DNA of 64,000 nt from Candidatus Woesebacteria bacterium (GTDB taxonomy: Bacteria; Patescibacteriota; Microgenomatia; UBA8517), in assembly GCA_016432525.1 (NCBI GenBank), contig CP066693.1, forward strand, positions 482,732-546,731. Direction: 5' to 3'. Under the pieces are notes generated by a model. The model did no database searches, was not told where the DNA came from, and was given only the letters and a program-made list of their open reading frames with translations. How positions within the stretch are numbered: the stretch's first letter is position 1; each line of letters begins with the position of its first letter. This document shows, piece by piece, positions 1 through 64,000 of the stretch. The translations under genes and the position numbers were made by a program.

Positions 1-1482
1 GTAAGAATATTTGGTTTTTCATTTGTCGATACTGTAAAAATCCTATTTGCATTAGGCTTTGTTGCATCTGGCTTAGCAATGTATTTTTTAGCAAGGGAAT
101 TTTTTGGGGAACTAGGCGCAGTTCTTGCCTCAGCTTTTTACATTTGGGCACCCTATCATTCAGTTGATGTTTTTGTACGAGGTGCCATGAACGAATCCTG
201 GGCTTTAATTTGGTTTCCAGCAATCCTCTTGTTTTCCTATAAACTAATCACAAACAAAAAATCTTCTCTATCTGCTAACTACTATCTACTAATTGCTTTG
301 TCTTTATCTTGGACAGGGCTTTTGCTATCTCACAATTTAATGGTTATGATATTCACTCCAGTTTTTGCTGTATGGTGTTTAATCTTATTAATCAAGGTAA
401 AATCCTTCAATAAAATCCCTCAACTTCTAGTTTCAGGAATTTTTGCCTTCGGTCTTGCTGCTTTTTTCACTCTACCTGTCTTTCTGGAACAAAATCTTGT
501 TCACACAGACACATTGATCGCTGGTTATTATGAATATACAGCTCATTTCGCAACCATAAAACAACTATTATTCTCAAGGTTCTGGGGTTATGGTCCCTCC
601 ATCTGGGGAGATAAAGATGGTATGTCTTTCCAAGTAGGACAAATGCATTGGATTCTATCATTTGTAACTTTATCTTTGTTTGCTATCAAAATAGTAAAAT
701 CCAAAAACAAAAAAATAGAAATCAAAAATTCAATATTGGTAATTTTCTTCATAATGGTTGGTATTTTCGCTATTTTTATGACCCACAATAAATCAACTCC
801 TCTTTGGGTTAGATTTACTCTCATTAAATTTGTCCAATTTCCGTGGAGATTTCTAACACTCGTGATTTTAAGTTTTTCTTTCGCGATTGGTTCACTTGTG
901 ACTTTTTTTAAAAACAAAAAAACAAAATATATAGTAGTAGGCGGGTTAATTTTTACTCTAGTTGCCTTCAATTGGACTTATTTTGAAGTACAAAATGGGA
1001 AATTAGGCCCACTAACTGATCAACAAAAATTTTCAGGTACTGCTTGGGAGCTACAACGAACAGCAGGAATTTATGATTATCTTCCAAAATCAGCAAGATT
1101 CAATCCAAGAGATGGTCAAATGGGCATAGCAGAGGTTTTAAAAGGAAAAGCAGATATTAAAAATCCTCTCGAGGCGACAAATCATCAAGAATTCACAGTA
1201 ATAGCAAGTGAAAGCTCAGTCATAAGAATAAATACTTATTTTTATCCAAGTTGGAAAGTATTTGTAGATGGAAAAGAAACTAAAATAGAAGTTCCAGAAG
1301 GCGAGGAATGGGGAAGAATGTATATTACAGTATCTAAAGGAACACACGATATTACAGCTCGTCTTTATAATACTTGGCCAAGGACAGTAGGAAATATCAT
1401 ATCTCTCGTTTCTTGGGCAATCTTGGGGTTTGTCATGCTAAAATCAAGTAGATGGCAGATTTCCACGAAGAGGAGCACTTAG
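1..1482 (+). CDS. Polytopic membrane protein, GT-C-like. It is 5'-partial and continues upstream of the window. It is a paralog of 21954..23582.
   Basis: The frame stays open from base 1 (VRIFGFSFVDTVKILFALGF... precedes the first Met at 79). It shares long collinear motifs with ORF 21954..23582 (APYHSVDVFVRGA / APYRAVDIWVRGA; FSRFWGYGPSIWG / ISRFWGYGASVWG; LTHNKST; FPWRFL). It has many hydrophobic TM segments. Confidence 0.6.
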   Translation, partial: VRIFGFSFVDTVKILFALGFVASGLAMYFLAREFFGELGAVLASAFYIWAPYHSVDVFVRGAMNESWALIWFPAILLFSYKLITNKKSSLSANYYLLIALSLSWTGLLLSHNLMVMIFTPVFAVWCLILLIKVKSFNKIPQLLVSGIFAFGLAAFFTLPVFLEQNLVHTDTLIAGYYEYTAHFATIKQLLFSRFWGYGPSIWGDKDGMSFQVGQMHWILSFVTLSLFAIKIVKSKNKKIEIKNSILVIFFIMVGIFAIFMTHNKSTPLWVRFTLIKFVQFPWRFLTLVILSFSFAIGSLVTFFKNKKTKYIVVGGLIFTLVAFNWTYFEVQNGKLGPLTDQQKFSGTAWELQRTAGIYDYLPKSARFNPRDGQMGIAEVLKGKADIKNPLEATNHQEFTVIASESSVIRINTYFYPSWKVFVDGKETKIEVPEGEEWGRMYITVSKGTHDITARLYNTWPRTVGNIISLVSWAILGFVMLKSSRWQISTKRST

Positions 1483-2945
1483 ATCCAACCTCAGAAATTA
1501 CACTCGAAACTGTTAAAGAGAGAAGTGTGAGAGGAATATTAGTTCTCACAGGAAGAACTTTTTTTCTTCAAGTAATTGCAGTTATTGCTCTAGGCTTCTT
1601 GTGGGCATATTTAACTCCTTCCCAATGGGGAGTTTTCTTCGTCCTTAACGCAGTCATAAATTTCTTAAATTATTTTTCCGACATAGGTTTGGCCGCAGCT
1701 TTGATTCAGAAAAAAGAGCACCCCTCAGAAACTGATCTAAAAACTACTTTTTTTGTTCAGCAGGTTTTGGTTATTACAATAATCGCGATAGTAATTTTAT
1801 TAACCCCTTTCTTTACGAAAAAATTTTCTTTAAATAATGACGGTGTAATTCTTTTATACGCTCTAGCATTTTCTTTCTTTTTATCATCTCTAAAAAGCAT
1901 TCCTTCAGTTCTTTTAGAACGAAAGCTGGAATTTGTAAAATTAACTTTTCCTCAAATTTTAGAACAGGTCTTTTATTACGTAATTCTAGTAGTTTTTGCA
2001 GTCCAAGGTTTTGGAATAAAAAGCTTTACAATAGCAGTAATTGCAAGAGATATAGTAGGAGTTGTTGTAATCTATATACTTCAGCCTTGGAAACCTGGAA
2101 TTGCCTTTTCAAGAAAAACTCTCTCAGGTCTTTTTAAATTCGGAATTCCATACCAAATAAATACTTTTCTCGCAGCAGTTAAAGACGATGGAATGACCTT
2201 AATATTGGGAGGGATTTTAGGTCCAGCTGGGGTAGGTTTTTTAGGAACTGCTCAAAAATTTGCCAGATACCCTTTAACTTTTTTTATGGATACAGTAACC
2301 AGAGTTACCTTTCCAGCTTTTTCCAGAATGCAGGATTCAAGTAGTCATCTGGCAAAAAGTGTCACTCGCTCAATTTTTTTTATTTGTTTTTTGGTTTTCC
2401 CTTCCCTTGCGGGTTTGGTAATTTTATCTCCCTTAATAGTTGAAGTAATTCCACGATACAATCAATGGAAACCAGCTCTTTTTGCTTTAACTTTCATCTC
2501 AATTAACTTTGGTTTCGCTGCTGCAACCACTCAATTAACAAATCTATTAAACGCGATTGGAAAAATTAAAATTACTTTCTTTTTAATGATAATGTGGACA
2601 GTATTAACATGGGCCTTAATTCCAATATTAGCTCTAAAATTTGGAGTAAGTGGAGCAGCTTTTGGTTACTCTTTGGTTGGAGCATCTTCAATTGTTGCAA
2701 TAATAGTTGCTAAAAAATATGTAAATTTTTCTCTTTACCACTCAATCGGAAAGCCTTTAATAGGAACTTCAATAATGGCTACAATATTAATAATTTTAAG
2801 AACAATTCTCCCAGTTAGTGCCTACTCAATTTTCGTTCTCGCAATAGTTGGTGTAATAGTCTACACAGTTTTGATGATAGTTTTGGTGGGTATTTCTTTA
2901 ATAGAGGATGCTAAAAAAAGTTTCAAAACAATTTTCGGCAAATAA
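1452..2945 (+). CDS. MOP-superfamily flippase (Wzx / polysaccharide biosynthesis protein-like).
   Basis: 497 aa with about 12-14 predicted TM helices. The N-terminus (RSVRGILVLTGRTFFLQVIAVIALGFLWAYLTPSQWGVFFVLNAVINFLNYFSDIGLAAALIQK) is typical of the Polysacc_synt/Wzx family. The ATG at 1452 overlaps the upstream gene by 31 nt. Confidence 0.6.
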   Translation: MADFHEEEHLDPTSEITLETVKERSVRGILVLTGRTFFLQVIAVIALGFLWAYLTPSQWGVFFVLNAVINFLNYFSDIGLAAALIQKKEHPSETDLKTTFFVQQVLVITIIAIVILLTPFFTKKFSLNNDGVILLYALAFSFFLSSLKSIPSVLLERKLEFVKLTFPQILEQVFYYVILVVFAVQGFGIKSFTIAVIARDIVGVVVIYILQPWKPGIAFSRKTLSGLFKFGIPYQINTFLAAVKDDGMTLILGGILGPAGVGFLGTAQKFARYPLTFFMDTVTRVTFPAFSRMQDSSSHLAKSVTRSIFFICFLVFPSLAGLVILSPLIVEVIPRYNQWKPALFALTFISINFGFAAATTQLTNLLNAIGKIKITFFLMIMWTVLTWALIPILALKFGVSGAAFGYSLVGASSIVAIIVAKKYVNFSLYHSIGKPLIGTSIMATILIILRTILPVSAYSIFVLAIVGVIVYTVLMIVLVGISLIEDAKKSFKTIFGK

Positions 2946-4629
2946 ACTCTTAATAATTCTAGTTTTTCTAGGAAGTCTAAGTTGGTCTCTTACTATGGTC
3001 AAAAGTGGACTTAACTACTCTTTTGGCCAAGGTTTTTGGGGACCAAATGGCCACGATGGAATTTGGCACATAGCTCTCATCAAATCATTAGCTCGTGGAT
3101 CTTTTGACATGCCTTCCTTTGCAGGACAGCGTCTAAAAAATTACCACATCGGCTTCGATCTTTTGATAGCAACTTTAAACAAAGTGACCTCAATTCCAGT
3201 TGAAACTTTATATTTCCAAATTACTCCAGTTATTCTTTCAATTTTAATAGGAATCTTAACTTACAAATTTGTGATATTCTGGAAAAATTCCAAAACATCT
3301 GCTCTTTGGGCAACCTTTTTTGTTTATTTTGGTGGAAGTTTTGGCTGGATTGTAAATATTTTAAGAAGGGAAGAAATAGGTGGAGAATCAATGTTTTGGT
3401 CTCAACAATCTATCTCAACCCTTTTAAATCCGCCGTTTGCGTTATCAATTGTAATCCTTCTGCTTGGTTTAATTAGCTTGATAAAATTTCAAAAATCCCT
3501 GACTACTAACTACTTACTACTAACTACTATTTTGTTTGGAATTCTGATAGAAATAAAATCCTATGCTGGCATCCTTGCATTGATAGCACTATTTCTAGCC
3601 GGAATCTGGGAATTTTACAAAAACAAAAAAATAAATTTACTAAAGATCTTCTTTTTTTCATCGATTATTTCATCTATTTTGATGATTTCAATAAGCGGCA
3701 TTTCAAAAGGAATTTTAATCTGGCAACCATTTTGGTTTTTAGAAACTCTTCTCTCTCTTTCTGATCGTTTTTACTGGCCAAAATTATATTCTGCAATCAC
3801 AACTTATAAAGACATCAAAAACTATTTAAAGCTTATTCCGGCCTATTTTTTAACATTTTTAATTTTCTGGTATGGTAACCTTTGGACACGTTCTCTAAAG
3901 GAAATTCACGTCTTGAAGTGGTTAAAAAATATCAAAAAAATTGATTCTCTAGATATTTTTTTAGGGTCAGTAATTATGTTCGGAGGAGCAATTCCAATAT
4001 TTTTTGTCCAAAAAGGCACACCTTGGAATACAATTCAATTTTTCTATTACAGTTTAATGTTTTCCGGGATATTAGCAGGGGTTTCCATATCTGAATTTCT
4101 CAAAAACAAATCCAAAAAATTCTCTCTTTTTCTTTCTGTTGCAATTATCGCCCTCACCGTTCCAACTTCAGTAGCCACTTTAGTCCATCACTACTTGCCT
4201 TCTCGTCCTCCGGCAAAAATTTCAAATCAAGAGCTCTCTGCTCTAGATTTCTTAAGTAAACAACCTCAAGGGGTAGTGTTAACCTACCCATTTGATCAAT
4301 ATCTTGCAGACAAAGCTGTGGCAAATCCTCCTAGACCACTTTATTTGTATGATTCAACAGCTTATGTGGGAGCTTTTTCAGGAAAGCCAGTCTTTTTGGA
4401 AGATCAAGTAAATCTTGATATTACAGGTTTTGATTGGGGGGAAAGAAGACAAGAAGTCGAAAACTTTCTAAAAAGTAAAGATATAAATTTTGTAAGAAAC
4501 TTTCTAAAAAACAATAATATTAAATATATCTATTGGGTAAAACCCCAAAGGGCAACTTATGGCCCAGACCAATTAGGAATTAAACCAATCTTCGAAAACA
4601 GTGAGGTGTTTATTTATCAGGTACTCTAA
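2908..4629 (+). CDS. Polytopic membrane protein with a C-terminal soluble domain. It may be a GT-C-like glycosyltransferase or an O-antigen-ligase-like protein.
   Basis: 573 aa, of which about 400 aa are highly hydrophobic, followed by a soluble tail of about 170 aa. The alternative internal start MVKSG at about 2995 would remove the 38-nt overlap with the upstream gene. No family-specific motif was recognised with confidence. Confidence 0.4.
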   Translation: MLKKVSKQFSANKLLIILVFLGSLSWSLTMVKSGLNYSFGQGFWGPNGHDGIWHIALIKSLARGSFDMPSFAGQRLKNYHIGFDLLIATLNKVTSIPVETLYFQITPVILSILIGILTYKFVIFWKNSKTSALWATFFVYFGGSFGWIVNILRREEIGGESMFWSQQSISTLLNPPFALSIVILLLGLISLIKFQKSLTTNYLLLTTILFGILIEIKSYAGILALIALFLAGIWEFYKNKKINLLKIFFFSSIISSILMISISGISKGILIWQPFWFLETLLSLSDRFYWPKLYSAITTYKDIKNYLKLIPAYFLTFLIFWYGNLWTRSLKEIHVLKWLKNIKKIDSLDIFLGSVIMFGGAIPIFFVQKGTPWNTIQFFYYSLMFSGILAGVSISEFLKNKSKKFSLFLSVAIIALTVPTSVATLVHHYLPSRPPAKISNQELSALDFLSKQPQGVVLTYPFDQYLADKAVANPPRPLYLYDSTAYVGAFSGKPVFLEDQVNLDITGFDWGERRQEVENFLKSKDINFVRNFLKNNNIKYIYWVKPQRATYGPDQLGIKPIFENSEVFIYQVL

Positions 4630-4656
4630 GCTTCATTTCATGCTAAAATAAGTCTG

Positions 4657-5556
4657 ATGGAAGGCTTATCTGTAGTCATAAACACTCTAAATGAAGAGAA
4701 AAATCTACCTTCTGCTATTACTTCAATTAAAGATCTAGCTTCGGAAATAATAGTTGTTGATATGTATTCAGATGACAAAACAACTAAAATTGCCAAAAAA
4801 TTAGGTGCTAAAGTATTTATGCACGATAAAACAAACTATGTTGAACCAGCCAGAAATTTTGCAATTTCAAAGGCAAGCTGTGATTGGATTCTAATTTTAG
4901 ATGCCGACGAAGAAATTCCTCCTAAACTTTCCAAAGAGATTAAAAAAATAGTCAAAGATTCAAAAGCCGATTATTTTCGTCTTCCTCGAAAAAATATAAT
5001 TTTTGGTAAATGGATAAAAGATTCAGGCTGGTGGCCAGATTATAATATTCGCCTTTTTCGAAAAAATTTTGTTTCTTGGAATGAAATAATTCATACGGTT
5101 CCAATAACAACAGGAATTGGCGCAGATTTAAAAGATTCAGAAGATTTAGCAATAATTCATCATAACTATCAATCAATAGAACAATTTATTGATCGAATGA
5201 ACAGATACACCACAATTCAGGCAAAAATAGCCTTTGGCAAAAAAGAAAATTTTAATTGGCAGAATTTAATTAAAAAACCCCTCTCTGAATTTTTAAATAG
5301 ATATTATTCACTACAAGGATATAAAGGTGGGCTACACTCTCTTTCTCTTTGCCTTTTACAAGCCGCTTCCGAATTAGTTAAAGAACTAAAACTATGGCAA
5401 TTATATAAATTCAATGATCAGAAGATTACTTTTAAAGAAAACATGAATGTAATTAAAGAAAGCCAAAAAGAGTTCAATTATTGGATACATGATACTAATT
5501 TTAAAGAAACAGGAAGCGTTAAATCTAAAATAAAAAGAAAATTCCGCCTAAGTTAA
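4657..5556 (+). CDS. GT2 family glycosyltransferase.
   Basis: The N-terminus (LSVVINTLNEEKNL...IIVVDMYSDDKT) and the DxD-type motif ILDADEEIP match GT2. It is a paralog of 6458..7228 and 28819..29685. Confidence 0.7.
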   Translation: MEGLSVVINTLNEEKNLPSAITSIKDLASEIIVVDMYSDDKTTKIAKKLGAKVFMHDKTNYVEPARNFAISKASCDWILILDADEEIPPKLSKEIKKIVKDSKADYFRLPRKNIIFGKWIKDSGWWPDYNIRLFRKNFVSWNEIIHTVPITTGIGADLKDSEDLAIIHHNYQSIEQFIDRMNRYTTIQAKIAFGKKENFNWQNLIKKPLSEFLNRYYSLQGYKGGLHSLSLCLLQAASELVKELKLWQLYKFNDQKITFKENMNVIKESQKEFNYWIHDTNFKETGSVKSKIKRKFRLS

Positions 5557-5558
5557 GT

Positions 5559-6467
5559 ATGACCAAAATCTTCATAATAATTTTAAACTGGAATAGGTAC
5601 CAAGATACTCATGATTGCCTCAAAAGTCTTGAAAAAATTAACAAAAAAAATTTGGATCTAAATATTTTAGTTGTAGATAATGGTTCAAAGGTGGAGGAGA
5701 TAGAAAAACTTAAAAAAATAGTTCCTGCTAATTCTTTAATATTAAACAACAAAAATTTGGGCTTTGCCCAAGGAAATAATGTTGGAATTCGTCAAGCCTT
5801 AAAAAATAATGCAGATTACGTTCTTGTTTTGAACAACGATACCTTTTTAGATAAAAATTTTTTAACTGAGCTTGTGAGTACAGCTCAAAAAGACAAAAAA
5901 ATAGGAGCTCTCACCTCCAAAATTTATTTCGCTAAAGGTTATGAGTTTCATAAAGACAGGTATAAAAAATCGCAAACAGGGAAGGTTATTTGGTCGGCAG
6001 GTGGCGCTATTGATTGGAATAATATTTATGCAACCAACTATGGTGTTGATGGAATCGATGAGGGGCAATTTCAAAAAGTCAAAGAAGTCGATTTTGCAAC
6101 CGGCGCTTGTGTTCTTTATAACGCCAATGCTTTGAAAAAGGTTGGAGTTTTCGATCCCCGCTATTTTATGTATTTTGAAGATGTCGATTTAAGTATGCGT
6201 CTCAAAAAACATGGATTTAAAGTTGTATTCGTTCCAAAATCCGTCATTTGGCACAAAGTTGCACAAAGCTCAGGAATAGGGAGCAACTTGAATGACTATT
6301 TTATCACCAGAAATAGATTAATTTTCGGCTTTCGCTTTGGGAAGTTAAGGGCTAGAATAGCACTTATTAAAGAAGGCATTAAATTTTTAATTAAAGGTAG
6401 GTTTTGGCAGAAAATTGGTTTCACCGATTTTCTGATCGGAAATTTAGGTAAAGGATCATGGAAATAA
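5559..6467 (+). CDS. GT2 family glycosyltransferase (rhamnosyltransferase / WbbL-like subgroup).
   Basis: IFIIILNWNRYQDTHDCLKSL...VVDNGSKVEE...LGFAQGNNVGIRQA...YVLVLNNDTFL and GACVLYNANALKKVG are typical GT2_3-like motifs. Confidence 0.7.
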   Translation: MTKIFIIILNWNRYQDTHDCLKSLEKINKKNLDLNILVVDNGSKVEEIEKLKKIVPANSLILNNKNLGFAQGNNVGIRQALKNNADYVLVLNNDTFLDKNFLTELVSTAQKDKKIGALTSKIYFAKGYEFHKDRYKKSQTGKVIWSAGGAIDWNNIYATNYGVDGIDEGQFQKVKEVDFATGACVLYNANALKKVGVFDPRYFMYFEDVDLSMRLKKHGFKVVFVPKSVIWHKVAQSSGIGSNLNDYFITRNRLIFGFRFGKLRARIALIKEGIKFLIKGRFWQKIGFTDFLIGNLGKGSWK

Positions 6468-7228
6468 AAATCTCATCAATCATAATCGCCAAAAACGAAG
6501 AGAAAATGATAAAAGATTGTATCAACTCTCTTCATTGGACTGATGAAATTATAGTAATTGATAACAATTCAACAGATAAAACTGTGAGTATTGCCAAAAA
6601 TCTTGGAGCCAAAATCTTCAAATTTAAATCCGACGCAGACAAAGGTCATTTTGCAGAAATCAGAGAATATGCGGCGACTAAAGCTAATTCTGAATGGTTA
6701 TTATATATAGATGCAGACGAAAGAGTTCCAGAAAATCTTAAAAAAGAGATTATGCAATTAAATCTAAAAGATGAAGCATATGCAATTCCAAGAAAAAATA
6801 ATCTCCTAGGCCATGATATGAGTTGGGGAGGTTGGTATCCAGATTATGTCTTAAGACTCATAAAAAAAGATAAACTAAAAGGCTTTGCAGGAGTTCTTCA
6901 CGAGCAACCGATAATTGATGGAGAAGTTGGAAAACTTAAAAACCCCCTTTATCACATAACTCACCAATCAATCACCGAGATGATAGAAAAAACCAACAAT
7001 TGGTCTGAAATCGAAGGCAGATTAATGTATGATGCAGGACATCCTCCTATGAATATTCCAAGATTTGCATCAGCGATGTTTCGGGAATTCTGGTATCGAG
7101 CAATTCTAAAGTTTGGATTTTTAGATGGCCCTATTGGAATAATAGAAATAATCTATCAAGTGTTTAGTCGTTTTATAAGCTACTCAAAACTTTACGAATT
7201 ACAAATAACAAAACAAGATAAAAAATGA
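6458..7228 (+). CDS. GT2 family glycosyltransferase.
   Basis: ISSIIIAKNEEKMIKDCINSL...IIVIDNNSTDKT...LLYIDADERVP. It overlaps the upstream gene by 10 nt. It is a paralog of 4657..5556. Confidence 0.7.
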   Translation: MEIKISSIIIAKNEEKMIKDCINSLHWTDEIIVIDNNSTDKTVSIAKNLGAKIFKFKSDADKGHFAEIREYAATKANSEWLLYIDADERVPENLKKEIMQLNLKDEAYAIPRKNNLLGHDMSWGGWYPDYVLRLIKKDKLKGFAGVLHEQPIIDGEVGKLKNPLYHITHQSITEMIEKTNNWSEIEGRLMYDAGHPPMNIPRFASAMFREFWYRAILKFGFLDGPIGIIEIIYQVFSRFISYSKLYELQITKQDKK

Positions 7229-8250
7229 AGGCAGCAATTTATAATCCCTATTTAGATACTCTCGGTGGTGGTGAACGTTATACAATCGCAGTCGCAACAA
7301 CCCTTGAAAAACTCGGGTATAAGGTCGAAATTCAGTGGCCAAATCCGGAAATTGGTCCAAAAATTGAAAAAAGATTTGGAATAAAATTGAAAAACGTAAA
7401 CTTTGTAGAAGATATAAAAAGAGGCGATAGTTATGATGTTTGCTTTTGGGTTTCAGATGGCAGCATCCCTGCTCTCAAATCAAGAAAAAATTTTCTTCAC
7501 TTTCAAATTCCTTTCACTCACGTAAATGGGATAACTCTTCTTAACAAAATGAAGCTTTTTCGAATAAAAAAAATAATCTGTAATTCTTATTTCACAAAAA
7601 GATTCATAGATTATGAATATGGAGTTGAAAGTGTAGTTTTATATCCTCCAGTAGATACAAAAAATATTAAACCTAAACACAAAGAAAACTTAATTCTTAG
7701 TGTTGCCCGTTTTTCTCAATTAACTCAAAGTAAAAACCAGCATATTTTAATCGAATCTTTCAAAAAACTTTATAATCGTGGATTAAAAACTTGGAGACTT
7801 GTCCTCGCAGGTGGAGTGGAAGTAGGTGCAAAAGAATATGTTGAAGGCCTTAAAAAAATTATTAAGGATTATCCAATCACCATTTTAGAAAGTCCAAGTT
7901 TCGCCGAAATTAAGGATTTATATGGCAGAGCAAGAATTTTTTGGTCTGCAGTAGGTCTAGGAGAAAACGAAGAAACTAATCCCAAGAAAGTCGAACATTT
8001 TGGAATAACAATAGTTGAAAGCATGGCAGCCGGTGCAGTACCAATCGCAACAGCATTAGGCGGTCACAAAGAAATAATAAAACATGGTCTAAATGGAGTA
8101 CTTTTCAAGTCGGAAAAGGGCCTAGAAGATGTGACTAAAAATTTAGTTGAAGAAAAAAAAGTAATGGAAACAATATCAAAAAATGCAATAATAGAAAGCA
8201 AAAAATATAGTTATGAAAATTTTGAAAAAGAATTCTCTTCCCTTCTTTAA
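7225..8250 (+). CDS. GT4 family glycosyltransferase (GT-B fold, Glycos_transf_1).
   Basis: The C-terminal motif region (SVARFSQLTQSKNQHILIESFKKL...LVLAGG...ITIVESMAAGAVPIAT..GGHKEII.HG.NGVLF) resembles the E-x7-E region of GT4 enzymes. It overlaps the upstream gene by 4 nt (ATGA). Confidence 0.7.
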   Translation: MKAAIYNPYLDTLGGGERYTIAVATTLEKLGYKVEIQWPNPEIGPKIEKRFGIKLKNVNFVEDIKRGDSYDVCFWVSDGSIPALKSRKNFLHFQIPFTHVNGITLLNKMKLFRIKKIICNSYFTKRFIDYEYGVESVVLYPPVDTKNIKPKHKENLILSVARFSQLTQSKNQHILIESFKKLYNRGLKTWRLVLAGGVEVGAKEYVEGLKKIIKDYPITILESPSFAEIKDLYGRARIFWSAVGLGENEETNPKKVEHFGITIVESMAAGAVPIATALGGHKEIIKHGLNGVLFKSEKGLEDVTKNLVEEKKVMETISKNAIIESKKYSYENFEKEFSSLL

Positions 8251-10546
8251 AAAGATTATTCCAATCCTTTTAATAATTTTTATAGTCAACTCTTTTTTTT
8301 GGAAATTTTTTTTAAATAACGAAGCTCCTATTCCAGGGGACTTTATAGTCGGAGTTTACTATCCTTGGCTGGATTACAAATGGGGAACAACTACTGGAAT
8401 AGCAGTCAAAAATCCAATAACAACAGATGTCGTCTCGTTCACATATCCAATGCAAACCCTTGCGATGACCCTTTTAAAAAAAGGAGTTACCCCTCTTTGG
8501 AATCCATATATTTTGGCAGGTTCTCCTCTCTTTGCAAACTTCCAGTCAGCGCCTTTTGCGCCTACCAGTTTCGTCTATTTTATCTTTGACAATTTCACTT
8601 CCTGGAGTCTGCAAGTTATTCTCCAACATATCTTAGCTGCCATTTTTACTTATTTTTTACTTCGCCATTGGAAAGTCTCCAAAATAGCCTCTATTTTTGG
8701 TGGGATTATTTTTGCTTTTTCGGGATATAATTTGATTTTTAGTCAATGGAACGGCCATACTCTCGCTTCTGCATTTATTCCACTGGTACTTTTGTTTGAA
8801 GATAGATTTATTAAGAAAAGAAAATACGGTGATGGATTTGGGATGTCGTTGAGCTTGGCTCTTCAGTTTTTTTCAGGCTATACACAAACAAGTTTATATA
8901 CGGGAGTTGCAATAGGATTACTATGGATAGTCAATTTTCAAAAAAATAAAGAATTTTTTAAAACCACAATTTTTCTTGGATTTTTTTGTTTAGCTGCGCT
9001 TGCTCTTTCTGCCGTTCAAATTCTACCGTCTCTTGAATTAATCAAAAATTCACAAAGAGAATTCGAGCCACATCCTTTTGAATGGGCGTTTCTGCCATGG
9101 AAAAAGATAATTACTTTTGTTGCTCCAGATTTTTTCGGGAACCACGTCACTAGAAATTATTGGGGACCTCAGGACTATACATCAAATACAGGCTTTGTTG
9201 GTGTTGTAGCACTAATTCTAACCATTATCTCAGTAAAAATTATAAGAAAGAAAAAACATATTTTATTTTTGTTCATTTTATTAATTGTTTCTCTTCTTTT
9301 ATCTTTTCCAACTCCAATTTCAATATTTATTTGGTCTCAAAACATTCTTGGGATGAAAGCCAATTCAGCTCACAGGGCTACTATTTTATTTTGTACTTCT
9401 ATTTCATTTTTATCTGCCTTCGGCTATGACTTAATAAACACAAAGCTAAAACTTAAAAGTAAATTAATTTCAATGATTATTCCTTTGGTAATTTTAATCG
9501 GGGCAATTGTTTACGCTTTTCTTGTTAGAGAAAAACAAATTTTTGGAATTTCAGTTGCACTAGTTGGAATAAAGAATCTGATACTTTCAGTAAGTATTTT
9601 AATTACTTCATCAATTATTTTAATTTTTACACCAAAAGCTAAATTTTTACTAATTCTTTTAGCAATTTTAGAAATTTTTTATTTTGGATGGAAATTTACT
9701 CCCTTTTCCCCTCGGGACTATGTTTTCCCTGAAACTCCCATTTTAAACTTTTTGGAATCCCAGCCAAAACCGTTTAGGGTAACTGGTGCTAAAGTCATTC
9801 CATCAAATATGAGAATGGCCTATTCTCTTGAAACTCCAGAAGGATACGACACTTTTCATCCCCTAAACATGTCCAGATTTGTCGCCGCCATTAACAGTGG
9901 AAATACAAAAAGTGTCACTGGAAGATATGGAATTGTTGATAATGATATCTCTCCTTTATTGGATTTAATAAACACCAAATATTACTTGGCATTAAAATCT
10001 GATCCAAACCTAAATCGATTTGACTCAAAAAGATTTAAAAAAATTTTCGAAGATAAGTCGGTTCTAATATTCGAAAGCAAAAATTATCTACCCCGAGCTT
10101 TTATGGTTTACGATTGGGAAATTGAAAAAGACGATATTAAAGCACTAAATAAACTTTTAGATCCAAAATATCCATTTTCTCAAAAAATAATATTAAATTC
10201 TGAAGTCAACTCAATAAAACCCTCAAAAATATCTGATAACAAAATTAATTATTTAAAATACTCCGAACAAGAAAGTATTTTAAGTGTCGAAAGTAAAAAT
10301 GATGGTATGCTTTTTGTCTCCGACTCATACTATCCAGGTTGGCATGCATACATAGACAATACAGATACAAAGATAATAAAATCTGATATTGCTTTTCGAT
10401 CAATTGCCATTCCACAAGGAAAACATATAGTTAAATTTATCTATAAACCAGATTCTTTCAATAACGGTTTGAAAATAAGTCTTATTTCTTTAATACTGTT
10501 ATTTGCCATTTTCGTAATTTATACTAGACTAAAATCTTTAGTATGA
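8213..10546 (+). CDS. YfhO-like large polytopic membrane protein (GT-C-like glycosyltransferase).
   Basis: 777 aa with an N-terminal TM anchor, then GDFIVGVYYPWLDYKW...LWNPYILAGSPLFANFQSAPF, many TM helices and a C-terminal globular region. This architecture and these motifs resemble the YfhO family. Confidence 0.5.
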   Translation: MKILKKNSLPFFKKIIPILLIIFIVNSFFWKFFLNNEAPIPGDFIVGVYYPWLDYKWGTTTGIAVKNPITTDVVSFTYPMQTLAMTLLKKGVTPLWNPYILAGSPLFANFQSAPFAPTSFVYFIFDNFTSWSLQVILQHILAAIFTYFLLRHWKVSKIASIFGGIIFAFSGYNLIFSQWNGHTLASAFIPLVLLFEDRFIKKRKYGDGFGMSLSLALQFFSGYTQTSLYTGVAIGLLWIVNFQKNKEFFKTTIFLGFFCLAALALSAVQILPSLELIKNSQREFEPHPFEWAFLPWKKIITFVAPDFFGNHVTRNYWGPQDYTSNTGFVGVVALILTIISVKIIRKKKHILFLFILLIVSLLLSFPTPISIFIWSQNILGMKANSAHRATILFCTSISFLSAFGYDLINTKLKLKSKLISMIIPLVILIGAIVYAFLVREKQIFGISVALVGIKNLILSVSILITSSIILIFTPKAKFLLILLAILEIFYFGWKFTPFSPRDYVFPETPILNFLESQPKPFRVTGAKVIPSNMRMAYSLETPEGYDTFHPLNMSRFVAAINSGNTKSVTGRYGIVDNDISPLLDLINTKYYLALKSDPNLNRFDSKRFKKIFEDKSVLIFESKNYLPRAFMVYDWEIEKDDIKALNKLLDPKYPFSQKIILNSEVNSIKPSKISDNKINYLKYSEQESILSVESKNDGMLFVSDSYYPGWHAYIDNTDTKIIKSDIAFRSIAIPQGKHIVKFIYKPDSFNNGLKISLISLILLFAIFVIYTRLKSLV

Positions 10547-12087
10547 ACAAATTTTTTTTGGCTATTTTATTTGCTATTTTCCTTTTAGGATTTTTCTTAA
10601 GGACAATGTTTTTGCCCTCACTTTCTTTAACTTTCGGTTATGATCAAGCACGGGATGCAGTTCATGCTGAAGAAATTTCCCAAGGCCACCTAAAAATTTT
10701 GGGTCCACCTGCTTCAACTCCAGGTCTTTTTCATGGAGTATTTTATTATTATGTTTTAGCACCTGCCTATAAACTAGGAAAAGGTAACCCTATCGTTGCC
10801 GCCTATTGGATTGCGGCAATTAATGCATCAGCGGTTTTTATAATTTATTACCTTACTTATTTAATGACTAAAAAAAGATCTGTAGGTTTCTTGGCAAGCT
10901 TTTTATTTGCAATTTCATTTGAGGCAACCCAATATGCAACTTGGCTTTCAAACCCAACTCTGGCAGTTTTTACAGTTCCCTTAATGTATTTAGGTCTATG
11001 GATATGGATATATCCCGATAAAACTCAAAGAACGAAGTGGAGTTTATTAGGTCCAATATTGACAGCCATAGGTTTAGGTCTTTCAATCCAATCAGAAATT
11101 TTTTTGGCTTATCATATCGTCCCTCTTATCATTTGGCTTTATATCTCGAGAAAAAAAATTACCAAAAAACAACTAGTTTATTTTTTTATATTCTTAACCC
11201 TTTCTCTTTCAACGATGATTCTTTCAGAATTTAAATTTGGTTTTCGCTCCATTTCGGCAATTAAATCACTTCTTTCCACAAGCGAACCAAATCTTGCATA
11301 CGCAAAATCTTTAGGTGACTACCTTACTCTTTATCTAAATCAAATCAGCCGAATTTTCGCATTCAATAGCTATCCTGGCAACATAGGTTATGGAGGAGTG
11401 TTAATAGTTGGTATTGTCATTTTTTCTTTAAAAAATTTTAAAAATCAAAAAAATAAAATAGATCCAAAAATATTTTTATCAACCTGGCTTTTAAGTCATT
11501 TATCTGTAGTAACGGTTGGCGGAGTAGCAACGCCATTTCTTATGGTAGGGATTGGTCCCGCAGTTTCGATAATTCTGGCAATTTTCTTGTATAGTCTTTG
11601 GAAAAAAAATTATAAACCTTTATCCATATTTATATTGGTCTTACTTACTTATTCAAATTTAGGTAGAATTGTTAGCGAAAACAAAAACGGTTCAACTCTT
11701 TTTTCTATTCAAAAAGATATGGTTTTATCAAAAGAACTAAAAACAATTGATTTTACTTACGAAAAAGCTCAAAGTGAGCCGTTCAGTATAAATTCTGTAA
11801 CTTCTCCTCTTTGGATTAATATAGTTTGGAGTTATCTTTACAACTGGTATGGGATGCCAAAATATGGCTATATTCCTACTTGGCACGGAAAAGGCCAAGA
11901 AGGTCAGATAATAGTACTTCCTGAAACTCAAGGAAAGGTAAACAAGAATTTCCTAATTATAGAGCCTCAAGATGGAATTCCTCCTAGATTTTTGGATGAA
12001 ACCTTAAATACTGAAAATTTTTATTCTAAACTGATTAATGAAACCTATTTTGGAACAATAAGAGTTCAAGAAAGGGTAAAAATATGA
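10543..12087 (+). CDS. Polytopic membrane protein, GT-C-like (uncharacterised family).
   Basis: 514 aa. The N-terminal TM helix is followed by a loop (GYDQARDAVHAEEISQGHLKILGPPASTPGLFHGVFYYYVLAPAYKLG) and about 10 further TM segments. It overlaps the upstream gene by 4 nt. Confidence 0.4.
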   Translation: MNKFFLAILFAIFLLGFFLRTMFLPSLSLTFGYDQARDAVHAEEISQGHLKILGPPASTPGLFHGVFYYYVLAPAYKLGKGNPIVAAYWIAAINASAVFIIYYLTYLMTKKRSVGFLASFLFAISFEATQYATWLSNPTLAVFTVPLMYLGLWIWIYPDKTQRTKWSLLGPILTAIGLGLSIQSEIFLAYHIVPLIIWLYISRKKITKKQLVYFFIFLTLSLSTMILSEFKFGFRSISAIKSLLSTSEPNLAYAKSLGDYLTLYLNQISRIFAFNSYPGNIGYGGVLIVGIVIFSLKNFKNQKNKIDPKIFLSTWLLSHLSVVTVGGVATPFLMVGIGPAVSIILAIFLYSLWKKNYKPLSIFILVLLTYSNLGRIVSENKNGSTLFSIQKDMVLSKELKTIDFTYEKAQSEPFSINSVTSPLWINIVWSYLYNWYGMPKYGYIPTWHGKGQEGQIIVLPETQGKVNKNFLIIEPQDGIPPRFLDETLNTENFYSKLINETYFGTIRVQERVKI

Positions 12088-12731
12088 GTGACCTAGAGAA
12101 AGCAGCAAAATTACACGAAAATGTTCCACCAGATTGGTATTATCAATCAATTAAAAATAATTTATTACAAAGATACTGGCATAGACGCCGTTTTGAAGAA
12201 ATCCAAAAAGTAACAGAAAAAGTTGAAGGAAAAATTTTGGATATTGGCTGTGCAGATGGGATTTTTACTAAAGTAATTTTTGATAAAGCAAAACCATCCC
12301 AGCTGGTTGCAATTGATGCTTTGCCCTCTTCAGTAAAATGGGCCAAAAAACATTTTAAAAGTAACAGAAAAATTAAATTTCAAGTAGGGGATGCCCATCA
12401 TTTGAAATTTAACAAAAACACTTTTGATGCAGTTTATGCATTAGAAGTTTTAGAGCATGTTCTTAGACCGAAAGATGTGCTTTTACAAATCAAAAAAGTT
12501 CTTAAAAAGGGTGGATATGCTGTTTTTCTTGTTCCTTCAGACAGTGACCTTTTTAATATAGTATGGTGGATTTGGACTAAATTTAGAGGAAAAATCTGGA
12601 ACGATTGCCACATTCAATCTTATAGAAATGGGTATTTAACAAGACTAAGCAAACAAACTGGGTTTAAAATAGATGTAGATAAAAAATTTATATTAGGAAT
12701 GCTACATTTAATAAAGGTCAGAAAAGTATGA
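12084..12731 (+). CDS. Class I SAM-dependent methyltransferase.
   Basis: SAM-binding motif I is ILDIGCADGIF. The post-I acidic residue is in VAIDA. Methyltransf_11-like residues follow (FDAVYALEVLEHVLRP...LKKGGYAVFLVP). Confidence 0.75.
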   Translation: MSDLEKAAKLHENVPPDWYYQSIKNNLLQRYWHRRRFEEIQKVTEKVEGKILDIGCADGIFTKVIFDKAKPSQLVAIDALPSSVKWAKKHFKSNRKIKFQVGDAHHLKFNKNTFDAVYALEVLEHVLRPKDVLLQIKKVLKKGGYAVFLVPSDSDLFNIVWWIWTKFRGKIWNDCHIQSYRNGYLTRLSKQTGFKIDVDKKFILGMLHLIKVRKV

Positions 12732-13627
12732 ATGTTTCAATAGTTATACCGAATTGGAATGGAAGAAATCTTCTGGAAAAAAATCTTCCTAATGTTTTGG
12801 AAGCAAAAGAAAATAAAAAAAACAATATAAAAGAAATAATAATAGTCGATGATTCCTCTACCGATAGCTCAGTCGATTTCTTAAAAATAAATTTTAAGAA
12901 AAAAATAAAACTAATTGTACTTAAGACAAATAGGGGATTTGCGTCAGCAGTAAACACAGGTGTGCGTACATCTACAGGAGAATTAGTTTGTCTATTAAAC
13001 ACAGATGTAATTCCAGAAAAGAATTTCCTACAACAAGTTGTTTTAGATTTTGAAGACAAAAAAATATTTGCAGTTTCACTTCATGAAAAAGGGTTTGGTT
13101 CAGCAAAAGGAAGTTTTGTTAATGGTTTTTTTGAACATAGTGGTGAAAAAGAGCAAAATAAATTGACACAGTCCTTGTGGGCATCAGGAGGATCAGCTTG
13201 TTTCAGAAGAAATCTTTGGATCCAATTAAAAGGATTTGATGAAATACTTTTTAGCCCTTTTTATTGGGAAGATGTAGATCTAAGTTATCGTGCTCAAAAA
13301 AGAGGATATAAAGTTTTATGGGAGCCAAAAGCAAACGTTGTACACAAGCACGAATCTGTAATCAATACAAATAATTTCAAAGCTAGAAAATTAAACTTAA
13401 TTAAACAAAGAAATTACTTAATCTTTATATGGAAAAATATTACAAGTAAAGCTCTTCTTAAAAAGCATAAATTCGCACTTTTCGCTCGTATTAAAAAACA
13501 TCCAGGATACATAAGGATAGTATTTCTTGCACTTTTAAGACTTCGCCAGATTCAGAAAGCTAGAAAAATTGAAAAACAAGAAAGTTCAATTTCAGATGAA
13601 TCAATTTTTGAAAAATTCTCAAAATGA
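12728..13627 (+). CDS. GT2 family glycosyltransferase.
   Basis: VSIVIPNWNGRNLLEKNL...IIVDDSSTDSS...NRGFASAVNTGV...LNTDVIP. Confidence 0.7.
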   Translation: MNVSIVIPNWNGRNLLEKNLPNVLEAKENKKNNIKEIIIVDDSSTDSSVDFLKINFKKKIKLIVLKTNRGFASAVNTGVRTSTGELVCLLNTDVIPEKNFLQQVVLDFEDKKIFAVSLHEKGFGSAKGSFVNGFFEHSGEKEQNKLTQSLWASGGSACFRRNLWIQLKGFDEILFSPFYWEDVDLSYRAQKRGYKVLWEPKANVVHKHESVINTNNFKARKLNLIKQRNYLIFIWKNITSKALLKKHKFALFARIKKHPGYIRIVFLALLRLRQIQKARKIEKQESSISDESIFEKFSK

Positions 13628-14412
13628 TAGAGCTGTCTATAATAATTGTTAATTTTAATACAAAAAAACTAACTGTCGATTGTATTAAATCAATTAGAAA
13701 TTCAAGTCCTAATGTCAATTACGAAATTATAGTCATAGATAACGCCTCATCAGATGGATCAATAGATTCGCTAGAAAAATTAAAAATTCGCTTAATCAAA
13801 AATAAAGAAAACTTAGGTTTTGCCAAGGCCAACAATCAAGGAATAAAAATTTCAAAAGGCAAATACATACTTCTTCTGAATTCAGATACACTCGTCAAAA
13901 AAGACTCACTCGTTTCTCTTGTAGAATTTGCCAAAAACACACCAGATGCAGGAGTAATTGGCTCAAAACTTTTAAACACAGATGGAACAATTCAAAATTC
14001 AGTTTTTCGATTTCCTACAATCTGGAAATCTATAAGTCATTATTGGTTTAAAAATAATATTCTAAATAAATATTCTCCATCTACGGATATCCCAACAAAA
14101 GTAGATGCAGTTGTGGGTGCAGTATTTTTAATTACTCCAAAAGCTTTTAAGAAGGTTGGGTTTTTAGATGAAAGATATTTTATGTATTTTGAAGATATAG
14201 ATTATTGCCGTAAGATAGCCGCATCAAATCTCAAAGTTTACTATTTTCCAAAGTCTGAAATTATACACATCCATGGAGCCAGTAAAGCCAAAAACGAATA
14301 CCTAATAAAAGCCAGTAAAATTTACCATGGGGTTATCAATTACTACATAATCACCTTTATTATTAAGATTAGTCAGTTATTTGATAAAATTACTAAAGAT
14401 GAAAAACACTAA
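13624..14412 (+). CDS. GT2 family glycosyltransferase.
   Basis: LSIIIVNFNTKKLTVDCIKSI...IIVIDNASSDGS...NLGFAKANNQGI...LLLNSDTLV and GAVFLITPKAFKKVGFLDERYFMYFEDIDYC. Confidence 0.7.
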   Translation: MIELSIIIVNFNTKKLTVDCIKSIRNSSPNVNYEIIVIDNASSDGSIDSLEKLKIRLIKNKENLGFAKANNQGIKISKGKYILLLNSDTLVKKDSLVSLVEFAKNTPDAGVIGSKLLNTDGTIQNSVFRFPTIWKSISHYWFKNNILNKYSPSTDIPTKVDAVVGAVFLITPKAFKKVGFLDERYFMYFEDIDYCRKIAASNLKVYYFPKSEIIHIHGASKAKNEYLIKASKIYHGVINYYIITFIIKISQLFDKITKDEKH

Positions 14413-16102
14413 AATTTTGGCCCTCGTAGGTATAATAATATTTGCTTCGATATTGCGCTTGTATAAATTGGACAAAAATCCCCCTTCACTTTTTGGAGAC
14501 GAATTGGATTTAGGCTATCAGGCATACTCAATCTTAAAAACTGGAAGAGATTATTCTGGAAATTTTTTACCACTTCATTTCCACTCTCTTGCAGAATGGA
14601 GAACGCCTCTATATCTTTATTCAGCAGTTCCAACGGTAGCACTTTTTGGGATAACTGCCTGGGGAGTACGTTTGCCGGCTGCAATTTTTGGAATCTTAAC
14701 GATTCCACTGATTTATTTTTTATTTAAAGAACTTTCCCAAAAATTCGATTTTAAAATTAAAAACATCGAATTAATTGCAAGTTTACTTTTAGCTATTTCT
14801 CCTTGGCATATTCAATATAGTCGTGCCGGATTTGAAGTAACCCAAATGCTTTTTTTCTTATTATTAGGTTTATTTTTATTTTTCAAATCTTTTAAGGAAG
14901 GAAAATGGCTCTGGATTTCAATAATGTCGTTTTGTTTGACTCCTTACGATTACAGCACTGCCAAACTTTTTACTCCCTTTTTTTTGCTATTTTTGCTGAT
15001 AGTATTCTGGAAAGAAATAAGAAAAATTCCAAAAATTCATCTTTTAGAAGGTATAGTTGCGGGAATTTTATTTGGTGGCCCAATTGCCCTTAGTACGCTT
15101 TTTGGTGGGGGAACAGTACGCTTTAATTACATAAGTGTATTCTCAGACCCAACCATCCAAAATGAAGTGGGAGTAGCCAGACAGACAGAAGCCCATGTCA
15201 GAGGCGAATCAGGATCTGGCTTAACTCCTACGATTTTGGATAAAATATTTAACAATAAATTTAATACAATCTCAGAAGTAATAGCTCAAAATTATCTTCA
15301 ATCTTTTTCTTTTAATTTCCTTTTTGGAAAAGGAGATCCAAATCTTCGTCAATCAGCCGAAACTGGATTATTCTATAAAATCGAAGTTACATCATTTGCC
15401 GCAGGAAGCGTTTTCTTTTTCTCCCAAGTTAAATCCAAAAAACTAAAACTTTTAATACTCTTTTGGTTTTTGATTGGAGCTCTGCCAGCAGAGTTGACCC
15501 GTGATGGCGGAAATCATGCAACCCGCCTTTTTCTCACCCTTCCTTTATTTATTCTCTTAATTTCATATGGGTTAACAAAATTCCCAAAAACAGTTTTAAT
15601 TGCATACGCTCTTATACTTCTATCAATGTTCATTTCTTACGAACATTTATTTTGGACCAGATATCCACTTGATAGTGAAAGGTGGTGGCATTATGGATAC
15701 GGTGAAGCTTTTAATTTCGTCAAACAAAATGACCAAAATTACGACAAAATTATAATCTCAACACATGACGAGCCTCCTTGGATTTTCTTTGCTGGCCATT
15801 TAGAGTTTAACCCTTCTCTTTGGCAACAAAACTATCCATTTCCAAAGATTAATTTTCTAGGTTTTGGGGAAATTTCCCACATTGGTAAATACTATTTCGG
15901 TTCCCCAAAAATTAATGGCGGACTTTATGGTTGGGGAAAACTTTTAGATAGTAGAACTTTGTATCTAGCAAGTCAAAAAGAAGTAAGTATTAATTTGGTA
16001 CAAGAGCCAGAAAGAACTCCTGCGAACTTGAAAGTCATAAAGGCGATTATTTATCCTTCAGGCGAACCAGCTTTCTACATTTTTAGTGGTATTGGAAAAT
16101 GA
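14381..16102 (+). CDS. PMT_2 / ArnT-like polytopic membrane glycosyltransferase (GT-C fold, GT39/GT83-like).
   Basis: The first extracytoplasmic loop carries the catalytic DE signature (GDELDLGYQAYSILKTGRDYSGNFLP). It is followed by about 11 TM helices and a C-terminal periplasmic domain. It is a paralog of the genes at 16778, 20344, 23572, 25568 and 27205. Confidence 0.7.
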   Translation: MIKLLKMKNTKILALVGIIIFASILRLYKLDKNPPSLFGDELDLGYQAYSILKTGRDYSGNFLPLHFHSLAEWRTPLYLYSAVPTVALFGITAWGVRLPAAIFGILTIPLIYFLFKELSQKFDFKIKNIELIASLLLAISPWHIQYSRAGFEVTQMLFFLLLGLFLFFKSFKEGKWLWISIMSFCLTPYDYSTAKLFTPFFLLFLLIVFWKEIRKIPKIHLLEGIVAGILFGGPIALSTLFGGGTVRFNYISVFSDPTIQNEVGVARQTEAHVRGESGSGLTPTILDKIFNNKFNTISEVIAQNYLQSFSFNFLFGKGDPNLRQSAETGLFYKIEVTSFAAGSVFFFSQVKSKKLKLLILFWFLIGALPAELTRDGGNHATRLFLTLPLFILLISYGLTKFPKTVLIAYALILLSMFISYEHLFWTRYPLDSERWWHYGYGEAFNFVKQNDQNYDKIIISTHDEPPWIFFAGHLEFNPSLWQQNYPFPKINFLGFGEISHIGKYYFGSPKINGGLYGWGKLLDSRTLYLASQKEVSINLVQEPERTPANLKVIKAIIYPSGEPAFYIFSGIGK

Positions 16103-16785
16103 ACATTATCTGGCTTGTTTTAGGGGTTATTGGAAACCTGTGGATTTGGTTTGTATTCAAAAACAATTTTCTGTTAGGAATAGTTTTATTAATATCATCG
16201 CTTTTAGTTATAAAAAACCAAAAATCAAACAAATTCTCTCTTTTTCTAATAATCCTTTTCTTGATTATAGTTTTTTGGCAAATCAATTTAACAAAAACAA
16301 AACCTCTTCTTAAACTCACTGAAATTGAAAGAGCAAACCAAATCACACGACTAAATTCATATCCACCATATCTCGCTCGTTTTGGCCATATTCTTGAGGA
16401 AAGAAAAGAATTTTTGATACTTTATCGATTAAACGAAAATTTTTTTGAAATTATGAATCTCAACCTTTATTTTTTTGCGAACCACCCAATAGAGCGAGGA
16501 GCTATAAAAGAATTTGAAAAATTTGCATACATATCTTTACCTTTTTTCCTCTTGGGGTTACCAAAGCATTTACGCAACAAAAAAACCTTAATACTAATTT
16601 TAATAATTCCACTCATTATATTCACAATGATAGGATCAAACATTTCAATTGGACCAATTTCATTTTTTCCCTTTATTGCAAGCTCTATATATTTTGGACT
16701 TGAACAAATAAAAAACAAAAAACTTTCTTATCTATTGATAATTGTTTGGTTTTTAGTATTGCTGCAATTATTTTCATATGCTTAA
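16099..16785 (+). CDS. Hypothetical small membrane protein.
   Basis: 228 aa with 2 N-terminal and 3 C-terminal TM segments. The start overlaps the upstream PMT_2 gene by 4 nt (ATGA). No recognisable family. Confidence 0.4.
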   Translation: MNIIWLVLGVIGNLWIWFVFKNNFLLGIVLLISSLLVIKNQKSNKFSLFLIILFLIIVFWQINLTKTKPLLKLTEIERANQITRLNSYPPYLARFGHILEERKEFLILYRLNENFFEIMNLNLYFFANHPIERGAIKEFEKFAYISLPFFLLGLPKHLRNKKTLILILIIPLIIFTMIGSNISIGPISFFPFIASSIYFGLEQIKNKKLSYLLIIVWFLVLLQLFSYA

Positions 16786-18460
16786 AAAAATAATCATTAA
16801 TTCCATTCCAATTCTCTTGATCCTTATTGTCGGTATCTTTTTGTATTTCTACAAATTAGAAAAAATACCAAACGGATTTTATATAGACGAAGCTCTACCG
16901 TCTTATAATGCTTACTCGCTATTACTAACTGGAAAAGATGAATTTGGAAAAACTTGGCCTTTAGTGCTTAGATTTTATGGATCATATAACCCATTTTTGT
17001 ATACCTACTTAACTATTTTTCCGATCAAGTTTCTAGGGCTTACAATATTTGCTGCAAGAAGTGTTTCAGCTCTGTCTGGACTTTTAGCTGTTTTAGTCTT
17101 TTATGGCATTTTGCGATCAATTGGCTTAATAAAAAGTCGTATCGTTATATTTATCTCAACATTTTTAATGCTTATTTCCCCATGGTTAATTCTTCACAGT
17201 AGAGTAGGATACGAAGTATCTTTAGCCTTTCTGTTCCTCTTGTTGGGAGTATGGTTTTTATGGTTGAGTATCAAAAACCAGCCGATCTTCTTTATTTTGG
17301 GAATTTTGTTTTTTGATATATCAACCTATGCTGCCTATGCAGAACGATTCATTGCACCGCTAATTCTAATAAGCTTTCTTATCGTTTTCAGAAAAAAAAT
17401 ATTAAGTAAAAATTTTAGAAAGTACTTAATTTGGGGAATTTTAATTGGATTTTTCTTCGAAATGCCAAACGTGTGGCTGATCACAACTCCTGCCTTTTTT
17501 CCCAAAGGAGATCTTTTCTCGTCAGATATTTTAATCGCTCAAACAGAAAAAATCCTTCTGCTTCCAAAAATTATAAAAATAATTCTCGCCTTTTTAAGAG
17601 AATTTTTCTCTCAATACTTCTTGTATTTTTCTCCTAATTCTCTTTTTTATAAGGCCGATCATGATCTGCAAAGATCAATTCCTGAAATTTCGGTATTATA
17701 TTCCTGGATGATAGTTCCTTACTTATTTGGTCTCTATGACCTTTGGAAGAAAAGAAAGAAAAATATTTCAAAATACATATTTCTTTTGCTTTTAATATCG
17801 CCTATACCAGCAAGTTTAACAAAGGATCCATTCTCGTCACACAGGGCCCTACCTCTTTTGTTACCAATAATGCTAGTTGTCGCGTTTGGTGTCGATTTCA
17901 TAGTTAAAAAAAGAAAAAATCTTTCTATAGTGGTCTTGTTTTTGTTATGTTTTATATCTTTAGTTTTTTTATATAGATCATATTTTGTCTTATTGCCTTC
18001 TTTACGCGCCAAAGATTGGCAATTTGGATTCGAGCAATTAGCGACAATAGTAAATTCAAATCAAAATGAAAAATTTGTTTTTGATCAATCCAGAAATAAA
18101 CCTGGGTATATCAATATAGCTTTTTTTCTTAAATATTCCCCGCAAAAGTTACAAAATTTATCACCCTCGACTCTTACGGACCATTATTTCACCGGAGAAA
18201 AATTTGATATTCAATATACTATTAAAAATATTGAGTTTCGCCCAATTGTTTGGGAAAAAGATATTTATAAAAATCAAATATTGGTAGGAGATGAGCTTAC
18301 ATTTTCAGAATCACAAGTAAAAGAGCATTTTCTCACGAAATCTTTTGAAATCAGGGATCCAATAAATCAAATTATCTTTTTAGGTTATAAAACTAATCCA
18401 ACAAAAAAATGTTACAGCGAAAAAACAAAAAATATATTATGCTCTGAATCATCAAAGTAG
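16778..18460 (+). CDS. PMT_2 / ArnT-like polytopic membrane glycosyltransferase (GT-C).
   Basis: YIDEALPSYNAYSLLLTGKDEFGKTWPLV carries the DE loop motif. It is multi-TM with a C-terminal soluble domain. Confidence 0.65.
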   Translation: MLKKIIINSIPILLILIVGIFLYFYKLEKIPNGFYIDEALPSYNAYSLLLTGKDEFGKTWPLVLRFYGSYNPFLYTYLTIFPIKFLGLTIFAARSVSALSGLLAVLVFYGILRSIGLIKSRIVIFISTFLMLISPWLILHSRVGYEVSLAFLFLLLGVWFLWLSIKNQPIFFILGILFFDISTYAAYAERFIAPLILISFLIVFRKKILSKNFRKYLIWGILIGFFFEMPNVWLITTPAFFPKGDLFSSDILIAQTEKILLLPKIIKIILAFLREFFSQYFLYFSPNSLFYKADHDLQRSIPEISVLYSWMIVPYLFGLYDLWKKRKKNISKYIFLLLLISPIPASLTKDPFSSHRALPLLLPIMLVVAFGVDFIVKKRKNLSIVVLFLLCFISLVFLYRSYFVLLPSLRAKDWQFGFEQLATIVNSNQNEKFVFDQSRNKPGYINIAFFLKYSPQKLQNLSPSTLTDHYFTGEKFDIQYTIKNIEFRPIVWEKDIYKNQILVGDELTFSESQVKEHFLTKSFEIRDPINQIIFLGYKTNPTKKCYSEKTKNILCSESSK

Positions 18461-18493
18461 TTGTTATAATATATAAAGACAATCATAAAGAAT
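18461..18493 (+). promoter_or_regulatory. Possible internal promoter upstream of 18494..19735.
   Basis: The TTGTTATAATATAT box (TATAAT at 18465-18470) lies 24 nt before the ATG, in a 33-bp gap inside the long plus-strand gene train. Low specificity in AT-rich DNA. Confidence 0.2.
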
Positions 18494-19735
18494 ATGCCAA
18501 AATTCCAAAAAAAAATATTTCTCATTCTGATTTTAAGTTTTATATTTAGACTTATTCTAATTCCAGTAGCTCACCACGGAGATTTAAACAACAACATTTC
18601 CTGGGGAAACGAAGCTCTTGTAAGAGGGTTTATCAATTTCTATGAGAGTAAAAATTGGCCTTATTCAGTCCCTAATCAACCTCCTCTGTACATTTTTCTT
18701 TTTACGATTAGTTCCTTTCTTTATAAATATATAGGAACTATTTCGTTTTTCTTAAACGATAAAATTGGGATTTTTCCATCGAGCTTTATTTGGTTTTGGC
18801 AAAATTCTGGGATGGATATTCTAGTTAAACTTCCTGGTATTCTTGCTGATCTTGTAATTGGCTATTTAATTTACAAAAAAACCAATCTGAAACTAACTAT
18901 TTTATGGCTTTTTAATCCCATCACTTGGTATCTCTCGTCAATCTGGGGCCAAACAGATTCAGTTGTGAATTTGTTTGGCTTAATTTCAATATTTTTTCTA
19001 CTTAAAAGAGATTTAATTAAATTCTCAATTTTCTATACTATTTCACTTCTGTTTAAACCTTCGCTTTTAATTTTATCACCAGTTTTATTAGTAATTGCAA
19101 TCATTCAAAAATACAAAAAACAAATCTGGATTAAATCAATAATTTATTCATCAATAATCATTATTCTATCAAGTATTCTTTTCCATCCTAAATTTGATTT
19201 GCCAATTTGGTTATTTAATCTCTATAAAGATAGATTCATTTCAGGAGAAATAGGGGATCTACAAGCAAATGCTTTCAATTTTTGGTGGTTAATAGATAGC
19301 AAAAAAGTTTTAGATTCGACAATTTATCTTGGATTACCAGCAAGAGTTTTGGGCTATCTGATAACAATAGCTGCAATTATTCCCAATTTATTTTTTCTAA
19401 AAAAGAAATTTTTACCAAAGAATATTTTTATACTCCTTGCATTATCTGCTCTTATCACCTTTCTTTTTATGACCAGAATTCACGAAAGATATTTGTATCC
19501 ATTTTTTCCACTTGCAACAATCTCTCTCGCATTCTTTAACTGGCTTACTATTCCTTATATAATTCTTTCAATAACTTTTTTCCTAAACCTATATCATCTT
19601 TTCTACGCTCCCTCAATTCCAGTTTTGGAAAGTTTATATAGCTTTCAATTCTTCCCAGTAATCTTATCTTTAATAAACATCCTAACTTTTGGATATTTGT
19701 TATTTAAACTATCAAAAATAAAAACTAACTTGTAA
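18494..19735 (+). CDS. Polytopic membrane protein, GT-C-like (possibly a DUF2029/GT87- or PIG-M-like mannosyltransferase).
   Basis: 413 aa that are almost entirely TM helices. The N-terminal region is RLILIPVAHHGDLNNNISWGN...NQPPLYIFLF. It is preceded by a TATAAT-like box at 18465-18470. Confidence 0.4.
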   Translation: MPKFQKKIFLILILSFIFRLILIPVAHHGDLNNNISWGNEALVRGFINFYESKNWPYSVPNQPPLYIFLFTISSFLYKYIGTISFFLNDKIGIFPSSFIWFWQNSGMDILVKLPGILADLVIGYLIYKKTNLKLTILWLFNPITWYLSSIWGQTDSVVNLFGLISIFFLLKRDLIKFSIFYTISLLFKPSLLILSPVLLVIAIIQKYKKQIWIKSIIYSSIIIILSSILFHPKFDLPIWLFNLYKDRFISGEIGDLQANAFNFWWLIDSKKVLDSTIYLGLPARVLGYLITIAAIIPNLFFLKKKFLPKNIFILLALSALITFLFMTRIHERYLYPFFPLATISLAFFNWLTIPYIILSITFFLNLYHLFYAPSIPVLESLYSFQFFPVILSLINILTFGYLLFKLSKIKTNL

Positions 19736-19769
19736 GATTTGATTTTCTAGGCTTATACTAAAATTATAG

Positions 19770-20324
19770 ATGACACCAAATCCTTCTGATATTCCGCCTT
19801 TATTAACAATCACAAATCCAGTTACCTATTTAAAAAGTTGGTGGAAAAAAGTTATGTCAAACGAAGGAGTTGATCTAAGGTTAAAAATCAAGCCATTAAC
19901 AGCAATTGGCATTGCATCATTAATTGCGGTAAGTGGGTTTAGCCTAGGTCGCATTGGAAATTTTGCAAATACTCAAGTTGCAAAATATATTCCACAACTA
20001 GCAGTTACCCCAACTCCATCTCCTAACCCGTGGGTTAATGGCGCTTATCTTGGAGTATTGCAAAGAGGAAGCAATGGAAATCTTTACCTTATTACTAAAT
20101 CAGCTGAAGCGCTGCTTTTAGATTATCCTCAAAATAGTAAACTTCCTCAATATATTGGCAAAAAAATTTTAGCTTCAGGAAAATTTAACACCCAGACAAA
20201 AGTTTTATTTGTTGAAGATGCAACCGCCCTTGAAATAATCTTGCAAACCCAACCAGTCCCGACTTCTTCACCATCTCCAATGCCATTACAAACCCCCACT
20301 CCAGAGATCATTCCTTCAATGTAA
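19770..20324 (+). CDS. Hypothetical membrane-anchored protein with Pro/Thr/Ser-rich linkers.
   Basis: 184 aa with one TM helix (LTAIGIASLIAVSGFSLG). It has a TPTPSPNP linker and a C-terminal PVPTSSPSPMPLQTPTPEIIPS tail. Its GC content is locally higher than in the neighbouring genes. Confidence 0.5.
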   Translation: MTPNPSDIPPLLTITNPVTYLKSWWKKVMSNEGVDLRLKIKPLTAIGIASLIAVSGFSLGRIGNFANTQVAKYIPQLAVTPTPSPNPWVNGAYLGVLQRGSNGNLYLITKSAEALLLDYPQNSKLPQYIGKKILASGKFNTQTKVLFVEDATALEIILQTQPVPTSSPSPMPLQTPTPEIIPSM

Positions 20325-20343
20325 TTTAGGGTATAATTAATCT

Positions 20344-21957
20344 ATGAATAGATGGCTACTTTCGTCTATAATAATTCTTGCCTTCCTAGTTAGAATTATA
20401 GGAATTTCAAGCCATCCAGCAGGCTTTACTCCAGATGAAGCTTCGTTCGGCTACGATGCATATTCAATTTTAAAGACTGAAAGAGACCAGTGGGGTAATA
20501 CTCTTCCAATGTCATTTAAATCCTTTGGAGATTACAAACTTCCTGTTTATACATATCTTACAATTCCTTCTGTTGCCATTTTTGGCCTCAATGAATTTGC
20601 CACTCGTCTTCCAAACGCACTTATTGGAACACTGGCAGTATTAGCAACTTATTTTTTAGCGCTCAATTTTACAAGAAATAGATTGCTTGCATTAATCTCA
20701 GCCATAATGTTAGCAATCTCCCCTTGGCATGTAGCTCTTAGTAGAGGAGCCTTTGAAGCAAATTTAACAACTTTTTTTCTTACAGCAGGAATTTTATTTT
20801 TTCTAAAAGCACCCAAAAATGAAAAATTATTTTCTTTATCAGCTTTGTTTTTTGGAATTAATTTGTTCACATATCACTCAGCAAGGCTCTTAACGCCTTT
20901 AATAATATTTTTTTTAATTTATGAAAATTTCAAATCGATCAAAAAATTAAATTTTACAAAAGCTATTTCCTCTATAATTTTTTTAGTCTTTTTCTTTGCC
21001 GCATTTTTTAATTACACAGCAGGGGGAGGTGCTAGGATTTCATCTTCTTCAATTTTTTCACTCTCAGAAAATGTTCTGACGGATCGATATAAGTTAACTC
21101 AAACTGGAATGCCAATTTTTCTTGCAAAAATATTTAACAACAAAATTACCTACATAAGCCAAATTTTTGTTAAAAATTATCTGTCTTATTTTTCTCCTCA
21201 ATTCTTATTCACAAACGGGGCAGGGGAGGGAACTTATGGAATGACACCGGGAGTTGGGATTCTATATCTTTTTGAAATTATTTTTTTAATAAGTTTTATT
21301 TTTTCAAAACGCTTAAAAGAATTAAAACTCCTGATTTTTTGGATACTCGTGTCCCCCATCCCTGCTGCACTTTCTTTAGGTCCAGGTTATGCGGCAAACA
21401 GATCTGCTTTTATGATGCCAGCAGTTCAGATAATGTTAGCAACTGGTGCTCTAATCTTATTTGAAAAATTCAAAAAACATGTTAATTTTAAATTTTTAAT
21501 TTCATTGTTTGTTATCTTTTATTCCTTATCTCTTATTAATTACCTTCAAATCTTTTGGTTCAATCAACCAGCAACTCAGTCAAAGTCAATGATCTTTGGG
21601 CCTAAACAAATTATGGAAATTATAAATAATAAAAGTTTCGACAAAATAATCATGAGTAAAAAAATTTCAGAACCTCAAATTTTTGTAGCCTTCTATCAAA
21701 AATTAGATCCTAATATCTACCAAAAATTTTCCCAAAACTGGGATTTTGAAAGCAAAGGATTCTCTTGGGTCGACCAGATAGGTGAGTACAATTTGCAAAA
21801 TTTTACATTCAAAAATCTTGACTTTAATATTGACTCTAAAAACAAAAACTCTCTTTTGATAGGTGATCCATCAGATTTTCCAGAAAATTTAAAGCCAGAT
21901 TTTGTTATAAACTATCCCGACAATTCTATAGCCTATTATTTAGTTAAGACTCAATGA
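20344..21957 (+). CDS. PMT_2 / ArnT-like polytopic membrane glycosyltransferase (GT-C).
   Basis: FTPDEASFGYDAYSILKTERDQWGNTLP carries the DE motif. It is a close paralog of 23572, 25568 and 27205. Confidence 0.7.
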   Translation: MNRWLLSSIIILAFLVRIIGISSHPAGFTPDEASFGYDAYSILKTERDQWGNTLPMSFKSFGDYKLPVYTYLTIPSVAIFGLNEFATRLPNALIGTLAVLATYFLALNFTRNRLLALISAIMLAISPWHVALSRGAFEANLTTFFLTAGILFFLKAPKNEKLFSLSALFFGINLFTYHSARLLTPLIIFFLIYENFKSIKKLNFTKAISSIIFLVFFFAAFFNYTAGGGARISSSSIFSLSENVLTDRYKLTQTGMPIFLAKIFNNKITYISQIFVKNYLSYFSPQFLFTNGAGEGTYGMTPGVGILYLFEIIFLISFIFSKRLKELKLLIFWILVSPIPAALSLGPGYAANRSAFMMPAVQIMLATGALILFEKFKKHVNFKFLISLFVIFYSLSLINYLQIFWFNQPATQSKSMIFGPKQIMEIINNKSFDKIIMSKKISEPQIFVAFYQKLDPNIYQKFSQNWDFESKGFSWVDQIGEYNLQNFTFKNLDFNIDSKNKNSLLIGDPSDFPENLKPDFVINYPDNSIAYYLVKTQ

Positions 21958-23582
21958 AAAAGATTCTTGTAATTTTAATTATTTTAGTTATAACAATCCC
22001 CTCTTTTTTCAGAATGCTAAAGCCGGGGATTTTCTCAACACAGGATTTCCATTTGTTTAGATTAGCCGAATTTGATAAATGTATTTCTGATTTTCAAATC
22101 CCCTGTCGCTGGGCTCCAGATGCAGGAGCTGGGTTTGGAGAACCGGTATTCAATTTCTATGGCCAGCTAAGCTATACCATAGGCGAGTCGTTTCATTTAG
22201 CGGGATTTTCAAAAATTGACTCAATTAAAATTTTATTTATTCTTTCTCTGGCTCTTTCAGCAATTTCAATGTTTGCTCTCGCCAAAAAAATCTGGGGAGA
22301 TAATTTATCAGCACTTCTATCGAGCGTTATTTACATTTATGCTCCTTATAGAGCTGTAGATATTTGGGTTCGTGGTGCGCTTCCAGAGGCATTTTGCTTT
22401 ATTTTGTTTCCGTTAGTTATCCTACAAATAGAAAATTACTTGGAAAAACAAAAAAAGAAAAATCTCTTATTGTTTGGTTTATTTTTTGCGATTCTTATTT
22501 TAACTCACAATTTATCAGTAATATTATTCTTACCTTTCTTGGTAATCTGGACTATTTATAGATTATTTTTTTATAAAAAACCAAAATTACTAATCAACTT
22601 GGCTTTCGCAGCAGTTTTTTCGTTTTTAATATCTTCATTTTATTTACTTCCGGTCATATTTGAATCAAAATTTATCAATCTTCAATCAACCACATTAGGT
22701 TTTTTTGATTGGCGAGCTCATTTTGTAACTTTAAATCAACTTTTTATTTCCAGATTTTGGGGATATGGAGCATCTGTCTGGGGACCAGAAGACGGCTTAA
22801 GTTTATCCGTAGGTCAAATTCAATGGACAATTCCAATAATAATATTAGCTTTTGTTTTGTTCAAATTATTTAAATCCAAATCTTTGAATGAAAAAGATGC
22901 AAATTTTTTAGTAATATTCTCAGTAGGAGTTCTTGCCCTATTTCTCACGCACAACAAATCAACCTTTTTATGGAATCATCTTTCCTTTTTATCTTTTATC
23001 CAATTCCCTTGGAGATTTTTAGGCCTAGCTGTTTTTTCTTTTTCTCTCGCCTCGGGAGAATTATTAAAATATATAAAAATATTTAAAATACCAATTTACC
23101 TCATAGTAATCTTTACTGTAATTTTGCTAAATTTCCAGTTTTTCAGAGAAGACATTTGGTTTAATGTTAAAGATACTGATACAGAAATTGGTTCTTCCTG
23201 GACTGAGTCGAAATTCGCTTCTCTTCCTGATTACTGGCCAAAATATGGACCTCTTCCAACAAAAGAAGCTCCATCTGAAACCGATGACATTAAATTAATT
23301 TCAAAAAAGAGCAGTACTCAAACCTTTGAGTTAAAAAATATAAATAAACAATTAGAATTTCCAATTAGTTATTTTCCAGGTTGGCAAATAAGCTACAATG
23401 GAAAAAATATTAACCCATCCCCTTCTCAAAACGGCCTAATTTCAGCATATATTCCTGATTCGCCCACTAAAGAAGTGTTTTTGACCTTCAAAAACACTTC
23501 TGTTCGAACAATTGGAAATTTAATTAGTTTAATCTCAATTATTTCCTGGATAGTTATATTTATCATTAAATATGAAGCTTAA
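21954..23582 (+). CDS. Polytopic membrane protein, GT-C-like (FPWRFL-motif family). It is a paralog of the 5'-partial gene at 1..1482.
   Basis: 542 aa. Motifs shared with 1..1482 are listed under that gene. It has about 12 TM helices and a C-terminal soluble region. Confidence 0.55.
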   Translation: MKKILVILIILVITIPSFFRMLKPGIFSTQDFHLFRLAEFDKCISDFQIPCRWAPDAGAGFGEPVFNFYGQLSYTIGESFHLAGFSKIDSIKILFILSLALSAISMFALAKKIWGDNLSALLSSVIYIYAPYRAVDIWVRGALPEAFCFILFPLVILQIENYLEKQKKKNLLLFGLFFAILILTHNLSVILFLPFLVIWTIYRLFFYKKPKLLINLAFAAVFSFLISSFYLLPVIFESKFINLQSTTLGFFDWRAHFVTLNQLFISRFWGYGASVWGPEDGLSLSVGQIQWTIPIIILAFVLFKLFKSKSLNEKDANFLVIFSVGVLALFLTHNKSTFLWNHLSFLSFIQFPWRFLGLAVFSFSLASGELLKYIKIFKIPIYLIVIFTVILLNFQFFREDIWFNVKDTDTEIGSSWTESKFASLPDYWPKYGPLPTKEAPSETDDIKLISKKSSTQTFELKNINKQLEFPISYFPGWQISYNGKNINPSPSQNGLISAYIPDSPTKEVFLTFKNTSVRTIGNLISLISIISWIVIFIIKYEA

Positions 23583-25242
23583 AAACATTCCTGTCCCTTT
23601 AATAATTATAATTTTTTTTGGCGCTATTCTTCGCTTTACAATGCTTTCTCAAATGCCACCTTCGCTTAATTGGGACGAAGTATCCCATGGCTACAATGCT
23701 TATTCAATCCTAAAAACTGGTCATGATGAATGGGGTAAATTTTTTCCAATCACAAACTTTAGAGCCTACGGAGATTACCCTCTTCCTCTAAATCTTTATC
23801 TTACGATTCCATTTATAAAAACCCTAGGTCTAAATGAATTTGCAATTCGCGCTCCTCACGCACTTTTAGGAGTAGGTACTATTATTGCCACTTATTTTTT
23901 AGCATACGGGGTAACAAAGAATAAAAAAATCTCTCTTATAGCTTCATTTTTAGCAAGTATTGACCCTTGGCTTTTGTTTCCATCGCGTGCAGTTTTCCAA
24001 TCAAATCTTTCAGTTTTTTTTCTAACCTCAGCTCTCGCTGCATTTGTAAATAGAGAAAAGAATAAGTTTCTTTTGCCTCTCGCATCTCTTTTTTTGGGAT
24101 TAACACTTTTCTCCTACCATTCAACTCGAATTTTATCTCCTCTTCTATTAATATCTTTACTATTTATATATCGGGAAGAGTTTCTAAAACATCTAAAAAA
24201 AATTACACCTAATTTCTTGTTATCAATTGTTTTTCTAATTGTCTTTTTCGCCCCTTTACCTTTTATTTTTTTAAACCCTGATGCTAGAGCTCGTTCAAAC
24301 GTTGTTTTTTTGCTAGATCAAGGTGCAGTTAATCAAATCGAAAATTTAAGAAACAATTCGGGTCAATCTTATAAAAACTTAATCTACAATAAATTTACCT
24401 ATTTTACTGTTAAGTTTCTCCAAAATTATATAGATTATTTCTCTCCCCAATTTTTATTTTTAAATGGAGGAACACAGTATCAGTTTAGTGTCCCAAACCA
24501 AGGTCTTTTGTATTTAATAAATCTTCCCTTTTTTTATTTTGGTTTATTTTTGTGTCTAAAAAATATTAAGAAAAAAGAATACCAACTTCTTTTAATTTGG
24601 CTTATTCTCGCCCCAATTCCAGCTGCAATTACTCAAGATAAATTTGCCGTAATTCGCGCAACTACAATGCTCCCTTTGCCTGAAATTTTAGTAGGCATAG
24701 GAATCATCAAAATTTTGGAAAAATTAAAGAACAATAGAGAAATGGCTATTCTGATGTTTGTAATTGCAATGATCCTTTCTTTAGAAAACTACATAGATGT
24801 TTACGCAAAAAGTTACAGGCAAAATTATTCCTGGTCTTGGCAATATGGTTACAAACAAATAGTTGGATATATCCAGGAAAATTACGAAAACTACGACAAA
24901 ATCATAATTACCAAAAAATATGGAGAGCCTCACGAATACTTTCTCTTTTTTCTCCAATACAATCCTGCTAAATTTATAAATGACAAAAATTTAATCCGCT
25001 ACGGAAAGTCAAACTGGTTTTGGGTCGATCGTTTCGACAAATTTTATTTTGTAAACGATTGGCAAATTCCACATAATAATTCAAATTTTATCTTAGAAAG
25101 TAAAAAAGAAGAAATAAACTGTGATAAAAATATCAAATGTCTACTTATATCATCGCCAGAAAATCATCCAGTAGGCTGGAAACTTTTAAAAATCATAAAT
25201 TTCTTAGATAATAGTAAAGCCTTTGAAATATGGAAGAATTAA
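23572..25242 (+). CDS. PMT_2 / ArnT-like polytopic membrane glycosyltransferase (GT-C).
   Basis: LNWDEVSHGYNAYSILKTGHDEWGKFFP. Confidence 0.7.
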   Translation: MKLKNIPVPLIIIIFFGAILRFTMLSQMPPSLNWDEVSHGYNAYSILKTGHDEWGKFFPITNFRAYGDYPLPLNLYLTIPFIKTLGLNEFAIRAPHALLGVGTIIATYFLAYGVTKNKKISLIASFLASIDPWLLFPSRAVFQSNLSVFFLTSALAAFVNREKNKFLLPLASLFLGLTLFSYHSTRILSPLLLISLLFIYREEFLKHLKKITPNFLLSIVFLIVFFAPLPFIFLNPDARARSNVVFLLDQGAVNQIENLRNNSGQSYKNLIYNKFTYFTVKFLQNYIDYFSPQFLFLNGGTQYQFSVPNQGLLYLINLPFFYFGLFLCLKNIKKKEYQLLLIWLILAPIPAAITQDKFAVIRATTMLPLPEILVGIGIIKILEKLKNNREMAILMFVIAMILSLENYIDVYAKSYRQNYSWSWQYGYKQIVGYIQENYENYDKIIITKKYGEPHEYFLFFLQYNPAKFINDKNLIRYGKSNWFWVDRFDKFYFVNDWQIPHNNSNFILESKKEEINCDKNIKCLLISSPENHPVGWKLLKIINFLDNSKAFEIWKN

Positions 25243-25571
25243 ACCTAAAATGCCCAACATGTCATGTGGATGTTCGTCAAACCGATTTTTTTTGTTATAA
25301 CTGTGGCAAAAAATTGAAATCAAAACCACTTTCAACTTCCATAACAACACAAGCCCTTATTTACTTAGGAAGTTTTCTTCTTCCTCCAATGGGAATAATT
25401 TGGGGAATTAAATATTTGAGACAGGAGAATAGTCAATCGAAAATAGTTGGTATGATTGCAATTTTATTAACTATCATATCTCTAATTTTAACCATTATTT
25501 TTACAATTAATTTTGTAAACAGTTTAAATAGTCAAATAAACTCACAATTGCAAAACTTTGGTGGATTATGA
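25230..25571 (+). CDS. Small zinc-ribbon membrane protein (hypothetical).
   Basis: 113 aa. It has an N-terminal CPTC-x14-CYNC four-Cys motif followed by two TM helices. It overlaps both neighbouring PMT_2 genes by a few nt. Confidence 0.45.
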   Translation: MEELNLKCPTCHVDVRQTDFFCYNCGKKLKSKPLSTSITTQALIYLGSFLLPPMGIIWGIKYLRQENSQSKIVGMIAILLTIISLILTIIFTINFVNSLNSQINSQLQNFGGL

Positions 25572-27208
25572 AACTAAAAAATTATTTAGTGCTATTTTTA
25601 ATTCTAGCATTAGCCTTATTTTTAAGACTTTATCATCTCGGATCAAATCCTCCACATCTTACCCCAGACGAGGCAAGCTTAGGTTTCAATGCTTATTCGA
25701 TTTTAAAAACTGGACGGGACGAATATGGAAAATTCGCACCTTTAATTTTCAAATCCTTTGGAGATTTCAAACCTGGGTTGTATGTGTATACGGCAATTCC
25801 ATCAATTGCAGTTTTTGGTCTTAGTGAATTTTCAGTACGCCTCCCATCGGTAATTGCAGGAGTTGTCGCAGTTATTCTTATTTATTTAATATGCAAAAAT
25901 TTATTTGATAATAAATTCGCCCTAATTGCAAGTTTTTTTTTAAGCGTTTGTCCATGGCATATTTACTTCTCAAGAGGAGCATGGGAAATAAATTTATCAC
26001 TTACATTGACTCTTGCAGGAATTTACTTTTTTCTAAAATCTTTTAAAAATCAAAAACTGCTAATTTTGTCCGCTGTTTTCTTTGCTTCGACTCTGCTTAC
26101 TTATCAAGGAGCAAAAATTTCAACATTTGCAGTGTTGTTAGCTTTGTTAGTTTCTTATCATAAAGAAGTTTTTAAATTCAACAAAAAAATAGTTGTAATA
26201 TCTACGATTTTAGCAATCACAATTTCAATTCCTATTGTTACAAGCCTTTTCAATGGGGAATTGGGGAGAGCCTCGGTATTCAGCGTTTTTTCTTATCCAA
26301 GACCACCGGATTATTTGTTAGGCCAGCTTTCTCAAGGCAACGAAAAAGCTGGAAGTATAAGCTATTTTATTTTCCATTCAGAAGCTCTAAATTTCGCACG
26401 TGGTATATTAGGCCGATATTTCAACCATTTTTCAGGACAATTTTTATTTTTTGAAGGTGATTTTCAAAATTCTCGTCATTCAGTGCCAGGTATGGGAGTT
26501 CTTCTTCAATTTGATTTAATTTTAATTTTATTGGGTCTAATATTTTTTATTCGTTCAAAAAAGAAAACCCAGAAAATATTTTTTCTTTTATGGCTTGCTC
26601 TTGCTCCAATTGCATCCAGTATAACCAAAGATTCTGTTCACGCTGTTAGGTCATACAATATGCTTATTCCATTAGTAATTCTTGAAACCGCAGGTTCACT
26701 TTTAATTTTTAAAAACTACAAAAAAATAAAATTATTCATACCGATTTTGATTTTTCTTTACTTGGCTAATTATATCTATTTTCTAGATGCTTATTTCATT
26801 CACCTTCCAGCTCACAACGCAGAATATTGGGAATATGGATATAAACAAATCGTTGAAACTGTAATGCCAATTAAATCAAATTATAAAAAAGTCTTGATTC
26901 CACAATCCTACGCTCAGCCATATATTTATTTCCTATTCTTTACTAAATATGATCCAAAAACTTACCAACAAAACTCTATGCTAAAAGAAAGTATCAGTGG
27001 TGACGTGGGCATTGTTGAAAAATTGGATAATATAAATTTTGTTAATTTTGATTGGCCAAAGAGTCAAAAAGAAACAAATACTTTATTCGTAGCTACAAAT
27101 GAGCAAATAAATTTAGACGAAATTCAAAAAGGAAAATTTAATATCATAAAAGAGATTTACTACCCCAAAAGCAAAAACTTGGCATTTAGAATTTTCGAAA
27201 GCAAATGA
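25568..27208 (+). CDS. PMT_2 / ArnT-like polytopic membrane glycosyltransferase (GT-C).
   Basis: LTPDEASLGFNAYSILKTGRDEYGKFAP. Confidence 0.7.
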   Translation: MKLKNYLVLFLILALALFLRLYHLGSNPPHLTPDEASLGFNAYSILKTGRDEYGKFAPLIFKSFGDFKPGLYVYTAIPSIAVFGLSEFSVRLPSVIAGVVAVILIYLICKNLFDNKFALIASFFLSVCPWHIYFSRGAWEINLSLTLTLAGIYFFLKSFKNQKLLILSAVFFASTLLTYQGAKISTFAVLLALLVSYHKEVFKFNKKIVVISTILAITISIPIVTSLFNGELGRASVFSVFSYPRPPDYLLGQLSQGNEKAGSISYFIFHSEALNFARGILGRYFNHFSGQFLFFEGDFQNSRHSVPGMGVLLQFDLILILLGLIFFIRSKKKTQKIFFLLWLALAPIASSITKDSVHAVRSYNMLIPLVILETAGSLLIFKNYKKIKLFIPILIFLYLANYIYFLDAYFIHLPAHNAEYWEYGYKQIVETVMPIKSNYKKVLIPQSYAQPYIYFLFFTKYDPKTYQQNSMLKESISGDVGIVEKLDNINFVNFDWPKSQKETNTLFVATNEQINLDEIQKGKFNIIKEIYYPKSKNLAFRIFESK

Positions 27209-28818
27209 AAAAACAAAAAATAATATTAATCCTAATTGTAATTTTGGCCTTTTGCCTTAGATTTTATAAATTAAATTCCTATCCTGCTTTAAATGCGGAC
27301 GAGGCAAGTATTGGTTATGATGCCTATTCTCTAATAAAAACAGGTCGTGATCAACATGGAAATTCCTGGCCTCTTCAGTTTCAATCTTTTAATGATTACA
27401 AGCCAGGCCTTTATGTATATATCGTTTTACCATTTGTAAAATTCTTATCTCTTAACGAATGGTCTATCCGAATCCCGTCTGCATTTTTAGGAGTTGCAAC
27501 TGTATATATTATTTATCTTTTAATAAAAGAATTATTTAATGATGAAAAATTCGCTCTTATTGGATCTTTTCTACTTGCAATTTCTCCTTGGCACTTACAT
27601 TTCTCAAGAAGCGGATGGGAAGTAAATATCGCAACATTTTTTATAACTTTAGGATTATTGTTTTTCTTTAAAGCTATCAAAAAGCAAAAATTTAGTTCCT
27701 TTTTCTTTTCTGTTTTGTTCTTTGTGCTATCTATGTATACTTATCATTCCGCCAGAATAGTAGTTCCGTTTCTGGGAATTGGTTTATTTTATTTTTACTT
27801 AAAAGATCTTAAAAAAAATCTAAAATTAGTAAGTATTTCAGTAATAATTTTCGGGTTACTAATAATTCCAATAACAAACAAAGATGCTCTTTCAAGGGCT
27901 GGTGGTGTAAGTATTTTTTCAGACAAAGGGATTATCTCAGGAATTAATGAACAAAGAGGGGAAGGGGCAAATTCTACTCTTACAAAGATTTTACACAACA
28001 AAGTTATAAATTACTCACTAATTTTTGCAGATAACTATTCCAAACATTTCTGGGGAGAATTTCTGTTTCTTTCAGGTGATGTAATTCAAAGAAATAGAGT
28101 TCCAGAAACAGGTCAGCTATATCTTTTTGAAATAATAACTTTGTCCGTAGGTATATATTTCATTATTAAAAAAACAAACAAAGAATGGGGGTTAATTATA
28201 TTCTGGTTAATTATTTCTCCGGCTGCAGCTGCTCTTACGTTTCAATCACCTCACGCTCTACGTGCTCATAATATGGTCATACCATTAACAATTATTAGCT
28301 CATATGGTTTGATGAAAATCCTAAATTTGCTAAAAAATCTGAAAATTAAGAACATATTTTTATTAGGAAACTTTCTTATCTTAATTTTTATTTCATGGTG
28401 TGTTGCGCGCTATCTTCATGAATACTATATTCACATGTCAAAGGAATATCCCTACTCATCTCAATATGGAGTCAAAGAAATGGTCTCATATTTATCCCAA
28501 AATCAAGGTAGTTTCCAGAAAATTTTTGTTACTGACAGATATGACCAACCTTACATTCTCTATCTTTTTTACACAAAAACTGACCCATCTTGGTTTCAAA
28601 AAAATCATAACTTAACCGCTCCGGATAAATTTGGATTTTCAACAGTTCGTGATGTAGCTTCTATTCATTTTGAGTCCATTGATTTTGAAAAACTCAAACA
28701 AAATTACCCAAATTCGCTTATAATAGGCGATACCAAAGAGATCCCCAAAGAAGCTAACATAATTAAAAAAATATATGGAGCTAATGGATTTCTATATTTT
28801 GAGGTAGTAAAAAATTAA
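27205..28818 (+). CDS. PMT_2 / ArnT-like polytopic membrane glycosyltransferase (GT-C).
   Basis: LNADEASIGYDAYSLIKTGRDQHGNSWP. It overlaps the upstream gene by 4 nt. Confidence 0.7.
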   Translation: MKKQKIILILIVILAFCLRFYKLNSYPALNADEASIGYDAYSLIKTGRDQHGNSWPLQFQSFNDYKPGLYVYIVLPFVKFLSLNEWSIRIPSAFLGVATVYIIYLLIKELFNDEKFALIGSFLLAISPWHLHFSRSGWEVNIATFFITLGLLFFFKAIKKQKFSSFFFSVLFFVLSMYTYHSARIVVPFLGIGLFYFYLKDLKKNLKLVSISVIIFGLLIIPITNKDALSRAGGVSIFSDKGIISGINEQRGEGANSTLTKILHNKVINYSLIFADNYSKHFWGEFLFLSGDVIQRNRVPETGQLYLFEIITLSVGIYFIIKKTNKEWGLIIFWLIISPAAAALTFQSPHALRAHNMVIPLTIISSYGLMKILNLLKNLKIKNIFLLGNFLILIFISWCVARYLHEYYIHMSKEYPYSSQYGVKEMVSYLSQNQGSFQKIFVTDRYDQPYILYLFYTKTDPSWFQKNHNLTAPDKFGFSTVRDVASIHFESIDFEKLKQNYPNSLIIGDTKEIPKEANIIKKIYGANGFLYFEVVKN

Positions 28819-29685
28819 ATGAAAAAACTCTCAGTTGTTTTAGCTGTAAGGAACGAAGAAAAAAATCTTTCCGATTGCCTCGATTCTATTAAAAATATCG
28901 CAGATGAGATTGTAGTAGTTGATGAGTATTCAACCGACAAAACTGTTGAAGTTGCCAAAAAGTATGGTGCAAAAGTATATCTTGAACCACACAATGAAAT
29001 ATTTCATGTTACAAAACAAAAAGCCATAGACAAAGCAAGTGGTGATTGGATACTCCAACTCGATGCTGATGAGATTGTCTCAAAAAGCTTAGGAGAGGAA
29101 ATTAAAAAGGCTATCGACATGTCTTACGACGATATTACAAATAGGAAAATTAATCCAAAAAAAGAAGAACTTTTTGAAAGGCATCAACGCCTTATAGAAG
29201 AAAGAGATGGTCAATTGGGCAAAAATAAAGGCGAAATTGTTGCCTTTTTCATTCCTAGAAAGAATTTTTTTCTAGGAAAACCTTTAATTCATGGAGGTGT
29301 CTACCCCGACGGGGTTATTAGGTTAATCAAAAAAGGTAAAGCCCATCTACCAGCAAAATCGGTTCATGAACAGATGGTAATTGATGGAAAAATCGCATGG
29401 CTAAATAATGATCTTGAACACCACGACTCTCCTAACTTGCGTCGATATTTGATACGTCTAAATCGTTATACAGATCTTCATGCACGTGAGTTAAAAGAAA
29501 AAAAATCCCCTAAAAATATTTTTTACTTCTTTTATTATAGTGTTATAAAATTTAAACTCGGTTTTCTGAAACTTTTCTTTCTGCATGCCGGATTTAAAGA
29601 TGGTATAAGAGGATTTTTGTGGTCATTTTTATCTAGTATGCATTACCCCATTGCTTACTTTAAATATTGGACGGGATATAATTAA
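28819..29685 (+). CDS. GT2 family glycosyltransferase.
   Basis: LSVVLAVRNEEKNLSDCLDSI...IVVVDEYSTDKT...ILQLDADEIV. It is a paralog of 4657..5556 and 6458..7228. Confidence 0.7.
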   Translation: MKKLSVVLAVRNEEKNLSDCLDSIKNIADEIVVVDEYSTDKTVEVAKKYGAKVYLEPHNEIFHVTKQKAIDKASGDWILQLDADEIVSKSLGEEIKKAIDMSYDDITNRKINPKKEELFERHQRLIEERDGQLGKNKGEIVAFFIPRKNFFLGKPLIHGGVYPDGVIRLIKKGKAHLPAKSVHEQMVIDGKIAWLNNDLEHHDSPNLRRYLIRLNRYTDLHARELKEKKSPKNIFYFFYYSVIKFKLGFLKLFFLHAGFKDGIRGFLWSFLSSMHYPIAYFKYWTGYN

Positions 29686-29689
29686 GAGT

Positions 29690-30703
29690 ATGAAAGTAGC
29701 AATTGATTCCGGTCCCATAACCTCAGGTCATTCAGTTCGTGGAATTGGTGTCCACACTAGTGAGTTAATAAATCATTTAAAAAAACTTAAAGGATTGGAA
29801 ATAGACGTAGTTGATTTCTCAAAATCAGATCTTAAAAATTTCGATATTGTTCACTATCCATCTTTCCATCCACATATTCTCTCACTACCAATTTTTAAAA
29901 AAAATAAATCAATAGTTACTATTCACGATTTAATTAGATTAATTTACCCCGAAGCTTATCCACCTGGATTAAAGGGTAAATTCAACTTTTTTCTTCAAAA
30001 ACTAGCTTTGAAAAATATCGACGCAGTAATAACTATTTCAGAAACTTCCAAGAAAGACATTATAAGGTTTTTGAATATTCCTCCAGAAAAGATATTTGTA
30101 ATCTATTTAGCTCAAGATGAAATTTATAAAAAGATAAAAGATAAGAAAATTTTAAATGCAATCAAAAAAAAATACGATCTTCCTAATAAGTTTGTGCTTT
30201 TTGTGGGAGATGTAAATTACAATAAAAACCTTAATAATTTGGCCAAAGCTTGTAAAATAGCTAAAATTCCTCTTGTGATGGTAGGCAAACAAACCAAGGT
30301 AGAAAACTTGGATAATCATATTGAAAATTTATCTTGGATTAACTTTCTTAAAAAATACAAAAACGATAGGAATATAATAAGACTTGGCTTTTTGGATAGA
30401 GAGGAAGTTGTTGCAATTAATAATCTTGCAACTGTCTATTGTCAGCCATCTCTATATGAAGGCTTTGGACTTCCTTGTTTAGAAAGCTTAGCTTGCGGAA
30501 CTCCAGTTGTTGCAGCTAAAACTCAAGCTATTGTTGAAATTTTAGGTTCAGCCGCAACATATGTCGATCCATATGATCCTTCTAGTATCGTTAAAGGATT
30601 TGAAAAACTTGTCAAAAATCCTAAACTTCCAAGAATCTACTCCTGGGAAAAAACAGCACTTGAAACATATGAAGTTTATAAAAAAGTTTTTCAAAAAAAA
30701 TAA
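29690..30703 (+). CDS. GT4 family glycosyltransferase (GT-B).
   Basis: The C-terminal motifs (FVLFVGDVNYNKN...PSLYEGFGLPCLESLACGTPVVAA) match GT4. I place the start at ATG 29690 (MKVAIDSG). The longer track ORF from 29651 overlaps the upstream gene. Confidence 0.65.
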   Translation: MKVAIDSGPITSGHSVRGIGVHTSELINHLKKLKGLEIDVVDFSKSDLKNFDIVHYPSFHPHILSLPIFKKNKSIVTIHDLIRLIYPEAYPPGLKGKFNFFLQKLALKNIDAVITISETSKKDIIRFLNIPPEKIFVIYLAQDEIYKKIKDKKILNAIKKKYDLPNKFVLFVGDVNYNKNLNNLAKACKIAKIPLVMVGKQTKVENLDNHIENLSWINFLKKYKNDRNIIRLGFLDREEVVAINNLATVYCQPSLYEGFGLPCLESLACGTPVVAAKTQAIVEILGSAATYVDPYDPSSIVKGFEKLVKNPKLPRIYSWEKTALETYEVYKKVFQKK

Positions 30704-31838
30704 AACTCTAAAAATTTTTATTTTAACTTTAATTATTTGGAGGGTCTTTTTATTTTTCCCAATTTTTATCTCACAATTTATATTTCCTTTAAGTAGAAGT
30801 TATCTTGGCGGAGGGCTTAAATGGTATTTAACAAATCCTTATCTTTATGGTTGGGCCAATTTTGACGGTGAGCACTACCTCACAATTTCAAGAGATGGAT
30901 ACAGAATGTACGAATATTTTTTCTTTCCTGTTTTTCCTCTATTAATTAGATTTATAGCACAAATTTTCAGTAATACTTTTGTTTCTCACCTTGTAACATC
31001 GATAATAATTTCAAACATTTCATTTATCATTTCATTATTTGGATTTTGGAAATTATTAAGACTAGATTACGACAAAAAATTTTCACTTTTTTGTATTTTT
31101 ACACTACTCTGTTTCCCAATGTCTTTTTTCTTTACTTCAACCTATACAGAGTCAATATTTTTTGCGTTTATTATATGGACTTTTTACTTTGCAAGAAAAA
31201 AAAGATGGTTTTTTGCAAGTCTTTTAGGACTTTTTGCGTCAGCTACACGAATAGTTGGAATACTAATGTTACCAGTAGTATTTATTGAAATAATAATGAC
31301 CAGAAAAAATATTAACTACAAAATAGTTAACAGTCTATTTACGTTACTTATCCCGTTGGGGCTGTTAAGTTTTATGTTTTATCTTAAAAGACAGACGGGG
31401 GATCCCTTAATTTTTTTAAATACTATAAATATTTTTGGAAATCAAAGGTCGTCTCATCTTATTCTTCTTCCTCAAGTTTTTTACCGATATTTTTTTAAAA
31501 TTATTCCAAACTTAACACTTTCTTATTTTCAAACTAATTTTTTAACATTTATCGAACTAGCATCTGGAATAATTCTTTTAGTATTATCTGTAATCTCTTT
31601 TTTTAAATTGAGACTAAGTTATTCAATATTTTTAATATCTGGCTACATTGTTCCAACTTTAACAGGAAGTTTCTCATCATTGCCAAGATATATGTTAGTT
31701 TTATTTCCTGCATTTATTTTAATAGGAAAATTTTTGGAGAAAAAATCAGAATTTGCTAAAGTCCTAATACTATCAATATCGCTCTTTACTTTAGTTTTGG
31801 CGGAAAGTATTTTTATGAGAGGTTACTTTATTTCATGA
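30669..31838 (+). CDS. Polytopic membrane protein, GT-C-like (possibly PIG-V/GT76- or DUF2029-like mannosyltransferase).
   Basis: About 390 aa from ATG 30669 (MKFIKKFF). It has an N-terminal TM helix, then the loop GGGLKWYLTNPYLYGWANFDGEHYLTISRDGY and 9-10 further TM helices. The track ORF from 30561 appears to use an upstream alternative start inside the preceding gene. Confidence 0.45.
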   Translation: MKFIKKFFKKNKTLKIFILTLIIWRVFLFFPIFISQFIFPLSRSYLGGGLKWYLTNPYLYGWANFDGEHYLTISRDGYRMYEYFFFPVFPLLIRFIAQIFSNTFVSHLVTSIIISNISFIISLFGFWKLLRLDYDKKFSLFCIFTLLCFPMSFFFTSTYTESIFFAFIIWTFYFARKKRWFFASLLGLFASATRIVGILMLPVVFIEIIMTRKNINYKIVNSLFTLLIPLGLLSFMFYLKRQTGDPLIFLNTINIFGNQRSSHLILLPQVFYRYFFKIIPNLTLSYFQTNFLTFIELASGIILLVLSVISFFKLRLSYSIFLISGYIVPTLTGSFSSLPRYMLVLFPAFILIGKFLEKKSEFAKVLILSISLFTLVLAESIFMRGYFIS

Positions 31839-33094
31839 AAAAAATCAAAGAAGTATTAAATCATCCAATGGCTTCCAGTAGTGCACTTCTTATCTTTGGG
31901 AGTTTAGGAATAAATGTAATCAATCTAATATATCACTTTGTGATGGGTAATATTTTAGGTCCAGTAAATTATGGAACATTACTAAGTCTTTACTCAATCC
32001 TTTACATTTTAAGCATAGTTCCACTTTCTTCAAGCGTTGCGATAGTTAAATTTATATCCAAATCTAAAAGCAAAAAGGAAAGAATGGTTGTATATAATGC
32101 AATTAAAAAATTGATATTGTATATTGCAATTTTTGGTTCAGCATTTGTAGTTATTCTTTCTCCAATAATCTCAAATTTTTTAAATATTAAAGATGTAGTA
32201 AGCACTTTACTTACCGCAGGGGTATTATTTTTTAGTCTTATTACTCTCGTAAATCAGGCGAGTTTGCAAGGCATACTCAAATTTATGGGAGTTGTCCTTC
32301 CCAACTTCGTTTCAAGTGCAATAAAACTTATTCTAGGGGTAGTTTTAGTTTGGGTCGGTTTTTCTGTTGAAGGGGCAATGTTTGCAGTTGTGATAGGTGT
32401 TGCAGTTGCCTACATTCTTTCGCAATCAATGGCTAAAAAGCATTTTTCAGGAAATTCTAAGAAAGAATTTGATTTGAAACCATTCTTCAATTATTCAAAG
32501 CCAGTCTTGCTTCAAGCATTTGCGTTTACCTCCCTATTCACAACAGATGTAATTTTGGTTAAGCATTTTTTTAGTCCATTCGACGCAGGGCTGTACGCAG
32601 CTCTCTCAACTTTAGGAAAAATTGTCTATTTTGGAGCCTCTCCTGTTGCGTCAGTGATGTTTCCCTATGTTTCCGGTAAACACTCACGGGGAGAAAAATA
32701 CATTAAAGTTTTATGGGGAGCTTTACTTCTTACAGCAAGTATTTCATTTGGAGTAGTGGTTATTTATGCTCTTTTCCCAAATCTGGTAGTTAAAATTCTA
32801 TACGCTAAATATATTAAAGCTGTTCCATATTTGGTCTGGATGGGAGCCTTTATCGCTTTCTATACAATTGCAAATCTATTAACTAATTTCTTCTTATCGA
32901 TTGATAAATTAAAAATCGTATTAGTTCCCTTGTTTTTTGCAATTCTCCAGATTATATTAATTTGGTTCTACCACAACTCAATTCTGCAAGTCATTCAAGT
33001 GTCCCTAATTGAGATGATATTTCTGTGCCTCATATTATTTACATATTTAGTTTATAATCGGCTAAGTTTAACAAATGAAGCGAAGGCAAAATAA
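31835..33094 (+). CDS. MOP-superfamily flippase (Wzx-like). It is the second copy in the locus.
   Basis: 419 aa with 12-14 TM helices and a Polysacc_synt-like N-terminus (ALLIFGSLGINVINLIYHFVMGNILGPVNYGTL). Confidence 0.55.
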   Translation: MKKIKEVLNHPMASSSALLIFGSLGINVINLIYHFVMGNILGPVNYGTLLSLYSILYILSIVPLSSSVAIVKFISKSKSKKERMVVYNAIKKLILYIAIFGSAFVVILSPIISNFLNIKDVVSTLLTAGVLFFSLITLVNQASLQGILKFMGVVLPNFVSSAIKLILGVVLVWVGFSVEGAMFAVVIGVAVAYILSQSMAKKHFSGNSKKEFDLKPFFNYSKPVLLQAFAFTSLFTTDVILVKHFFSPFDAGLYAALSTLGKIVYFGASPVASVMFPYVSGKHSRGEKYIKVLWGALLLTASISFGVVVIYALFPNLVVKILYAKYIKAVPYLVWMGAFIAFYTIANLLTNFFLSIDKLKIVLVPLFFAILQIILIWFYHNSILQVIQVSLIEMIFLCLILFTYLVYNRLSLTNEAKAK

Positions 33095-33851
33095 AAAGTT
33101 TTTGTCTGTAGTTGTCCCTGCCTATAAACAGGAAAAAACTATTAAAAAAGACCTTAAAATAATTGATAAAACTCTCAAAAAAGGTCTTAAAAACACAAAA
33201 TATGAAATAATTTGTATTGTTGATGGAATAGTTGATAACACTCTAAAAGAAGCTAAAAAAGCGAAATCTTCTCATATAAAAATCTTCTCATATAAAGAAA
33301 ACAAGGGAAAAGGGCATGCTGTACGCTTTGGTATGTCAAAATGTAAAGGAAATCTCATCTCCTTTCTAGATGCAGGAATGGATATTAGCCCAAAAGGAAT
33401 AATGATGCTTATGGCCCATTTAGAATGGTACAACGCAGATGTTGTGGTTGGATCAAAAAGACACCCCGTTTCCAGAGTTAACTATCCTCTTGAAAGACGC
33501 ATTTTAAGTATAGGTTACCATAAGCTAGTTAGAATATTTTTCGCCCTTCCACTTACAGATACACAAAGTGGTATTAAAATATTTAGAAGAAAAGTTGTAA
33601 GAAAAATTTTACCTAGACTCTTAGTTAAAAAATACGCAATGGATATAGAAATGCTTGCGGTTGCTAAATATTTGGGATTTAATCGTATTTACGAAGCTCC
33701 GATAGAGGTTACTTTCAGTAGGCAAGCTAGTGCTATAAAATGGTCAACTAGCATTAAAATGGCATGGGACACAATAGCAGTCTTTTATAGATTAAAAATA
33801 TTACATTATTATAATGATTATAATCGCAAAAAATGGGGAAAAAATAAATGA
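33075..33851 (+). CDS. GT2 polyprenol-phosphate glycosyltransferase (DPM1/GtrB-like, soluble type).
   Basis: LSVVVPAYKQEKTI...EIICIVDG...KGKGHAVRFG...FLDAGMD...ADVVVGSKRH...TQSGIKIFRR matches the DPM1 / dolichyl-phosphate sugar synthase signature regions. Confidence 0.6.
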   Translation: MKRRQNKKFLSVVVPAYKQEKTIKKDLKIIDKTLKKGLKNTKYEIICIVDGIVDNTLKEAKKAKSSHIKIFSYKENKGKGHAVRFGMSKCKGNLISFLDAGMDISPKGIMMLMAHLEWYNADVVVGSKRHPVSRVNYPLERRILSIGYHKLVRIFFALPLTDTQSGIKIFRRKVVRKILPRLLVKKYAMDIEMLAVAKYLGFNRIYEAPIEVTFSRQASAIKWSTSIKMAWDTIAVFYRLKILHYYNDYNRKKWGKNK

Positions 33852-34972
33852 ATATTCTTGTATTTTCATGGAGAGGTCCTAAACATCCTCTAGCAGGAGG
33901 AGCGGAACAAGTAGATCATGAACACCACAAAGGCTGGATAAAAGCGGGCCATAAGGTAGTTCTTTTTACCTCAAATTTTAAAAAAGGGAAAGAAAAAGAG
34001 ATTATAGACGGGGTAAAAATTATTCGTAGAGGAAACCAAATCCTAGGAGTACATCTCTCGGCATTCCTTTGGTATTTTCTCAAGAAACATCCTAAGTTTG
34101 ATTTAGTAGTGGATGAATTTCATGGAATTCCTTTTTTCACCCCACTTTATATAAAAGAAAAAAAAATGGTCGTTCTTCAAGAAGTTGCAGGCAAAGTCTG
34201 GCTTAAAAATGAATTAATCTGGCCATTAAATTTAATAATAGGATTTTTGGGATACTTATTTGAACCTTTAATTTATAAACTATACAAAAAAGTTCCATTT
34301 ATGGTTGGTTCTAATTCAGCAAAAATTGCTTTAGAAAAAATTGGAATTCAAAAAAAAGACATCACAGTTGTTCAACATGGTGTAATTACAAAAAAACAAA
34401 CAAAAAAAATTATCAAGGAAAAAATAAAAACCATAATCTTTTTGGGAACTTTAGCAAAAGATAAAGGAATAGAGGACGCATTGAAAGTTTTTTCAATTCT
34501 AAAATCAAAAAGAGAATTTCAATTTTGGGTAGTTGGGAAATCCGATACCTTTTATTTAAAAAAACTTAAAAAAATGTCTAAAAATCTAAAAATCTCAAAA
34601 CAAATTAAATTTTGGGGATATGTCTCTTCAGAAAAGAAATTTGAGCTACTCTCAAAAGCTCATCTATTATTAAACCCATCCATACTCGAAGGTTGGGGAC
34701 TTGTGAATATAGAGGCAAACGCAATGAAAATTCCAGTCGTTGCCTATAATTCTCCAGGTCTTGTAGATTCAGTACAAAACGGATTTAACGGGTTGATTTG
34801 CAAAAACAATTCTCCCGAAAACATGGCACAAAATATAGAAAAAATCTTCGCAAGTCACAAACTCTATCTAAAATTAAAAAAAAATTCCTTGATTTGGAGC
34901 AAAAATTTTTCTTGGGATAAATCTAGAAAATTAAGTTTAAATTTAATTAACGAAATCACTAACAATGCTTGA
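33848..34972 (+). CDS. GT4 family glycosyltransferase (GT-B).
   Basis: IIFLGTLAKDKGIEDALKVF...NPSILEGWGLVNIEANAMKIPVVAYNSPGLVDSVQNGFNGLI. Confidence 0.65.
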   Translation: MNILVFSWRGPKHPLAGGAEQVDHEHHKGWIKAGHKVVLFTSNFKKGKEKEIIDGVKIIRRGNQILGVHLSAFLWYFLKKHPKFDLVVDEFHGIPFFTPLYIKEKKMVVLQEVAGKVWLKNELIWPLNLIIGFLGYLFEPLIYKLYKKVPFMVGSNSAKIALEKIGIQKKDITVVQHGVITKKQTKKIIKEKIKTIIFLGTLAKDKGIEDALKVFSILKSKREFQFWVVGKSDTFYLKKLKKMSKNLKISKQIKFWGYVSSEKKFELLSKAHLLLNPSILEGWGLVNIEANAMKIPVVAYNSPGLVDSVQNGFNGLICKNNSPENMAQNIEKIFASHKLYLKLKKNSLIWSKNFSWDKSRKLSLNLINEITNNA

Positions 34973-34997
34973 TTTTTTATAATTTTACATTCATACT

Positions 34998-35507
34998 ATG
35001 TGTATGTTTAAAAGGTTTCTTGCTTTTACTCTGCTAATAGCACTTTCTTTAGGGCTAGCTTCTCCAACATTTGCACAAGTTCCTAGCCCTACTCCTACTC
35101 CTAAAATAGAAAATGTAAATTCTTTTGAACTTTTCTGGCCGATGGCTCCAGGTAAAACAATGGCTGACTCATTATATTTTCTTAAATCTTTAAAAGAAAA
35201 AATTAGAGGACTTTTAATTTTTGGTACACCACAAAAAGTAAATTACTCTGTCTATCTTTCCACTAAGCGTATATTGGAAGCTGAAAAACTCTATAACGAC
35301 AAAAATAAGGACCTAGGAAATAAAACAATGGATGAAGCAATAAAAGACCTTAATAAAGCCGTTTCTCAAAACAGTAAAGGAACAGACGAGACAAGTGACA
35401 GGTTAGCTAGACTTGATAAATTTTTAACCTGGTTTACAACAAAAAATTCTGCCGACAAATCTAAAATTCAAGATGCACTAAGTTTAGTGAAAAAACTTCT
35501 AGGATAA
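34998..35507 (+). CDS. Small secreted protein. It has a signal peptide and is a paralog of 41041..41532.
   Basis: Signal peptide LAFTLLIALSLGLASPTFA-QV, then a PSPTPTPK stretch and a helical, Lys-rich body. It shares a segment with 41041..41532 (FGTPQKVNYSVYLSTKRILEAEKL vs FSKTSKVDFYEYLAEKRLAEISYV). Confidence 0.4.
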   Translation: MCMFKRFLAFTLLIALSLGLASPTFAQVPSPTPTPKIENVNSFELFWPMAPGKTMADSLYFLKSLKEKIRGLLIFGTPQKVNYSVYLSTKRILEAEKLYNDKNKDLGNKTMDEAIKDLNKAVSQNSKGTDETSDRLARLDKFLTWFTTKNSADKSKIQDALSLVKKLLG

Positions 35508-36248
35508 CTATTTTTTAGCTACTATCAAAACATCTAATGGAAACTCTGTATTTTTATCACCCACAAAATGTCTTATTCCTATTGCTATTAGATTTAAAAA
35601 AGGTGTGGCGATAAGACCAAAAAACAAAAGAAATAAAGAAAACACTTTCGAAAATCTATTTTTTCGAGAAATACTATTCACATTTTTGAAATAAAAAACC
35701 AAAAATGATTGAATCCAAAAATCAAAGAAGGATCCTTGATATTCTGACTTTGAAATTCTGAATTTTGCATCTTTTAAAAACATCTCTAGCCTCGGTTTTG
35801 TAAATCTATTCTTGTCTAAATTACCATCATGTATTGGATACATAAAAGGAGTTGTCAAAATTATTGATCCTCCCTTTTTTAATACCCTAAAAGCTTCATT
35901 AAAGGCCAACTGTGGTTCATCTAGATATTCTAATACTTGAAGCATAGCGGCAATATCAAAGCTCTCTTTTTTAAAAGGTAGACTATTGGCATCAGCATAG
36001 AAATCAGGTTTTTGTGAAGATTTATACAATTTAGATGTTTTTGGGTGATCAACTCCAGTGTAAGATTTTATATATTTTAATAAATAATCTTTGTAAGGAG
36101 CCCTCCCTGATCCTATATCCAAAACAGCAACCTCACCTCTTTTTTTAATTTCTAAAACTCCTGCCCATGCAAAAGATAGTATAATAAATTGAGGATGAAA
36201 AATAGTTCTTCCAAAAATCTCAGTAAATCTAACCCAATAATTTTTCAT
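35508..36248 (-). CDS. Class I SAM-dependent methyltransferase with a C-terminal membrane anchor.
   Basis: Motif I VLDIGSGRAPY. Other matches: FDIAAMLQVLEYLDEP and LKKGGSIILTTP. Two C-terminal TM helices. Confidence 0.65.
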   Translation of the reverse strand: MKNYWVRFTEIFGRTIFHPQFIILSFAWAGVLEIKKRGEVAVLDIGSGRAPYKDYLLKYIKSYTGVDHPKTSKLYKSSQKPDFYADANSLPFKKESFDIAAMLQVLEYLDEPQLAFNEAFRVLKKGGSIILTTPFMYPIHDGNLDKNRFTKPRLEMFLKDAKFRISKSEYQGSFFDFWIQSFLVFYFKNVNSISRKNRFSKVFSLFLLFFGLIATPFLNLIAIGIRHFVGDKNTEFPLDVLIVAKK

Positions 36249-37045
36249 TTTGAAAAACCCCTAGCTATTTGAGACATAGTTTTTATTTCTAATAAATTTT
36301 TGTCTCTTTTAGATTTTGCATATTTTAAAATATTCTCAAATTCTCTAAAAAGAGACTTCTCATTATCAGCAAAATCAACAGGATGGAACCATAAATGAAA
36401 AATTTGACCTTTTGATATTGCCTTGTCAATTCCAGACTTTGCCCTTCTTAATCGCAATCCATAAGGAATATATTTTCGTACTCCTCGGGCGGAAACAAAA
36501 TACATCGAACCAGGAATATTTATAAGCCCTTTATCTTTTATAGGATTACTTGTTCTAGGCGGAATATTAAGTAATAGGTTGATTAATTGGATAATATGTT
36601 TAGTCGTATTAGTTTCATCAGGACCTCTATATGCTTTAAATCCACTTTTTTTAAGCAAATCTAAATAAGCAATGTGATTTCTGGGGAATATAAAGCTAAA
36701 AGCTCTTGGCTTTTTAAATTCTTGTTTTGCTTTTTTGCGGGATATCTTAGTAAAGTCTTCATGGGAATAGGAATGACTTGCAAGTTCGTGGATTCTCTTT
36801 TTCTTTATCATTTCTACGATGTCTTTGCCACACCAAAATTCATCTCCTTTTTCATACAATTTTCCAACAATTGCCCAAGTGGTATTAATATTATATTTGC
36901 TAAAAAGCGATAAAAGCTTTTTAATTATATCTCTTTCTTTTTTTGTTCTTTCTATAAATTTTGAATAATCAAGATCTTTTCGTCCCCAAAGTAGTTCCGT
37001 ATCAATTGATATGCAAAAAGTTCCGTTCATTTCTCTAATATCCAA
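36245..37045 (-). CDS. Polysaccharide deacetylase family protein (CE4 / NodB-homology).
   Basis: A divergent motif-1 region (CISIDTELLWG) and the His-His motif ASHSYSHED. It overlaps both flanking methyltransferase genes (4 nt and 19 nt). Confidence 0.5.
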   Translation of the reverse strand: MDIREMNGTFCISIDTELLWGRKDLDYSKFIERTKKERDIIKKLLSLFSKYNINTTWAIVGKLYEKGDEFWCGKDIVEMIKKKRIHELASHSYSHEDFTKISRKKAKQEFKKPRAFSFIFPRNHIAYLDLLKKSGFKAYRGPDETNTTKHIIQLINLLLNIPPRTSNPIKDKGLINIPGSMYFVSARGVRKYIPYGLRLRRAKSGIDKAISKGQIFHLWFHPVDFADNEKSLFREFENILKYAKSKRDKNLLEIKTMSQIARGFSK

Positions 37046-37749
37046 AAAAGAGTTGGAGCAAAATATTTAGCAATTGGGGCAAAAAGAAAAGAAAAAAAAG
37101 GGAGATTATATCCAAATTTCTTAGGAAAAAGCATTATGGCTACAGTATATTCATTAATCTCAAATTTTTTCAAAACATTTTTTAACTCCCAATAACTCAT
37201 AGGGTGTTCGTAATATTCATCTTTTCCACGAAAAATTTTTATATAAATATCTGCAAGTGGTTTGGGAAGATAAGATAAAAACAATAAATCATGATGTGCC
37301 TCCATAGGCCAAAGTTTGTTTTGAGCAGCAAGATAACAAACCCCATTTGGTTTTAATACTCTATAAATCTCAGAAAATAATTTTTTCGGGTCAGGAACAT
37401 GTTCATAAACATGGGTACAAATAACTATATCAAAACTACTTTTCTTAAAAGACAGCTTCATTGCGTCTTCTATTTCAAAACGAAGATTAGAAGACCTAAA
37501 TTTATTTTGCGCAAATTTTATTGCTTCTTTATCAATATCGGTACCTGTCACTTTCTTGAAATGTTTAGCCAAAACATTATCAATTATCCCAGTGGAAGCA
37601 CCAATATCTAAAACTTTCTTATATTTCAAATTATCATCCCCAAAAAAATCACCAAGTGTTTTAACAATTCTAAGTCCTTTCAACTCTCTTGATTTTCGGT
37701 CATACATTTGAGTCCTTTGAGATGCATAATTTTCTTGGTATCTTCTCAT
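37027..37749 (-). CDS. Class I SAM-dependent methyltransferase.
   Basis: Motif I VLDIGASTGII, then VTGTDID, FDIVICTHVYEHVPDP and LKPNGVCYL. Confidence 0.7.
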   Translation of the reverse strand: MRRYQENYASQRTQMYDRKSRELKGLRIVKTLGDFFGDDNLKYKKVLDIGASTGIIDNVLAKHFKKVTGTDIDKEAIKFAQNKFRSSNLRFEIEDAMKLSFKKSSFDIVICTHVYEHVPDPKKLFSEIYRVLKPNGVCYLAAQNKLWPMEAHHDLLFLSYLPKPLADIYIKIFRGKDEYYEHPMSYWELKNVLKKFEINEYTVAIMLFPKKFGYNLPFFSFLFAPIAKYFAPTLFWILEK

Positions 37750-37811
37750 GATTATGGGTAATTATATACTGTTTTGTGTGATAAAATACATAAGTTTGTT
37801 TTATGTAGTTT
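37750..37811. promoter_or_regulatory. Divergent promoter region between the minus-strand methyltransferase (37749) and the plus-strand GT4 (37812).
   Basis: This 62-bp AT-rich spacer is the only sizeable non-coding gap between divergent genes. It contains a TGTGATAAAAT extended -10-like element. The call rests on position only; the genome is AT-rich, so such hexamers occur by chance. Confidence 0.25.
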
Positions 37812-38963
37812 ATGAGAATTGGCATTATTACTCACAATTATCCAAGTAACTCCAAAGAAAGGAAAGATGCTGGCACTTTTGTATACGATTTTGCTATGAA
37901 CTTGATAAGTAAAGGTTGCGAAGTATACATATTAAGTCCTAATTTTAAAGGTAAAAAAGAGAATTACACAAAAGCACCAGTCACTTGGTTTACCTGGCTA
38001 GGTGGAAAGAAAAAACTAGGAGATCTTTCTTTAACAAATCCAACACATCTTCTATATCTTGCTGATTTAATGATTCGAGGACCAATAGCAACAATTAAAT
38101 TTGTCAAAAAAAATAAGATAGATTTTTGTATCTGTATGTGGGCTTATCCATCTGGTTTTTTTACAATTGTCGCTAAAAAATTCACAAAAGTCCCTTATGG
38201 AATTATTACTCTTGGATCCGATATTTTCGTCTATACAAAATTTCTTCCTGCTAAATACTTAATTTCTTACATTTGTAAAAATGCAGACGCTTTATTTGGT
38301 AATAGTTACAGAATTTGTGATGCCGTAGAGAACCTTAGCAAGAAGAAATGTGAATTTTTAGCACTTTCAACTTCTTTAAAAATCAAAATACCCAAAAACT
38401 TAAAAATAAAGAATAAAAAATTTACCTTTCTTTTTGTTGGAAGGTTAGAAAAGGTAAAGGGACCTGATATTTTAATAGAATCAGCCAAAATCCTGAAAAA
38501 ACAAAAAATAAAATTTGAAATCCTAATGGTTGGTCCAGGAACAATGTATGAATTTTTGAAAGAAAAAATAAATCAATATAAGTTACAAGATTATGTAAAG
38601 TTATTAGGACCGATATTTAATCGAAAAAAATTATCAAATCTTTTTCTAACAACGGACAGCTTGGTAATACCATCAAGAAGTGAAAGTATGCCTTTTGTTT
38701 TAATTGAAGCAATATATGCAGGACTTCCAGCAGTAACAACAACCGTAGGGGATATGAAAAAAATGGTCAATAAATACAAAATCGGTTTTACAACAGATCC
38801 AGAAAACCCTAAAAAATTGGCTGTTGCCATGACAAGGGCCATTAAAGAAGGCAAAAATTTTAAAAATAGAAGAAAAAGAAATTTCGATAAACCAAGAAAA
38901 ATTTACGACACTGATGTGTCAATTAAAAGTTTCATTAAAAAAATAAATAAAGTACTAGAATGA
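37812..38963 (+). CDS. GT4 family glycosyltransferase (GT-B).
   Basis: FLFVGRLEKVKGPDILIESAKIL...PSRSESMPFVLIEAIYAGLPAVTTTVGDM. It is divergent from the methyltransferase at 37749. Confidence 0.65.
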   Translation: MRIGIITHNYPSNSKERKDAGTFVYDFAMNLISKGCEVYILSPNFKGKKENYTKAPVTWFTWLGGKKKLGDLSLTNPTHLLYLADLMIRGPIATIKFVKKNKIDFCICMWAYPSGFFTIVAKKFTKVPYGIITLGSDIFVYTKFLPAKYLISYICKNADALFGNSYRICDAVENLSKKKCEFLALSTSLKIKIPKNLKIKNKKFTFLFVGRLEKVKGPDILIESAKILKKQKIKFEILMVGPGTMYEFLKEKINQYKLQDYVKLLGPIFNRKKLSNLFLTTDSLVIPSRSESMPFVLIEAIYAGLPAVTTTVGDMKKMVNKYKIGFTTDPENPKKLAVAMTRAIKEGKNFKNRRKRNFDKPRKIYDTDVSIKSFIKKINKVLE

Positions 38964-41023
38964 AAAAAATATCGTTTTTGATAGGACTTATTTTTTTTGT
39001 AATTGGAGTTATCACTTTACCTCATTACAACATTAATTTCGACGCCATAAATCACCTTTCTAGGGGGCAAGCTTATCTACATTATTTTCTGACAGGCAAA
39101 AAAGATTATTCTGATCTTCCATCATTTGTTCGCTATTTTCAAAACCCTGAAAACCTTTTTTTACAGTCAGATATTTCAAAGTCTCAAATTGTCAAAAGAA
39201 GCGTTTACCAGCACGACTCTACCACTTTTGATTATTTTATACAGAATGACGGCTACGGACATCCACCTTTAAGTGATATTTTTTCCTCTGTATTTAATTT
39301 TGTGTTTTTCCAGAAATTGGGAATCATAAATGACATTGATTCATATCATTTGTACGGAATATTTTTGGCAAGTATTTTAGTTGCATTGATTTTTAAATGG
39401 ACAGCAAAAACATACTCTAAATTTGCTGGTATTATAGCCTCATTATCCTTGTCGTTGTATCCACTTTTCTTTTCTCAATCACATTTCAACACAGAAAAAG
39501 ACGTACCAGAAACAGCCTTTATAGCCTTTTTTATCTATTCATTTTGGAAGGGGATTACCCAAAAAAGTACAAAATGGATTATTCTTTCTGGAATATTTTT
39601 AGGTTTTGGAGTTGGAACAAAGCTAAATATTGCATTTGTAATTTTTATAATTATGCCTTGGCTTATTTCCTTTATACTTTCCAATTTTCCTAAAAGAAAA
39701 TTCGCAATTAAATCTTTTGTCAAAAAAAATTTATCAATTTTAATTTCACTTTTTTTAATTCCTCTAATTGCTTTTTCGATCTTTTTAATAAGTTGGCCAT
39801 ATCTTTGGGGTGATCCAGTCGAAAATATTTCAAAAGTGATTTCCTTTTACAAAGAAATAGGATTATCACAGACAAGCCAACAGTTAATTCCAGTTGCGGG
39901 AGTAAATACTTTCGCAATCCAGAGTCTAATTTTTATAACTCCTTTGGTTATTTTATTTTTTGCGATTTTAGGAATTATTTTTGTCATCAAACGTATAAAA
40001 TCCGAGAAACAAAAAACTGGTTTTTTGTTTCTATTGTGGTTTGCAATTCCTATTCTTAGAGTAAGCATATCAGGCACAAATATCTATGGAGGCCTAAGGC
40101 AAATTATGGAATATATCCCAGCAATGGCAATACTGTCGGGTTTAGGGGCACAAACCATTGCTGAAAAAATTATTAAAAAATTTCATTTTAATAAAAATTT
40201 AGTATATTTCCTTTTAGTTCTATTCTTTGTTCCTCTTATTGCTAAATTTATAAAAATTCACCCAAACGAAAATCTTTACTACAATCCTTTGATTGGTGGT
40301 CTAGCAGGAGCTAAAGAGAGAAATTTTCCATATTGGGGAGAAACCTACGGCGAGACATATAGACAAGCCACTGTATGGTTTGCTAAAAATGCTTCCAAAA
40401 ACTCCAAATTGGTATTTGCATACGAGCTTATGCCAAATATTCCAATAATATTTTTAAGAACTGACATAAACTTCTCCAATACTTTTCGAAGTGGATATTT
40501 AATGAATGGAGAGTATGCAGTGACTTTAATAAGCCAAGGTGTGGATAAACGCTCTTATTACGATATGTATTTAGAAAATTTCTTAAATCCTGTATATAAA
40601 GTTACTGTTGATGGTGTAGATGTACTAAAACTCTGGAAAAACGATTCTAAGCATCTTAAAATGCCTTTAAAAGAGAATCTTGATAAAAGCCTAACTTACA
40701 AAATTAATAAAGATGGAATTTTATTACAAACAAAGACACTACAAAAACTATCTCGATTAGAGATTGATTATTTAGATAAAAATTGCCCTCCAAAACTTTC
40801 TTCGGGAGTTATAGAAATTTCAAAAGACAATCAAAATTGGGATCGTCTGCCAGGAGTTTTACCAGATGACTGGAGAATTACATCTCTTGGTGAACAGCCA
40901 TCTCACGGTAAATTTATAGAGCCTTTTGTGGGTCAGAACGCAAAATTTATCAAGCTTGAATTAACTCCATCAAATACTTGTTTAAAAAATATCAAATCGT
41001 CAAGGTTATATTATTTTGAATAA
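38960..41023 (+). CDS. PMT_2/ArnT-like GT-C membrane glycosyltransferase with a C-terminal beta-sandwich-like (carbohydrate-binding-like) domain.
   Basis: 687 aa. The N-terminal loop NINFDAINHLSRGQAYLHYF and the segment FDYFIQNDGYGHPPLSDIFSS are shared with 42506..44605 (INWDEPYHFNRGQAYLNYI; FDYIIKNDGYGHPPTNDILSS). About 12 TM helices, then a soluble tail of about 200 aa. Confidence 0.6.
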   Translation: MKKISFLIGLIFFVIGVITLPHYNINFDAINHLSRGQAYLHYFLTGKKDYSDLPSFVRYFQNPENLFLQSDISKSQIVKRSVYQHDSTTFDYFIQNDGYGHPPLSDIFSSVFNFVFFQKLGIINDIDSYHLYGIFLASILVALIFKWTAKTYSKFAGIIASLSLSLYPLFFSQSHFNTEKDVPETAFIAFFIYSFWKGITQKSTKWIILSGIFLGFGVGTKLNIAFVIFIIMPWLISFILSNFPKRKFAIKSFVKKNLSILISLFLIPLIAFSIFLISWPYLWGDPVENISKVISFYKEIGLSQTSQQLIPVAGVNTFAIQSLIFITPLVILFFAILGIIFVIKRIKSEKQKTGFLFLLWFAIPILRVSISGTNIYGGLRQIMEYIPAMAILSGLGAQTIAEKIIKKFHFNKNLVYFLLVLFFVPLIAKFIKIHPNENLYYNPLIGGLAGAKERNFPYWGETYGETYRQATVWFAKNASKNSKLVFAYELMPNIPIIFLRTDINFSNTFRSGYLMNGEYAVTLISQGVDKRSYYDMYLENFLNPVYKVTVDGVDVLKLWKNDSKHLKMPLKENLDKSLTYKINKDGILLQTKTLQKLSRLEIDYLDKNCPPKLSSGVIEISKDNQNWDRLPGVLPDDWRITSLGEQPSHGKFIEPFVGQNAKFIKLELTPSNTCLKNIKSSRLYYFE

Positions 41024-41040
41024 AACTGTTATATACTAAA

Positions 41041-41532
41041 TTGATGCGCAAATTCCAAAAGATTTTTATTTCATTATTATCAGTTTTGGTACTAGGACTA
41101 ATGATTTCATCTTCTCAAATCTATGCCCAGGAACTTAAATTTGAGGTCAACCATATAGCTAATGGCTTTGAGAAAATAGGAGAAAAGATCACTCTCTTTT
41201 TAAAATTTTCAAAAACTTCAAAGGTTGATTTTTATGAGTATCTCGCAGAGAAACGTTTAGCTGAAATTTCTTATGTTATTGAAGCAAATCAAATAGATTC
41301 TGTCGAGCCAACTGCTTCTAGGTATTCTACATATATTGGAGTACTAACAAATTATGTGGAAGCCAATAAAGTTACAAGTAAAAAAGGCGATCTTGTAAAA
41401 ATGTTTGAAAGACACTCCAAAATTTTAACAAACCTCCAAAGCAAATTTAAGCATGACTCTGGTTGGTGGTTAGCAATACAAAATGACATAAATAACACTA
41501 AAACTTTTTCTGAAAAAATAAAAACTTTATAA
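41041..41532 (+). CDS. Small secreted protein. It has a signal peptide and is a paralog of 34998..35507.
   Basis: Signal peptide ISLLSVLVLGLMISSSQIYA-QE and a helical, Lys-rich body. Confidence 0.4.
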   Translation: MMRKFQKIFISLLSVLVLGLMISSSQIYAQELKFEVNHIANGFEKIGEKITLFLKFSKTSKVDFYEYLAEKRLAEISYVIEANQIDSVEPTASRYSTYIGVLTNYVEANKVTSKKGDLVKMFERHSKILTNLQSKFKHDSGWWLAIQNDINNTKTFSEKIKTL

Positions 41533-41533
41533 T

Positions 41534-42472
41534 CTATTTTTTCTCCAACAAATAAACTGTTTCTCCCCTCCCAAAAATTAAAAAAATAATTTGATATAAA
41601 AAAGTGACAACTGGGTTAAGGTTTAGGCTTATATTAATATCTCTTTTATTTTGACCAAAAATCTTTTTAGCAACTTTTAGTCCAAAAGAAATTAATCCCT
41701 TTCTTCTAAAATAATAATCCTTACCCTCAGTTCCGTAATTTATCATGAGCTTTAAACTAAGCGGAGGCACTACACCAGTAATTTTAAGATTCTTTCTGTA
41801 AGACCACTGAATTATCTTTTCTATGCTATATGTCGTCACTTGTGGGTTTATATATGCATCATAAACAAAAGCTTTACTTTTTCCTTTACCAAGATCTAAG
41901 AGTCTAACCAAAAACATCCTAATCGAAATATTTTTGCCGGAAAGAAAATCTAAAATCCAAAGTTGACACTTATAGAAAAACAGTCCATAGGAATTGTAAA
42001 GCATTATTATCATTTTTCCTCTCTTGGTTAGTTTGGTTGATAAGATACTAAATCCTTTTCTGGGATTCGAAAGATGATGTATCACTCCACAACTGTAGAC
42101 TAAATCAAATTTTCTCGAAAGATTCGGCAAATCATCAATAATTGAACACTTTAAAATTTTTACATTTTTAACTCTAGCTTTTTTGATATTTTGTAAAGCT
42201 ATAGAAATTGAAGCATTAGAAATATCGACTCCTAATATTTTTGATTTAGGGTAGATTCTCGAAAGTGCTATTACTTCCTCACCAGTTCCACAACCAGCAC
42301 ATAAAATTGCCTTTGGATGTTTAGATATGAGTTCGTTAGATAAAAAATCAAGATTTAATTTTGTCCATTTGACAATCCGATCTAGCTCTTTGTTAAAATT
42401 TTTAGCCTTTCGTAAACTATCAGGAAAAGGTGCATCTTCATAACAATGTTTTACTTTTTGCTCTAAACTCAT
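41534..42472 (-). CDS. Class I SAM-dependent methyltransferase.
   Basis: Motif I ILCAGCGTGEE, then ILGVDIS, FDLVYSCGVIHHLSNP and LTKRGKMII. I place the start at ATG (MSLEQKVKH). The longer track ORF to 42496 starts at a TTG. Confidence 0.65.
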   Translation of the reverse strand: MSLEQKVKHCYEDAPFPDSLRKAKNFNKELDRIVKWTKLNLDFLSNELISKHPKAILCAGCGTGEEVIALSRIYPKSKILGVDISNASISIALQNIKKARVKNVKILKCSIIDDLPNLSRKFDLVYSCGVIHHLSNPRKGFSILSTKLTKRGKMIIMLYNSYGLFFYKCQLWILDFLSGKNISIRMFLVRLLDLGKGKSKAFVYDAYINPQVTTYSIEKIIQWSYRKNLKITGVVPPLSLKLMINYGTEGKDYYFRRKGLISFGLKVAKKIFGQNKRDINISLNLNPVVTFLYQIIFLIFGRGETVYLLEKK

Positions 42473-42505
42473 AGTATAAACTGAATTATAATACAATATC
42501 TAAAA

Positions 42506-44605
42506 ATGGTGCGAAGCAAATTTCTCAAAATATTTCTGGTTACATTTATACCCTTAACATTCTTAGTAACTGCTGTAATCACACTACCTGACTATGGAAT
42601 TAATTGGGACGAACCTTATCATTTTAATAGAGGTCAAGCATACTTAAATTATATTTTATTTGGTTGGCATAATTATCTGAATATACCAGCCTTTCCAAAA
42701 CCAAAAGGGGATTCAGATTTTGTAAGTAAAACAGGGGAGCAGGATATATCAGTAAATGCAAAAACTAGTACAATTGCCGCAAATCCTTCTTACCGAAGAA
42801 GCTATTTTATGTCAGATGTTTTCAATTTTGACTATATTATAAAAAACGATGGATATGGACATCCACCAACCAATGACATTCTTTCATCATTCACAAATTT
42901 TATCTTTTTTCACAAACTTGGAGTTTTAGGCGATATCGAATCTTATCATTTATTTGAAGTAATGGCAGGATTTACCCTTGTTCTAATAGTTGCAATTTTT
43001 TGCTACCAAGAATTTGGTCTGCTTACCTCCATTACAGCGTCATTTGCTTTATCTTCATATCCACTCTTTTTTTCTGAATCTCACTTTAATATTAAAGACC
43101 CTCCCCAGGCATCTTTCTATGGAATAGCAATTATTCTATTTTATTTAGGGATCAAAAAAAATAAATGGTGGCTAATTTTGGTATCAGCAATAAGCGCTGG
43201 ACTTGCATTGGGGACCAAATTCAATATTGTTTTTATGCCTTTTATTGTGGGTCCTTGGTTTTTGGTATTTCTGAAAAAAAATTTCAAAAAGTTCTTTTCT
43301 AACAAAAAACTAATTATTAGTTTAATTTTATATCCTGCAATTATTTTTTTTATTTTTTTTATTTTTTGGCCCTATTTATGGAGTGATCCAATCAATCATT
43401 TTGGCCAAGTTCTAAAGTTCTACGAAGATGTTGGTACATCATCAACTGGAGAGTTAACAAACTACATTTATCATGGGTTTAATTTTTTTGCGCCTTTTTG
43501 GATTGCAGTAACAACTCCGATTCCAATTTTATTTTTGACTCTTGTTGGCATTGTCTCATCTTTTTTTCAGTTTTTTAAACTAAAAAAAGATGTATATCTT
43601 CTGCTTGTAATATGGTTTTTCGTGCCGATCACAAGAGTTGTTGTTCCTGGTACGACGATCTTTAGTGGTGTAAGACATATCCTTGAATTTTTACCAGCAA
43701 TGGCAATCCTTGCAGGGATGGGTACTTTAACCATATACAAACTGGCTTTTAAATTACAATCTAAAATTCTTATTATTGCTATTTTCTTAGTTTCTTTTTC
43801 TTTTGTTATTTGGGAAGTAGCACGTCTTCATCCTAACGAAAATGTATATTTTAATCAGTTAGTAGGAGGGCTAAATGGTGCAATGGAAAAGGATATTCCT
43901 TTTTGGGGATATAACTATGGAAATGTTTACCTTCAAGGGATCCAGTATCTTAACAAAAATGCTCAAGCCAATGCGAAACTGGGTTTAGCCATACTCAATA
44001 TGGTTAATGTTCCTCGCCCAAAATTAAGATTGGATATTGATTTTTCTAACGCCTATCCAAGTGCGTTCGCTCATAATGGTGAGTATGTAATGGAAATGTC
44101 GAATAATTTTGGACTTAAAAAAATTTACAGTTACCTTTATTACGAAACATATCTTAACCCAGTCTATATATTAAAAGTAGATGAGACACCACTCTTAACA
44201 ATTTGGAAAAACGATCCTAGTCACTTAAAAAAAGGGTTTGAGAAAGAAATAGAATATAAACCAGTAAGTCAAAGTATAAATAAAAGTGTTTTAACTATCG
44301 ATTTTGGCAAAGAAATATATTTAACAAAAATCAAAATTGCTCACTCAAGCCAAGATTGCGATATTCAAAAAGGTGGTTACGTAATGCTTTCGTCTGACCA
44401 AAAAAACTGGAAGCAAGAGCCCGAAACAATCGATTATCCTCAAATACCTATCAAATGGCTCGGTGAAGATAATAATCATTTTGTATTTCTTTTCGTTGCC
44501 AAAAAAGCAAGGTTTTTATATTTAGATACCCAAATGGAAAATTCGTGCATATTGAAAAACCCAATAATTAGTCTATTTGGTCTACTTAAATTTCCTCTAG
44601 AATAA
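42506..44605 (+). CDS. PMT_2/ArnT-like GT-C membrane glycosyltransferase with a C-terminal soluble domain. It is a paralog of 38960..41023.
   Basis: 699 aa. It has the DE loop motif (GINWDEPYHF). It is collinear with 38960..41023 throughout (PGTTIFSGVRHILEFLPAMAILAG vs SGTNIYGGLRQIMEYIPAMAILSG; HPNENVYFNQLVGGL vs HPNENLYYNPLIGGL). Confidence 0.6.
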   Translation: MVRSKFLKIFLVTFIPLTFLVTAVITLPDYGINWDEPYHFNRGQAYLNYILFGWHNYLNIPAFPKPKGDSDFVSKTGEQDISVNAKTSTIAANPSYRRSYFMSDVFNFDYIIKNDGYGHPPTNDILSSFTNFIFFHKLGVLGDIESYHLFEVMAGFTLVLIVAIFCYQEFGLLTSITASFALSSYPLFFSESHFNIKDPPQASFYGIAIILFYLGIKKNKWWLILVSAISAGLALGTKFNIVFMPFIVGPWFLVFLKKNFKKFFSNKKLIISLILYPAIIFFIFFIFWPYLWSDPINHFGQVLKFYEDVGTSSTGELTNYIYHGFNFFAPFWIAVTTPIPILFLTLVGIVSSFFQFFKLKKDVYLLLVIWFFVPITRVVVPGTTIFSGVRHILEFLPAMAILAGMGTLTIYKLAFKLQSKILIIAIFLVSFSFVIWEVARLHPNENVYFNQLVGGLNGAMEKDIPFWGYNYGNVYLQGIQYLNKNAQANAKLGLAILNMVNVPRPKLRLDIDFSNAYPSAFAHNGEYVMEMSNNFGLKKIYSYLYYETYLNPVYILKVDETPLLTIWKNDPSHLKKGFEKEIEYKPVSQSINKSVLTIDFGKEIYLTKIKIAHSSQDCDIQKGGYVMLSSDQKNWKQEPETIDYPQIPIKWLGEDNNHFVFLFVAKKARFLYLDTQMENSCILKNPIISLFGLLKFPLE

Positions 44606-45557
44606 ATGATTTATAGTCTTGTTTCTTTTGTGAATAAACAACCATTTCAGCAAGTAATCCAGTTGTAATTAACTGAACTCCCAAAGTCATCAATAGAACA
44701 CCTAAAAAAAGCAATGGTTGATGAAATTGAATACTTCCAGTTGTAATTCTTAAATATGTAATATAAAGCCCAATTATAAATCCCCCAGAAAAAGACAAAA
44801 ATCCTAAACCTCCAAAAAAATGCCCTGGGCGTTGCACATATCCAGTCAAAAAAACTACAGTTAATAAATCTAATATTCCTTTAATACTCCTACTCCATCC
44901 AAACTTTGATTTCCCATATTTTCTTGAATGATGAATGACAGGTATCTCAGAAATTCGAAAACGCATTTTAGCTGCGAGTATAGGGATAAATCTGTATAGT
45001 TCTCCATAAAGATTTAAATTTTCTACAACCTCTCTTCTGTAAGCTTTAAAACCACAATTCATATCATGAACTTTAACATCTGTTAAAACTCTTGCCGTAT
45101 AGTTAATAAAACGAGAAGGGATCACCTTGGAAAACTTAGGATCATGCCTAGTTTTTTTCCAACCAGATACTAAATCATATCCTTCCTTGATTTTTTTTAA
45201 AAAATTAGGAATTTCTTTAGGATCATCTTGAAGATCAGCATCCATAGTAAAAATAATCTCACCTCGAGCCAGATTAAAACCATTTTGAAGTGCAACTGAT
45301 TTCCCAAAATTTCCTCGATGTTTTATTACATGTATCTTTTTATCTCGCTTGGCCAAAGTCTTGAGAATTTTGAAAGTGTTATCCTTTGATCCATCATCTA
45401 CAAAAATTATTTCAAAATTATTAGAAATTTTTTTAATCACTTTTTCTATATTTTTACAAAGTATTACAACAGACCCTTCCTCATCTTTTGCAGGGATCAC
45501 AAATGAATATTTAATATTTCGCATATTTACTCTTTGCGTATTTCTGGCTGACATCAT
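44586..45557 (-). CDS. GT2 polyprenol-phosphate glycosyltransferase (GtrB/ArnC/CsbB-like) with a C-terminal 2-TM anchor.
   Basis: YSFVIPAKDEEGSV...IIFVDDGSKDNT...RGNFGKSVALQNGF...IFTMDADLQDDP...YDLVSGWKKTRHDP, followed by two TM helices (LTVVFLTGYV...; PLLFLGVLLMTLGVQLITTGLL). The likely true start is the internal MRNIKYS at about 45524. Confidence 0.7.
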   Translation of the reverse strand: MMSARNTQRVNMRNIKYSFVIPAKDEEGSVVILCKNIEKVIKKISNNFEIIFVDDGSKDNTFKILKTLAKRDKKIHVIKHRGNFGKSVALQNGFNLARGEIIFTMDADLQDDPKEIPNFLKKIKEGYDLVSGWKKTRHDPKFSKVIPSRFINYTARVLTDVKVHDMNCGFKAYRREVVENLNLYGELYRFIPILAAKMRFRISEIPVIHHSRKYGKSKFGWSRSIKGILDLLTVVFLTGYVQRPGHFFGGLGFLSFSGGFIIGLYITYLRITTGSIQFHQPLLFLGVLLMTLGVQLITTGLLAEMVVYSQKKQDYKSFILEEI

Positions 45558-45574
45558 ATCATATCTTATATCAC

Positions 45575-46426
45575 ATGACTAACCCCCTGATTTCAATCAT
45601 AATTCCAGCTAAAAATGAGGAAAAAAATATAGGTAGACTTCTTGAAAGTATAAAGCGACAAACTTACAAAAAAATACAAATAGTATTAGTAGACGATGGC
45701 TCTACTGACAAAACAGTCGAAATATCAAAACGATTCAGTAAATATGTTTATAAAAGAAAACATCTTGAAAGAAGTATCCAGAGAAATTTTGGAGCTAAAA
45801 AAGCACACGGCAGTTTTCTAGTTTTTTTAGATGCAGATATGGAGTTGACTCCCAAAGTTATTGAGGCTAGCATAAAAGTTCAAAGAAAAACCAAAGCCAA
45901 AGCAATAACAATTGCAGAAAAAACGGTTGGAAATAATTTAATTGCAAAAATCCGCACATTTGAAAGACAAATGTATTTAGGAGATAAAACAATAGAATTA
46001 GCTCGTTTTTTTGAAAAAAAAGTCTTTTGGGAATTTAAAGGATATGATCCAAGCCTTACTGGACCAGAAGATTACGATCTTCCTTATAGAATTGGCAAGA
46101 AATACAAAATTTCAAGATGTAGTGAATATATTCTCCATCATGAAGAAAATATAACTTTAACAAAACTTCTCAAAAAAAAGTACTACTATGCTTCAAAAGG
46201 TGCTTTATATGCACGAAAACATCCCGAACTCATAAAAACTCAAGGGAATCTTTTCTTTCGAAAGGCATATTTTAAAAACTGGAAAAATTTTATTAAAAAT
46301 CCATTTTTAGGCACTTCATTTATATTTATACGAATTTTAGAGAGCATATGGGCAACTGCAGGGTATATAAGCGCGGTTGGAATAACTGGATTTTTCAAAA
46401 CTTCTGTGATAATGTTTAAGCCATAA
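45575..46426 (+). CDS. GT2 family glycosyltransferase.
   Basis: ISIIIPAKNEEKNIGRLLESI...IVLVDDGSTDKT...FLVFLDADMEL. Confidence 0.65.
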   Translation: MTNPLISIIIPAKNEEKNIGRLLESIKRQTYKKIQIVLVDDGSTDKTVEISKRFSKYVYKRKHLERSIQRNFGAKKAHGSFLVFLDADMELTPKVIEASIKVQRKTKAKAITIAEKTVGNNLIAKIRTFERQMYLGDKTIELARFFEKKVFWEFKGYDPSLTGPEDYDLPYRIGKKYKISRCSEYILHHEENITLTKLLKKKYYYASKGALYARKHPELIKTQGNLFFRKAYFKNWKNFIKNPFLGTSFIFIRILESIWATAGYISAVGITGFFKTSVIMFKP

Positions 46427-48508
<2,082 letters not shown>

Positions 48509-48512
<4 letters not shown>

Positions 48513-49264
48513 GCAAAAAAACTCATTTTAAAAAACAAAAAGAATATTTCGAAAAAGATTTATCTTTTTATGAAAACTATGACAAAAGTTTAAATGCTTG
48601 GCGCCTTTCTTATATCAAAAGAATAAAAAAGGCATTACATTATAAATATAAGAAAAAAACAATTGTAGATGTTGGAACTGGTAGCGGCTATGTCGCCATA
48701 GAAATGGCAAAGTTAGACTCGAGTGTTTTAGCAACAGACATCGTTGAATCAACTCTTAAAAATATAATTTTTTACGCTAAAAAGAAAAAGTTAAAAGTTA
48801 AAACTCTTATTTGTCCCGCTGAAAAGATTCCAATTAAAGCAAAAACAGCAGATTTAGTTGTTGCAAATAGTGTCTTAGAACATATTCCAAATGAGTCTGC
48901 TGCAATAATTGAATGGAAAAGAATTACTAAAAATAACGGAAAGATTTTTGTTACGATTCCTTTAAGTTTTAAATATATTTGGCCATTTTTTTGGCTAGTC
49001 AACTATTTATATGATCGTATGCTTGGGCATCTACGACGTTATGATCTAAATTCTCTCCAAAAAAAATTCGGCTTAGAAATCGAACAAGTATACTACACAG
49101 GTCATTTAATTAAATTTTTATGGTTTTTGATATCCAGACCTTTTTTGGGAGGGATTCGTAGTTCTAGTAAAATAGATTATTTTTTCGAAGATCTTGATCA
49201 GAAATTTGAAAATATTCCTTTCGGAGCAAGCAATTTAGTTGTAATATTCAAAAAAGAAAAATAA
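48509..49264 (+). CDS. Class I SAM-dependent methyltransferase.
   Basis: Motif I VDVGTGSGYVAI, then VLATDIV, ADLVVANSVLEHIPNE and NNGKIFVTIP. Confidence 0.7.
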
Positions 49265-49267
49265 TAT

Positions 49268-49981
49268 ATGAAAAATATTTTCAAAAAATTAAGAATTTAC
49301 GGTTTAAAACGTTTTAGTCTATTTCTATTAGGAGAAATGAAATATCTAGTATGGTTTCAAAAGATAAAAAATTCATATAGCCAACTACAAGAAGATATTC
49401 TAATAGATAAAATTTTAGGGTTTAAAAAAAAAGGTTTTTATGTTGACGTTGGAGCCAACGATCCAATTCGCTTTAGTAATACGTTCAGATTCTATAAAAA
49501 AGGATGGAGAGGTATAACAATAGAACCAGATACTCTTTCATTTGAAAAGCTACAAAAAACTAGGCCAAAGGATTTAAATTTGAATTTGGGGGTAGGAACT
49601 AAAAAAAAGACAACTTATTTTTACAAATTTTTTCCTGACACTCTTTCAACTACCTCAAAAAAAAGTTCTGACAAATACGAAAAACAGGGATTTAAAATGT
49701 TAGGAGTAGAAAAAATCAAAATAGAAAAGCTTTCTACCTTACTTAAAAAATTTTGTAAAAGAAATATAGACCTTATGTCTGTTGACACAGAAGGATATGA
49801 TTTAGAGGTTTTAAAAAGCAATAATTGGAAAAAATTCCGCCCTAAAATTTTATGTATTGAAGTTTCTCAAATAAAAGAAAACAAAATTAAAAATTATTTA
49901 GCTAAAGTAGGGTATAGGCAATACTTAAACAATGGCCTAAACTCTATATTTATAGAAAAAAATTATCATAAAACTTTATGA
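49268..49981 (+). CDS. FkbM-family methyltransferase.
   Basis: EDILIDKILGFKKKGFYVDVGANDPIRFSNTFRFYKKGWRGITIEPDT...IDLMSVDTEGYDLEVLKS...ILCIEV matches the FkbM (TIGR01444-type) pattern. Confidence 0.7.
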   Translation: MKNIFKKLRIYGLKRFSLFLLGEMKYLVWFQKIKNSYSQLQEDILIDKILGFKKKGFYVDVGANDPIRFSNTFRFYKKGWRGITIEPDTLSFEKLQKTRPKDLNLNLGVGTKKKTTYFYKFFPDTLSTTSKKSSDKYEKQGFKMLGVEKIKIEKLSTLLKKFCKRNIDLMSVDTEGYDLEVLKSNNWKKFRPKILCIEVSQIKENKIKNYLAKVGYRQYLNNGLNSIFIEKNYHKTL

Positions 49982-51723
49982 AAATAATTGGACTTACATG
50001 TCACTACACGGGAAATCACGATAATTCAGCTGCGCTTTTAATCGATGGCAAAATCGTGTTTGCCGAAAGCGAAGAAAGAATTACAAGAATTAAGCACGAC
50101 AGGCAATTTCCAATTAAATCTATTAAACATAATTTAAAATATAAAAAACTAAAAATCTCTGACATTGACTATTTCGCCTCAGCTTCACCTCCAACCAATC
50201 TCGGAAAGTTACTTTCACATTATTTTAAAGGTTTCACTTACACTTCAACATTAGAATTTTTTCGCTGGACTCTAGGTCGAAGTCTTCAGATGATATCTTC
50301 AAATAGTCAAAATAAAAATTCACATATACCTAATACTTACTATGAAACCAACTTACCAAAAAAGAAGTTAGTTTTCATATCTCATTATCTCGCTCATGCA
50401 GAAACCGCTTACGTCTTTTCAGAAATGGATAAATGCTTAATTGTTGCTTGGGATGGCTATGGTCTCAATGAAGATGGTTCACCTCTCTGCGGAAGTATTT
50501 ATTTGGGTCAAAATGGAGAATTAACACTTTTGGAAGAAATTCCAATATATGCATCTCTTGCTCTTTACTATGGTGCAGTAACCATCGCCCTAGGTTTTAA
50601 ATTAAATGATGGTGAAGGAAAAACAATGGGACTTGCAGTTTATGGGAAAGAAAGTCCTGCAGTAAAAGAGATTAGAGACATCTTTCCTTATTTCGATGGT
50701 AAAAAATGGATTCCTAGAAGTAATTGGTTGGAAGTAAACAGTGTCTCAAGGACTGAATTTTTTAAAAAAACCTCAACTTATAAAAAAATAAAAAAATTAA
50801 TAGATATGTACGGAAATCAACAAATTGCATTTGCAGCACAAAAAATTTTGGAAGTAGAGGCAGAAAAGTTCTTCAGATATTTGGTTAAAAAATATCAGGA
50901 GAAAAATATTGCTTTAGCAGGGGGGATTTTTCTAAATGTGAAATTTAATATGAAACTTCTCGAAAATAAAATTGCAAAAAAACTTTTTATATATCCAAAT
51001 CCAGGGGATGGTGGGGTGGCAGTTGGTGCAGCACTCGCTCTTTATAAAAAGCTAGGTAAAAAAATTCCTGTAGTGGGAATGAATAATGTTTATCTTGGTT
51101 GTGAGTACAATAAAAATGAAATTAAAAAAGAACTTAAAAAATTTAATAAAAAAATTGTATTTATTGATTTGGCTGACAAACTACCAAAAACAATAGCTAG
51201 TCACGTTGCAAATGGCAAGGTGGTCGGTTGGTTTCAGGGAAGAGGAGAATGGGGGCCAAGAGCATTAGGAGCAAGAAGCGTTTTGGCTGATCCAAGATTT
51301 ATTGAAACAAAAGACAGGATTAATTCAAAACTAAAACAAAGAGATTGGTTTATGCCTTTTGCTCCAGCAATATTGGAAGAATTTTCAAAAAAAGTTCTAG
51401 TCCATAATTTTGGAACCCCTTATATGACATTAACTGATGACGTCAAAAAAAATGTCGCCAAAAAAATTCCTGCTGCAATTCATATTGATAACACTGCTAG
51501 ATCGCAAATTGTTAACAAAAAAACAAACCCGCTTTATTGGTCGGTAATCAATGAATTCAGAAAACTAACAGGTATTCCAGTGATTTTAAATACAAGTTTT
51601 AATAAACACGGGCTTCCAATTGTCCATTCACCCAAAGAAGCAATAGAGCATTTAATTTGGGGTTGCGTGGATGAACTAGCAATAGGTCCTTTTTTGGTAA
51701 TCAAAGCCTCTAAAAAGAAATAA
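49978..51723 (+). CDS. Carbamoyltransferase (NodU/CmcH/NovN/TobZ family).
   Basis: The N-terminal Carbam_trans_N pattern is KIIGLTCHYTGNHDNSAALLIDGKIVFAESEERITRIKHD...HYLAHAETAY...VAWDGYG. The C-terminal carbamoyltransferase motifs are GGIFLNVKFN, GDGGVAVGAAL, GRGEWGPRALGARS, RDWFMPFAP and ILNTSFNKHG. Confidence 0.8.
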   Translation: MKIIGLTCHYTGNHDNSAALLIDGKIVFAESEERITRIKHDRQFPIKSIKHNLKYKKLKISDIDYFASASPPTNLGKLLSHYFKGFTYTSTLEFFRWTLGRSLQMISSNSQNKNSHIPNTYYETNLPKKKLVFISHYLAHAETAYVFSEMDKCLIVAWDGYGLNEDGSPLCGSIYLGQNGELTLLEEIPIYASLALYYGAVTIALGFKLNDGEGKTMGLAVYGKESPAVKEIRDIFPYFDGKKWIPRSNWLEVNSVSRTEFFKKTSTYKKIKKLIDMYGNQQIAFAAQKILEVEAEKFFRYLVKKYQEKNIALAGGIFLNVKFNMKLLENKIAKKLFIYPNPGDGGVAVGAALALYKKLGKKIPVVGMNNVYLGCEYNKNEIKKELKKFNKKIVFIDLADKLPKTIASHVANGKVVGWFQGRGEWGPRALGARSVLADPRFIETKDRINSKLKQRDWFMPFAPAILEEFSKKVLVHNFGTPYMTLTDDVKKNVAKKIPAAIHIDNTARSQIVNKKTNPLYWSVINEFRKLTGIPVILNTSFNKHGLPIVHSPKEAIEHLIWGCVDELAIGPFLVIKASKKK

Positions 51724-51747
51724 TTTTTATGTTATACTTGTGCCGAT

Positions 51748-53523
51748 ATGAACGTATTAGGAATTTATAACGCTCACAATGCAACTGCCGTTTTAGTTAA
51801 AGATGGAGTAATAGTGGCTTGTGTTTCTGAAGAAAGATTCACAGGTAAAAAAAATCAATATGGTTTTCCAAAACACGCCATAGATTATTGTATCTCTCAA
51901 GCAAAAATTAAGTCTTCAGATATAGATTTAGTTGTTATCCCTTTTAAATATGGACCTCCTCAACATTCACTTCGAGAAGAAAATCGCGATCTCAAACTGA
52001 ACTTTTTTTTAAACATTTATAAAATCGTATCAGTTGTAAGAAAAGAATGGGGTGAATTGGCTTACAGATACCCAGACCTAATACCAATAGGCAAATGGTC
52101 GTTTAGGACAGCATCTATTATTTTTGAAAAATTCCACATGGCAAGTGAGAGAAAATACGTTGCTGATTATTTAGGAATTTCTGTTAATAAAGTAATAAGC
52201 GTTGATCATCATTTATCGCATGCAGCATCTGTTTATTTTAGTTCACCTTTTAGTGGAGAAAAAACTTTAGTTCTAACTCTTGACGGAGAAGGTGACTTCA
52301 AATGTGCAACAGTTTCAATTTTTGACCAAAATAAATATAAAATTTTAGCCACTTCTGATCGCGAGCATTCTCTCGGATATGTTTATCAAAGATTAACCGA
52401 AGTTTTGGGAATGAAAGCAAATGAACATGAATATAAAGTAATGGGTTTAGCTCCTTACGCAAAAGGTGATGAAATCAATAAAATTTACGACAAGATAAAA
52501 AATATAGTTTATCTAGATCCCAAAAATCGCCTAATTTTTAAATCAAAATTTAATACAGTTGATACAGATAAATTTTTAGAAAGAGAATTAAAAAGAGTAA
52601 GATTCGATATTTTAGCAGCAGCATTTCAAAAATTTACTGAAGACAAGATAGTTGAATGGGTCGATTACGCGGTCAAAAAAACTAAAGCCAAAAAACTACT
52701 CCTTTCCGGTGGGGTATTTATGAACATCAAGGTTAACCAAAAAATTGCAGAATTACCAAGTGTTAAACAAATGTTTGTAATGCCTTCTTGTGGTGATGAA
52801 TCAACTCCAATTGGAGCCGCTTTTTTGGGATATATGAAATTAGGTAAACAAAGTCAACTTAAAAATTCTATTCTTAAAAATTTATATTTTGGACCAGAAT
52901 TTGGAAATAGTGAAGTCGAAAAAATCATCAAATCTAAAAGACTTACTAGGAAGTATAAGGTAATTCGTTCTCGAAACATTGAAAAGACAATTGCAACTCT
53001 TCTAGCAAAGAAAAAAATTATAGCAAGAGCTTCGGGTAGAATGGAATTTGGAGCACGAGCTCTTGGTAATAGATCGATAATGGGTAACCCAACTGACCCT
53101 TATGTAGTAAGAAAAATAAATGACCAAATCAAAGGCCGTGATTTTTGGATGCCTTTTGCTCCAACAATTCTTTGGGAGAGAATGCAAGATTATATTATAA
53201 ATCCCAAAAAGATAGAGTCTCCGTATATGATGATGGGCTTTGTTACAACAGAGCTAGCCAAAAAAGAACTTACTGCAGCACTTCATCAGTATGACTTTAC
53301 CGCAAGGCCACAACTTTTAAAACAAGAAGCAAATCCTAAATACTACAAAATTATAAAAGAATTTGAAAAAATAACAGGAATTGGAGGAATCTTAAATACC
53401 TCATTCAATTTGCATGGTTTTCCAATTGTTCTAGGTCCAGTTGAAGCTATAAACACATTTGAAAACTCTGGACTCGAGCACTTGGCACTCGAAGACTATT
53501 TAATATCCAAAAAAATTTCATAA
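51748..53523 (+). CDS. Carbamoyltransferase (NodU/CmcH family). It is the second tandem copy.
   Basis: NVLGIYNAHNATAVLVKDGVIVACVSEERFTGKKN...HHLSHAASVY...LTLDGEGD, GGVFMNIKVN, SCGDESTPIGAAFLG, GRMEFGARALGNRS, RDFWMPFAP and ILNTSFNLHG. Confidence 0.8.
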   Translation: MNVLGIYNAHNATAVLVKDGVIVACVSEERFTGKKNQYGFPKHAIDYCISQAKIKSSDIDLVVIPFKYGPPQHSLREENRDLKLNFFLNIYKIVSVVRKEWGELAYRYPDLIPIGKWSFRTASIIFEKFHMASERKYVADYLGISVNKVISVDHHLSHAASVYFSSPFSGEKTLVLTLDGEGDFKCATVSIFDQNKYKILATSDREHSLGYVYQRLTEVLGMKANEHEYKVMGLAPYAKGDEINKIYDKIKNIVYLDPKNRLIFKSKFNTVDTDKFLERELKRVRFDILAAAFQKFTEDKIVEWVDYAVKKTKAKKLLLSGGVFMNIKVNQKIAELPSVKQMFVMPSCGDESTPIGAAFLGYMKLGKQSQLKNSILKNLYFGPEFGNSEVEKIIKSKRLTRKYKVIRSRNIEKTIATLLAKKKIIARASGRMEFGARALGNRSIMGNPTDPYVVRKINDQIKGRDFWMPFAPTILWERMQDYIINPKKIESPYMMMGFVTTELAKKELTAALHQYDFTARPQLLKQEANPKYYKIIKEFEKITGIGGILNTSFNLHGFPIVLGPVEAINTFENSGLEHLALEDYLISKKIS

Positions 53524-53526
53524 AAA

Positions 53527-55188
53527 GTGTTTAAGCACCTTACCAAATCTCACATAATTTGGCCATTTTTATTATTAATCCTAACTACACTATTAGTTTT
53601 TGGTAGTGTAACAAAAACATTTTACCAACAGGATGAATGGCATGGGTTGGGAGACGTCTTGTCTCTAGGCTTTAATTCTGTATCTATAACAATAGCAGGG
53701 CCTATTAGCCTTTTATTTGGAGGAGGAAGGCTCTTAAGTAATCTCCTTGTTTACTTCTTTTATAGTCGTTATCCATTTAATCTTTTACCAATTTCCTTGA
53801 CTATTATTTTTTTACACGCCGTGGATTCTATTTTGGTTTATCTATTAGCTTACAAATTTACAAAAAAAGTTATTCCTTCGTTTTTGGGGGCTATTTTCTT
53901 TATTATTAACAGTGTTTCTTCTGGCTCTGTCATCTGGCCAGCATCGGGACTATCTACTCTTCCTTCTATTTTTTTTATTCTCTTATCACTGCTATATTTC
54001 TTAGAGTATTTGGCTAAGAACAAAAAGAGGTTACTTATAATTACGTTTGTTTGTCTTTATGTATCACTTTTTTTTAAAGAAACTGCTGTCCCTTTATTTT
54101 TCTTACTTCCTCTATCATCTTTACTTTTCAAAAAAATCCCTTTTAAAAAATTTATTAAAATTTATTGGATATTTTTCTCTTTCAGTTTTCTGTTGATATT
54201 TTACAGACTTATACAATTTGAAAACATTACTACTAAACAAGACTTGTTTATTACAGGAGCTTCAAACTCGGTTCCTCTAACACTAGTAGTTCGTGCAATA
54301 ATGTATCCACTTACTTCTTTCTCTTTAATCTATATTCCTTCTGAAACGATTTTGACCATAACAAAACATATCACTTGGGTATATTACCCGTTTTTTCCAA
54401 AAGATCTATATGACCTAGTAGCGCAAACAGCTATTTTGGATATCCTAGCTTTATTTGCTTCTTTTTTTATCTTCACTCTTCTTTATTTCTTATTTAAGAA
54501 AGCTAAGTCCGTTACAAAAAAATATATAATCTTTGTAACTATCTTAATTTTGCTATCTTATCTTCCTTATATAATAATAAGCAAAAGCTATTCATATTTA
54601 GAGTCGCGTTACTACTACACTGCTGCTATCGGAGCAGGTCTTCTTATTGCATTATGTGTCAAAAGAATTTTAGATCTAAAAAAAACAAAATTATTCGCTT
54701 TACTGTTTTTGCTAATACCTTTTTATTATCTGCATCTAAAAATTATTAGCAGTCAAATCGATATTCAAGTATCAAGAAGTCAAGAACGTCTACAAATTTT
54801 AAATAATTTTTTAAAAGAAACGCCATTTTTGGACAAAAAAACAATCTTTTATATTTCAGGAAATCAAGTACACTATGTTTCAGAAGGAAATTATCTACCC
54901 ATGCAGCAGGGAATGGGCTATACACTTTTGGTCTGGTATGAAGCACATCAAAAAGCTCCTGCAGAGTTGTTGCCTTTTATAAGGGATCACTATCTTTGGG
55001 AACTAATAGGAGGCCAAGGATATAAAGAAATAAATGGATTTGGTTTTGGATACTTTTGGGATTTAGAAAAACTGAAAGAAGTAGTTTTTAAAAACAAACT
55101 TACAAAGGATAATATTCAGGCATTTTATTATGATTCAGAAAAAGAGGAATTAAAAAACATTAAAGATGAAGTACTCAAAAAACTATGA
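53527..55188 (+). CDS. Polytopic membrane protein (hypothetical, possibly GT-C-like).
   Basis: 553 aa with about 12 TM helices. The early loop has YQQDEWHGLGDV. It has a C-terminal soluble region of about 150 aa. Confidence 0.4.
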   Translation: MFKHLTKSHIIWPFLLLILTTLLVFGSVTKTFYQQDEWHGLGDVLSLGFNSVSITIAGPISLLFGGGRLLSNLLVYFFYSRYPFNLLPISLTIIFLHAVDSILVYLLAYKFTKKVIPSFLGAIFFIINSVSSGSVIWPASGLSTLPSIFFILLSLLYFLEYLAKNKKRLLIITFVCLYVSLFFKETAVPLFFLLPLSSLLFKKIPFKKFIKIYWIFFSFSFLLIFYRLIQFENITTKQDLFITGASNSVPLTLVVRAIMYPLTSFSLIYIPSETILTITKHITWVYYPFFPKDLYDLVAQTAILDILALFASFFIFTLLYFLFKKAKSVTKKYIIFVTILILLSYLPYIIISKSYSYLESRYYYTAAIGAGLLIALCVKRILDLKKTKLFALLFLLIPFYYLHLKIISSQIDIQVSRSQERLQILNNFLKETPFLDKKTIFYISGNQVHYVSEGNYLPMQQGMGYTLLVWYEAHQKAPAELLPFIRDHYLWELIGGQGYKEINGFGFGYFWDLEKLKEVVFKNKLTKDNIQAFYYDSEKEELKNIKDEVLKKL

Positions 55189-56254
55189 CATTGCAATTAT
55201 TGGAGCAGGTTTCTATGGTTGCGCTTTAGCTCTTTTTTTTGCAAACAAAAATTTGAAAGTAGCTCTCTTAGAAAAAGAAAAAGATTTACTAGAAAGAGCA
55301 TCTTATAAAAACCAAGCTAGAATCCACAATGGTTATCATTATCCAAGACATTTTATTACAGCTCTTCGATCTCACTTAAATTATGAAAAATTTATCAAAG
55401 ACTTCGATTCCGCCGTTTACAAAGATTTTAAGCAATACTACGCAATTGCTAAAATTTCCTCAAAAACAAACGCACGTCAATTCTTAAAATTCTGTGAGCA
55501 TGTTGGTTCCTTTATAAAACCTGCTTCACAAGTAATTAAAAATTATTTTAATAATCGACTGGTTGAAGATGTTTTTGAAGTTGAAGAAAGAGTTTTCGAT
55601 GCAGGTAATATGAGAAAAATTTTAAAAAAAGAGTTATTTAAAAAAGTGAAAGTTTTTTACGATTGTGAAGTTGCAAAAATAGAAAGACACAAAGATAAAA
55701 TAATCCTCCTCACAAAAAATTCAAAAACTTTTACAGCCACTCAGGTTTACAACTGCACATACTCACAAATTAACAAAATTCTATCTCAATCAGGTTTAAA
55801 CATTTTGCCTTTTAAACATGAATATATTGAAATGCCATTAGTCAAAGTACCAGATGAATTCTCCAAGATAGCTGTAACAATTTTGGACGGCCCTTTTTTT
55901 GGTTTTTTGCCATTTCCAGATACCAAAAACCACTCCCTATGGCATGTTCGATACTCAATACATACCAACTGGACTGACCCACAAGAAGATAATTTAGAAG
56001 ATAAACTTCTAGATTATTCCAACAAATCTAATTATCAATTCATGTACAAAGATGCAAAACGATATATCCCAATCTTAAAAGATATGAAATTTGAACAGTC
56101 ACTTTTTGAAACAAAAACAGTTCTTTTGGATAAAGAAGAAAACGATGGAAGGCCAATTCTTTATAAAAAGAATTATGAAATACCAGGGTTCCATGTAGTT
56201 ATGGGCGGAAAAATTGATAATATCTACGATATCATTTACGAAATCGAGCATTGA
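55166..56254 (+). CDS. FAD/NAD(P)-binding oxidoreductase (Rossmann-fold).
   Basis: The N-terminal beta-alpha-beta dinucleotide motif is YDIAIIGAGFYGCALALFFANKNLKVALLEKE. No specific subfamily was assigned. Its 3' end overlaps the convergent argF-like gene by 23 nt. Confidence 0.5.
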   Translation: MKYSKNYDIAIIGAGFYGCALALFFANKNLKVALLEKEKDLLERASYKNQARIHNGYHYPRHFITALRSHLNYEKFIKDFDSAVYKDFKQYYAIAKISSKTNARQFLKFCEHVGSFIKPASQVIKNYFNNRLVEDVFEVEERVFDAGNMRKILKKELFKKVKVFYDCEVAKIERHKDKIILLTKNSKTFTATQVYNCTYSQINKILSQSGLNILPFKHEYIEMPLVKVPDEFSKIAVTILDGPFFGFLPFPDTKNHSLWHVRYSIHTNWTDPQEDNLEDKLLDYSNKSNYQFMYKDAKRYIPILKDMKFEQSLFETKTVLLDKEENDGRPILYKKNYEIPGFHVVMGGKIDNIYDIIYEIEH

Positions 56255-57149
56255 GAAGAAATATGATTAGTGCTTTTTGCGCATGAAGCCGATTTTCAGC
56301 TTCTTGAAAAACAAAAGATTTATTTCCATCAATAATTTCACTTGTTACTTCATTTCCTCGATAAGCAGGCAAACAATGCAAAAAGATAGCATTATTTTTA
56401 GCTTCCTTCATTAACTTTTTGTTAACTTGGTAAGGTTTAAAAATTTTAAGTCTCTTTTCCTTTTCTGCTTCATCACCCATACTAATCCAAGTATCAGTAA
56501 TAACTACATCTGCATTTTTAACTGCTTTAATTGGATCAGTTAATTGAATCGCTTTAGATTTTGCCAATATTTTTTTGTTCATCTCATATCCTTTGGGTGC
56601 TGCACATTTAAATTTCATTTCAAGAATTTGACATGCAAGTGCAAAAGAGTGCACCACATTATTTTCGCAATCCCCGACATATGAAATATTCAAGCCTTTA
56701 AGTTTCTTTTTTACCTCTCTTATCGTCATCAGATCAGCCAAAATTTGGCAAGGATGTTCCATATCAGAAAGTCCGTTAATAACTGGAACGCTTGAATTTT
56801 TTGCAAGTTCCTCAACAATTTTATGGCTAAAAGTTCTAGCCATAATAATATCTGCCATTCTGCTGGTCACTTTGGCAATATCAGTAACTGATTCTCTTTT
56901 TCCCATGCTTATGTCTGTTGGTCCCAGATAAATTGCATGTCCTCCAAGTTGAGTCATTCCAATCTCAAATGAAAGACGGGTACGAAGAGATGGTTTTTCG
57001 TAAATCATAACCAAAGTTTTACCGTCTAGAATTTTTTTATTTTTACCTTTTGTTTTTAATTCACGCTTCAATTTATCTGCCAAATCCAAAACTTTAACAA
57101 TTTCCTTTGAAGAAAGATCGCTTATTGAAACAAAATGCCTTAATTTCAT
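56232..57149 (-). CDS. argF: Ornithine carbamoyltransferase (OTC family, ArgF/ArcB-like).
   Basis: The carbamoyl-phosphate binding motif is SLRTRLSFE (the STRTR equivalent). The ornithine-binding motifs are HPCQ, DTWISMG and FLHCLPA (HCLP is diagnostic of OTC versus ATCase), plus FQEAENRLHAQKA. Confidence 0.85.
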   Translation of the reverse strand: MKLRHFVSISDLSSKEIVKVLDLADKLKRELKTKGKNKKILDGKTLVMIYEKPSLRTRLSFEIGMTQLGGHAIYLGPTDISMGKRESVTDIAKVTSRMADIIMARTFSHKIVEELAKNSSVPVINGLSDMEHPCQILADLMTIREVKKKLKGLNISYVGDCENNVVHSFALACQILEMKFKCAAPKGYEMNKKILAKSKAIQLTDPIKAVKNADVVITDTWISMGDEAEKEKRLKIFKPYQVNKKLMKEAKNNAIFLHCLPAYRGNEVTSEIIDGNKSFVFQEAENRLHAQKALIIFLLNARFRK

Positions 57150-57173
57150 TTCAAAGAGAGTGTAGCATTACAA

Positions 57174-57950
57174 TCAAGGGTTGTAAAAACCTAATACAAT
57201 TTTAAAAATATTTAATAAATCATTTATTTTTTTCCAACCAACTATTTTTGTTGGAACTTCTCCCTTAGGATAATTTCGTGTAGTCGGAATCTCTTTTGAT
57301 TTAAGCCCTAATCTGTTAGCACGAGTCGTCATGTAAAATAATAATTCATATCTTTGAAATATATCTCTGAAGGGTTTAACTCCTGGATGAAGTAGATAAT
57401 CTTTACTGTACGCACGAAATGCAAGTGGGGTATCGGTATACCATTTTCCAGCTGCCAGGCTTAAAACCGGTGATATTACAAACCTGTTAAAAAAAATCCT
57501 GTCTGAAGGGGTATTTTTATGTTTTCCTCCTTTCAGAAATCTAGAAGCTTGTGCATAATCACATCCTTCATCTAATGCCTTTATAAATAAAGGAATTGCT
57601 GATACATCATCTTTATTATTACCATCAATTGTAATAATACCCTCATATTTTTGTTTCAAAGCCCAAGCAAGTCCTGCTCGCATCTGAACTGATTGACCTC
57701 TTGGAGTATTTATAACTGCTCGTAATCCTTGTCTTTTCAGAAACGTCTTATTCGTTGAGCCATCAGTGCTTCCTCCATCAACTAATATGATATCAACCAT
57801 TTTGGAATATTTTTTCATTTTCTGGAGTTGATCTTTAATTCTCTTACCTTCATTTAAAACTGGAGTAATAAGGGAATATTTATTTCTTTTTTTAAAAAAT
57901 TCGTTTATTTTATATTCTGGCACTTGCCAAGATTTAGGATCTAATTTCAT
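57174..57950 (-). CDS. GT2 family glycosyltransferase.
   Basis: YSLITPVLNEGKRIKDQLQKM...IILVDGGSTDGS...AGLAWA...IITIDGNNKDD...QASRF. Confidence 0.6.
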   Translation of the reverse strand: MKLDPKSWQVPEYKINEFFKKRNKYSLITPVLNEGKRIKDQLQKMKKYSKMVDIILVDGGSTDGSTNKTFLKRQGLRAVINTPRGQSVQMRAGLAWALKQKYEGIITIDGNNKDDVSAIPLFIKALDEGCDYAQASRFLKGGKHKNTPSDRIFFNRFVISPVLSLAAGKWYTDTPLAFRAYSKDYLLHPGVKPFRDIFQRYELLFYMTTRANRLGLKSKEIPTTRNYPKGEVPTKIVGWKKINDLLNIFKIVLGFYNP

Positions 57951-57965
57951 ATATCAATTCTACCT

Positions 57966-59384
57966 TTATTCTTGTACTAAATGAAGATGTTTACCACTCA
58001 GTGTCTCGGCTAGTAGTTGAACTCCATCACTACCAACTTTTTGCTGCATTATCCTCTTATCCTTGAATGAAGAAACTTTGTTGGGGTGCAACTCATTTAA
58101 TTTTTGTAATCCAGCATACCAAAATGGAACTTCAACTTGCTTTACTTTTAAGCCTTTATGTAATGCCAATACGACACCATAAACTTGTGCGTTCATCCAA
58201 CTATCTAGTATTTTTGGATCTATCTGTTCTCCTCCGGCAGGTTTAAATCTCCTTGTAAATAGTTCAACCACCGCTGGATTGTTTTTGAATGCAATCAATC
58301 CTGAATAAAGATCCAAATCTTCTTCCCCGTCTTTTAATATCCCATTGTTTCGTAGATGCTCATTCATTTGACGATTTGTTTCGTTTTCTATAGTAAATCC
58401 GTAATCTGGATAAGATGCTTCAAATTCTTGTGATCTTCTCTTGCCAACGACTACGTCTGCTTGAGACTGAAGAAGTAATTCAACGTGTGCGGGTATATGT
58501 GTAATTGAGTCAACTTTCTCAGGTTCTATTCTAAAAATGTACTTAACTCCATTGATTTCCGATGCTGCTTCTATCGCTGCCTTTTTTTGTTTGGCAAAGT
58601 TAGACATATCTTTATCATTAACAATAGTGACATTTCTGTATATCTTCAGCTCTTCTAAAAAAGGATTTGAACTTCCAGTATCTGCGATTATAACTCTATA
58701 TCCATGGTGTGCTGCTTCACGAATTAAACCTAAAGCCAGATACCCCCTAGTTCTTGTCTCGTTCGACAAATCAATATTTCCTGGCGTCCAGTCTTTATAT
58801 TGAGTTGCAATACAAACCGCTACTTCATCTGGGTTGAATATTTCTTTTACGTCAGGATTTTTAATAGTTCTTCCTTCTCCTGTTTTGATTCCTCTTGCTG
58901 TTAGAGTTGCTTTCTCGTCTCCTAAATTAGTTGTTTGATGAATTGTGTACGGAGGGATGACAACTTCTTCGCCTGGATTTCTAAGCAGAACGGCTCGCTC
59001 TGTTCTTGTTAATGGATAAAGCAAATCTGCTCTTACCTTTACTCCTCCACTTTCTTTAGGTACACCAATTGTTTCTTCCATTCCTTCGTGAAGTTCTGCT
59101 GTTAACTCTTCTCTTGGACTTAGATCAAATTCTTGAGAAAAAATTTGCTCTCCAATTTGCGCTTCCTTGTTCAAAGGAGCGATCTCTCTTTTGTTTGCGG
59201 AAGCTACTTTATCAATAAGAGAAAAATTTTTCCAAATTGACTGCTCAATGATTTCCTTAGTTCTAGCAGCACTCTCTCTTATTCCTGCTATATTTTCTTG
59301 AAGTCTCCCTGTTCTTTCTATACTCATGGCAGTATGGTAAATGTTATTCCAAAACTTGTCAATGAGCGTATACTTCATTAACAA
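57966..59384 (-). CDS. Hypothetical protein, possibly a divergent GT-A-fold nucleotide-sugar transferase-like enzyme. Its base composition is atypical for the window.
   Basis: 472-aa ORF whose GC content and codon usage are visibly higher than the surrounding AT-rich genes. One segment (KYIFRIEPEKVD...ADVVVGKRRSQEF) loosely resembles the GT2 DxD...DVVxGSR region, but with EPE in place of DxD. No TM helices. The start is uncertain (26-nt overlap with the upstream gene). Confidence 0.35.
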   Translation of the reverse strand: MLMKYTLIDKFWNNIYHTAMSIERTGRLQENIAGIRESAARTKEIIEQSIWKNFSLIDKVASANKREIAPLNKEAQIGEQIFSQEFDLSPREELTAELHEGMEETIGVPKESGGVKVRADLLYPLTRTERAVLLRNPGEEVVIPPYTIHQTTNLGDEKATLTARGIKTGEGRTIKNPDVKEIFNPDEVAVCIATQYKDWTPGNIDLSNETRTRGYLALGLIREAAHHGYRVIIADTGSSNPFLEELKIYRNVTIVNDKDMSNFAKQKKAAIEAASEINGVKYIFRIEPEKVDSITHIPAHVELLLQSQADVVVGKRRSQEFEASYPDYGFTIENETNRQMNEHLRNNGILKDGEEDLDLYSGLIAFKNNPAVVELFTRRFKPAGGEQIDPKILDSWMNAQVYGVVLALHKGLKVKQVEVPFWYAGLQKLNELHPNKVSSFKDKRIMQQKVGSDGVQLLAETLSGKHLHLVQE

Positions 59385-60174
59385 ACTTTAATGTTTTTTC
59401 TATTTGTTCCAAATGTTTAATATCTGGACCAAGAGGCATCTCTATAGATACCCAGTCCTTATAACCTGAATTTTTTAAGGCATTTGATACTTTTTTGTGA
59501 TCTGTTTCCTCAGTCGGAATTGGTTTTAAGCCTGGTTCGCTTATGTGATAATGGTGAGTGTAAGGAAGCGCTTGAATAATTGTTTTAAGATAATTTTCTT
59601 GATTTATAGTCATGGTGCTTGTGTCCAAATGCACACAAAAGTTTGAATTATTTACCTTTTTAACTAATTTAATTGCTTCATCTGTTGTATTTATAAAATC
59701 AGTTCCATAGAGTGGAGGATTTGGTTCAATTCCGAAGTAAATATTACGTTTTCTTGCAATTTTAGAAATTTTCCCAAAAAACTCAATAGAGATTTTTTCT
59801 ACCTCTTTTTTAGATTTACCATTTGTTACTCTATTTTTTGGAGATCCAAAAACCATGGCCTTTGCACCAAGTTTTACTGAAAGCTCAATCATTTTAGATA
59901 AATAGCTAAAAGTTTCGTTTTTTGCTTTTCTATCAGCGAAAATCTGAAGTTCAGGGTGACCAAAAAGTAGGGAAGTAGTAGCAACTATTTCAATCCCATT
60001 TTTTTTCCAAAAATTCTTACACTTATTAATTTTAGCGTCAGTTACTTCAACTGGATCTTGCCAAATTTTTGATGCAGCTATTTCAATGGCATTTATATTA
60101 TATTTTTGAAGTAATTTTAAAACTTTGCTATCTTCTGAGTGGTCCCATGCTAAATTTGAAATTGCAATTTTCAT
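59359..60174 (-). CDS. Sugar phosphate isomerase/epimerase (xylose-isomerase-like TIM barrel).
   Basis: IAISNLAWDHS...NAIEIAASKIW...GAKAMVFGSP...YFGIEPNP...CVHLDTSTM matches the AP_endonuc_2 / xylose isomerase-like TIM barrel motifs. Confidence 0.6.
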   Translation of the reverse strand: MKIAISNLAWDHSEDSKVLKLLQKYNINAIEIAASKIWQDPVEVTDAKINKCKNFWKKNGIEIVATTSLLFGHPELQIFADRKAKNETFSYLSKMIELSVKLGAKAMVFGSPKNRVTNGKSKKEVEKISIEFFGKISKIARKRNIYFGIEPNPPLYGTDFINTTDEAIKLVKKVNNSNFCVHLDTSTMTINQENYLKTIIQALPYTHHYHISEPGLKPIPTEETDHKKVSNALKNSGYKDWVSIEMPLGPDIKHLEQIEKTLKFVNEVYAH

Positions 60175-60950
60175 TTCCCAAGTTTTTTTCTTTCATTGAC
60201 TATAAACTCTTTAATTTCTTTAAGTATTTGGGATCTGTGATAAATATATTCATCTTTTGATCCATACAATTTTCCATATTTAGTTCTAAAATCAAAAACC
60301 AAAGGTGGTTTTTCAGTAATATTTTTAAAATTTACATTAAGTGAATATTTTGCAATTTGGCAGGCTGTTACAGACTCTGTCGCAAAATTGATAAGTTTTA
60401 TTTTATTTTTAATTGCAATTTGAATGTCTCTCCATATATTTTTTAAGTGATAAAACTGCATTAAGGTATCTTTATGCGTAAAATCCAATGCGTTGTCAAA
60501 AATTAAATCATAAATAAAATTCTTTTTTAAACCATCACCGTATAATTGAGGACACCTGATAATTGTCACGTCAGAAAAATTCCTTTTAATAAATAACTCC
60601 ATCTTATATCTATGTTTACCATAGGCCTCTTTTAAGTCCAAAAATTTAATTTTTGTATCTTCATTTATTCCTACTTTGTTTGGATAAACATCAACAGTAG
60701 AAATCAAAATAAACTTCTTTGTATTTACTTTCGAAAGATTATCTAAAAGTTTTTTAATCCCTTTCCAATCATCTTTTGGTTCTTGATTTGCCTTCCATCT
60801 TAAAGCAGAAGTTGCTGCACTAACAATTAAGTCATATTTTTTGCCTTTAATATCTTCAATATTTTTCGAATTATATAAATCGTCAAAATGATACTGTGAA
60901 AGCAAATTCGACCCCACAAATCCCGTGTAACCTATTAGCGCTGATTTCAT
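60171..60950 (-). CDS. NAD(P)-dependent sugar epimerase/reductase-like protein (short, RmlD-like).
   Basis: N-terminal Rossmann motif ALIGYTGFVGSNL. The 259-aa size and ISTVDVYP pattern resemble dTDP-4-dehydrorhamnose reductase-like proteins. It overlaps both neighbours by 4 nt. Confidence 0.45.
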   Translation of the reverse strand: MKSALIGYTGFVGSNLLSQYHFDDLYNSKNIEDIKGKKYDLIVSAATSALRWKANQEPKDDWKGIKKLLDNLSKVNTKKFILISTVDVYPNKVGINEDTKIKFLDLKEAYGKHRYKMELFIKRNFSDVTIIRCPQLYGDGLKKNFIYDLIFDNALDFTHKDTLMQFYHLKNIWRDIQIAIKNKIKLINFATESVTACQIAKYSLNVNFKNITEKPPLVFDFRTKYGKLYGSKDEYIYHRSQILKEIKEFIVNERKKLGK

Positions 60951-61945
60951 ACTATATTAAGAGTCTTTCTTTTAGGCAGAATAGTAGATCTATTAATTTC
61001 CTCCGAAACAAAATAAAAAGGCTCATCTCTTGATTCAATGAGAATTCTAATTACATACTCCGATATTAAGGTAAGTAGAGAAAACAATATAAAAAACAAT
61101 GTTCCAATTACAGTCGAAGTACTAATCCATCCTTGGGGTGCTAAATGTTTCATTCCAAATACTAGTATTAATATTACAACCCCTAAAACATACAAAAGAA
61201 ACAGGAAACTTAAAAATAATCCAAGGAAACTGACTATTCGAATAGGTTTAAAAGAATTTGAAATTATTGTGTCAGCTGTACCCAAAACTACCTCACTTAT
61301 TTTCTGTTTACTTAACTTATATTTATATGTTCGAATTTGTCTGTAGTAAATGATTTGCTTTTTAAAACCTACCAAATAATTTATGTAACTAAAATGTCTA
61401 CTCTTGCGTCTAGTACTAACTATTGAATTTATCACTTTTCTATTTAGTGCCATAGTAAAATTAAACCCATGACGAAAGCCATGGCTAGAAATTTTCTCAG
61501 TTAGCCAAAGAAAAATTTTACTTACAAAATCGTAACTAACAATATCTTTATTGCATTTTGCAACGACTACATCATTACCTTCCTCAATTTTATCTAATAA
61601 GCTAACTACGATTTCAACAGAATCTGTGTAAAGGTTAAAAAGTATAGCGCTATCCCCAATACAGTTATCTAGTCCAGCAGTCAAGGCTATCTCATTGTCA
61701 TACTTTTTTGAAAGAACCAAAATTCTTGTGTAAGGAATGATATTTTTTAATTTTTTTATTTTATCGATAGTATTATCGGAAGAGTTATTATCAACAATCA
61801 AAATCTCATAATTAGTTCTAAGTTTGGATAAAATTTTTTTAATTTCCTTAAGTCTCTTTTCAATAATATCCTCATCGTTATTTGTTACAGCTATCAAAGA
61901 AATTATCTTGTCACTTAACCTTAATTTCCTAGACTTTTTGTCCAT
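60947..61945 (-). CDS. GT2 polyprenol-phosphate glycosyltransferase (GtrB-like) with a C-terminal 2-TM anchor.
   Basis: ISLIAVTNNDEDII...ILIVDNNSSDNT...LTAGLDNCIGDSAILF, then two C-terminal TM helices (IRIVSFLGLFLSFLFLLYVLGVVILILVFG; VIGTLFFILFSLLTLISEYVI). The ATG was confirmed at 61943-61945 (reverse complement). Confidence 0.6.
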   Translation of the reverse strand: MDKKSRKLRLSDKIISLIAVTNNDEDIIEKRLKEIKKILSKLRTNYEILIVDNNSSDNTIDKIKKLKNIIPYTRILVLSKKYDNEIALTAGLDNCIGDSAILFNLYTDSVEIVVSLLDKIEEGNDVVVAKCNKDIVSYDFVSKIFLWLTEKISSHGFRHGFNFTMALNRKVINSIVSTRRKSRHFSYINYLVGFKKQIIYYRQIRTYKYKLSKQKISEVVLGTADTIISNSFKPIRIVSFLGLFLSFLFLLYVLGVVILILVFGMKHLAPQGWISTSTVIGTLFFILFSLLTLISEYVIRILIESRDEPFYFVSEEINRSTILPKRKTLNIV

Positions 61946-61965
61946 TAGCCCCTATTATAGTAAAA

Positions 61966-64000
61966 ATGAGATTAACAGCAAGAGCCATAAGTTTCATTAA
62001 AAAAAATAAAATACTTTTTTTAGTTATTCTAATCGCCATAATCCTTAGATTTGTAGGATTGATGCCAAACATCCTTCACGCGGACGAATCTTATGTACAA
62101 GACCATTCTTGGGATTTGGTTAAAAATTTTATTGTTAGTCGCGACATAAATCCCCATACCTTTAAATATGGAACACTAATGTTTTATTTTCAGACAATTG
62201 GGGCTTTTCCAGTTTTAGTTGGAACCTATCTTTTAGAAATCGCAAATACACTAGTTTCGTCTACATTCACAGCCAAATGGTTAAGATTTGACTTATTTTA
62301 TGGCGAAGCAATACGTAAATATGTTATTCCCTTGGTAACAGTAGGAAGAGCAGAAACCGCTTTTTTTGGAGTAGCAAGTGTAATAGTTGTTTATTTAATT
62401 GGAAAAAAAATGTTCAACAAAAGAGTAGGAATTATCTCAGCTCTTTTCCTGGCAATAGCTCCGCTTCATACTCGGGACTCCCATTATATAACAACCGATG
62501 TTTTATCTGTACTAACCATTCTCCTCGCATTTTTAAGTTTTCTATATCTTTATAAGACCAAAAAATTAAAATGGTTTATTACATCAGGTATTTTGATGGG
62601 AATTTCTGTAACAGTCAGGTATTATCCAATTGCTATTTTTGCTTATCTTTCAGCGATTCTTTATAGCTTCGAAAAACAAAAAAAATGGTTTCGCAATATT
62701 TTGATTAGCTTCTTTTTCGTCTTGGTGGGGGTGTTTATCGGTTTACCATTCCTATTTTTGGATTCTCAAGGGCCCAAACTTTTTATTTCAGATTTACAAA
62801 AATACGCTTTGCCTTGGTACAGCACTCCAATCACCAATTATATTTTTTCTATCTTTGTAAGTATTATTTCGAAAGGTAAGGAAAGTCTCCCCAGTATTCA
62901 CCTTTTATATTCAATGCCGCATTCTTTCAGACCTGTTCATGCAAGTTGGATATTTTTTAACGCTTATGGAATACTTCCCACAATTTTAGCCATATTTGCA
63001 ATGTTTACATTAGCGATTAAATCCTTCAAAAAATTTATATTATTAGCATCTATTCCACTTATCAACTTCTTTTATATAAGCTATCTCATTCCAGCCACAT
63101 ACGAAAGGTTAATTATTCCAACATTGCCATTTCTAGCAATATTTACAGCAATCTGTTTAGAAAACTTATATCTTTTTTTAAAAGAACATTGGAGCAAAAA
63201 AACGACCAAGATAGCATTTCTAGTCTCAATTTTGTTGGTTAGCATATTGCCATTTTCAAAAGCCCTAGAAGCAAGTATTACCTGTAGTCAGGAAACAATT
63301 CAGAATCAAAGCTATGATTGGGTAAATAAAAGTATTCCTGAAAATGTAAATATTGGATATTTAACCATGGTAAGTATTCCTCCTAAAAAATTCGGCTGGG
63401 TTGCTCTCGAACCTGGACAAAAATTATCACTCGAAGAAGCTATGATTAGAAAAAACGACTATGCTTTCATAAACGCATCAAGACTCGACTATAATACATA
63501 TAACTATTTCAACAGTTTTTTTATTCCACCAGATAAAATATTCGAAAATTCCTATTATTCTTTGGTGATATCAGAATACGAATCAAGAGCAAAGGTTTTA
63601 GGTAGAGTTCAAAAACCATGGATGTGTGACGTCTCACGAATTTATTATTATCAGCTACCTCAATTAGCAAAAGAAGCAACAAAACTTATTAAAAATTTTA
63701 ATTTTGATTCCTCTAAAGATCTTGAATCTTGGCATATTACAATTCCAGATAACAGTGGTAAAGCAAATATAAATTTAACATCCGCAACAGGTAAACAAAA
63801 AAACGGATCGCTTATATATTTTCAAGATTCTTTTGCCTATACCGCACCAAGAATAGCAAGTAATAATCAAAAAATCTCTCCAAACAAAACTTACACTTTT
63901 TCTTTTTGGTCAAAAGTAGATAAAAATTCTGACGATCAATCTCCAACCGTAATTGCAAGGATAGATTTTTACAGCAGTATTAAGCCAACTGGATTGGAAA
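61966..64000 (+). CDS. PMT_2/ArnT-like GT-C membrane glycosyltransferase with a C-terminal soluble beta-sandwich-like domain. It is 3'-partial and runs off the window.
   Basis: Not in the supplied ORF track, because no stop codon falls in the window. I translated it by hand from ATG 61966 (MRLTARAISFIKKNKILFLVILIAIILRFVGLMPNILHADESYVQDHSWDLV...) and found no stop through 63999. It has the DE loop motif, about 12 TM segments and then a soluble region (SQETIQNQSYDWVNKSIPENVNIGYL...TYTFSFWSKVDKNSDDQSPTVIARIDFY). Confidence 0.6.
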   Translation, partial: MRLTARAISFIKKNKILFLVILIAIILRFVGLMPNILHADESYVQDHSWDLVKNFIVSRDINPHTFKYGTLMFYFQTIGAFPVLVGTYLLEIANTLVSSTFTAKWLRFDLFYGEAIRKYVIPLVTVGRAETAFFGVASVIVVYLIGKKMFNKRVGIISALFLAIAPLHTRDSHYITTDVLSVLTILLAFLSFLYLYKTKKLKWFITSGILMGISVTVRYYPIAIFAYLSAILYSFEKQKKWFRNILISFFFVLVGVFIGLPFLFLDSQGPKLFISDLQKYALPWYSTPITNYIFSIFVSIISKGKESLPSIHLLYSMPHSFRPVHASWIFFNAYGILPTILAIFAMFTLAIKSFKKFILLASIPLINFFYISYLIPATYERLIIPTLPFLAIFTAICLENLYLFLKEHWSKKTTKIAFLVSILLVSILPFSKALEASITCSQETIQNQSYDWVNKSIPENVNIGYLTMVSIPPKKFGWVALEPGQKLSLEEAMIRKNDYAFINASRLDYNTYNYFNSFFIPPDKIFENSYYSLVISEYESRAKVLGRVQKPWMCDVSRIYYYQLPQLAKEATKLIKNFNFDSSKDLESWHITIPDNSGKANINLTSATGKQKNGSLIYFQDSFAYTAPRIASNNQKISPNKTYTFSFWSKVDKNSDDQSPTVIARIDFYSSIKPTGLE

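Follow-up and report, generated by a model that had tools for sequence, protein, structure and literature searches.

Patescibacteria have a minimal metabolism and depend on their hosts, and we know of no described route that provides them with activated one-carbon-nitrogen units, carbamoyl phosphate among them. It is in this setting that an ornithine carbamoyltransferase (OTC) gene lies among glycan genes in a Candidatus Woesebacteria genome, which raises the question of what such an enzyme is doing there. The window, i.e. the whole stretch of DNA that was analysed, comprises 64,000 nucleotides (64 kb) of contig CP066693.1, and all coordinates below are those of the window unless a related locus is named. 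An earlier note on this DNA, made from the sequence alone, had suggested that the OTC could feed neighbouring carbamoyltransferases with carbamoyl phosphate, or that it could be a diverged transcarbamylase acting on another substrate. We consider its identity, its neighbourhood and its relatives in turn.

Identity of the transcarbamylase

The gene occupies 56232..57149 on the minus strand, from an ATG start to a TGA stop, and encodes 305 aa; it is the final gene of a minus-strand array. Its product passes the equivalog model TIGR00658 (395 bits, cut-off 280.85) and the subfamily model PRK00779 (427.9 bits, cut-off 306), matches both Pfam domains (OTCace_N, E 8.5e-53; OTCace, E 2.7e-56) and has the Pyrococcus furiosus OTC as its closest solved structure (1a1s, E 1.3e-90). 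The four motifs quoted in the earlier note for its OTC-family assignment were all found (SLRTR at residues 54-58, HPCQ at 132-135, DTWISMG at 219-225 and FLHCLPA at 256-262), and by TIGR00658, PRK00779, Pfam and 1a1s the assignment lies far beyond chance.

OTCases are defined by the motifs Fx(K)xSxRT, in which Lys is the residue found in OTCases, HPxQ, HxLP and DxxxSMG, and by an Asn (PMC4581275). The carbamoyl-phosphate-binding motifs appear here as YEKPSLRT at 49-57 (Tyr for Phe, with Lys51 kept), HPCQ at 132-135 and HCLP at 258-261. The ornithine-binding motif in the 240's loop reads D219-TWI-S223-M224-G225 and is invariant in the closest 120 homologues, while N164, the equivalent of E. coli N167, aligns to the NN of 1a1s. 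On inspection, the second-substrate regions singled out in the earlier note keep DxxxSMG and HCLP, and the protein also keeps the Asn and the Lys of FxKxSxRT. The SLRTR form was considered as a mark of altered function and rejected: it is invariant in the closest 120 homologues, but it fits the SxRT motif of the family (PMC4581275) and is common in ordinary OTCs, being present in 27/110 non-CPR OTCs. Judged by its sequence, the product is a genuine OTC (citrulline + Pi <-> ornithine + carbamoyl phosphate), and it falls in a Patescibacteria (Microgenomates/Woesebacteria) clade.

The proposal of a diverged, non-ornithine transcarbamylase fared less well, as the OTC equivalog is passed and the cut-offs for the other subfamilies are failed. 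Putrescine carbamoyltransferases (PTC) are marked by Gln as the third residue of FxQxSxRT, by (Y/W)(G/W)(V/L/I)x in the 240's loop and by about 20 extra C-terminal residues; the window protein scores 328.8 bits against TIGR04384 (cut-off 500), has Lys rather than Gln, keeps DxxxSMG and ends at 305 aa, and this candidate was rejected. The knotted transcarbamylases (AOTC/SOTC/YgeW) were rejected as well, with 146.6 bits for AOTC (cut-off 288), 49.9 bits for YgeW (cut-off 500) and the same 305-aa chain. It is very improbable that the enzyme carbamoylates something other than free ornithine, such as an amino sugar or an amine linked to the glycan, or that it provides citrulline or ornithine to be attached to the glycan. 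The glycan setting itself could suit such a role, the family has members with substrates other than ornithine (PMC4581275), and an unassigned transcarbamylase is present in the related locus L009 (10939-11922). However, besides the profile scores, the Lys, Asn and D/S/M ornithine-binding features are retained (PMC4581275), the Cys of HxLP is OTCase-typical, the chain is too short for knot insertions or the PTC C-terminal helix, and Pfam found no ATP-grasp/ligase gene in the cassette able to attach an amino acid.

Compared with P. furiosus OTC (1a1s/1pvv), an anabolic-type short ArgF (TIGR00658/PRK00779), the window protein belongs to the same two-domain fold family and aligns over its full length. 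ArgF-type short OTCs have SxRT, HPxQ, DxxxSMG and HCLP in common with it, and a length of about 305-315 aa; the window OTC differs in having SLRTR (not STRTR), no adjacent arg genes and a glycan-locus setting.

Organisation of the locus

The minus-strand array, in the order GT2, epimerase-like SDR, TIM barrel, 472-aa ORF, GT2 and OTC, converges on a plus-strand array that carries CT1, CT2, a 553-aa protein and an FAD oxidoreductase. CT1 (49978..51723, +, 581 aa) and its paralogue CT2 (51748..53523, +, 591 aa) are O-carbamoyltransferases with Pfam Carbam_trans_N and Carbam_trans_C domains, and CT2, of the TobZ/NodU/CmcH type, aligns with TobZ (3ver, E 1.6e-61) and also with NovN and GdmN. From this architecture and the TobZ alignment, both should use carbamoyl phosphate and ATP, which agrees with the earlier description of such neighbours as consumers of carbamoyl phosphate. 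The distance of about 2.7 kb given for them is also correct (53523 to 56232). Neither protein reaches the NodU equivalog NF041651 (cut-off 1000; CT1 147 bits, CT2 109 bits), and by their domain content they are members of the wider Carbam_trans family (TobZ-like), not NodU orthologues.

Before CT1 on the plus strand lie an NAD epimerase/dehydratase recognised by Pfam (46427-47380), a GT1 (47352-48512), a SAM methyltransferase (48509-49264) and an FkbM-type Methyltransf_21 protein (49268-49981), the last three assigned by homology to Pfam-annotated genes of the related loci L002, L007, L012 and L178 (46-59% identity). After CT2 comes the 553-aa protein (53527..55188, +), which has no Pfam match and is strongly hydrophobic by eye; because its sequence is very hydrophobic, it is probably an integral membrane protein. 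It directly follows the carbamoyltransferases in L002, L007, L012, L178 and L179 (43-49% identity). The final gene of the plus-strand array encodes a 362-aa DAO-family FAD-dependent oxidoreductase (55166..56254, +; Pfam DAO, E 1.6e-19, with a weak PDB match) and is conserved in the same five loci at 50-63% identity. As the earlier note had it, this gene and the OTC gene are convergent and their coding regions share 23 nt at their 3' ends (56232..56254). The junction is similarly tight elsewhere, with a 2-nt gap in L002, a 14-nt overlap in L007 and a 24-nt overlap in L012.

Directly upstream of the OTC gene on the minus strand, across a 24-nt gap, is a GT2 glycosyltransferase of 258 aa (57174..57950, Pfam Glycos_transf_2). 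This adjacency is retained in L002, L007/L008 and L012/L013, and in L007 the GT2 stop and the OTC start overlap by 4 nt. The 472-aa ORF that precedes it (57966..59384, -) has no Pfam match and no assigned function, and this stretch of the array varies: L002 lacks the ORF, L007 has it broken up into smaller ORFs, and L179 carries a 306-aa homologue (44% identity). The three remaining minus-strand genes encode a xylose-isomerase-like TIM barrel (59359-60174, Pfam AP_endonuc_2), a short epimerase-like SDR (60171-60950, Pfam Epimerase) and a GT2 whose C-terminal segment is hydrophobic (60947-61945, Pfam Glycos_transf_2), in a gene order that is kept in L002, L007, L178 and L179. The OTC gene and CT1/CT2 are on opposite strands in the window and are therefore not co-transcribed. 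A promoter and terminator scan of 54.5-62.6 kb returned fewer sites than shuffled controls, and hence says nothing on transcription units.

Arginine and carbamoyl phosphate genes

Pfam searches of 50/53 long ORFs of the window gave only glycan-type families apart from the OTC, namely GT2, GT1/GT4, PMT_2 and YfhO GT-C, Polysacc_synt flippases, methyltransferases, epimerases and polysaccharide deacetylase. DUF5667 is matched by two small ORFs, and ten ORFs have no Pfam match; for the remaining 3/53 long ORFs and a partial PMT gene (62002-63990) the assignment comes from their homology with annotated loci. A tblastn search of the 64-kb window with CarA, CarB and carbamate kinase of E. coli gave no match, and the window also holds no tRNA or Rfam features. 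The family searches and tblastn thus bear out the claim that the OTC is the sole arginine-related gene in 64 kb.

The neighbourhood of carbamate kinase (arcC) is the usual discriminator of a catabolic OTC (PMC6022934). The window OTC lacks an arcB neighbourhood of arcC, arginine deiminase and antiporter: no arginine deiminase, AA_kinase or antiporter family appears in the Pfam tables of the window or of the scanned neighbours, and carbamate kinase lies beside the OTC in 0/53 related CPR-clade loci, the same search being positive in 8 control loci. The conserved arc context that the earlier note had set against its own reading was therefore not seen among the relatives. Near OTCs of the window's type the search found neither carbamate kinase nor CPS, both of which it found in control loci. 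The syntenic relative L002 has glycan genes only for 10 kb either side, and argG/argH are absent from the window and from the syntenic L002, L007 and L012.

CPS does occur in some relatives (CarA in L130, CarAB in L133), and CarA is common in Patescibacteria. The analysed 64 kb are a small share of a genome of roughly 0.92 Mb, which may carry CPS, carbamate kinase, ADI/ArcE or argG/argH in its other parts. None of the best 120 homologues of the L130 CarA, which reach down to ~64% identity, lies on the window's 916,571-bp contig, on a 688,316-bp contig or on any of the remaining contigs that pair OTC with a carbamoyltransferase, which is a weak negative.

Recurrence of the pairing

A carbamoyltransferase lies within 10 kb of the OTC in 6/25 CPR-clade loci and in 0/76 non-CPR loci (Fisher p = 1.4e-4), the latter being a weak background because those genomes seldom carry such carbamoyltransferases. 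The survey took Patescibacteria homologues of at least 56% identity and counted only loci flanked by 8 kb or more; the controls were non-CPR OTCs at 46-54% identity, which made up most of at least 600 matches of species-representative genomes to the CPR OTC alignment. The cassette of the window recurs with its OTC in three other genomes (L002, OTC 72% identity; L007, 81%; L012, 70%). Elsewhere the pairing takes other forms. In L014 the OTC stop and the carbamoyltransferase start overlap by 4 nt on the same strand, L176 (a 17,686-bp contig outside the survey count) carries a tight F5/8-OTC-GT2-carbamoyltransferase operon, and the carbamoyltransferase is 6.1 kb from the OTC in L011 and 4.4 kb from it in L009, where argH-argG-OTC share the locus. 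With the window's cassette type this makes five distinct arrangements, two of which (L014 and L176) are tight same-strand operons, and the surveyed carbamoyltransferase-linked loci sit on four separate branches of a neighbour-joining tree. The 3,077-bp contig L177 was rejected as a further pair, since it holds an OTC and another transcarbamylase, and no carbamoyltransferase.

The literature on OTC and arginine in Woesebacteria and other CPR yielded only the arginine deiminase of Saccharibacteria and no OTC in glycan loci. The placement, which the earlier note called unusual, is not a one-off, given its return in five arrangements. The link is also optional, because two relatives, L178 and L179, carry the entire carbamoyltransferase cassette without an OTC; L180 is a third carbamoyltransferase locus that lacks one.

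Such variation bears on a more ordinary explanation, that of a housekeeping OTC for arginine or general carbamoyl-phosphate metabolism, parked at a variable junction because this site, like glycan loci at large, is where accessory genes gather in these small genomes, while argG/argH and a source of carbamoyl phosphate would lie in another part of the genome. We regard this as a serious possibility that falls short of probable. The junction is variable: in the two relatives with the cassette and no OTC it is filled by GtrA (L178) or by an F5/8-domain gene, GtrA and a UNK472-like gene (L179). Chance placement is not negligible, because the glycan locus takes up so much sequence (at least 64 kb out of about 917 kb); however, by a rough estimate the region within 10 kb of one carbamoyltransferase locus amounts to ~2.6% of a 0.92-Mb genome, against the 6/25 observed. 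OTC neighbourhoods vary among the relatives (pyr, arg, glycan, tRNA-synthetase), some of which adjoin argG/argH or CarA, and the scan gave no promoter or terminator signal above shuffled controls. These points sit well with a parked gene, whereas the five arrangements with their two overlapping or tight same-strand operons, and a GT2-OTC adjacency kept with short gaps or overlap in four genomes, do not. If the placement is merely positional, the gene is of an ordinary argF type and only its neighbourhood is unusual.

About ten relatives at 56-66% identity, most of them HD[LM]P-type, have argG and/or argH adjacent, an anabolic context, and this type is accompanied by CarA in L130. The carbamoyltransferase-linked L009 and L014 are themselves of the HD[LM]P type, and L009 unites argH-argG-OTC with a carbamoyltransferase. 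On another reading, an OTC working in the anabolic direction and the O-carbamoyltransferases would be co-consumers of one pool, made by CPS or a carbamate kinase-like CPS, and would be clustered for co-regulation or for channelling of a labile metabolite, as Pyrococcus channels carbamoyl phosphate from carbamate kinase to OTC or ATCase (PMC6022934). We consider this unlikely: no carbamoyl-phosphate producer was found within 10 kb of any carbamoyltransferase-linked OTC locus, the window, L002, L007 and L012 have no argG/argH, and it is hard to see what the consumers would gain from clustering apart from their producer.

A possible supply of carbamoyl phosphate

The recurrent pairing suggests instead a supply of carbamoyl phosphate for glycan decoration. 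Our best reading, which we hold tentatively, is that the OTC supplies carbamoyl phosphate from citrulline for glycan O-carbamoylation. What the enzyme and its neighbours are, and that the pairing recurs, is shown by the sequence comparisons; the functional link between OTC and glycan, the direction of the reaction and the source of the citrulline are inferred. Most likely the OTC would phosphorolyse citrulline that is scavenged or derived from arginine, and its carbamoyl phosphate would pass to the ATP-dependent O-carbamoyltransferases and so to the decoration of the surface glycan. The equilibrium of OTC lies strongly on the citrulline side (PMC6022934), and ATP-driven consumption by the carbamoyltransferases would draw the reaction against it. 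Transcarbamylases of the catabolic kind are acknowledged as a third class of enzyme that can furnish carbamoyl phosphate (PMC6022934). In Thermococcus kodakarensis, which lacks CPS, ArcB (an OTC) is genetically required as the carbamoyl-phosphate supply for pyrimidines, and also for HypF-dependent hydrogenase maturation (PMC13260591). The linked consumer that an ArcB-type role would entail is present in the window as two TobZ-type carbamoyltransferases 2.7 kb away, in a pairing with five arrangements. As a sole-source role it would also call for a CPS-free genome with ArcE or ADI to make citrulline.

OTCs of the HCLP type in this clade head OTC-pyrB-pyrC-pyrD-pyrE-pyrF operons without carAB, one of which adds aspartate ammonia-lyase. 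In these pyr operons the OTC stands where a carbamoyl-phosphate supplier would. A broader proposal, which we put forward as conceivable but doubtful, is that a Microgenomates lineage recruited OTC as the cell's carbamoyl-phosphate generator, using citrulline that is scavenged or derived from host arginine, with glycan O-carbamoyltransferases or a pyrBCDEF operon, in which OTC takes the position held by carAB in other bacteria, as the consumers, depending on the genome. Were it correct, the carbamoyl groups on the surface glycan would come from the host, and the OTC would be the first transcarbamylase dedicated to glycan decoration. Surface-glycan chemistry and pyrimidine synthesis would both be tied to host citrulline or arginine, and the ArcB route, proven so far in Thermococcus only, would gain a counterpart in bacteria. 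The persistence of a solitary OTC in genomes with scant amino-acid biosynthesis would also be accounted for.

Comparison with known systems

A close parallel to the proposed supply is the ArcE-ArcB system of T. kodakarensis, in which OTC phosphorolyses citrulline for anabolic consumers including HypF, with no carbamate kinase coupling (PMC13260591). The proposed consumers in the window are instead glycan O-carbamoyltransferases, and the genetic evidence belongs to the Thermococcus system. HypF shares a Kae1/TsaD-like domain family with TobZ. In the arcABC(D) system of Saccharibacteria TM7x, likewise a member of the Patescibacteria, the OTC makes carbamoyl phosphate from citrulline within an operon of four genes that also encodes arginine deiminase, carbamate kinase and an antiporter (PMC8764695), none of which lies near the window OTC.

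On the consumer side, CT1 and CT2 share the Carbam_trans_N and Carbam_trans_C architecture of the TobZ, NovN, GdmN, NodU and CmcH systems. To our knowledge these systems use the cell's own carbamoyl-phosphate pool and have no dedicated transcarbamylase, and a literature search found no report of one in them. The locus described here is in this respect a known enzyme in a previously unreported context, with an OTC gene alongside the carbamoyltransferases in the window and in at least 7 related loci.

The ornithine carbamoyltransferase

The ornithine carbamoyltransferase (OTC) gene at 56232-57149 on the minus strand starts with ATG, ends with TGA and encodes 305 aa, and its G+C content (32.9%) matches that of the window (31.5%). 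An identical protein in NCBI is the OTC of a Candidatus Woesebacteria MAG, and the closest solved structure, which aligns over the full length, is the OTC of Pyrococcus furiosus (1a1s/1pvv; E 1.3e-90). Transcarbamylases are defined by the motifs Fx(K/E/Q...)xSxRT, HPxQ and HxLP, while the marks of OTCases are a Lys in the first of these, a DxxxSMG sequence in the 240's loop, an Asn and, in most cases, a Cys in HxLP (PMC4581275). All of these marks are present in the window protein (YEKPSLRT, HPCQ, N164, D219-TWI-SMG, HCLP), which also passes the curated NCBI cut-offs of TIGR00658 (395 bits vs 280.85) and PRK00779 (427.9 bits vs 306), so the family assignment made in the earlier note holds. Judged by its sequence, this is a regular OTC-family gene and, as an enzyme, nothing new.

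The earlier note had also raised a diverged transcarbamylase with a substrate other than ornithine. A feature that might have hinted at this, the Leu of SLRTR, occupies the 'x' position of SxRT and is invariant among the 120 closest homologues, but 27 of 110 unrelated OTC loci have it too, and it is therefore an ordinary variant. The protein does not reach the cut-offs for putrescine carbamoyltransferase (328.8 vs 500), N-acetylornithine carbamoyltransferase (146.6 vs 288) or YgeW (49.9 vs 500). With the OTC cut-offs and motifs satisfied, a non-ornithine substrate is not supported and we regard it as very improbable.

The surrounding glycan cassette

Two proteins with Carbam_trans_N and Carbam_trans_C domains, CT1 (49978-51723) and CT2 (51748-53523), are encoded on the plus strand, and the 2.7 kb separating them from the OTC gene in the earlier note is the distance from the end of CT2 to the OTC stop. 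CT2 can be aligned with TobZ (E 1.6e-61), NovN and GdmN, O-carbamoyltransferases that consume carbamoyl phosphate together with ATP. Both CT1 and CT2 score below the NodU equivalog cut-off; of their description as NodU-type enzymes, membership of the family stands by Pfam and the TobZ alignment, but they are TobZ-like members and not orthologues of NodU. A DAO-family FAD oxidoreductase gene (55166-56254, plus strand) converges on the OTC gene, the two sharing 23 nt of coding sequence (56232-56254), as had been described. The minus-strand array runs GT2, epimerase-like SDR, TIM barrel, a 472-aa ORF, GT2 and lastly OTC, with the second GT2 gene preceding OTC by 24 nt. A scan for promoter and terminator consensus sequences around the OTC arrays gave no signal exceeding shuffled controls.

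The 472-aa ORF (57966-59384, minus strand, TTG start), between the TIM-barrel and GT2 genes, has no Pfam match. As an element of the cassette it is variable: the related locus L002 lacks it, L007 has it broken into two ORFs (176 aa and 250 aa), and in L179 a 306-aa homologue (44% identity) lies at the junction.

A Pfam scan of 50 of the 53 long ORFs in the window returned glycan functions only, except for two small DUF5667 proteins (34998-35507 and 41041-41532); ten of the scanned ORFs had no match, and the three other long ORFs (47352-49981) were identified through homology to annotated loci. The scan found about eleven GT2 proteins, four GT1/GT4 proteins (with a fifth by homology), nine PMT_2 or YfhO GT-C proteins in addition to a partial PMT gene (62002-63990), two Polysacc_synt flippases, methyltransferases, epimerases, one polysaccharide deacetylase and the two carbamoyltransferases. 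About ten paralogous GT-C-type membrane glycosyltransferases (PMT/PMT_2, YfhO) thus lie within 8213-44605 and 62002-63990, and glycan genes occupy at least 64 kb, about 7% of the 0.92-Mb contig. No tRNA or Rfam feature was found in the 64 kb. The view that nothing else here relates to arginine metabolism is borne out, as Pfam scans of the long ORFs and tblastn found no arginine deiminase, carbamate kinase, ArgG/ArgH or carbamoyl-phosphate synthase in the window.

Pairing with carbamoyltransferases in relatives

Both convergent arrays, with OTC at their junction, recur in three other genomes: L002/L003 (GCA_040960095.1; OTC 72% identical), L007/L008 (81%; with a 4-nt overlap between the GT2 stop and the OTC start) and L012/L013 (GCA_964357925.1; 70%), the other cassette proteins being 48-83% identical to those of the window. 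Four additional arrangements pair an OTC of this clade with a TobZ-type carbamoyltransferase. In L014, within a glycan locus, the OTC gene runs 4 nt into the start of the carbamoyltransferase gene; L176 is a tight same-strand operon of F5/8-domain protein, OTC, GT2 and carbamoyltransferase; in L011 the carbamoyltransferase lies 6.1 kb downstream; and in L009/L010 the order is carbamoyltransferase, GT4, argH, argG, OTC and a second transcarbamylase.

The survey comprised all loci listed by two collection scans and by the initial look-ups of contigs, with loci of the CPR clade (Patescibacteria including Microgenomates) defined by an OTC at least 56% identical and at least 8 kb of flank, duplicates being merged. 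Among the matches listed, a carbamoyltransferase lies within 10 kb of OTC in 6 of 25 CPR-clade loci, against 0 of 76 loci whose OTCs are less similar and mostly non-CPR (Fisher p = 1.4e-4), an imperfect control set given that ordinary bacteria seldom have these carbamoyltransferases. The observed frequency is also well above our rough estimate of the expectation, in which the 10 kb on either side of a single carbamoyltransferase locus make up ~2.6% of a 0.92-Mb genome. The surveyed linked loci are spread over four separate branches of a neighbour-joining tree. The association of OTC with glycan O-carbamoyltransferases in Microgenomates is real and recurrent, yet optional.

Three of the clade's loci, L014, L015 and L052 (CAYSZS010000006.1, CAYSAP010000013.1, CAYMRP010000024.1), carry the label 'uncultured Gammaproteobacteria'. 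Their OTCs share 58-61% identity with the Woesebacteria protein, L014 has a G+C content of 34.6% and CPR-like glycan genes, and the labels are probably wrong.

CT2 homologues are plentiful in Microgenomates, and three carbamoyltransferase-centred loci from other genomes served as a reverse check. L178 (CT2 70% identical) and L179 (62%) contain the whole cassette, namely carbamoyltransferase, an unannotated membrane-like protein, and DAO converging on GT2, TIM barrel, SDR and GT2, but OTC is missing from both, the junction being filled by GtrA, an F5/8-domain gene or the homologue of the 472-aa ORF. The carbamoyltransferase locus of L180 (Daviesbacteria) likewise has no OTC. At this variable junction OTC is thus optional, and not an obligatory part of the carbamoylation module. 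Alternatively, OTC may be a housekeeping gene that happens to lie in a variable region; set against a pairing that recurs above expectation, this is a serious possibility, if somewhat short of an even one.

The gene set recurring with or without OTC (window 53527-56254, plus strand, and 57174-61945, minus strand; L002, L007, L178, L179) comprises a hydrophobic-tailed GT2, a short SDR-like protein, a xylose-isomerase-like TIM barrel, a second GT2, the DAO-type FAD oxidoreductase and an unannotated membrane-like protein of roughly 550 aa. The combination of an oxidase with a short SDR, in the company of GT2 and GT-C proteins, may resemble DprE1/DprE2-type lipid-linked sugar epimerisation. The glycan locus of L178 also carries an Orn/DAP/Arg decarboxylase gene (327-1619; PF02784/PF00278, 430 aa).

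Pyrimidine operons and a proposed carbamoyl-phosphate supply

OTCs of the window's HCLP type head pyrimidine operons in several CPR contigs. In L110 (8620-14006) the order is OTC, pyrB (TIGR00670, 321 bits), pyrC, pyrD, a small ORF (92 aa), pyrE and pyrF; the OTC-pyrB-pyrC-pyrD core is shared by L105 and L107, by L126 in partial form, and by L111 with an HDMP-type OTC, and L115 adds aspartate ammonia-lyase and a fumarate-reductase/aspartate-oxidase-like flavoprotein. Genes for thymidylate kinase, ribonucleotide reductase, PRPP synthase and SHMT surround these loci, and tblastn found carAB in none of them. In the pyr operons of other bacteria, carAB-type genes occupy the place of OTC. The position of OTC at the head of carAB-less pyr operons in CPR bacteria is real, and carbamoyl phosphate is the common factor of OTC, ATCase and TobZ-type enzymes.

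Among the recognised sources of carbamoyl phosphate are the catabolic transcarbamylases, which as a class usually work coupled to carbamate kinase (PMC6022934). In Thermococcus kodakarensis, which is without carbamoyl-phosphate synthase, deletion of arcB (OTC) or arcE causes pyrimidine auxotrophy, and that of arcB also abolishes hydrogenase-dependent growth; deletion of carbamate kinase has neither effect, so that OTC is the anabolic source of carbamoyl phosphate there (PMC13260591). The supply idea of the earlier note is reasonable in the light of both precedents. The ArcB route is proven in Thermococcus, and we propose the same principle for the window's OTC. The analysis establishes what the enzyme and its neighbours are and that their pairing recurs; the functional link, the direction of the reaction and the source of citrulline are inferred. 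As our tentatively favoured model, the enzyme would phosphorolyse citrulline, the carbamoyl phosphate released would feed both CT1 and CT2, and their ATP-dependent chemistry would pull the unfavourable OTC equilibrium. It is unlikely that OTC and the carbamoyltransferases instead cluster as joint consumers of carbamoyl phosphate from a pool with another origin. A CPR CarA query found many Patescibacteria CarA proteins, and none of its best 120 matches lies on a contig equal in length to any OTC-carbamoyltransferase contig, a weak negative.

No earlier report of the OTC-carbamoyltransferase association or of OTC-headed, carAB-less pyr operons was found in the literature searched. Together, the pairing and the pyr position yield a concrete, cheap hypothesis on the carbamoyl-phosphate economy of CPR bacteria, and its principle has a proven precedent in Thermococcus.

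Arginine contexts and related transcarbamylases

Carbamate kinase was found by tblastn near none of 53 CPR-clade OTCs, while in the identical search 8 control loci gave a carbamate kinase match and 8 a carAB match; the relatives therefore show no conserved arc context, in keeping with the earlier reading. One subclade, in which HD[LM]P replaces HCLP, usually has argG/argH as neighbours, and once CarA (L130), so the family includes normal biosynthetic OTCs.

HD[LM]P OTCs make up 38 of the 120 closest homologues, keep DxxxSMG, and are encoded in L009, L014, L015, L016, L102, L104, L109, L111, L112, L122, L123, L125 and L130. Asp is found at this HxLP position in diaminopropionate and diaminobutyrate transcarbamylases (PMC4581275).

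A 327-aa transcarbamylase is encoded directly 3' of OTC in L009 (10939-11922), L125 (10942-11925), where pyrB comes after it, and L177 (1145-1963). It scores under every NCBIfam cut-off (AOTC 259.5 < 288, OTC 257.5 < 306, YgeW 237 < 453) and carries STRT, HPFQ and HCLP, with KSWGPL rather than DxxxSMG in the 240's loop.

Follow-up and report, generated by a model that had tools for sequence, protein, structure and literature searches.

A glycosyltransferase-like gene with a variant DxD motif and a rare N-terminal domain in a sugar operon of Candidatus Woesebacteria

The locus and its genes

We have analyzed a gene on the minus strand of a 64,000 nt stretch of DNA from Candidatus Woesebacteria, which we will call the window. 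The original prediction listed an open frame of 472 codons at 57966..59384. This ORF is genuine, although the best-supported coding sequence is shorter (Table 1). NCBI protein QQG47078.1, described as a "hypothetical protein" from a Candidatus Woesebacteria MAG, is identical to these 453 amino acids, and the orthologous protein at locus L001 (P0007) starts with MS.E where ATG 59327 stands. A second, independent assembly has yielded an identical gene call of 470 amino acids (P0167). The protein is formed by two modules: an N-module, which includes the first ~165 residues, and a C-module, from about residue 161 to 453. It is predicted to be soluble, with a maximum Kyte-Doolittle mean of 0.81 and a pI of 5.9; no hydrophobic segment suitable for membrane or interface helices is found with 19-residue windows.

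Table 1. Position of the target gene, its modules and motifs, and the neighbouring genes in the window.
Feature	Position	Strand	Remarks
Main CDS, most likely	57966..59327	-	453 aa + stop; ATG 59327, NCBI start
Alternative upstream starts	ATG 59378 (470 aa, Logan gene call); TTG 59384 (472 aa)	-	
N-module long alpha-helix, residues 3-48	59184..59321	-	AlphaFold2, pLDDT about 75-82
Putative small cupin-like beta region, residues ~59-146	58890..59153	-	Sub-threshold profile matches
Cupin motif-2-like G119-EEVVI-P125-P-Y127-TI-H130-QTT-N134	58926..58973	-	Regex
C-module, GT-A fold, GT2-like catalytic domain	57969..58847	-	Residues 161-453
D216, end of beta2, IIAD-TGSS (family consensus VVVDGGSS)	58680..58682	-	Presumed nucleotide-binding Asp
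E268-P269-E270-K271, [E/Q]-P-E-K motif at DxD position	58515..58526	-	Alignment and model
R297 in DVVVGKR	58437..58439	-	90/90 sequences; equivalent to PfDPMS R117
GtrB/ArnC/PgfS-like membrane polyprenyl-phosphate glycosyltransferase homolog, FNLY for DxD	60947..61945	-	Operon partner
Extended-SDR-like NAD(P)-binding protein	60171..60950	-	Pfam Epimerase 3.3e-9
Xylose-isomerase-like TIM barrel, ketose-3-epimerase / 5-keto-L-gluconate epimerase type	59359..60174	-	Pfam AP_endonuc_2 8e-26
Small soluble DPMS-like GT2, DGN at DxD site	57174..57950	-	Pfam GT2 4.7e-8; PDB 5mlz 1.2e-5
Ornithine carbamoyltransferase, last gene of minus-strand string	56232..57149	-	NCBIfam OTCase 1.9e-128, above cutoff

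The minus-strand genes around the target are tightly packed or overlapping, and their order is conserved at loci L001 and L002. The gene had been placed between GT2 and sugar isomerase genes; its neighbours are indeed a small GT2 and a xylose-isomerase-like TIM barrel. The suggestion that it works with the adjacent sugar genes is supported by the conserved synteny, but the name "sugar-phosphate isomerase" does not hold: The TIM barrel is better described as ketose-3-epimerase / IolO-like. Its NCBIfam matches, IolO (2e-23) and psicose 3-epimerase (6e-19), are both under the equivalog cutoffs, and its PDB matches are TM0416 (7e-15) and tagatose 3-epimerases. The SDR-like gene is syntenic in L001 (63%) and L002 (56%). 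The GtrB-like protein matches PDB 5ekp over its full length (E 1e-22) and NCBIfam PgfS (3.4e-28), and its FNLY site is kept in the orthologs at both loci. The small GT2 is 83% identical in L001 and 67% in L002, and keeps the equivalents of R117 and R131 of the dolichyl-phosphate mannose synthase of P. furiosus (PfDPMS). All three GT-A proteins of the operon are devoid of a canonical DxD, with FNL-, EPE-, and DGN-type sites. This feature of the other two GT-A genes, the two-module make-up of the target, and its near-orphan N-module of ~165 residues were missed in the original prediction.

The ornithine carbamoyltransferase, syntenic in L001, may supply carbamoyl phosphate to two NodU-type carbamoyltransferases at 49978..53523, which contain Carbam_trans_N/C domains. 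In all, the operon is coupled with a FAD oxidase, the SDR, the TIM-barrel epimerase, two O-carbamoyltransferases, and the ornithine carbamoyltransferase. The window also contains at least seven PMT/PMT_2 and two YfhO proteins, which are users of polyprenyl-phosphate sugars. No paralog of the target family is present in the window, only a weak GT2 cross-match at 13612..14409. Promoter and terminator scans are uninformative in this AT-rich genome, with consensus matches rarer than in shuffled sequences.

We have found nine further loci with members of this family (L003-L009 and L011-L014, some of them redundant). Many NDP-sugar SDRs, DegT aminotransferases, GT2/GT4, and PMT_2 GT-C genes are found in them. 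For example, the distant member at L005 lies beside inositol-phosphate and CDP-alcohol genes, and the member at L014 adjoins a ManC-type NTP_transferase, a PMM, and a MannoseP_isomer cupin. Since the neighbours of distant members vary, a single fixed substrate for the family is unlikely. At L009, a GT2 of 229 amino acids adjoins the family member, but it is only 30% identical to the small GT2 partner, and has not been counted as its ortholog.

Base composition and codon use

A GC content above that of the neighbouring genes had been noted, and this is correct: It is 0.371 in the target gene and 0.314 on average in the genes of the window (sd 0.024, z 2.4), and it reaches 0.36–0.38 in 500 bp windows over the gene. 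It is a modest outlier, expected about once per ~50 genes. It ranks third among 52 genes, after 19770..20324 (0.377) and 46427..47380 (0.372). The further claim of more G/C in third positions and a deviant codon usage has not survived. GC3 is ordinary (0.258, mean 0.233, z 1.0), and so is the leave-one-out likelihood of synonymous codons, conditioned on amino acid composition (z = -1.27, rank 8 of 52). The first codon position carries the excess (GC1 0.506, z 2.6 relative to the genes in the window). The protein is rich in E (9.6% vs 4.3%), and also in R, A, Q, G, and V, with less F, L, I, and K: The GC shift is due to its amino acid composition, not to a foreign origin.

It had been proposed that the gene could have been acquired horizontally, as its foreign GC and codon usage would show. 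The overall GC content, together with that of the 500 bp windows, is what speaks for such an origin. We consider it very improbable, and have rejected it. The distribution of GC among the three codon positions and the codon likelihood test point to native codon use, and the surplus GC is accounted for by amino acid composition. In addition, the orthologs in L001 and L002 are likewise GC1-high and GC3-low relative to their own neighbours. The position of the L001 ortholog in its operon is identical, and its identity to the target (62% in the C-module and 49% in the N-module) falls within the range of the flanking syntenic genes, 47.5–82.6%. No tRNA, repeat, or mobile-element gene flanks the target, and no RNA genes or tRNA, sought as island markers, are found in the 64 kb window. 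The gene is native to this Woesebacteria (CPR) genome, and vertically inherited in a sugar-coat biosynthesis operon. A compositional anomaly of this kind is a warning against calling horizontal transfer from raw GC in AT-rich genomes.

The two modules of the protein

The C-terminal 290 residues give a confident AlphaFold2 model with a GT-A fold, alpha/beta/alpha and Rossmann-like. In structure comparisons the best matches are all true glycosyltransferases, with a Z margin of ~5 above the best nucleotidyltransferase. Judging from this model, the nearest structural resemblance of the C-module is to GT-A enzymes of the "phosphate-acceptor" clade: GT2-DP dolichyl-phosphate mannose synthase, GT55, GT78, and GT81. 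In agreement with the previous remark that no glycosyltransferase family is easily called, the target is below the gathering threshold of Pfam PF00535 GT2 (14.2 bits, E 0.042, threshold 23.3; the C-module alone gives 15.4 bits), and it has no match in NCBIfam. The C-module belongs to a family with 272 representatives (50% clustering) and no curated model. PF00535 is matched by 20 of 71 family homologs at E <= 0.01 (best 1.2e-7), so the family is related to GT2, although the target protein itself is not callable as such. A comparison of the family with the adjacent GT2 using hhalign gives a probability of 78.7% (E 1.7e-5). PDB sequence searches with family profiles A1 and A3 give no credible match, the full-length target finds itself alone in a word-indexed homolog search, a GTDB genome scan gives a single distant match in Brevinema, and a metagenome scan with the close C-module subgroup finds nothing. 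The proposal of a divergent GT-A-like enzyme from a novel family is thus supported by the fold, by these representatives without a curated model, and by the EPE(K) motif.

This motif replaces the canonical DxD, which is absent, in the whole family. It is found directly after beta4 (263-266) in the model, and aligns to DGNN of the adjacent GT2, itself aligned to DADL of PfDPMS. An EPE in the DxD place of a GT2-like segment had already been pointed out; both model and alignment confirm it, followed by DVVVGKR. Among 90 aligned sequences, E268 is found in 76 (Q in 11, D in 2), P269 in 73, E270 in 87, and K271 in 88. The motif keeps two acidic side chains as Glu, so it should be considered as a DxD variant, not a loss. 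D216, which closes strand 211-216 of the model, is D in 84 of the 90 sequences, and S219 is kept in 82; from what is known of GT-A enzymes, D216 is presumed to bind the nucleotide.

The equivalence of R297 was established by transitive alignment, from the family R297 to R137 of the small GT2, and from there to R139 of the 5mlz chain (native R117). In PfDPMS, R117 is a ligand of the acceptor phosphate (PMC7185993). No conserved basic residue is found at the position of PfDPMS R131, and S135 likewise has no conserved counterpart; a longer HV2 with invariant E314 and N318 is found instead. The lack of conservation of R131 and S135, together with an invariant E314 in an enlarged HV2, argues against a simple phosphate acceptor. 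D339 and G343 (LDxFFGP) and E412 are also invariant, and are candidates for the xED base and G-loop; the C-terminal part has no conserved His. The GT2-DP clade is also devoid of the xED Asp (PMC7185993). A ~15-residue insertion with an invariant Arg-Gly (R194-G195) lies between beta1 and alpha1, and the glycine-rich loop GxGxR(L/M) of sugar-phosphate nucleotidyltransferases is absent after beta1, where the family has T-x-T-x-YP-x-W. R194, D216, E270, K271, R297, E314, D339, G343, E412, and R425 are conserved at 100%, or nearly so, in the 90 sequences: These active-site-like polar residues are under purifying selection.

The N-module is a different case. A profile search finds P0007 as its single relative, and a metagenome scan finds nothing. 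In L001 it is 49–52% identical and collinear with the C-module. This is the sole other copy of the fused gene, and it bears a frameshift. We have considered and rejected that L001 contains split genes: The downstream frame is open through beta1, but the first start codon in it is the Met which corresponds to residue 221 of the target, and this indicates a frameshifted fusion. A Rosetta-stone test with the standalone cupin genes near the family members at L003 and L014 detects no relation between them and the fused N-module.

AlphaFold2 gives no confident fold for the N-module, with pLDDT <50 for the cupin-like region in the model of the protein, and 39 for the N-module modelled with its one homolog. 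Its long helix might take part in oligomerisation or docking. The JmjC, Cupin_2, and GPI models and the structures of archaeal cupin-type phosphoglucose isomerases (cPGI) match the same stretch below threshold, independently from the target and from P0007. None of these profiles is significant: The best values are E 0.012 (JmjC, Cupin_2) and 0.02 (cPGI 1j3p), below cutoff and over ~26 residues. Cupin motif 2, G(x)5PxG(x)2H(x)3N, is matched except for a Tyr instead of Gly, and motif 1, G(x)5HxH(x)3-4E(x)6G, in part (E78-x-H80-x4-E85). The relaxed motif is unique in the 22,034 amino acids of the open frames in the window, and is found in 20 of 200,000 shuffles of the N-module in a post hoc test. 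E78, H80, E85, and H130, conserved in P0007, are candidate metal ligands. The N-module would then be a lineage-specific addition, formed by a long helix and a probable small metal-binding cupin-like barrel, which may bind or isomerise a sugar substrate, or mediate assembly.

Possible function and comparison with known systems

The gene codes for a glycosyltransferase-like enzyme, as yet uncharacterised, in which the metal-binding motif is altered and an additional N-terminal domain, rarely seen, is present. We consider it somewhat better than an even chance that this is a soluble cytoplasmic two-module enzyme, native to the CPR genome and co-inherited with a glycan operon, whose C-module is an active GT-A nucleotide-sugar transferase. 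Its most likely role would be in a pathway for a polyprenyl-phosphate-linked, carbamoylated glycan. D216 and S219 of the beta2 loop would hold the nucleotide; E270, with or without E268, would coordinate a divalent metal or the diphosphate, and the invariant K271 could help to neutralise the leaving diphosphate. R297 may contact the phosphate of the acceptor or the donor, and the invariant E314, D339, or E412 are candidates for a general base or for sugar ligands. The target would add or relay a sugar remodelled by the neighbouring SDR, TIM-barrel epimerase, and FAD oxidoreductase to a phosphate-bearing acceptor, most likely lipid-linked. The product would then be used by the many GT-C transferases of the PMT/YfhO type in the island, the presumed builders of a carbamoylated surface glycan. 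The non-canonical DxD and the unusual Lys next to it count against this reading, and so does the lack of helices for the membrane or its interface, which GtrB, ArnC, and DPMS possess. The varied neighbours of distant family members, the sub-threshold cupin matches, and the frameshift in the L001 copy also speak against it.

Some of the same residues could be read in another way. The missing canonical DxD, the invariant K271, and R194-G195 at the start of alpha1, which recall the phosphate-binding Lys/Arg of NTP transferases, would also suit a C-module acting as a sugar-1-phosphate or phospho-acid nucleotidyltransferase. The N-module, whose sole sequence lead is cupin-type phosphoglucose isomerase, would then be a cupin aldose-ketose isomerase, and both would activate a rare sugar from the TIM barrel, whose similarity to ketose 3-epimerases fits this scheme. 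Such a protein would resemble the bifunctional type II phosphomannose isomerase / GDP-mannose pyrophosphorylase with the domain order reversed, and the surroundings of the L014 member are suggestive in this respect. Nevertheless, L014 already has its own NTP transferase, the cupin evidence is below threshold, the GxGxR loop is missing, the top structural matches are true glycosyltransferases by the Z margin already given, and in sequence profiles the link of the family is with Pfam GT2, not with NTP_transferase. We regard this function as unlikely. A catalytically dead pseudo-glycosyltransferase seems quite unlikely. It would serve the small GT2 and/or the GtrB-like protein as a scaffold, chaperone, or regulatory subunit, like COSMC with T-synthase or the inactive partners in the EXT and CHSY-CHPF pairs. 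The loss of the canonical DxD agrees with this, as do the co-conservation with the adjoining small GT2 in the window, L001, and L002, and the aberrant DxD of all three GT-A proteins, which suggests a co-evolved assembly; COSMC is cited as a precedent in PMC7185993. On the other hand, ~10 polar or charged residues, at positions expected to line a GT-A active site, are invariant in ~90 divergent sequences (25–45% identity), including the two acidic residues of the DxD site, positions which pseudoenzymes usually relax, and many family members have neither a small GT2 nor a GtrB-like partner.

The reading as an active transferase may be extended, in a form which we hold to be rather doubtful. In it, the proteins with [E/Q]-P-E-K form a new glycosyltransferase family at the CAZy level, in which a Glu-Lys pair replaces DxD, with altered metal dependence or none. 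In this Woesebacteria lineage, the family would have captured a new small cupin enzyme domain, resulting in a bifunctional sugar isomerase/epimerase-transferase, in an assembly of three GT-A proteins where the DxD-less GtrB-like membrane protein is an anchor or presenter of lipid phosphate, not a catalyst.

CPR such as Woesebacteria give large fractions of their genomes to surface glycosylation, on which their episymbiotic lifestyle probably depends. The target marks a sizeable soluble GT-A family (about 270 clusters at 50% identity), not recognised by curated models and with a signature unlike the textbook DxD. The characterisation of one member would decide between metal-dependent and metal-independent transfer by Glu-x-Glu-Lys, and would bring annotation to hundreds of genes of glycan clusters now listed as "hypothetical proteins". 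The operon, with three GT-A proteins without a canonical DxD and their partner enzymes, is a compact test system for unusual lipid-linked sugars in CPR.

Several known systems may be compared with the target. In ManC/AlgA-type bifunctional enzymes of sugar metabolism, a Rossmann domain of GT-A-like type, which binds nucleotides, is found on the same polypeptide as a cupin domain. The target also has a GT-A-like domain and a putative cupin module in one chain, but in reverse order, and its Rossmann domain is GT2-like, not NTP_transferase; no sequence similarity to PF01050 or PF00483 is seen. The likeness to cPGI (P. furiosus 1qxj, T. litoralis 1j3p) is limited to L115-A140 of the N-module, which aligns to motif 2 of these enzymes, including the metal-ligand His (PPYxxHxxxNxGDE; PPYWAHRTxNxGDE in both species), with the motif-1-like sequence 34 residues upstream. 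The differences are the sub-threshold level of all matches (E 0.01–0.3), the replacement of the first motif-1 His by Glu, in addition to the Tyr in motif 2, and the lack of a confident fold.

Mannosyl-3-phosphoglycerate synthase (GT55, 2wvk/3f1y), glucosyl-3-phosphoglycerate synthase (GT81, 7p5l), and mannosylglycerate synthase (GT78, 2bo4) are, like the target, soluble and of a similar domain size. They are retaining GT-A enzymes with phospho- or carboxy-acid acceptors. GT55, GT81, and GT78 are placed in one phylogenetic clade with GT2-DP (PMC7185993). The setting of L005 recalls these enzymes. However, their identity to the target is 10–13%, and not even the family profile detects a similarity in sequence; they keep DxD, and no compatible-solute genes are found in the target window.

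The GT2-DP enzymes (P. furiosus DPMS 5mlz, GtrB 5ekp, ArnC 8vxh) share with the target the order of beta1, the beta2 Asp, the beta4 acidic motif, and D-[IV]-V-x-G/P-x-R, the Arg equivalent to PfDPMS R117, and a setting rich in GT-C enzymes which consume polyprenyl-phosphate sugars. They differ in the low identity (14–16%), the motif at the DxD site, the Arg-Gly insertion, the HV2 region with E314 and N318 in place of R131 and S135, the missed Pfam GT2 threshold, and the C-terminal transmembrane or interface helices, absent in the target. Soluble DPM1-type enzymes which rely on partner subunits exist, so the missing helices do not exclude a GT2-DP activity.

As for the motif itself, there are precedents among GT-A enzymes for a replacement of DxD without loss of activity, in some cases with charge neutralisation by basic side chains (PMC7185993; see also PMC3516806, PMC3961637, and PMC12595478). 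Examples are prokaryotic GT6 (NxN, metal-independent), GT14 (basic residues in place of the metal), GT27/GT60 (DxH), and WrtF. In the target family, the motif is followed by an invariant Lys.

Gene extent and base composition

The open frame predicted at 57966..59384 (-) does exist. It has 472 codons counted from TTG, and the same sequence is found in a deposited "hypothetical protein" of 453 aa (QQG47078.1 / HY044_02970, from a Candidatus Woesebacteria MAG, 916,571-bp contig) and in an independent Logan assembly. The start is called at ATG 59327 in the former and at ATG 59378 in the latter. The sole ortholog of the N-terminal part, P0007, begins with MS.E where our gene has ATG 59327, so we have taken 57966..59327 as the coding sequence; residues are numbered from this ATG.

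The original prediction described a GC-shifted gene with more G/C in third positions and a different codon usage. A modest rise in GC is present (0.371, compared with a mean of 0.314 in 52 long ORFs of the window; sd 0.024, z 2.4), but the gene only ranks third, as two others equal or exceed it. The rest of the description does not hold: the excess is found in the first codon position (GC1 0.506, z 2.6), GC3 shows none (0.258, mean 0.233, z 1.0), and synonymous codon choice is ordinary (z = -1.27, rank 8 of 52, by a leave-one-out likelihood conditioned on the amino acids of each gene). The product is a soluble acidic protein with no hydrophobic segment, while many proteins in the window are membrane proteins. 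Glu (9.6% vs 4.3%) is enriched in it, as are Arg, Ala, Gln, Gly and Val, whereas Phe, Leu, Ile and Lys are depleted; the GC excess follows from this make-up. The orthologs in two loci with a comparable neighbourhood, L001 (a JGI metagenome contig) and L002 (GCA_964394855.1), again have the highest GC1 (0.51–0.54) and a below-average GC3 relative to their own neighbours. This composition is therefore a property of the protein family.

Gene neighbourhood

The gene belongs to a packed, partly overlapping string of minus-strand genes.

Features of the window and of related loci
Feature	Position	Strand	Remarks
GtrB/ArnC/PgfS-like membrane GT2	60947..61945	-	full-length to 5ekp (GtrB), E 1e-22; orthologs L001:2-931, L002:11322-12311
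Extended-SDR-like protein		-	between membrane GT2 and TIM barrel
Ketose-3-epimerase / IolO-like TIM barrel		-	directly before the target gene
Target gene	57966..59327	-	
Small soluble DPMS-like GT2	57174..57950	-	adjoins the target gene; L001:4530-5318, L002:8948-9712
Ornithine carbamoyltransferase (OTCase), bona fide	56232..57149	-	end of string, after small GT2
DAO-family FAD oxidoreductase	55166..56254	+	divergent to string; kept beside operon in L001 and L002
Membrane protein, 553 aa			divergently transcribed next to string
Two tandem NodU/CmcH-type carbamoyltransferases	49978..53523	+	
Large glycosylation island	8213..44605	+	at least seven PMT/PMT_2 and two YfhO GT-C membrane proteins, 537-777 aa
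PMT/PMT_2 or YfhO GT-C proteins	20344..28818		several in tandem
Open frame at window end	61930..64000	+	at least 689 codons, runs off the window
Module junction in L001	L001:3640-3670		single-base frameshift
Extra ORF in L001	L001:2549-3028	-	159 aa, between TIM-barrel and N-module genes
Standalone Cupin_2 genes	L003:10204-10590, L004:4821-5207		128 aa
Standalone MannoseP_isomer cupin	L014:5226-5660		144 aa
Longer family member	L005:8001-9044		347 aa; also L006

The genes of L001 and their order are the same: GtrB-like GT2, SDR-like protein, TIM barrel, target, small GT2 and OTCase, then the FAD oxidoreductase, a membrane protein of about 550 aa and two carbamoyltransferases. In L002 the neighbourhood is rearranged and the homolog is standalone. 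Identity to L001 is 62% for the C-terminal module and 49% for the N-terminal one, within the range of the flanking syntenic genes (47.5–82.6%), and no tRNA, Rfam element or mobility gene has been found flanking the gene. Horizontal acquisition, which the modest GC rise had suggested, is ruled out by these identities together with the synteny, the ordinary GC3 and codons and the composition of the orthologs; we give it hardly any probability.

The window has nothing that corresponds to the extra ORF in L001, which has a clearly higher GC (0.438; GC3 0.431) and no Pfam match and may be a small insertion. The end of the window, seemingly free of ORFs, is a single open frame, missing from the ORF list because it runs past the boundary.

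The two other GT-A proteins of the operon also depart from the canonical DxD, the metal/nucleotide-sugar motif after strand beta4. The membrane GT2 has ILFNLYTDS where GtrB has IPIDADLQDPPE, and so lacks a DxD; N104, Y106, T107 and D108 are invariant in both orthologs. This protein may be an anchor without catalytic activity, or a polyprenyl-phosphate glycosyltransferase with an unusual mechanism. The small GT2 has TIDGNNKDD (DxN) at this site and keeps the equivalents of R117 and R131 of PfDPMS, the dolichyl-phosphate mannose synthase of Pyrococcus furiosus. No other gene of the operon is so well conserved (83% and 67% identity in L001 and L002). With EPE in the target, all three sites (FNLY, EPE, DGN) are therefore non-canonical.

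The carbamoyltransferase pair lies close to the OTCase, an arrangement conserved in L001, which suggests a local supply of carbamoyl phosphate for glycan O-carbamoylation. PMT/PMT_2 and YfhO GT-C enzymes, abundant in the glycosylation island, draw on sugars linked to polyprenyl phosphate. Another nine loci of the family are glycan clusters too: next to the family member there is typically an extended SDR, a DegT aminotransferase or both, PMT_2 is often present, and partner genes vary. The longer member in L005/L006 has neighbours concerned with lipid head groups (CDP-OH_P_transf, DAGK_cat, CarS-like CTP transferase, Inositol_P), a hint that the acceptors of some members are phospholipids or inositol phosphates.

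The two modules

An exhaustive HMMER scan of 1.84 billion representatives gives 272 relatives (E <= 1e-3). With few exceptions these are standalone, have about 300 aa and match only residues ~180-450 of the ORF, while the first ~170 residues have a single match, P0007 (176 aa). In L001, P0007 and P0002 (62% identical) are adjacent "genes", collinear with our gene at the DNA level. The junction reads IKNPEIKDIFDPHQ, two stops, then SSVVVCIATKYEKW after a 1-nt shift exactly between the modules, so a fused copy, the only other one, has been called as two genes. Either the assembly contains an indel here or the frameshift is real and recent. Downstream, the frame is open through strand beta1, and the first start codon in it is the Met at target residue 221. 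From this open frame and the collinearity we infer that the fusion is ancestral to a small subclade.

The almost orphan N-terminal module begins with one long helix (residues 3-48, AlphaFold2, moderate confidence); no model of residues 48-160 was obtained, either in the full-length run or with P0007 as only homolog. It contains G119-x5-P-x-Y-x2-H130-x3-N134, which is cupin motif 2 except for Tyr in place of Gly, and upstream E78-x-H80-x4-E85; all these residues are conserved in P0007. The JmjC, Cupin_2 and GPI Pfam models and the structures 1qxj and 1j3p, cupin-type phosphoglucose isomerases, match one same stretch, always sub-threshold (E 0.012–0.3), independently for the target and P0007. 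In a post hoc test, the relaxed motif appeared in 20 of 200,000 shuffles, and the open frames of the window (22,034 aa) contain it only once. Standalone cupin genes are found within a few genes of distant family members in L003, L004 and L014, the one in L014 also beside a ManC-type NTP_transferase and PMM; none has detectable homology to the fused module. Since the only lead is sub-threshold and these nearby genes are not detectably related, the module is described as possibly cupin-like, nothing stronger.

The C-terminal module (residues 161-453) is modelled at pLDDT above 90 (AlphaFold2, 23-sequence alignment). Foldseek places ArnC and GtrB first (E ~3e-7), which bears out the suggestion of a divergent GT-A-like enzyme. 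The sequence fits no callable glycosyltransferase family, as anticipated: Pfam GT2 is sub-threshold (E 0.04), NCBIfam gives no match, and there is no curated model of the family. PF00535 matches 20 of 71 relatives (best E 1.2e-7), and the profile of the family can be aligned with the adjacent GT2 (probability 78.7%). Family profiles match no PDB sequence. The top five Foldseek matches coincide exactly with "clade two" of a published GT-A phylogeny, in which the inverting polyprenyl-phosphate GT2 group (GT2-DP) is joined by the retaining GT55, GT78 and GT81; phosphate-linked acceptors are common to all of them (PMC7185993).

EPE does replace DxD: E268-P-E270 directly follows beta4 (263-266) and aligns to DGN of the adjacent GT2, which in turn aligns to DAD of PfDPMS. 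The family motif is [E/Q]-P-E-K, with E268 in 76 of 90 aligned members (Q in 11, D in 2), P269 in 73, E270 in 87 and K271 in 88. Also near-invariant in these sequences are R194-G195, at the start of alpha1 after a family-specific insertion of ~15 residues, D216 and S219 in the DGGSS loop after beta2, and D291, R297, P307, E314, N318, D339, G343, Q408, E412, R425 and Q428.

Putative role and comparison with known enzymes

The gene joins an almost orphan N-terminal module to a member of a GT-A transferase family in which a Glu-Pro-Glu-Lys site is conserved. No element is categorically new and the role is putative. On balance, we favour an active nucleotide-sugar transferase that would act on a remodelled sugar, in a pathway to a glycan linked through lipid phosphate. 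The metal or diphosphate would be handled by E270/E268 and K271, and R297 would touch a phosphate. A nucleotidyltransferase combined with an isomerase is an unlikely alternative, with isomerase structures among the sub-threshold N-terminal matches and ArnC and GtrB heading the Foldseek matches of the C-terminal module. The gene offers biochemistry a well-defined target in the synthesis of CPR surface glycans.

Replacement of DxD is tolerated in GT-A enzymes, as DxH in GT27/60, and its loss accompanies metal independence in GT14 and prokaryotic GT6; it can also mark a pseudo-enzyme, as in COSMC (PMC7185993). A pseudo-glycosyltransferase acting as scaffold for the neighbouring GT2s appears slightly less probable still: polar residues are so conserved across sequences only 25–45% identical that the family would seem to be active, not decayed. 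The active transferase may be compared with PfDPMS, whose R117 is an acceptor-phosphate ligand (PMC7185993) and has its counterpart in R297 by transitive alignment. On the other hand, our family conserves no basic residue at the positions of R131 and S135, and HV2, the region holding acceptor-phosphate residues in PfDPMS, is longer, with an invariant Glu. As to the sugar, a rare one could be made by an oxidise-epimerise-reduce route composed of the FAD oxidoreductase, SDR-like protein and TIM barrel; this would resemble DprE1/DprE2 in logic, not in homology.
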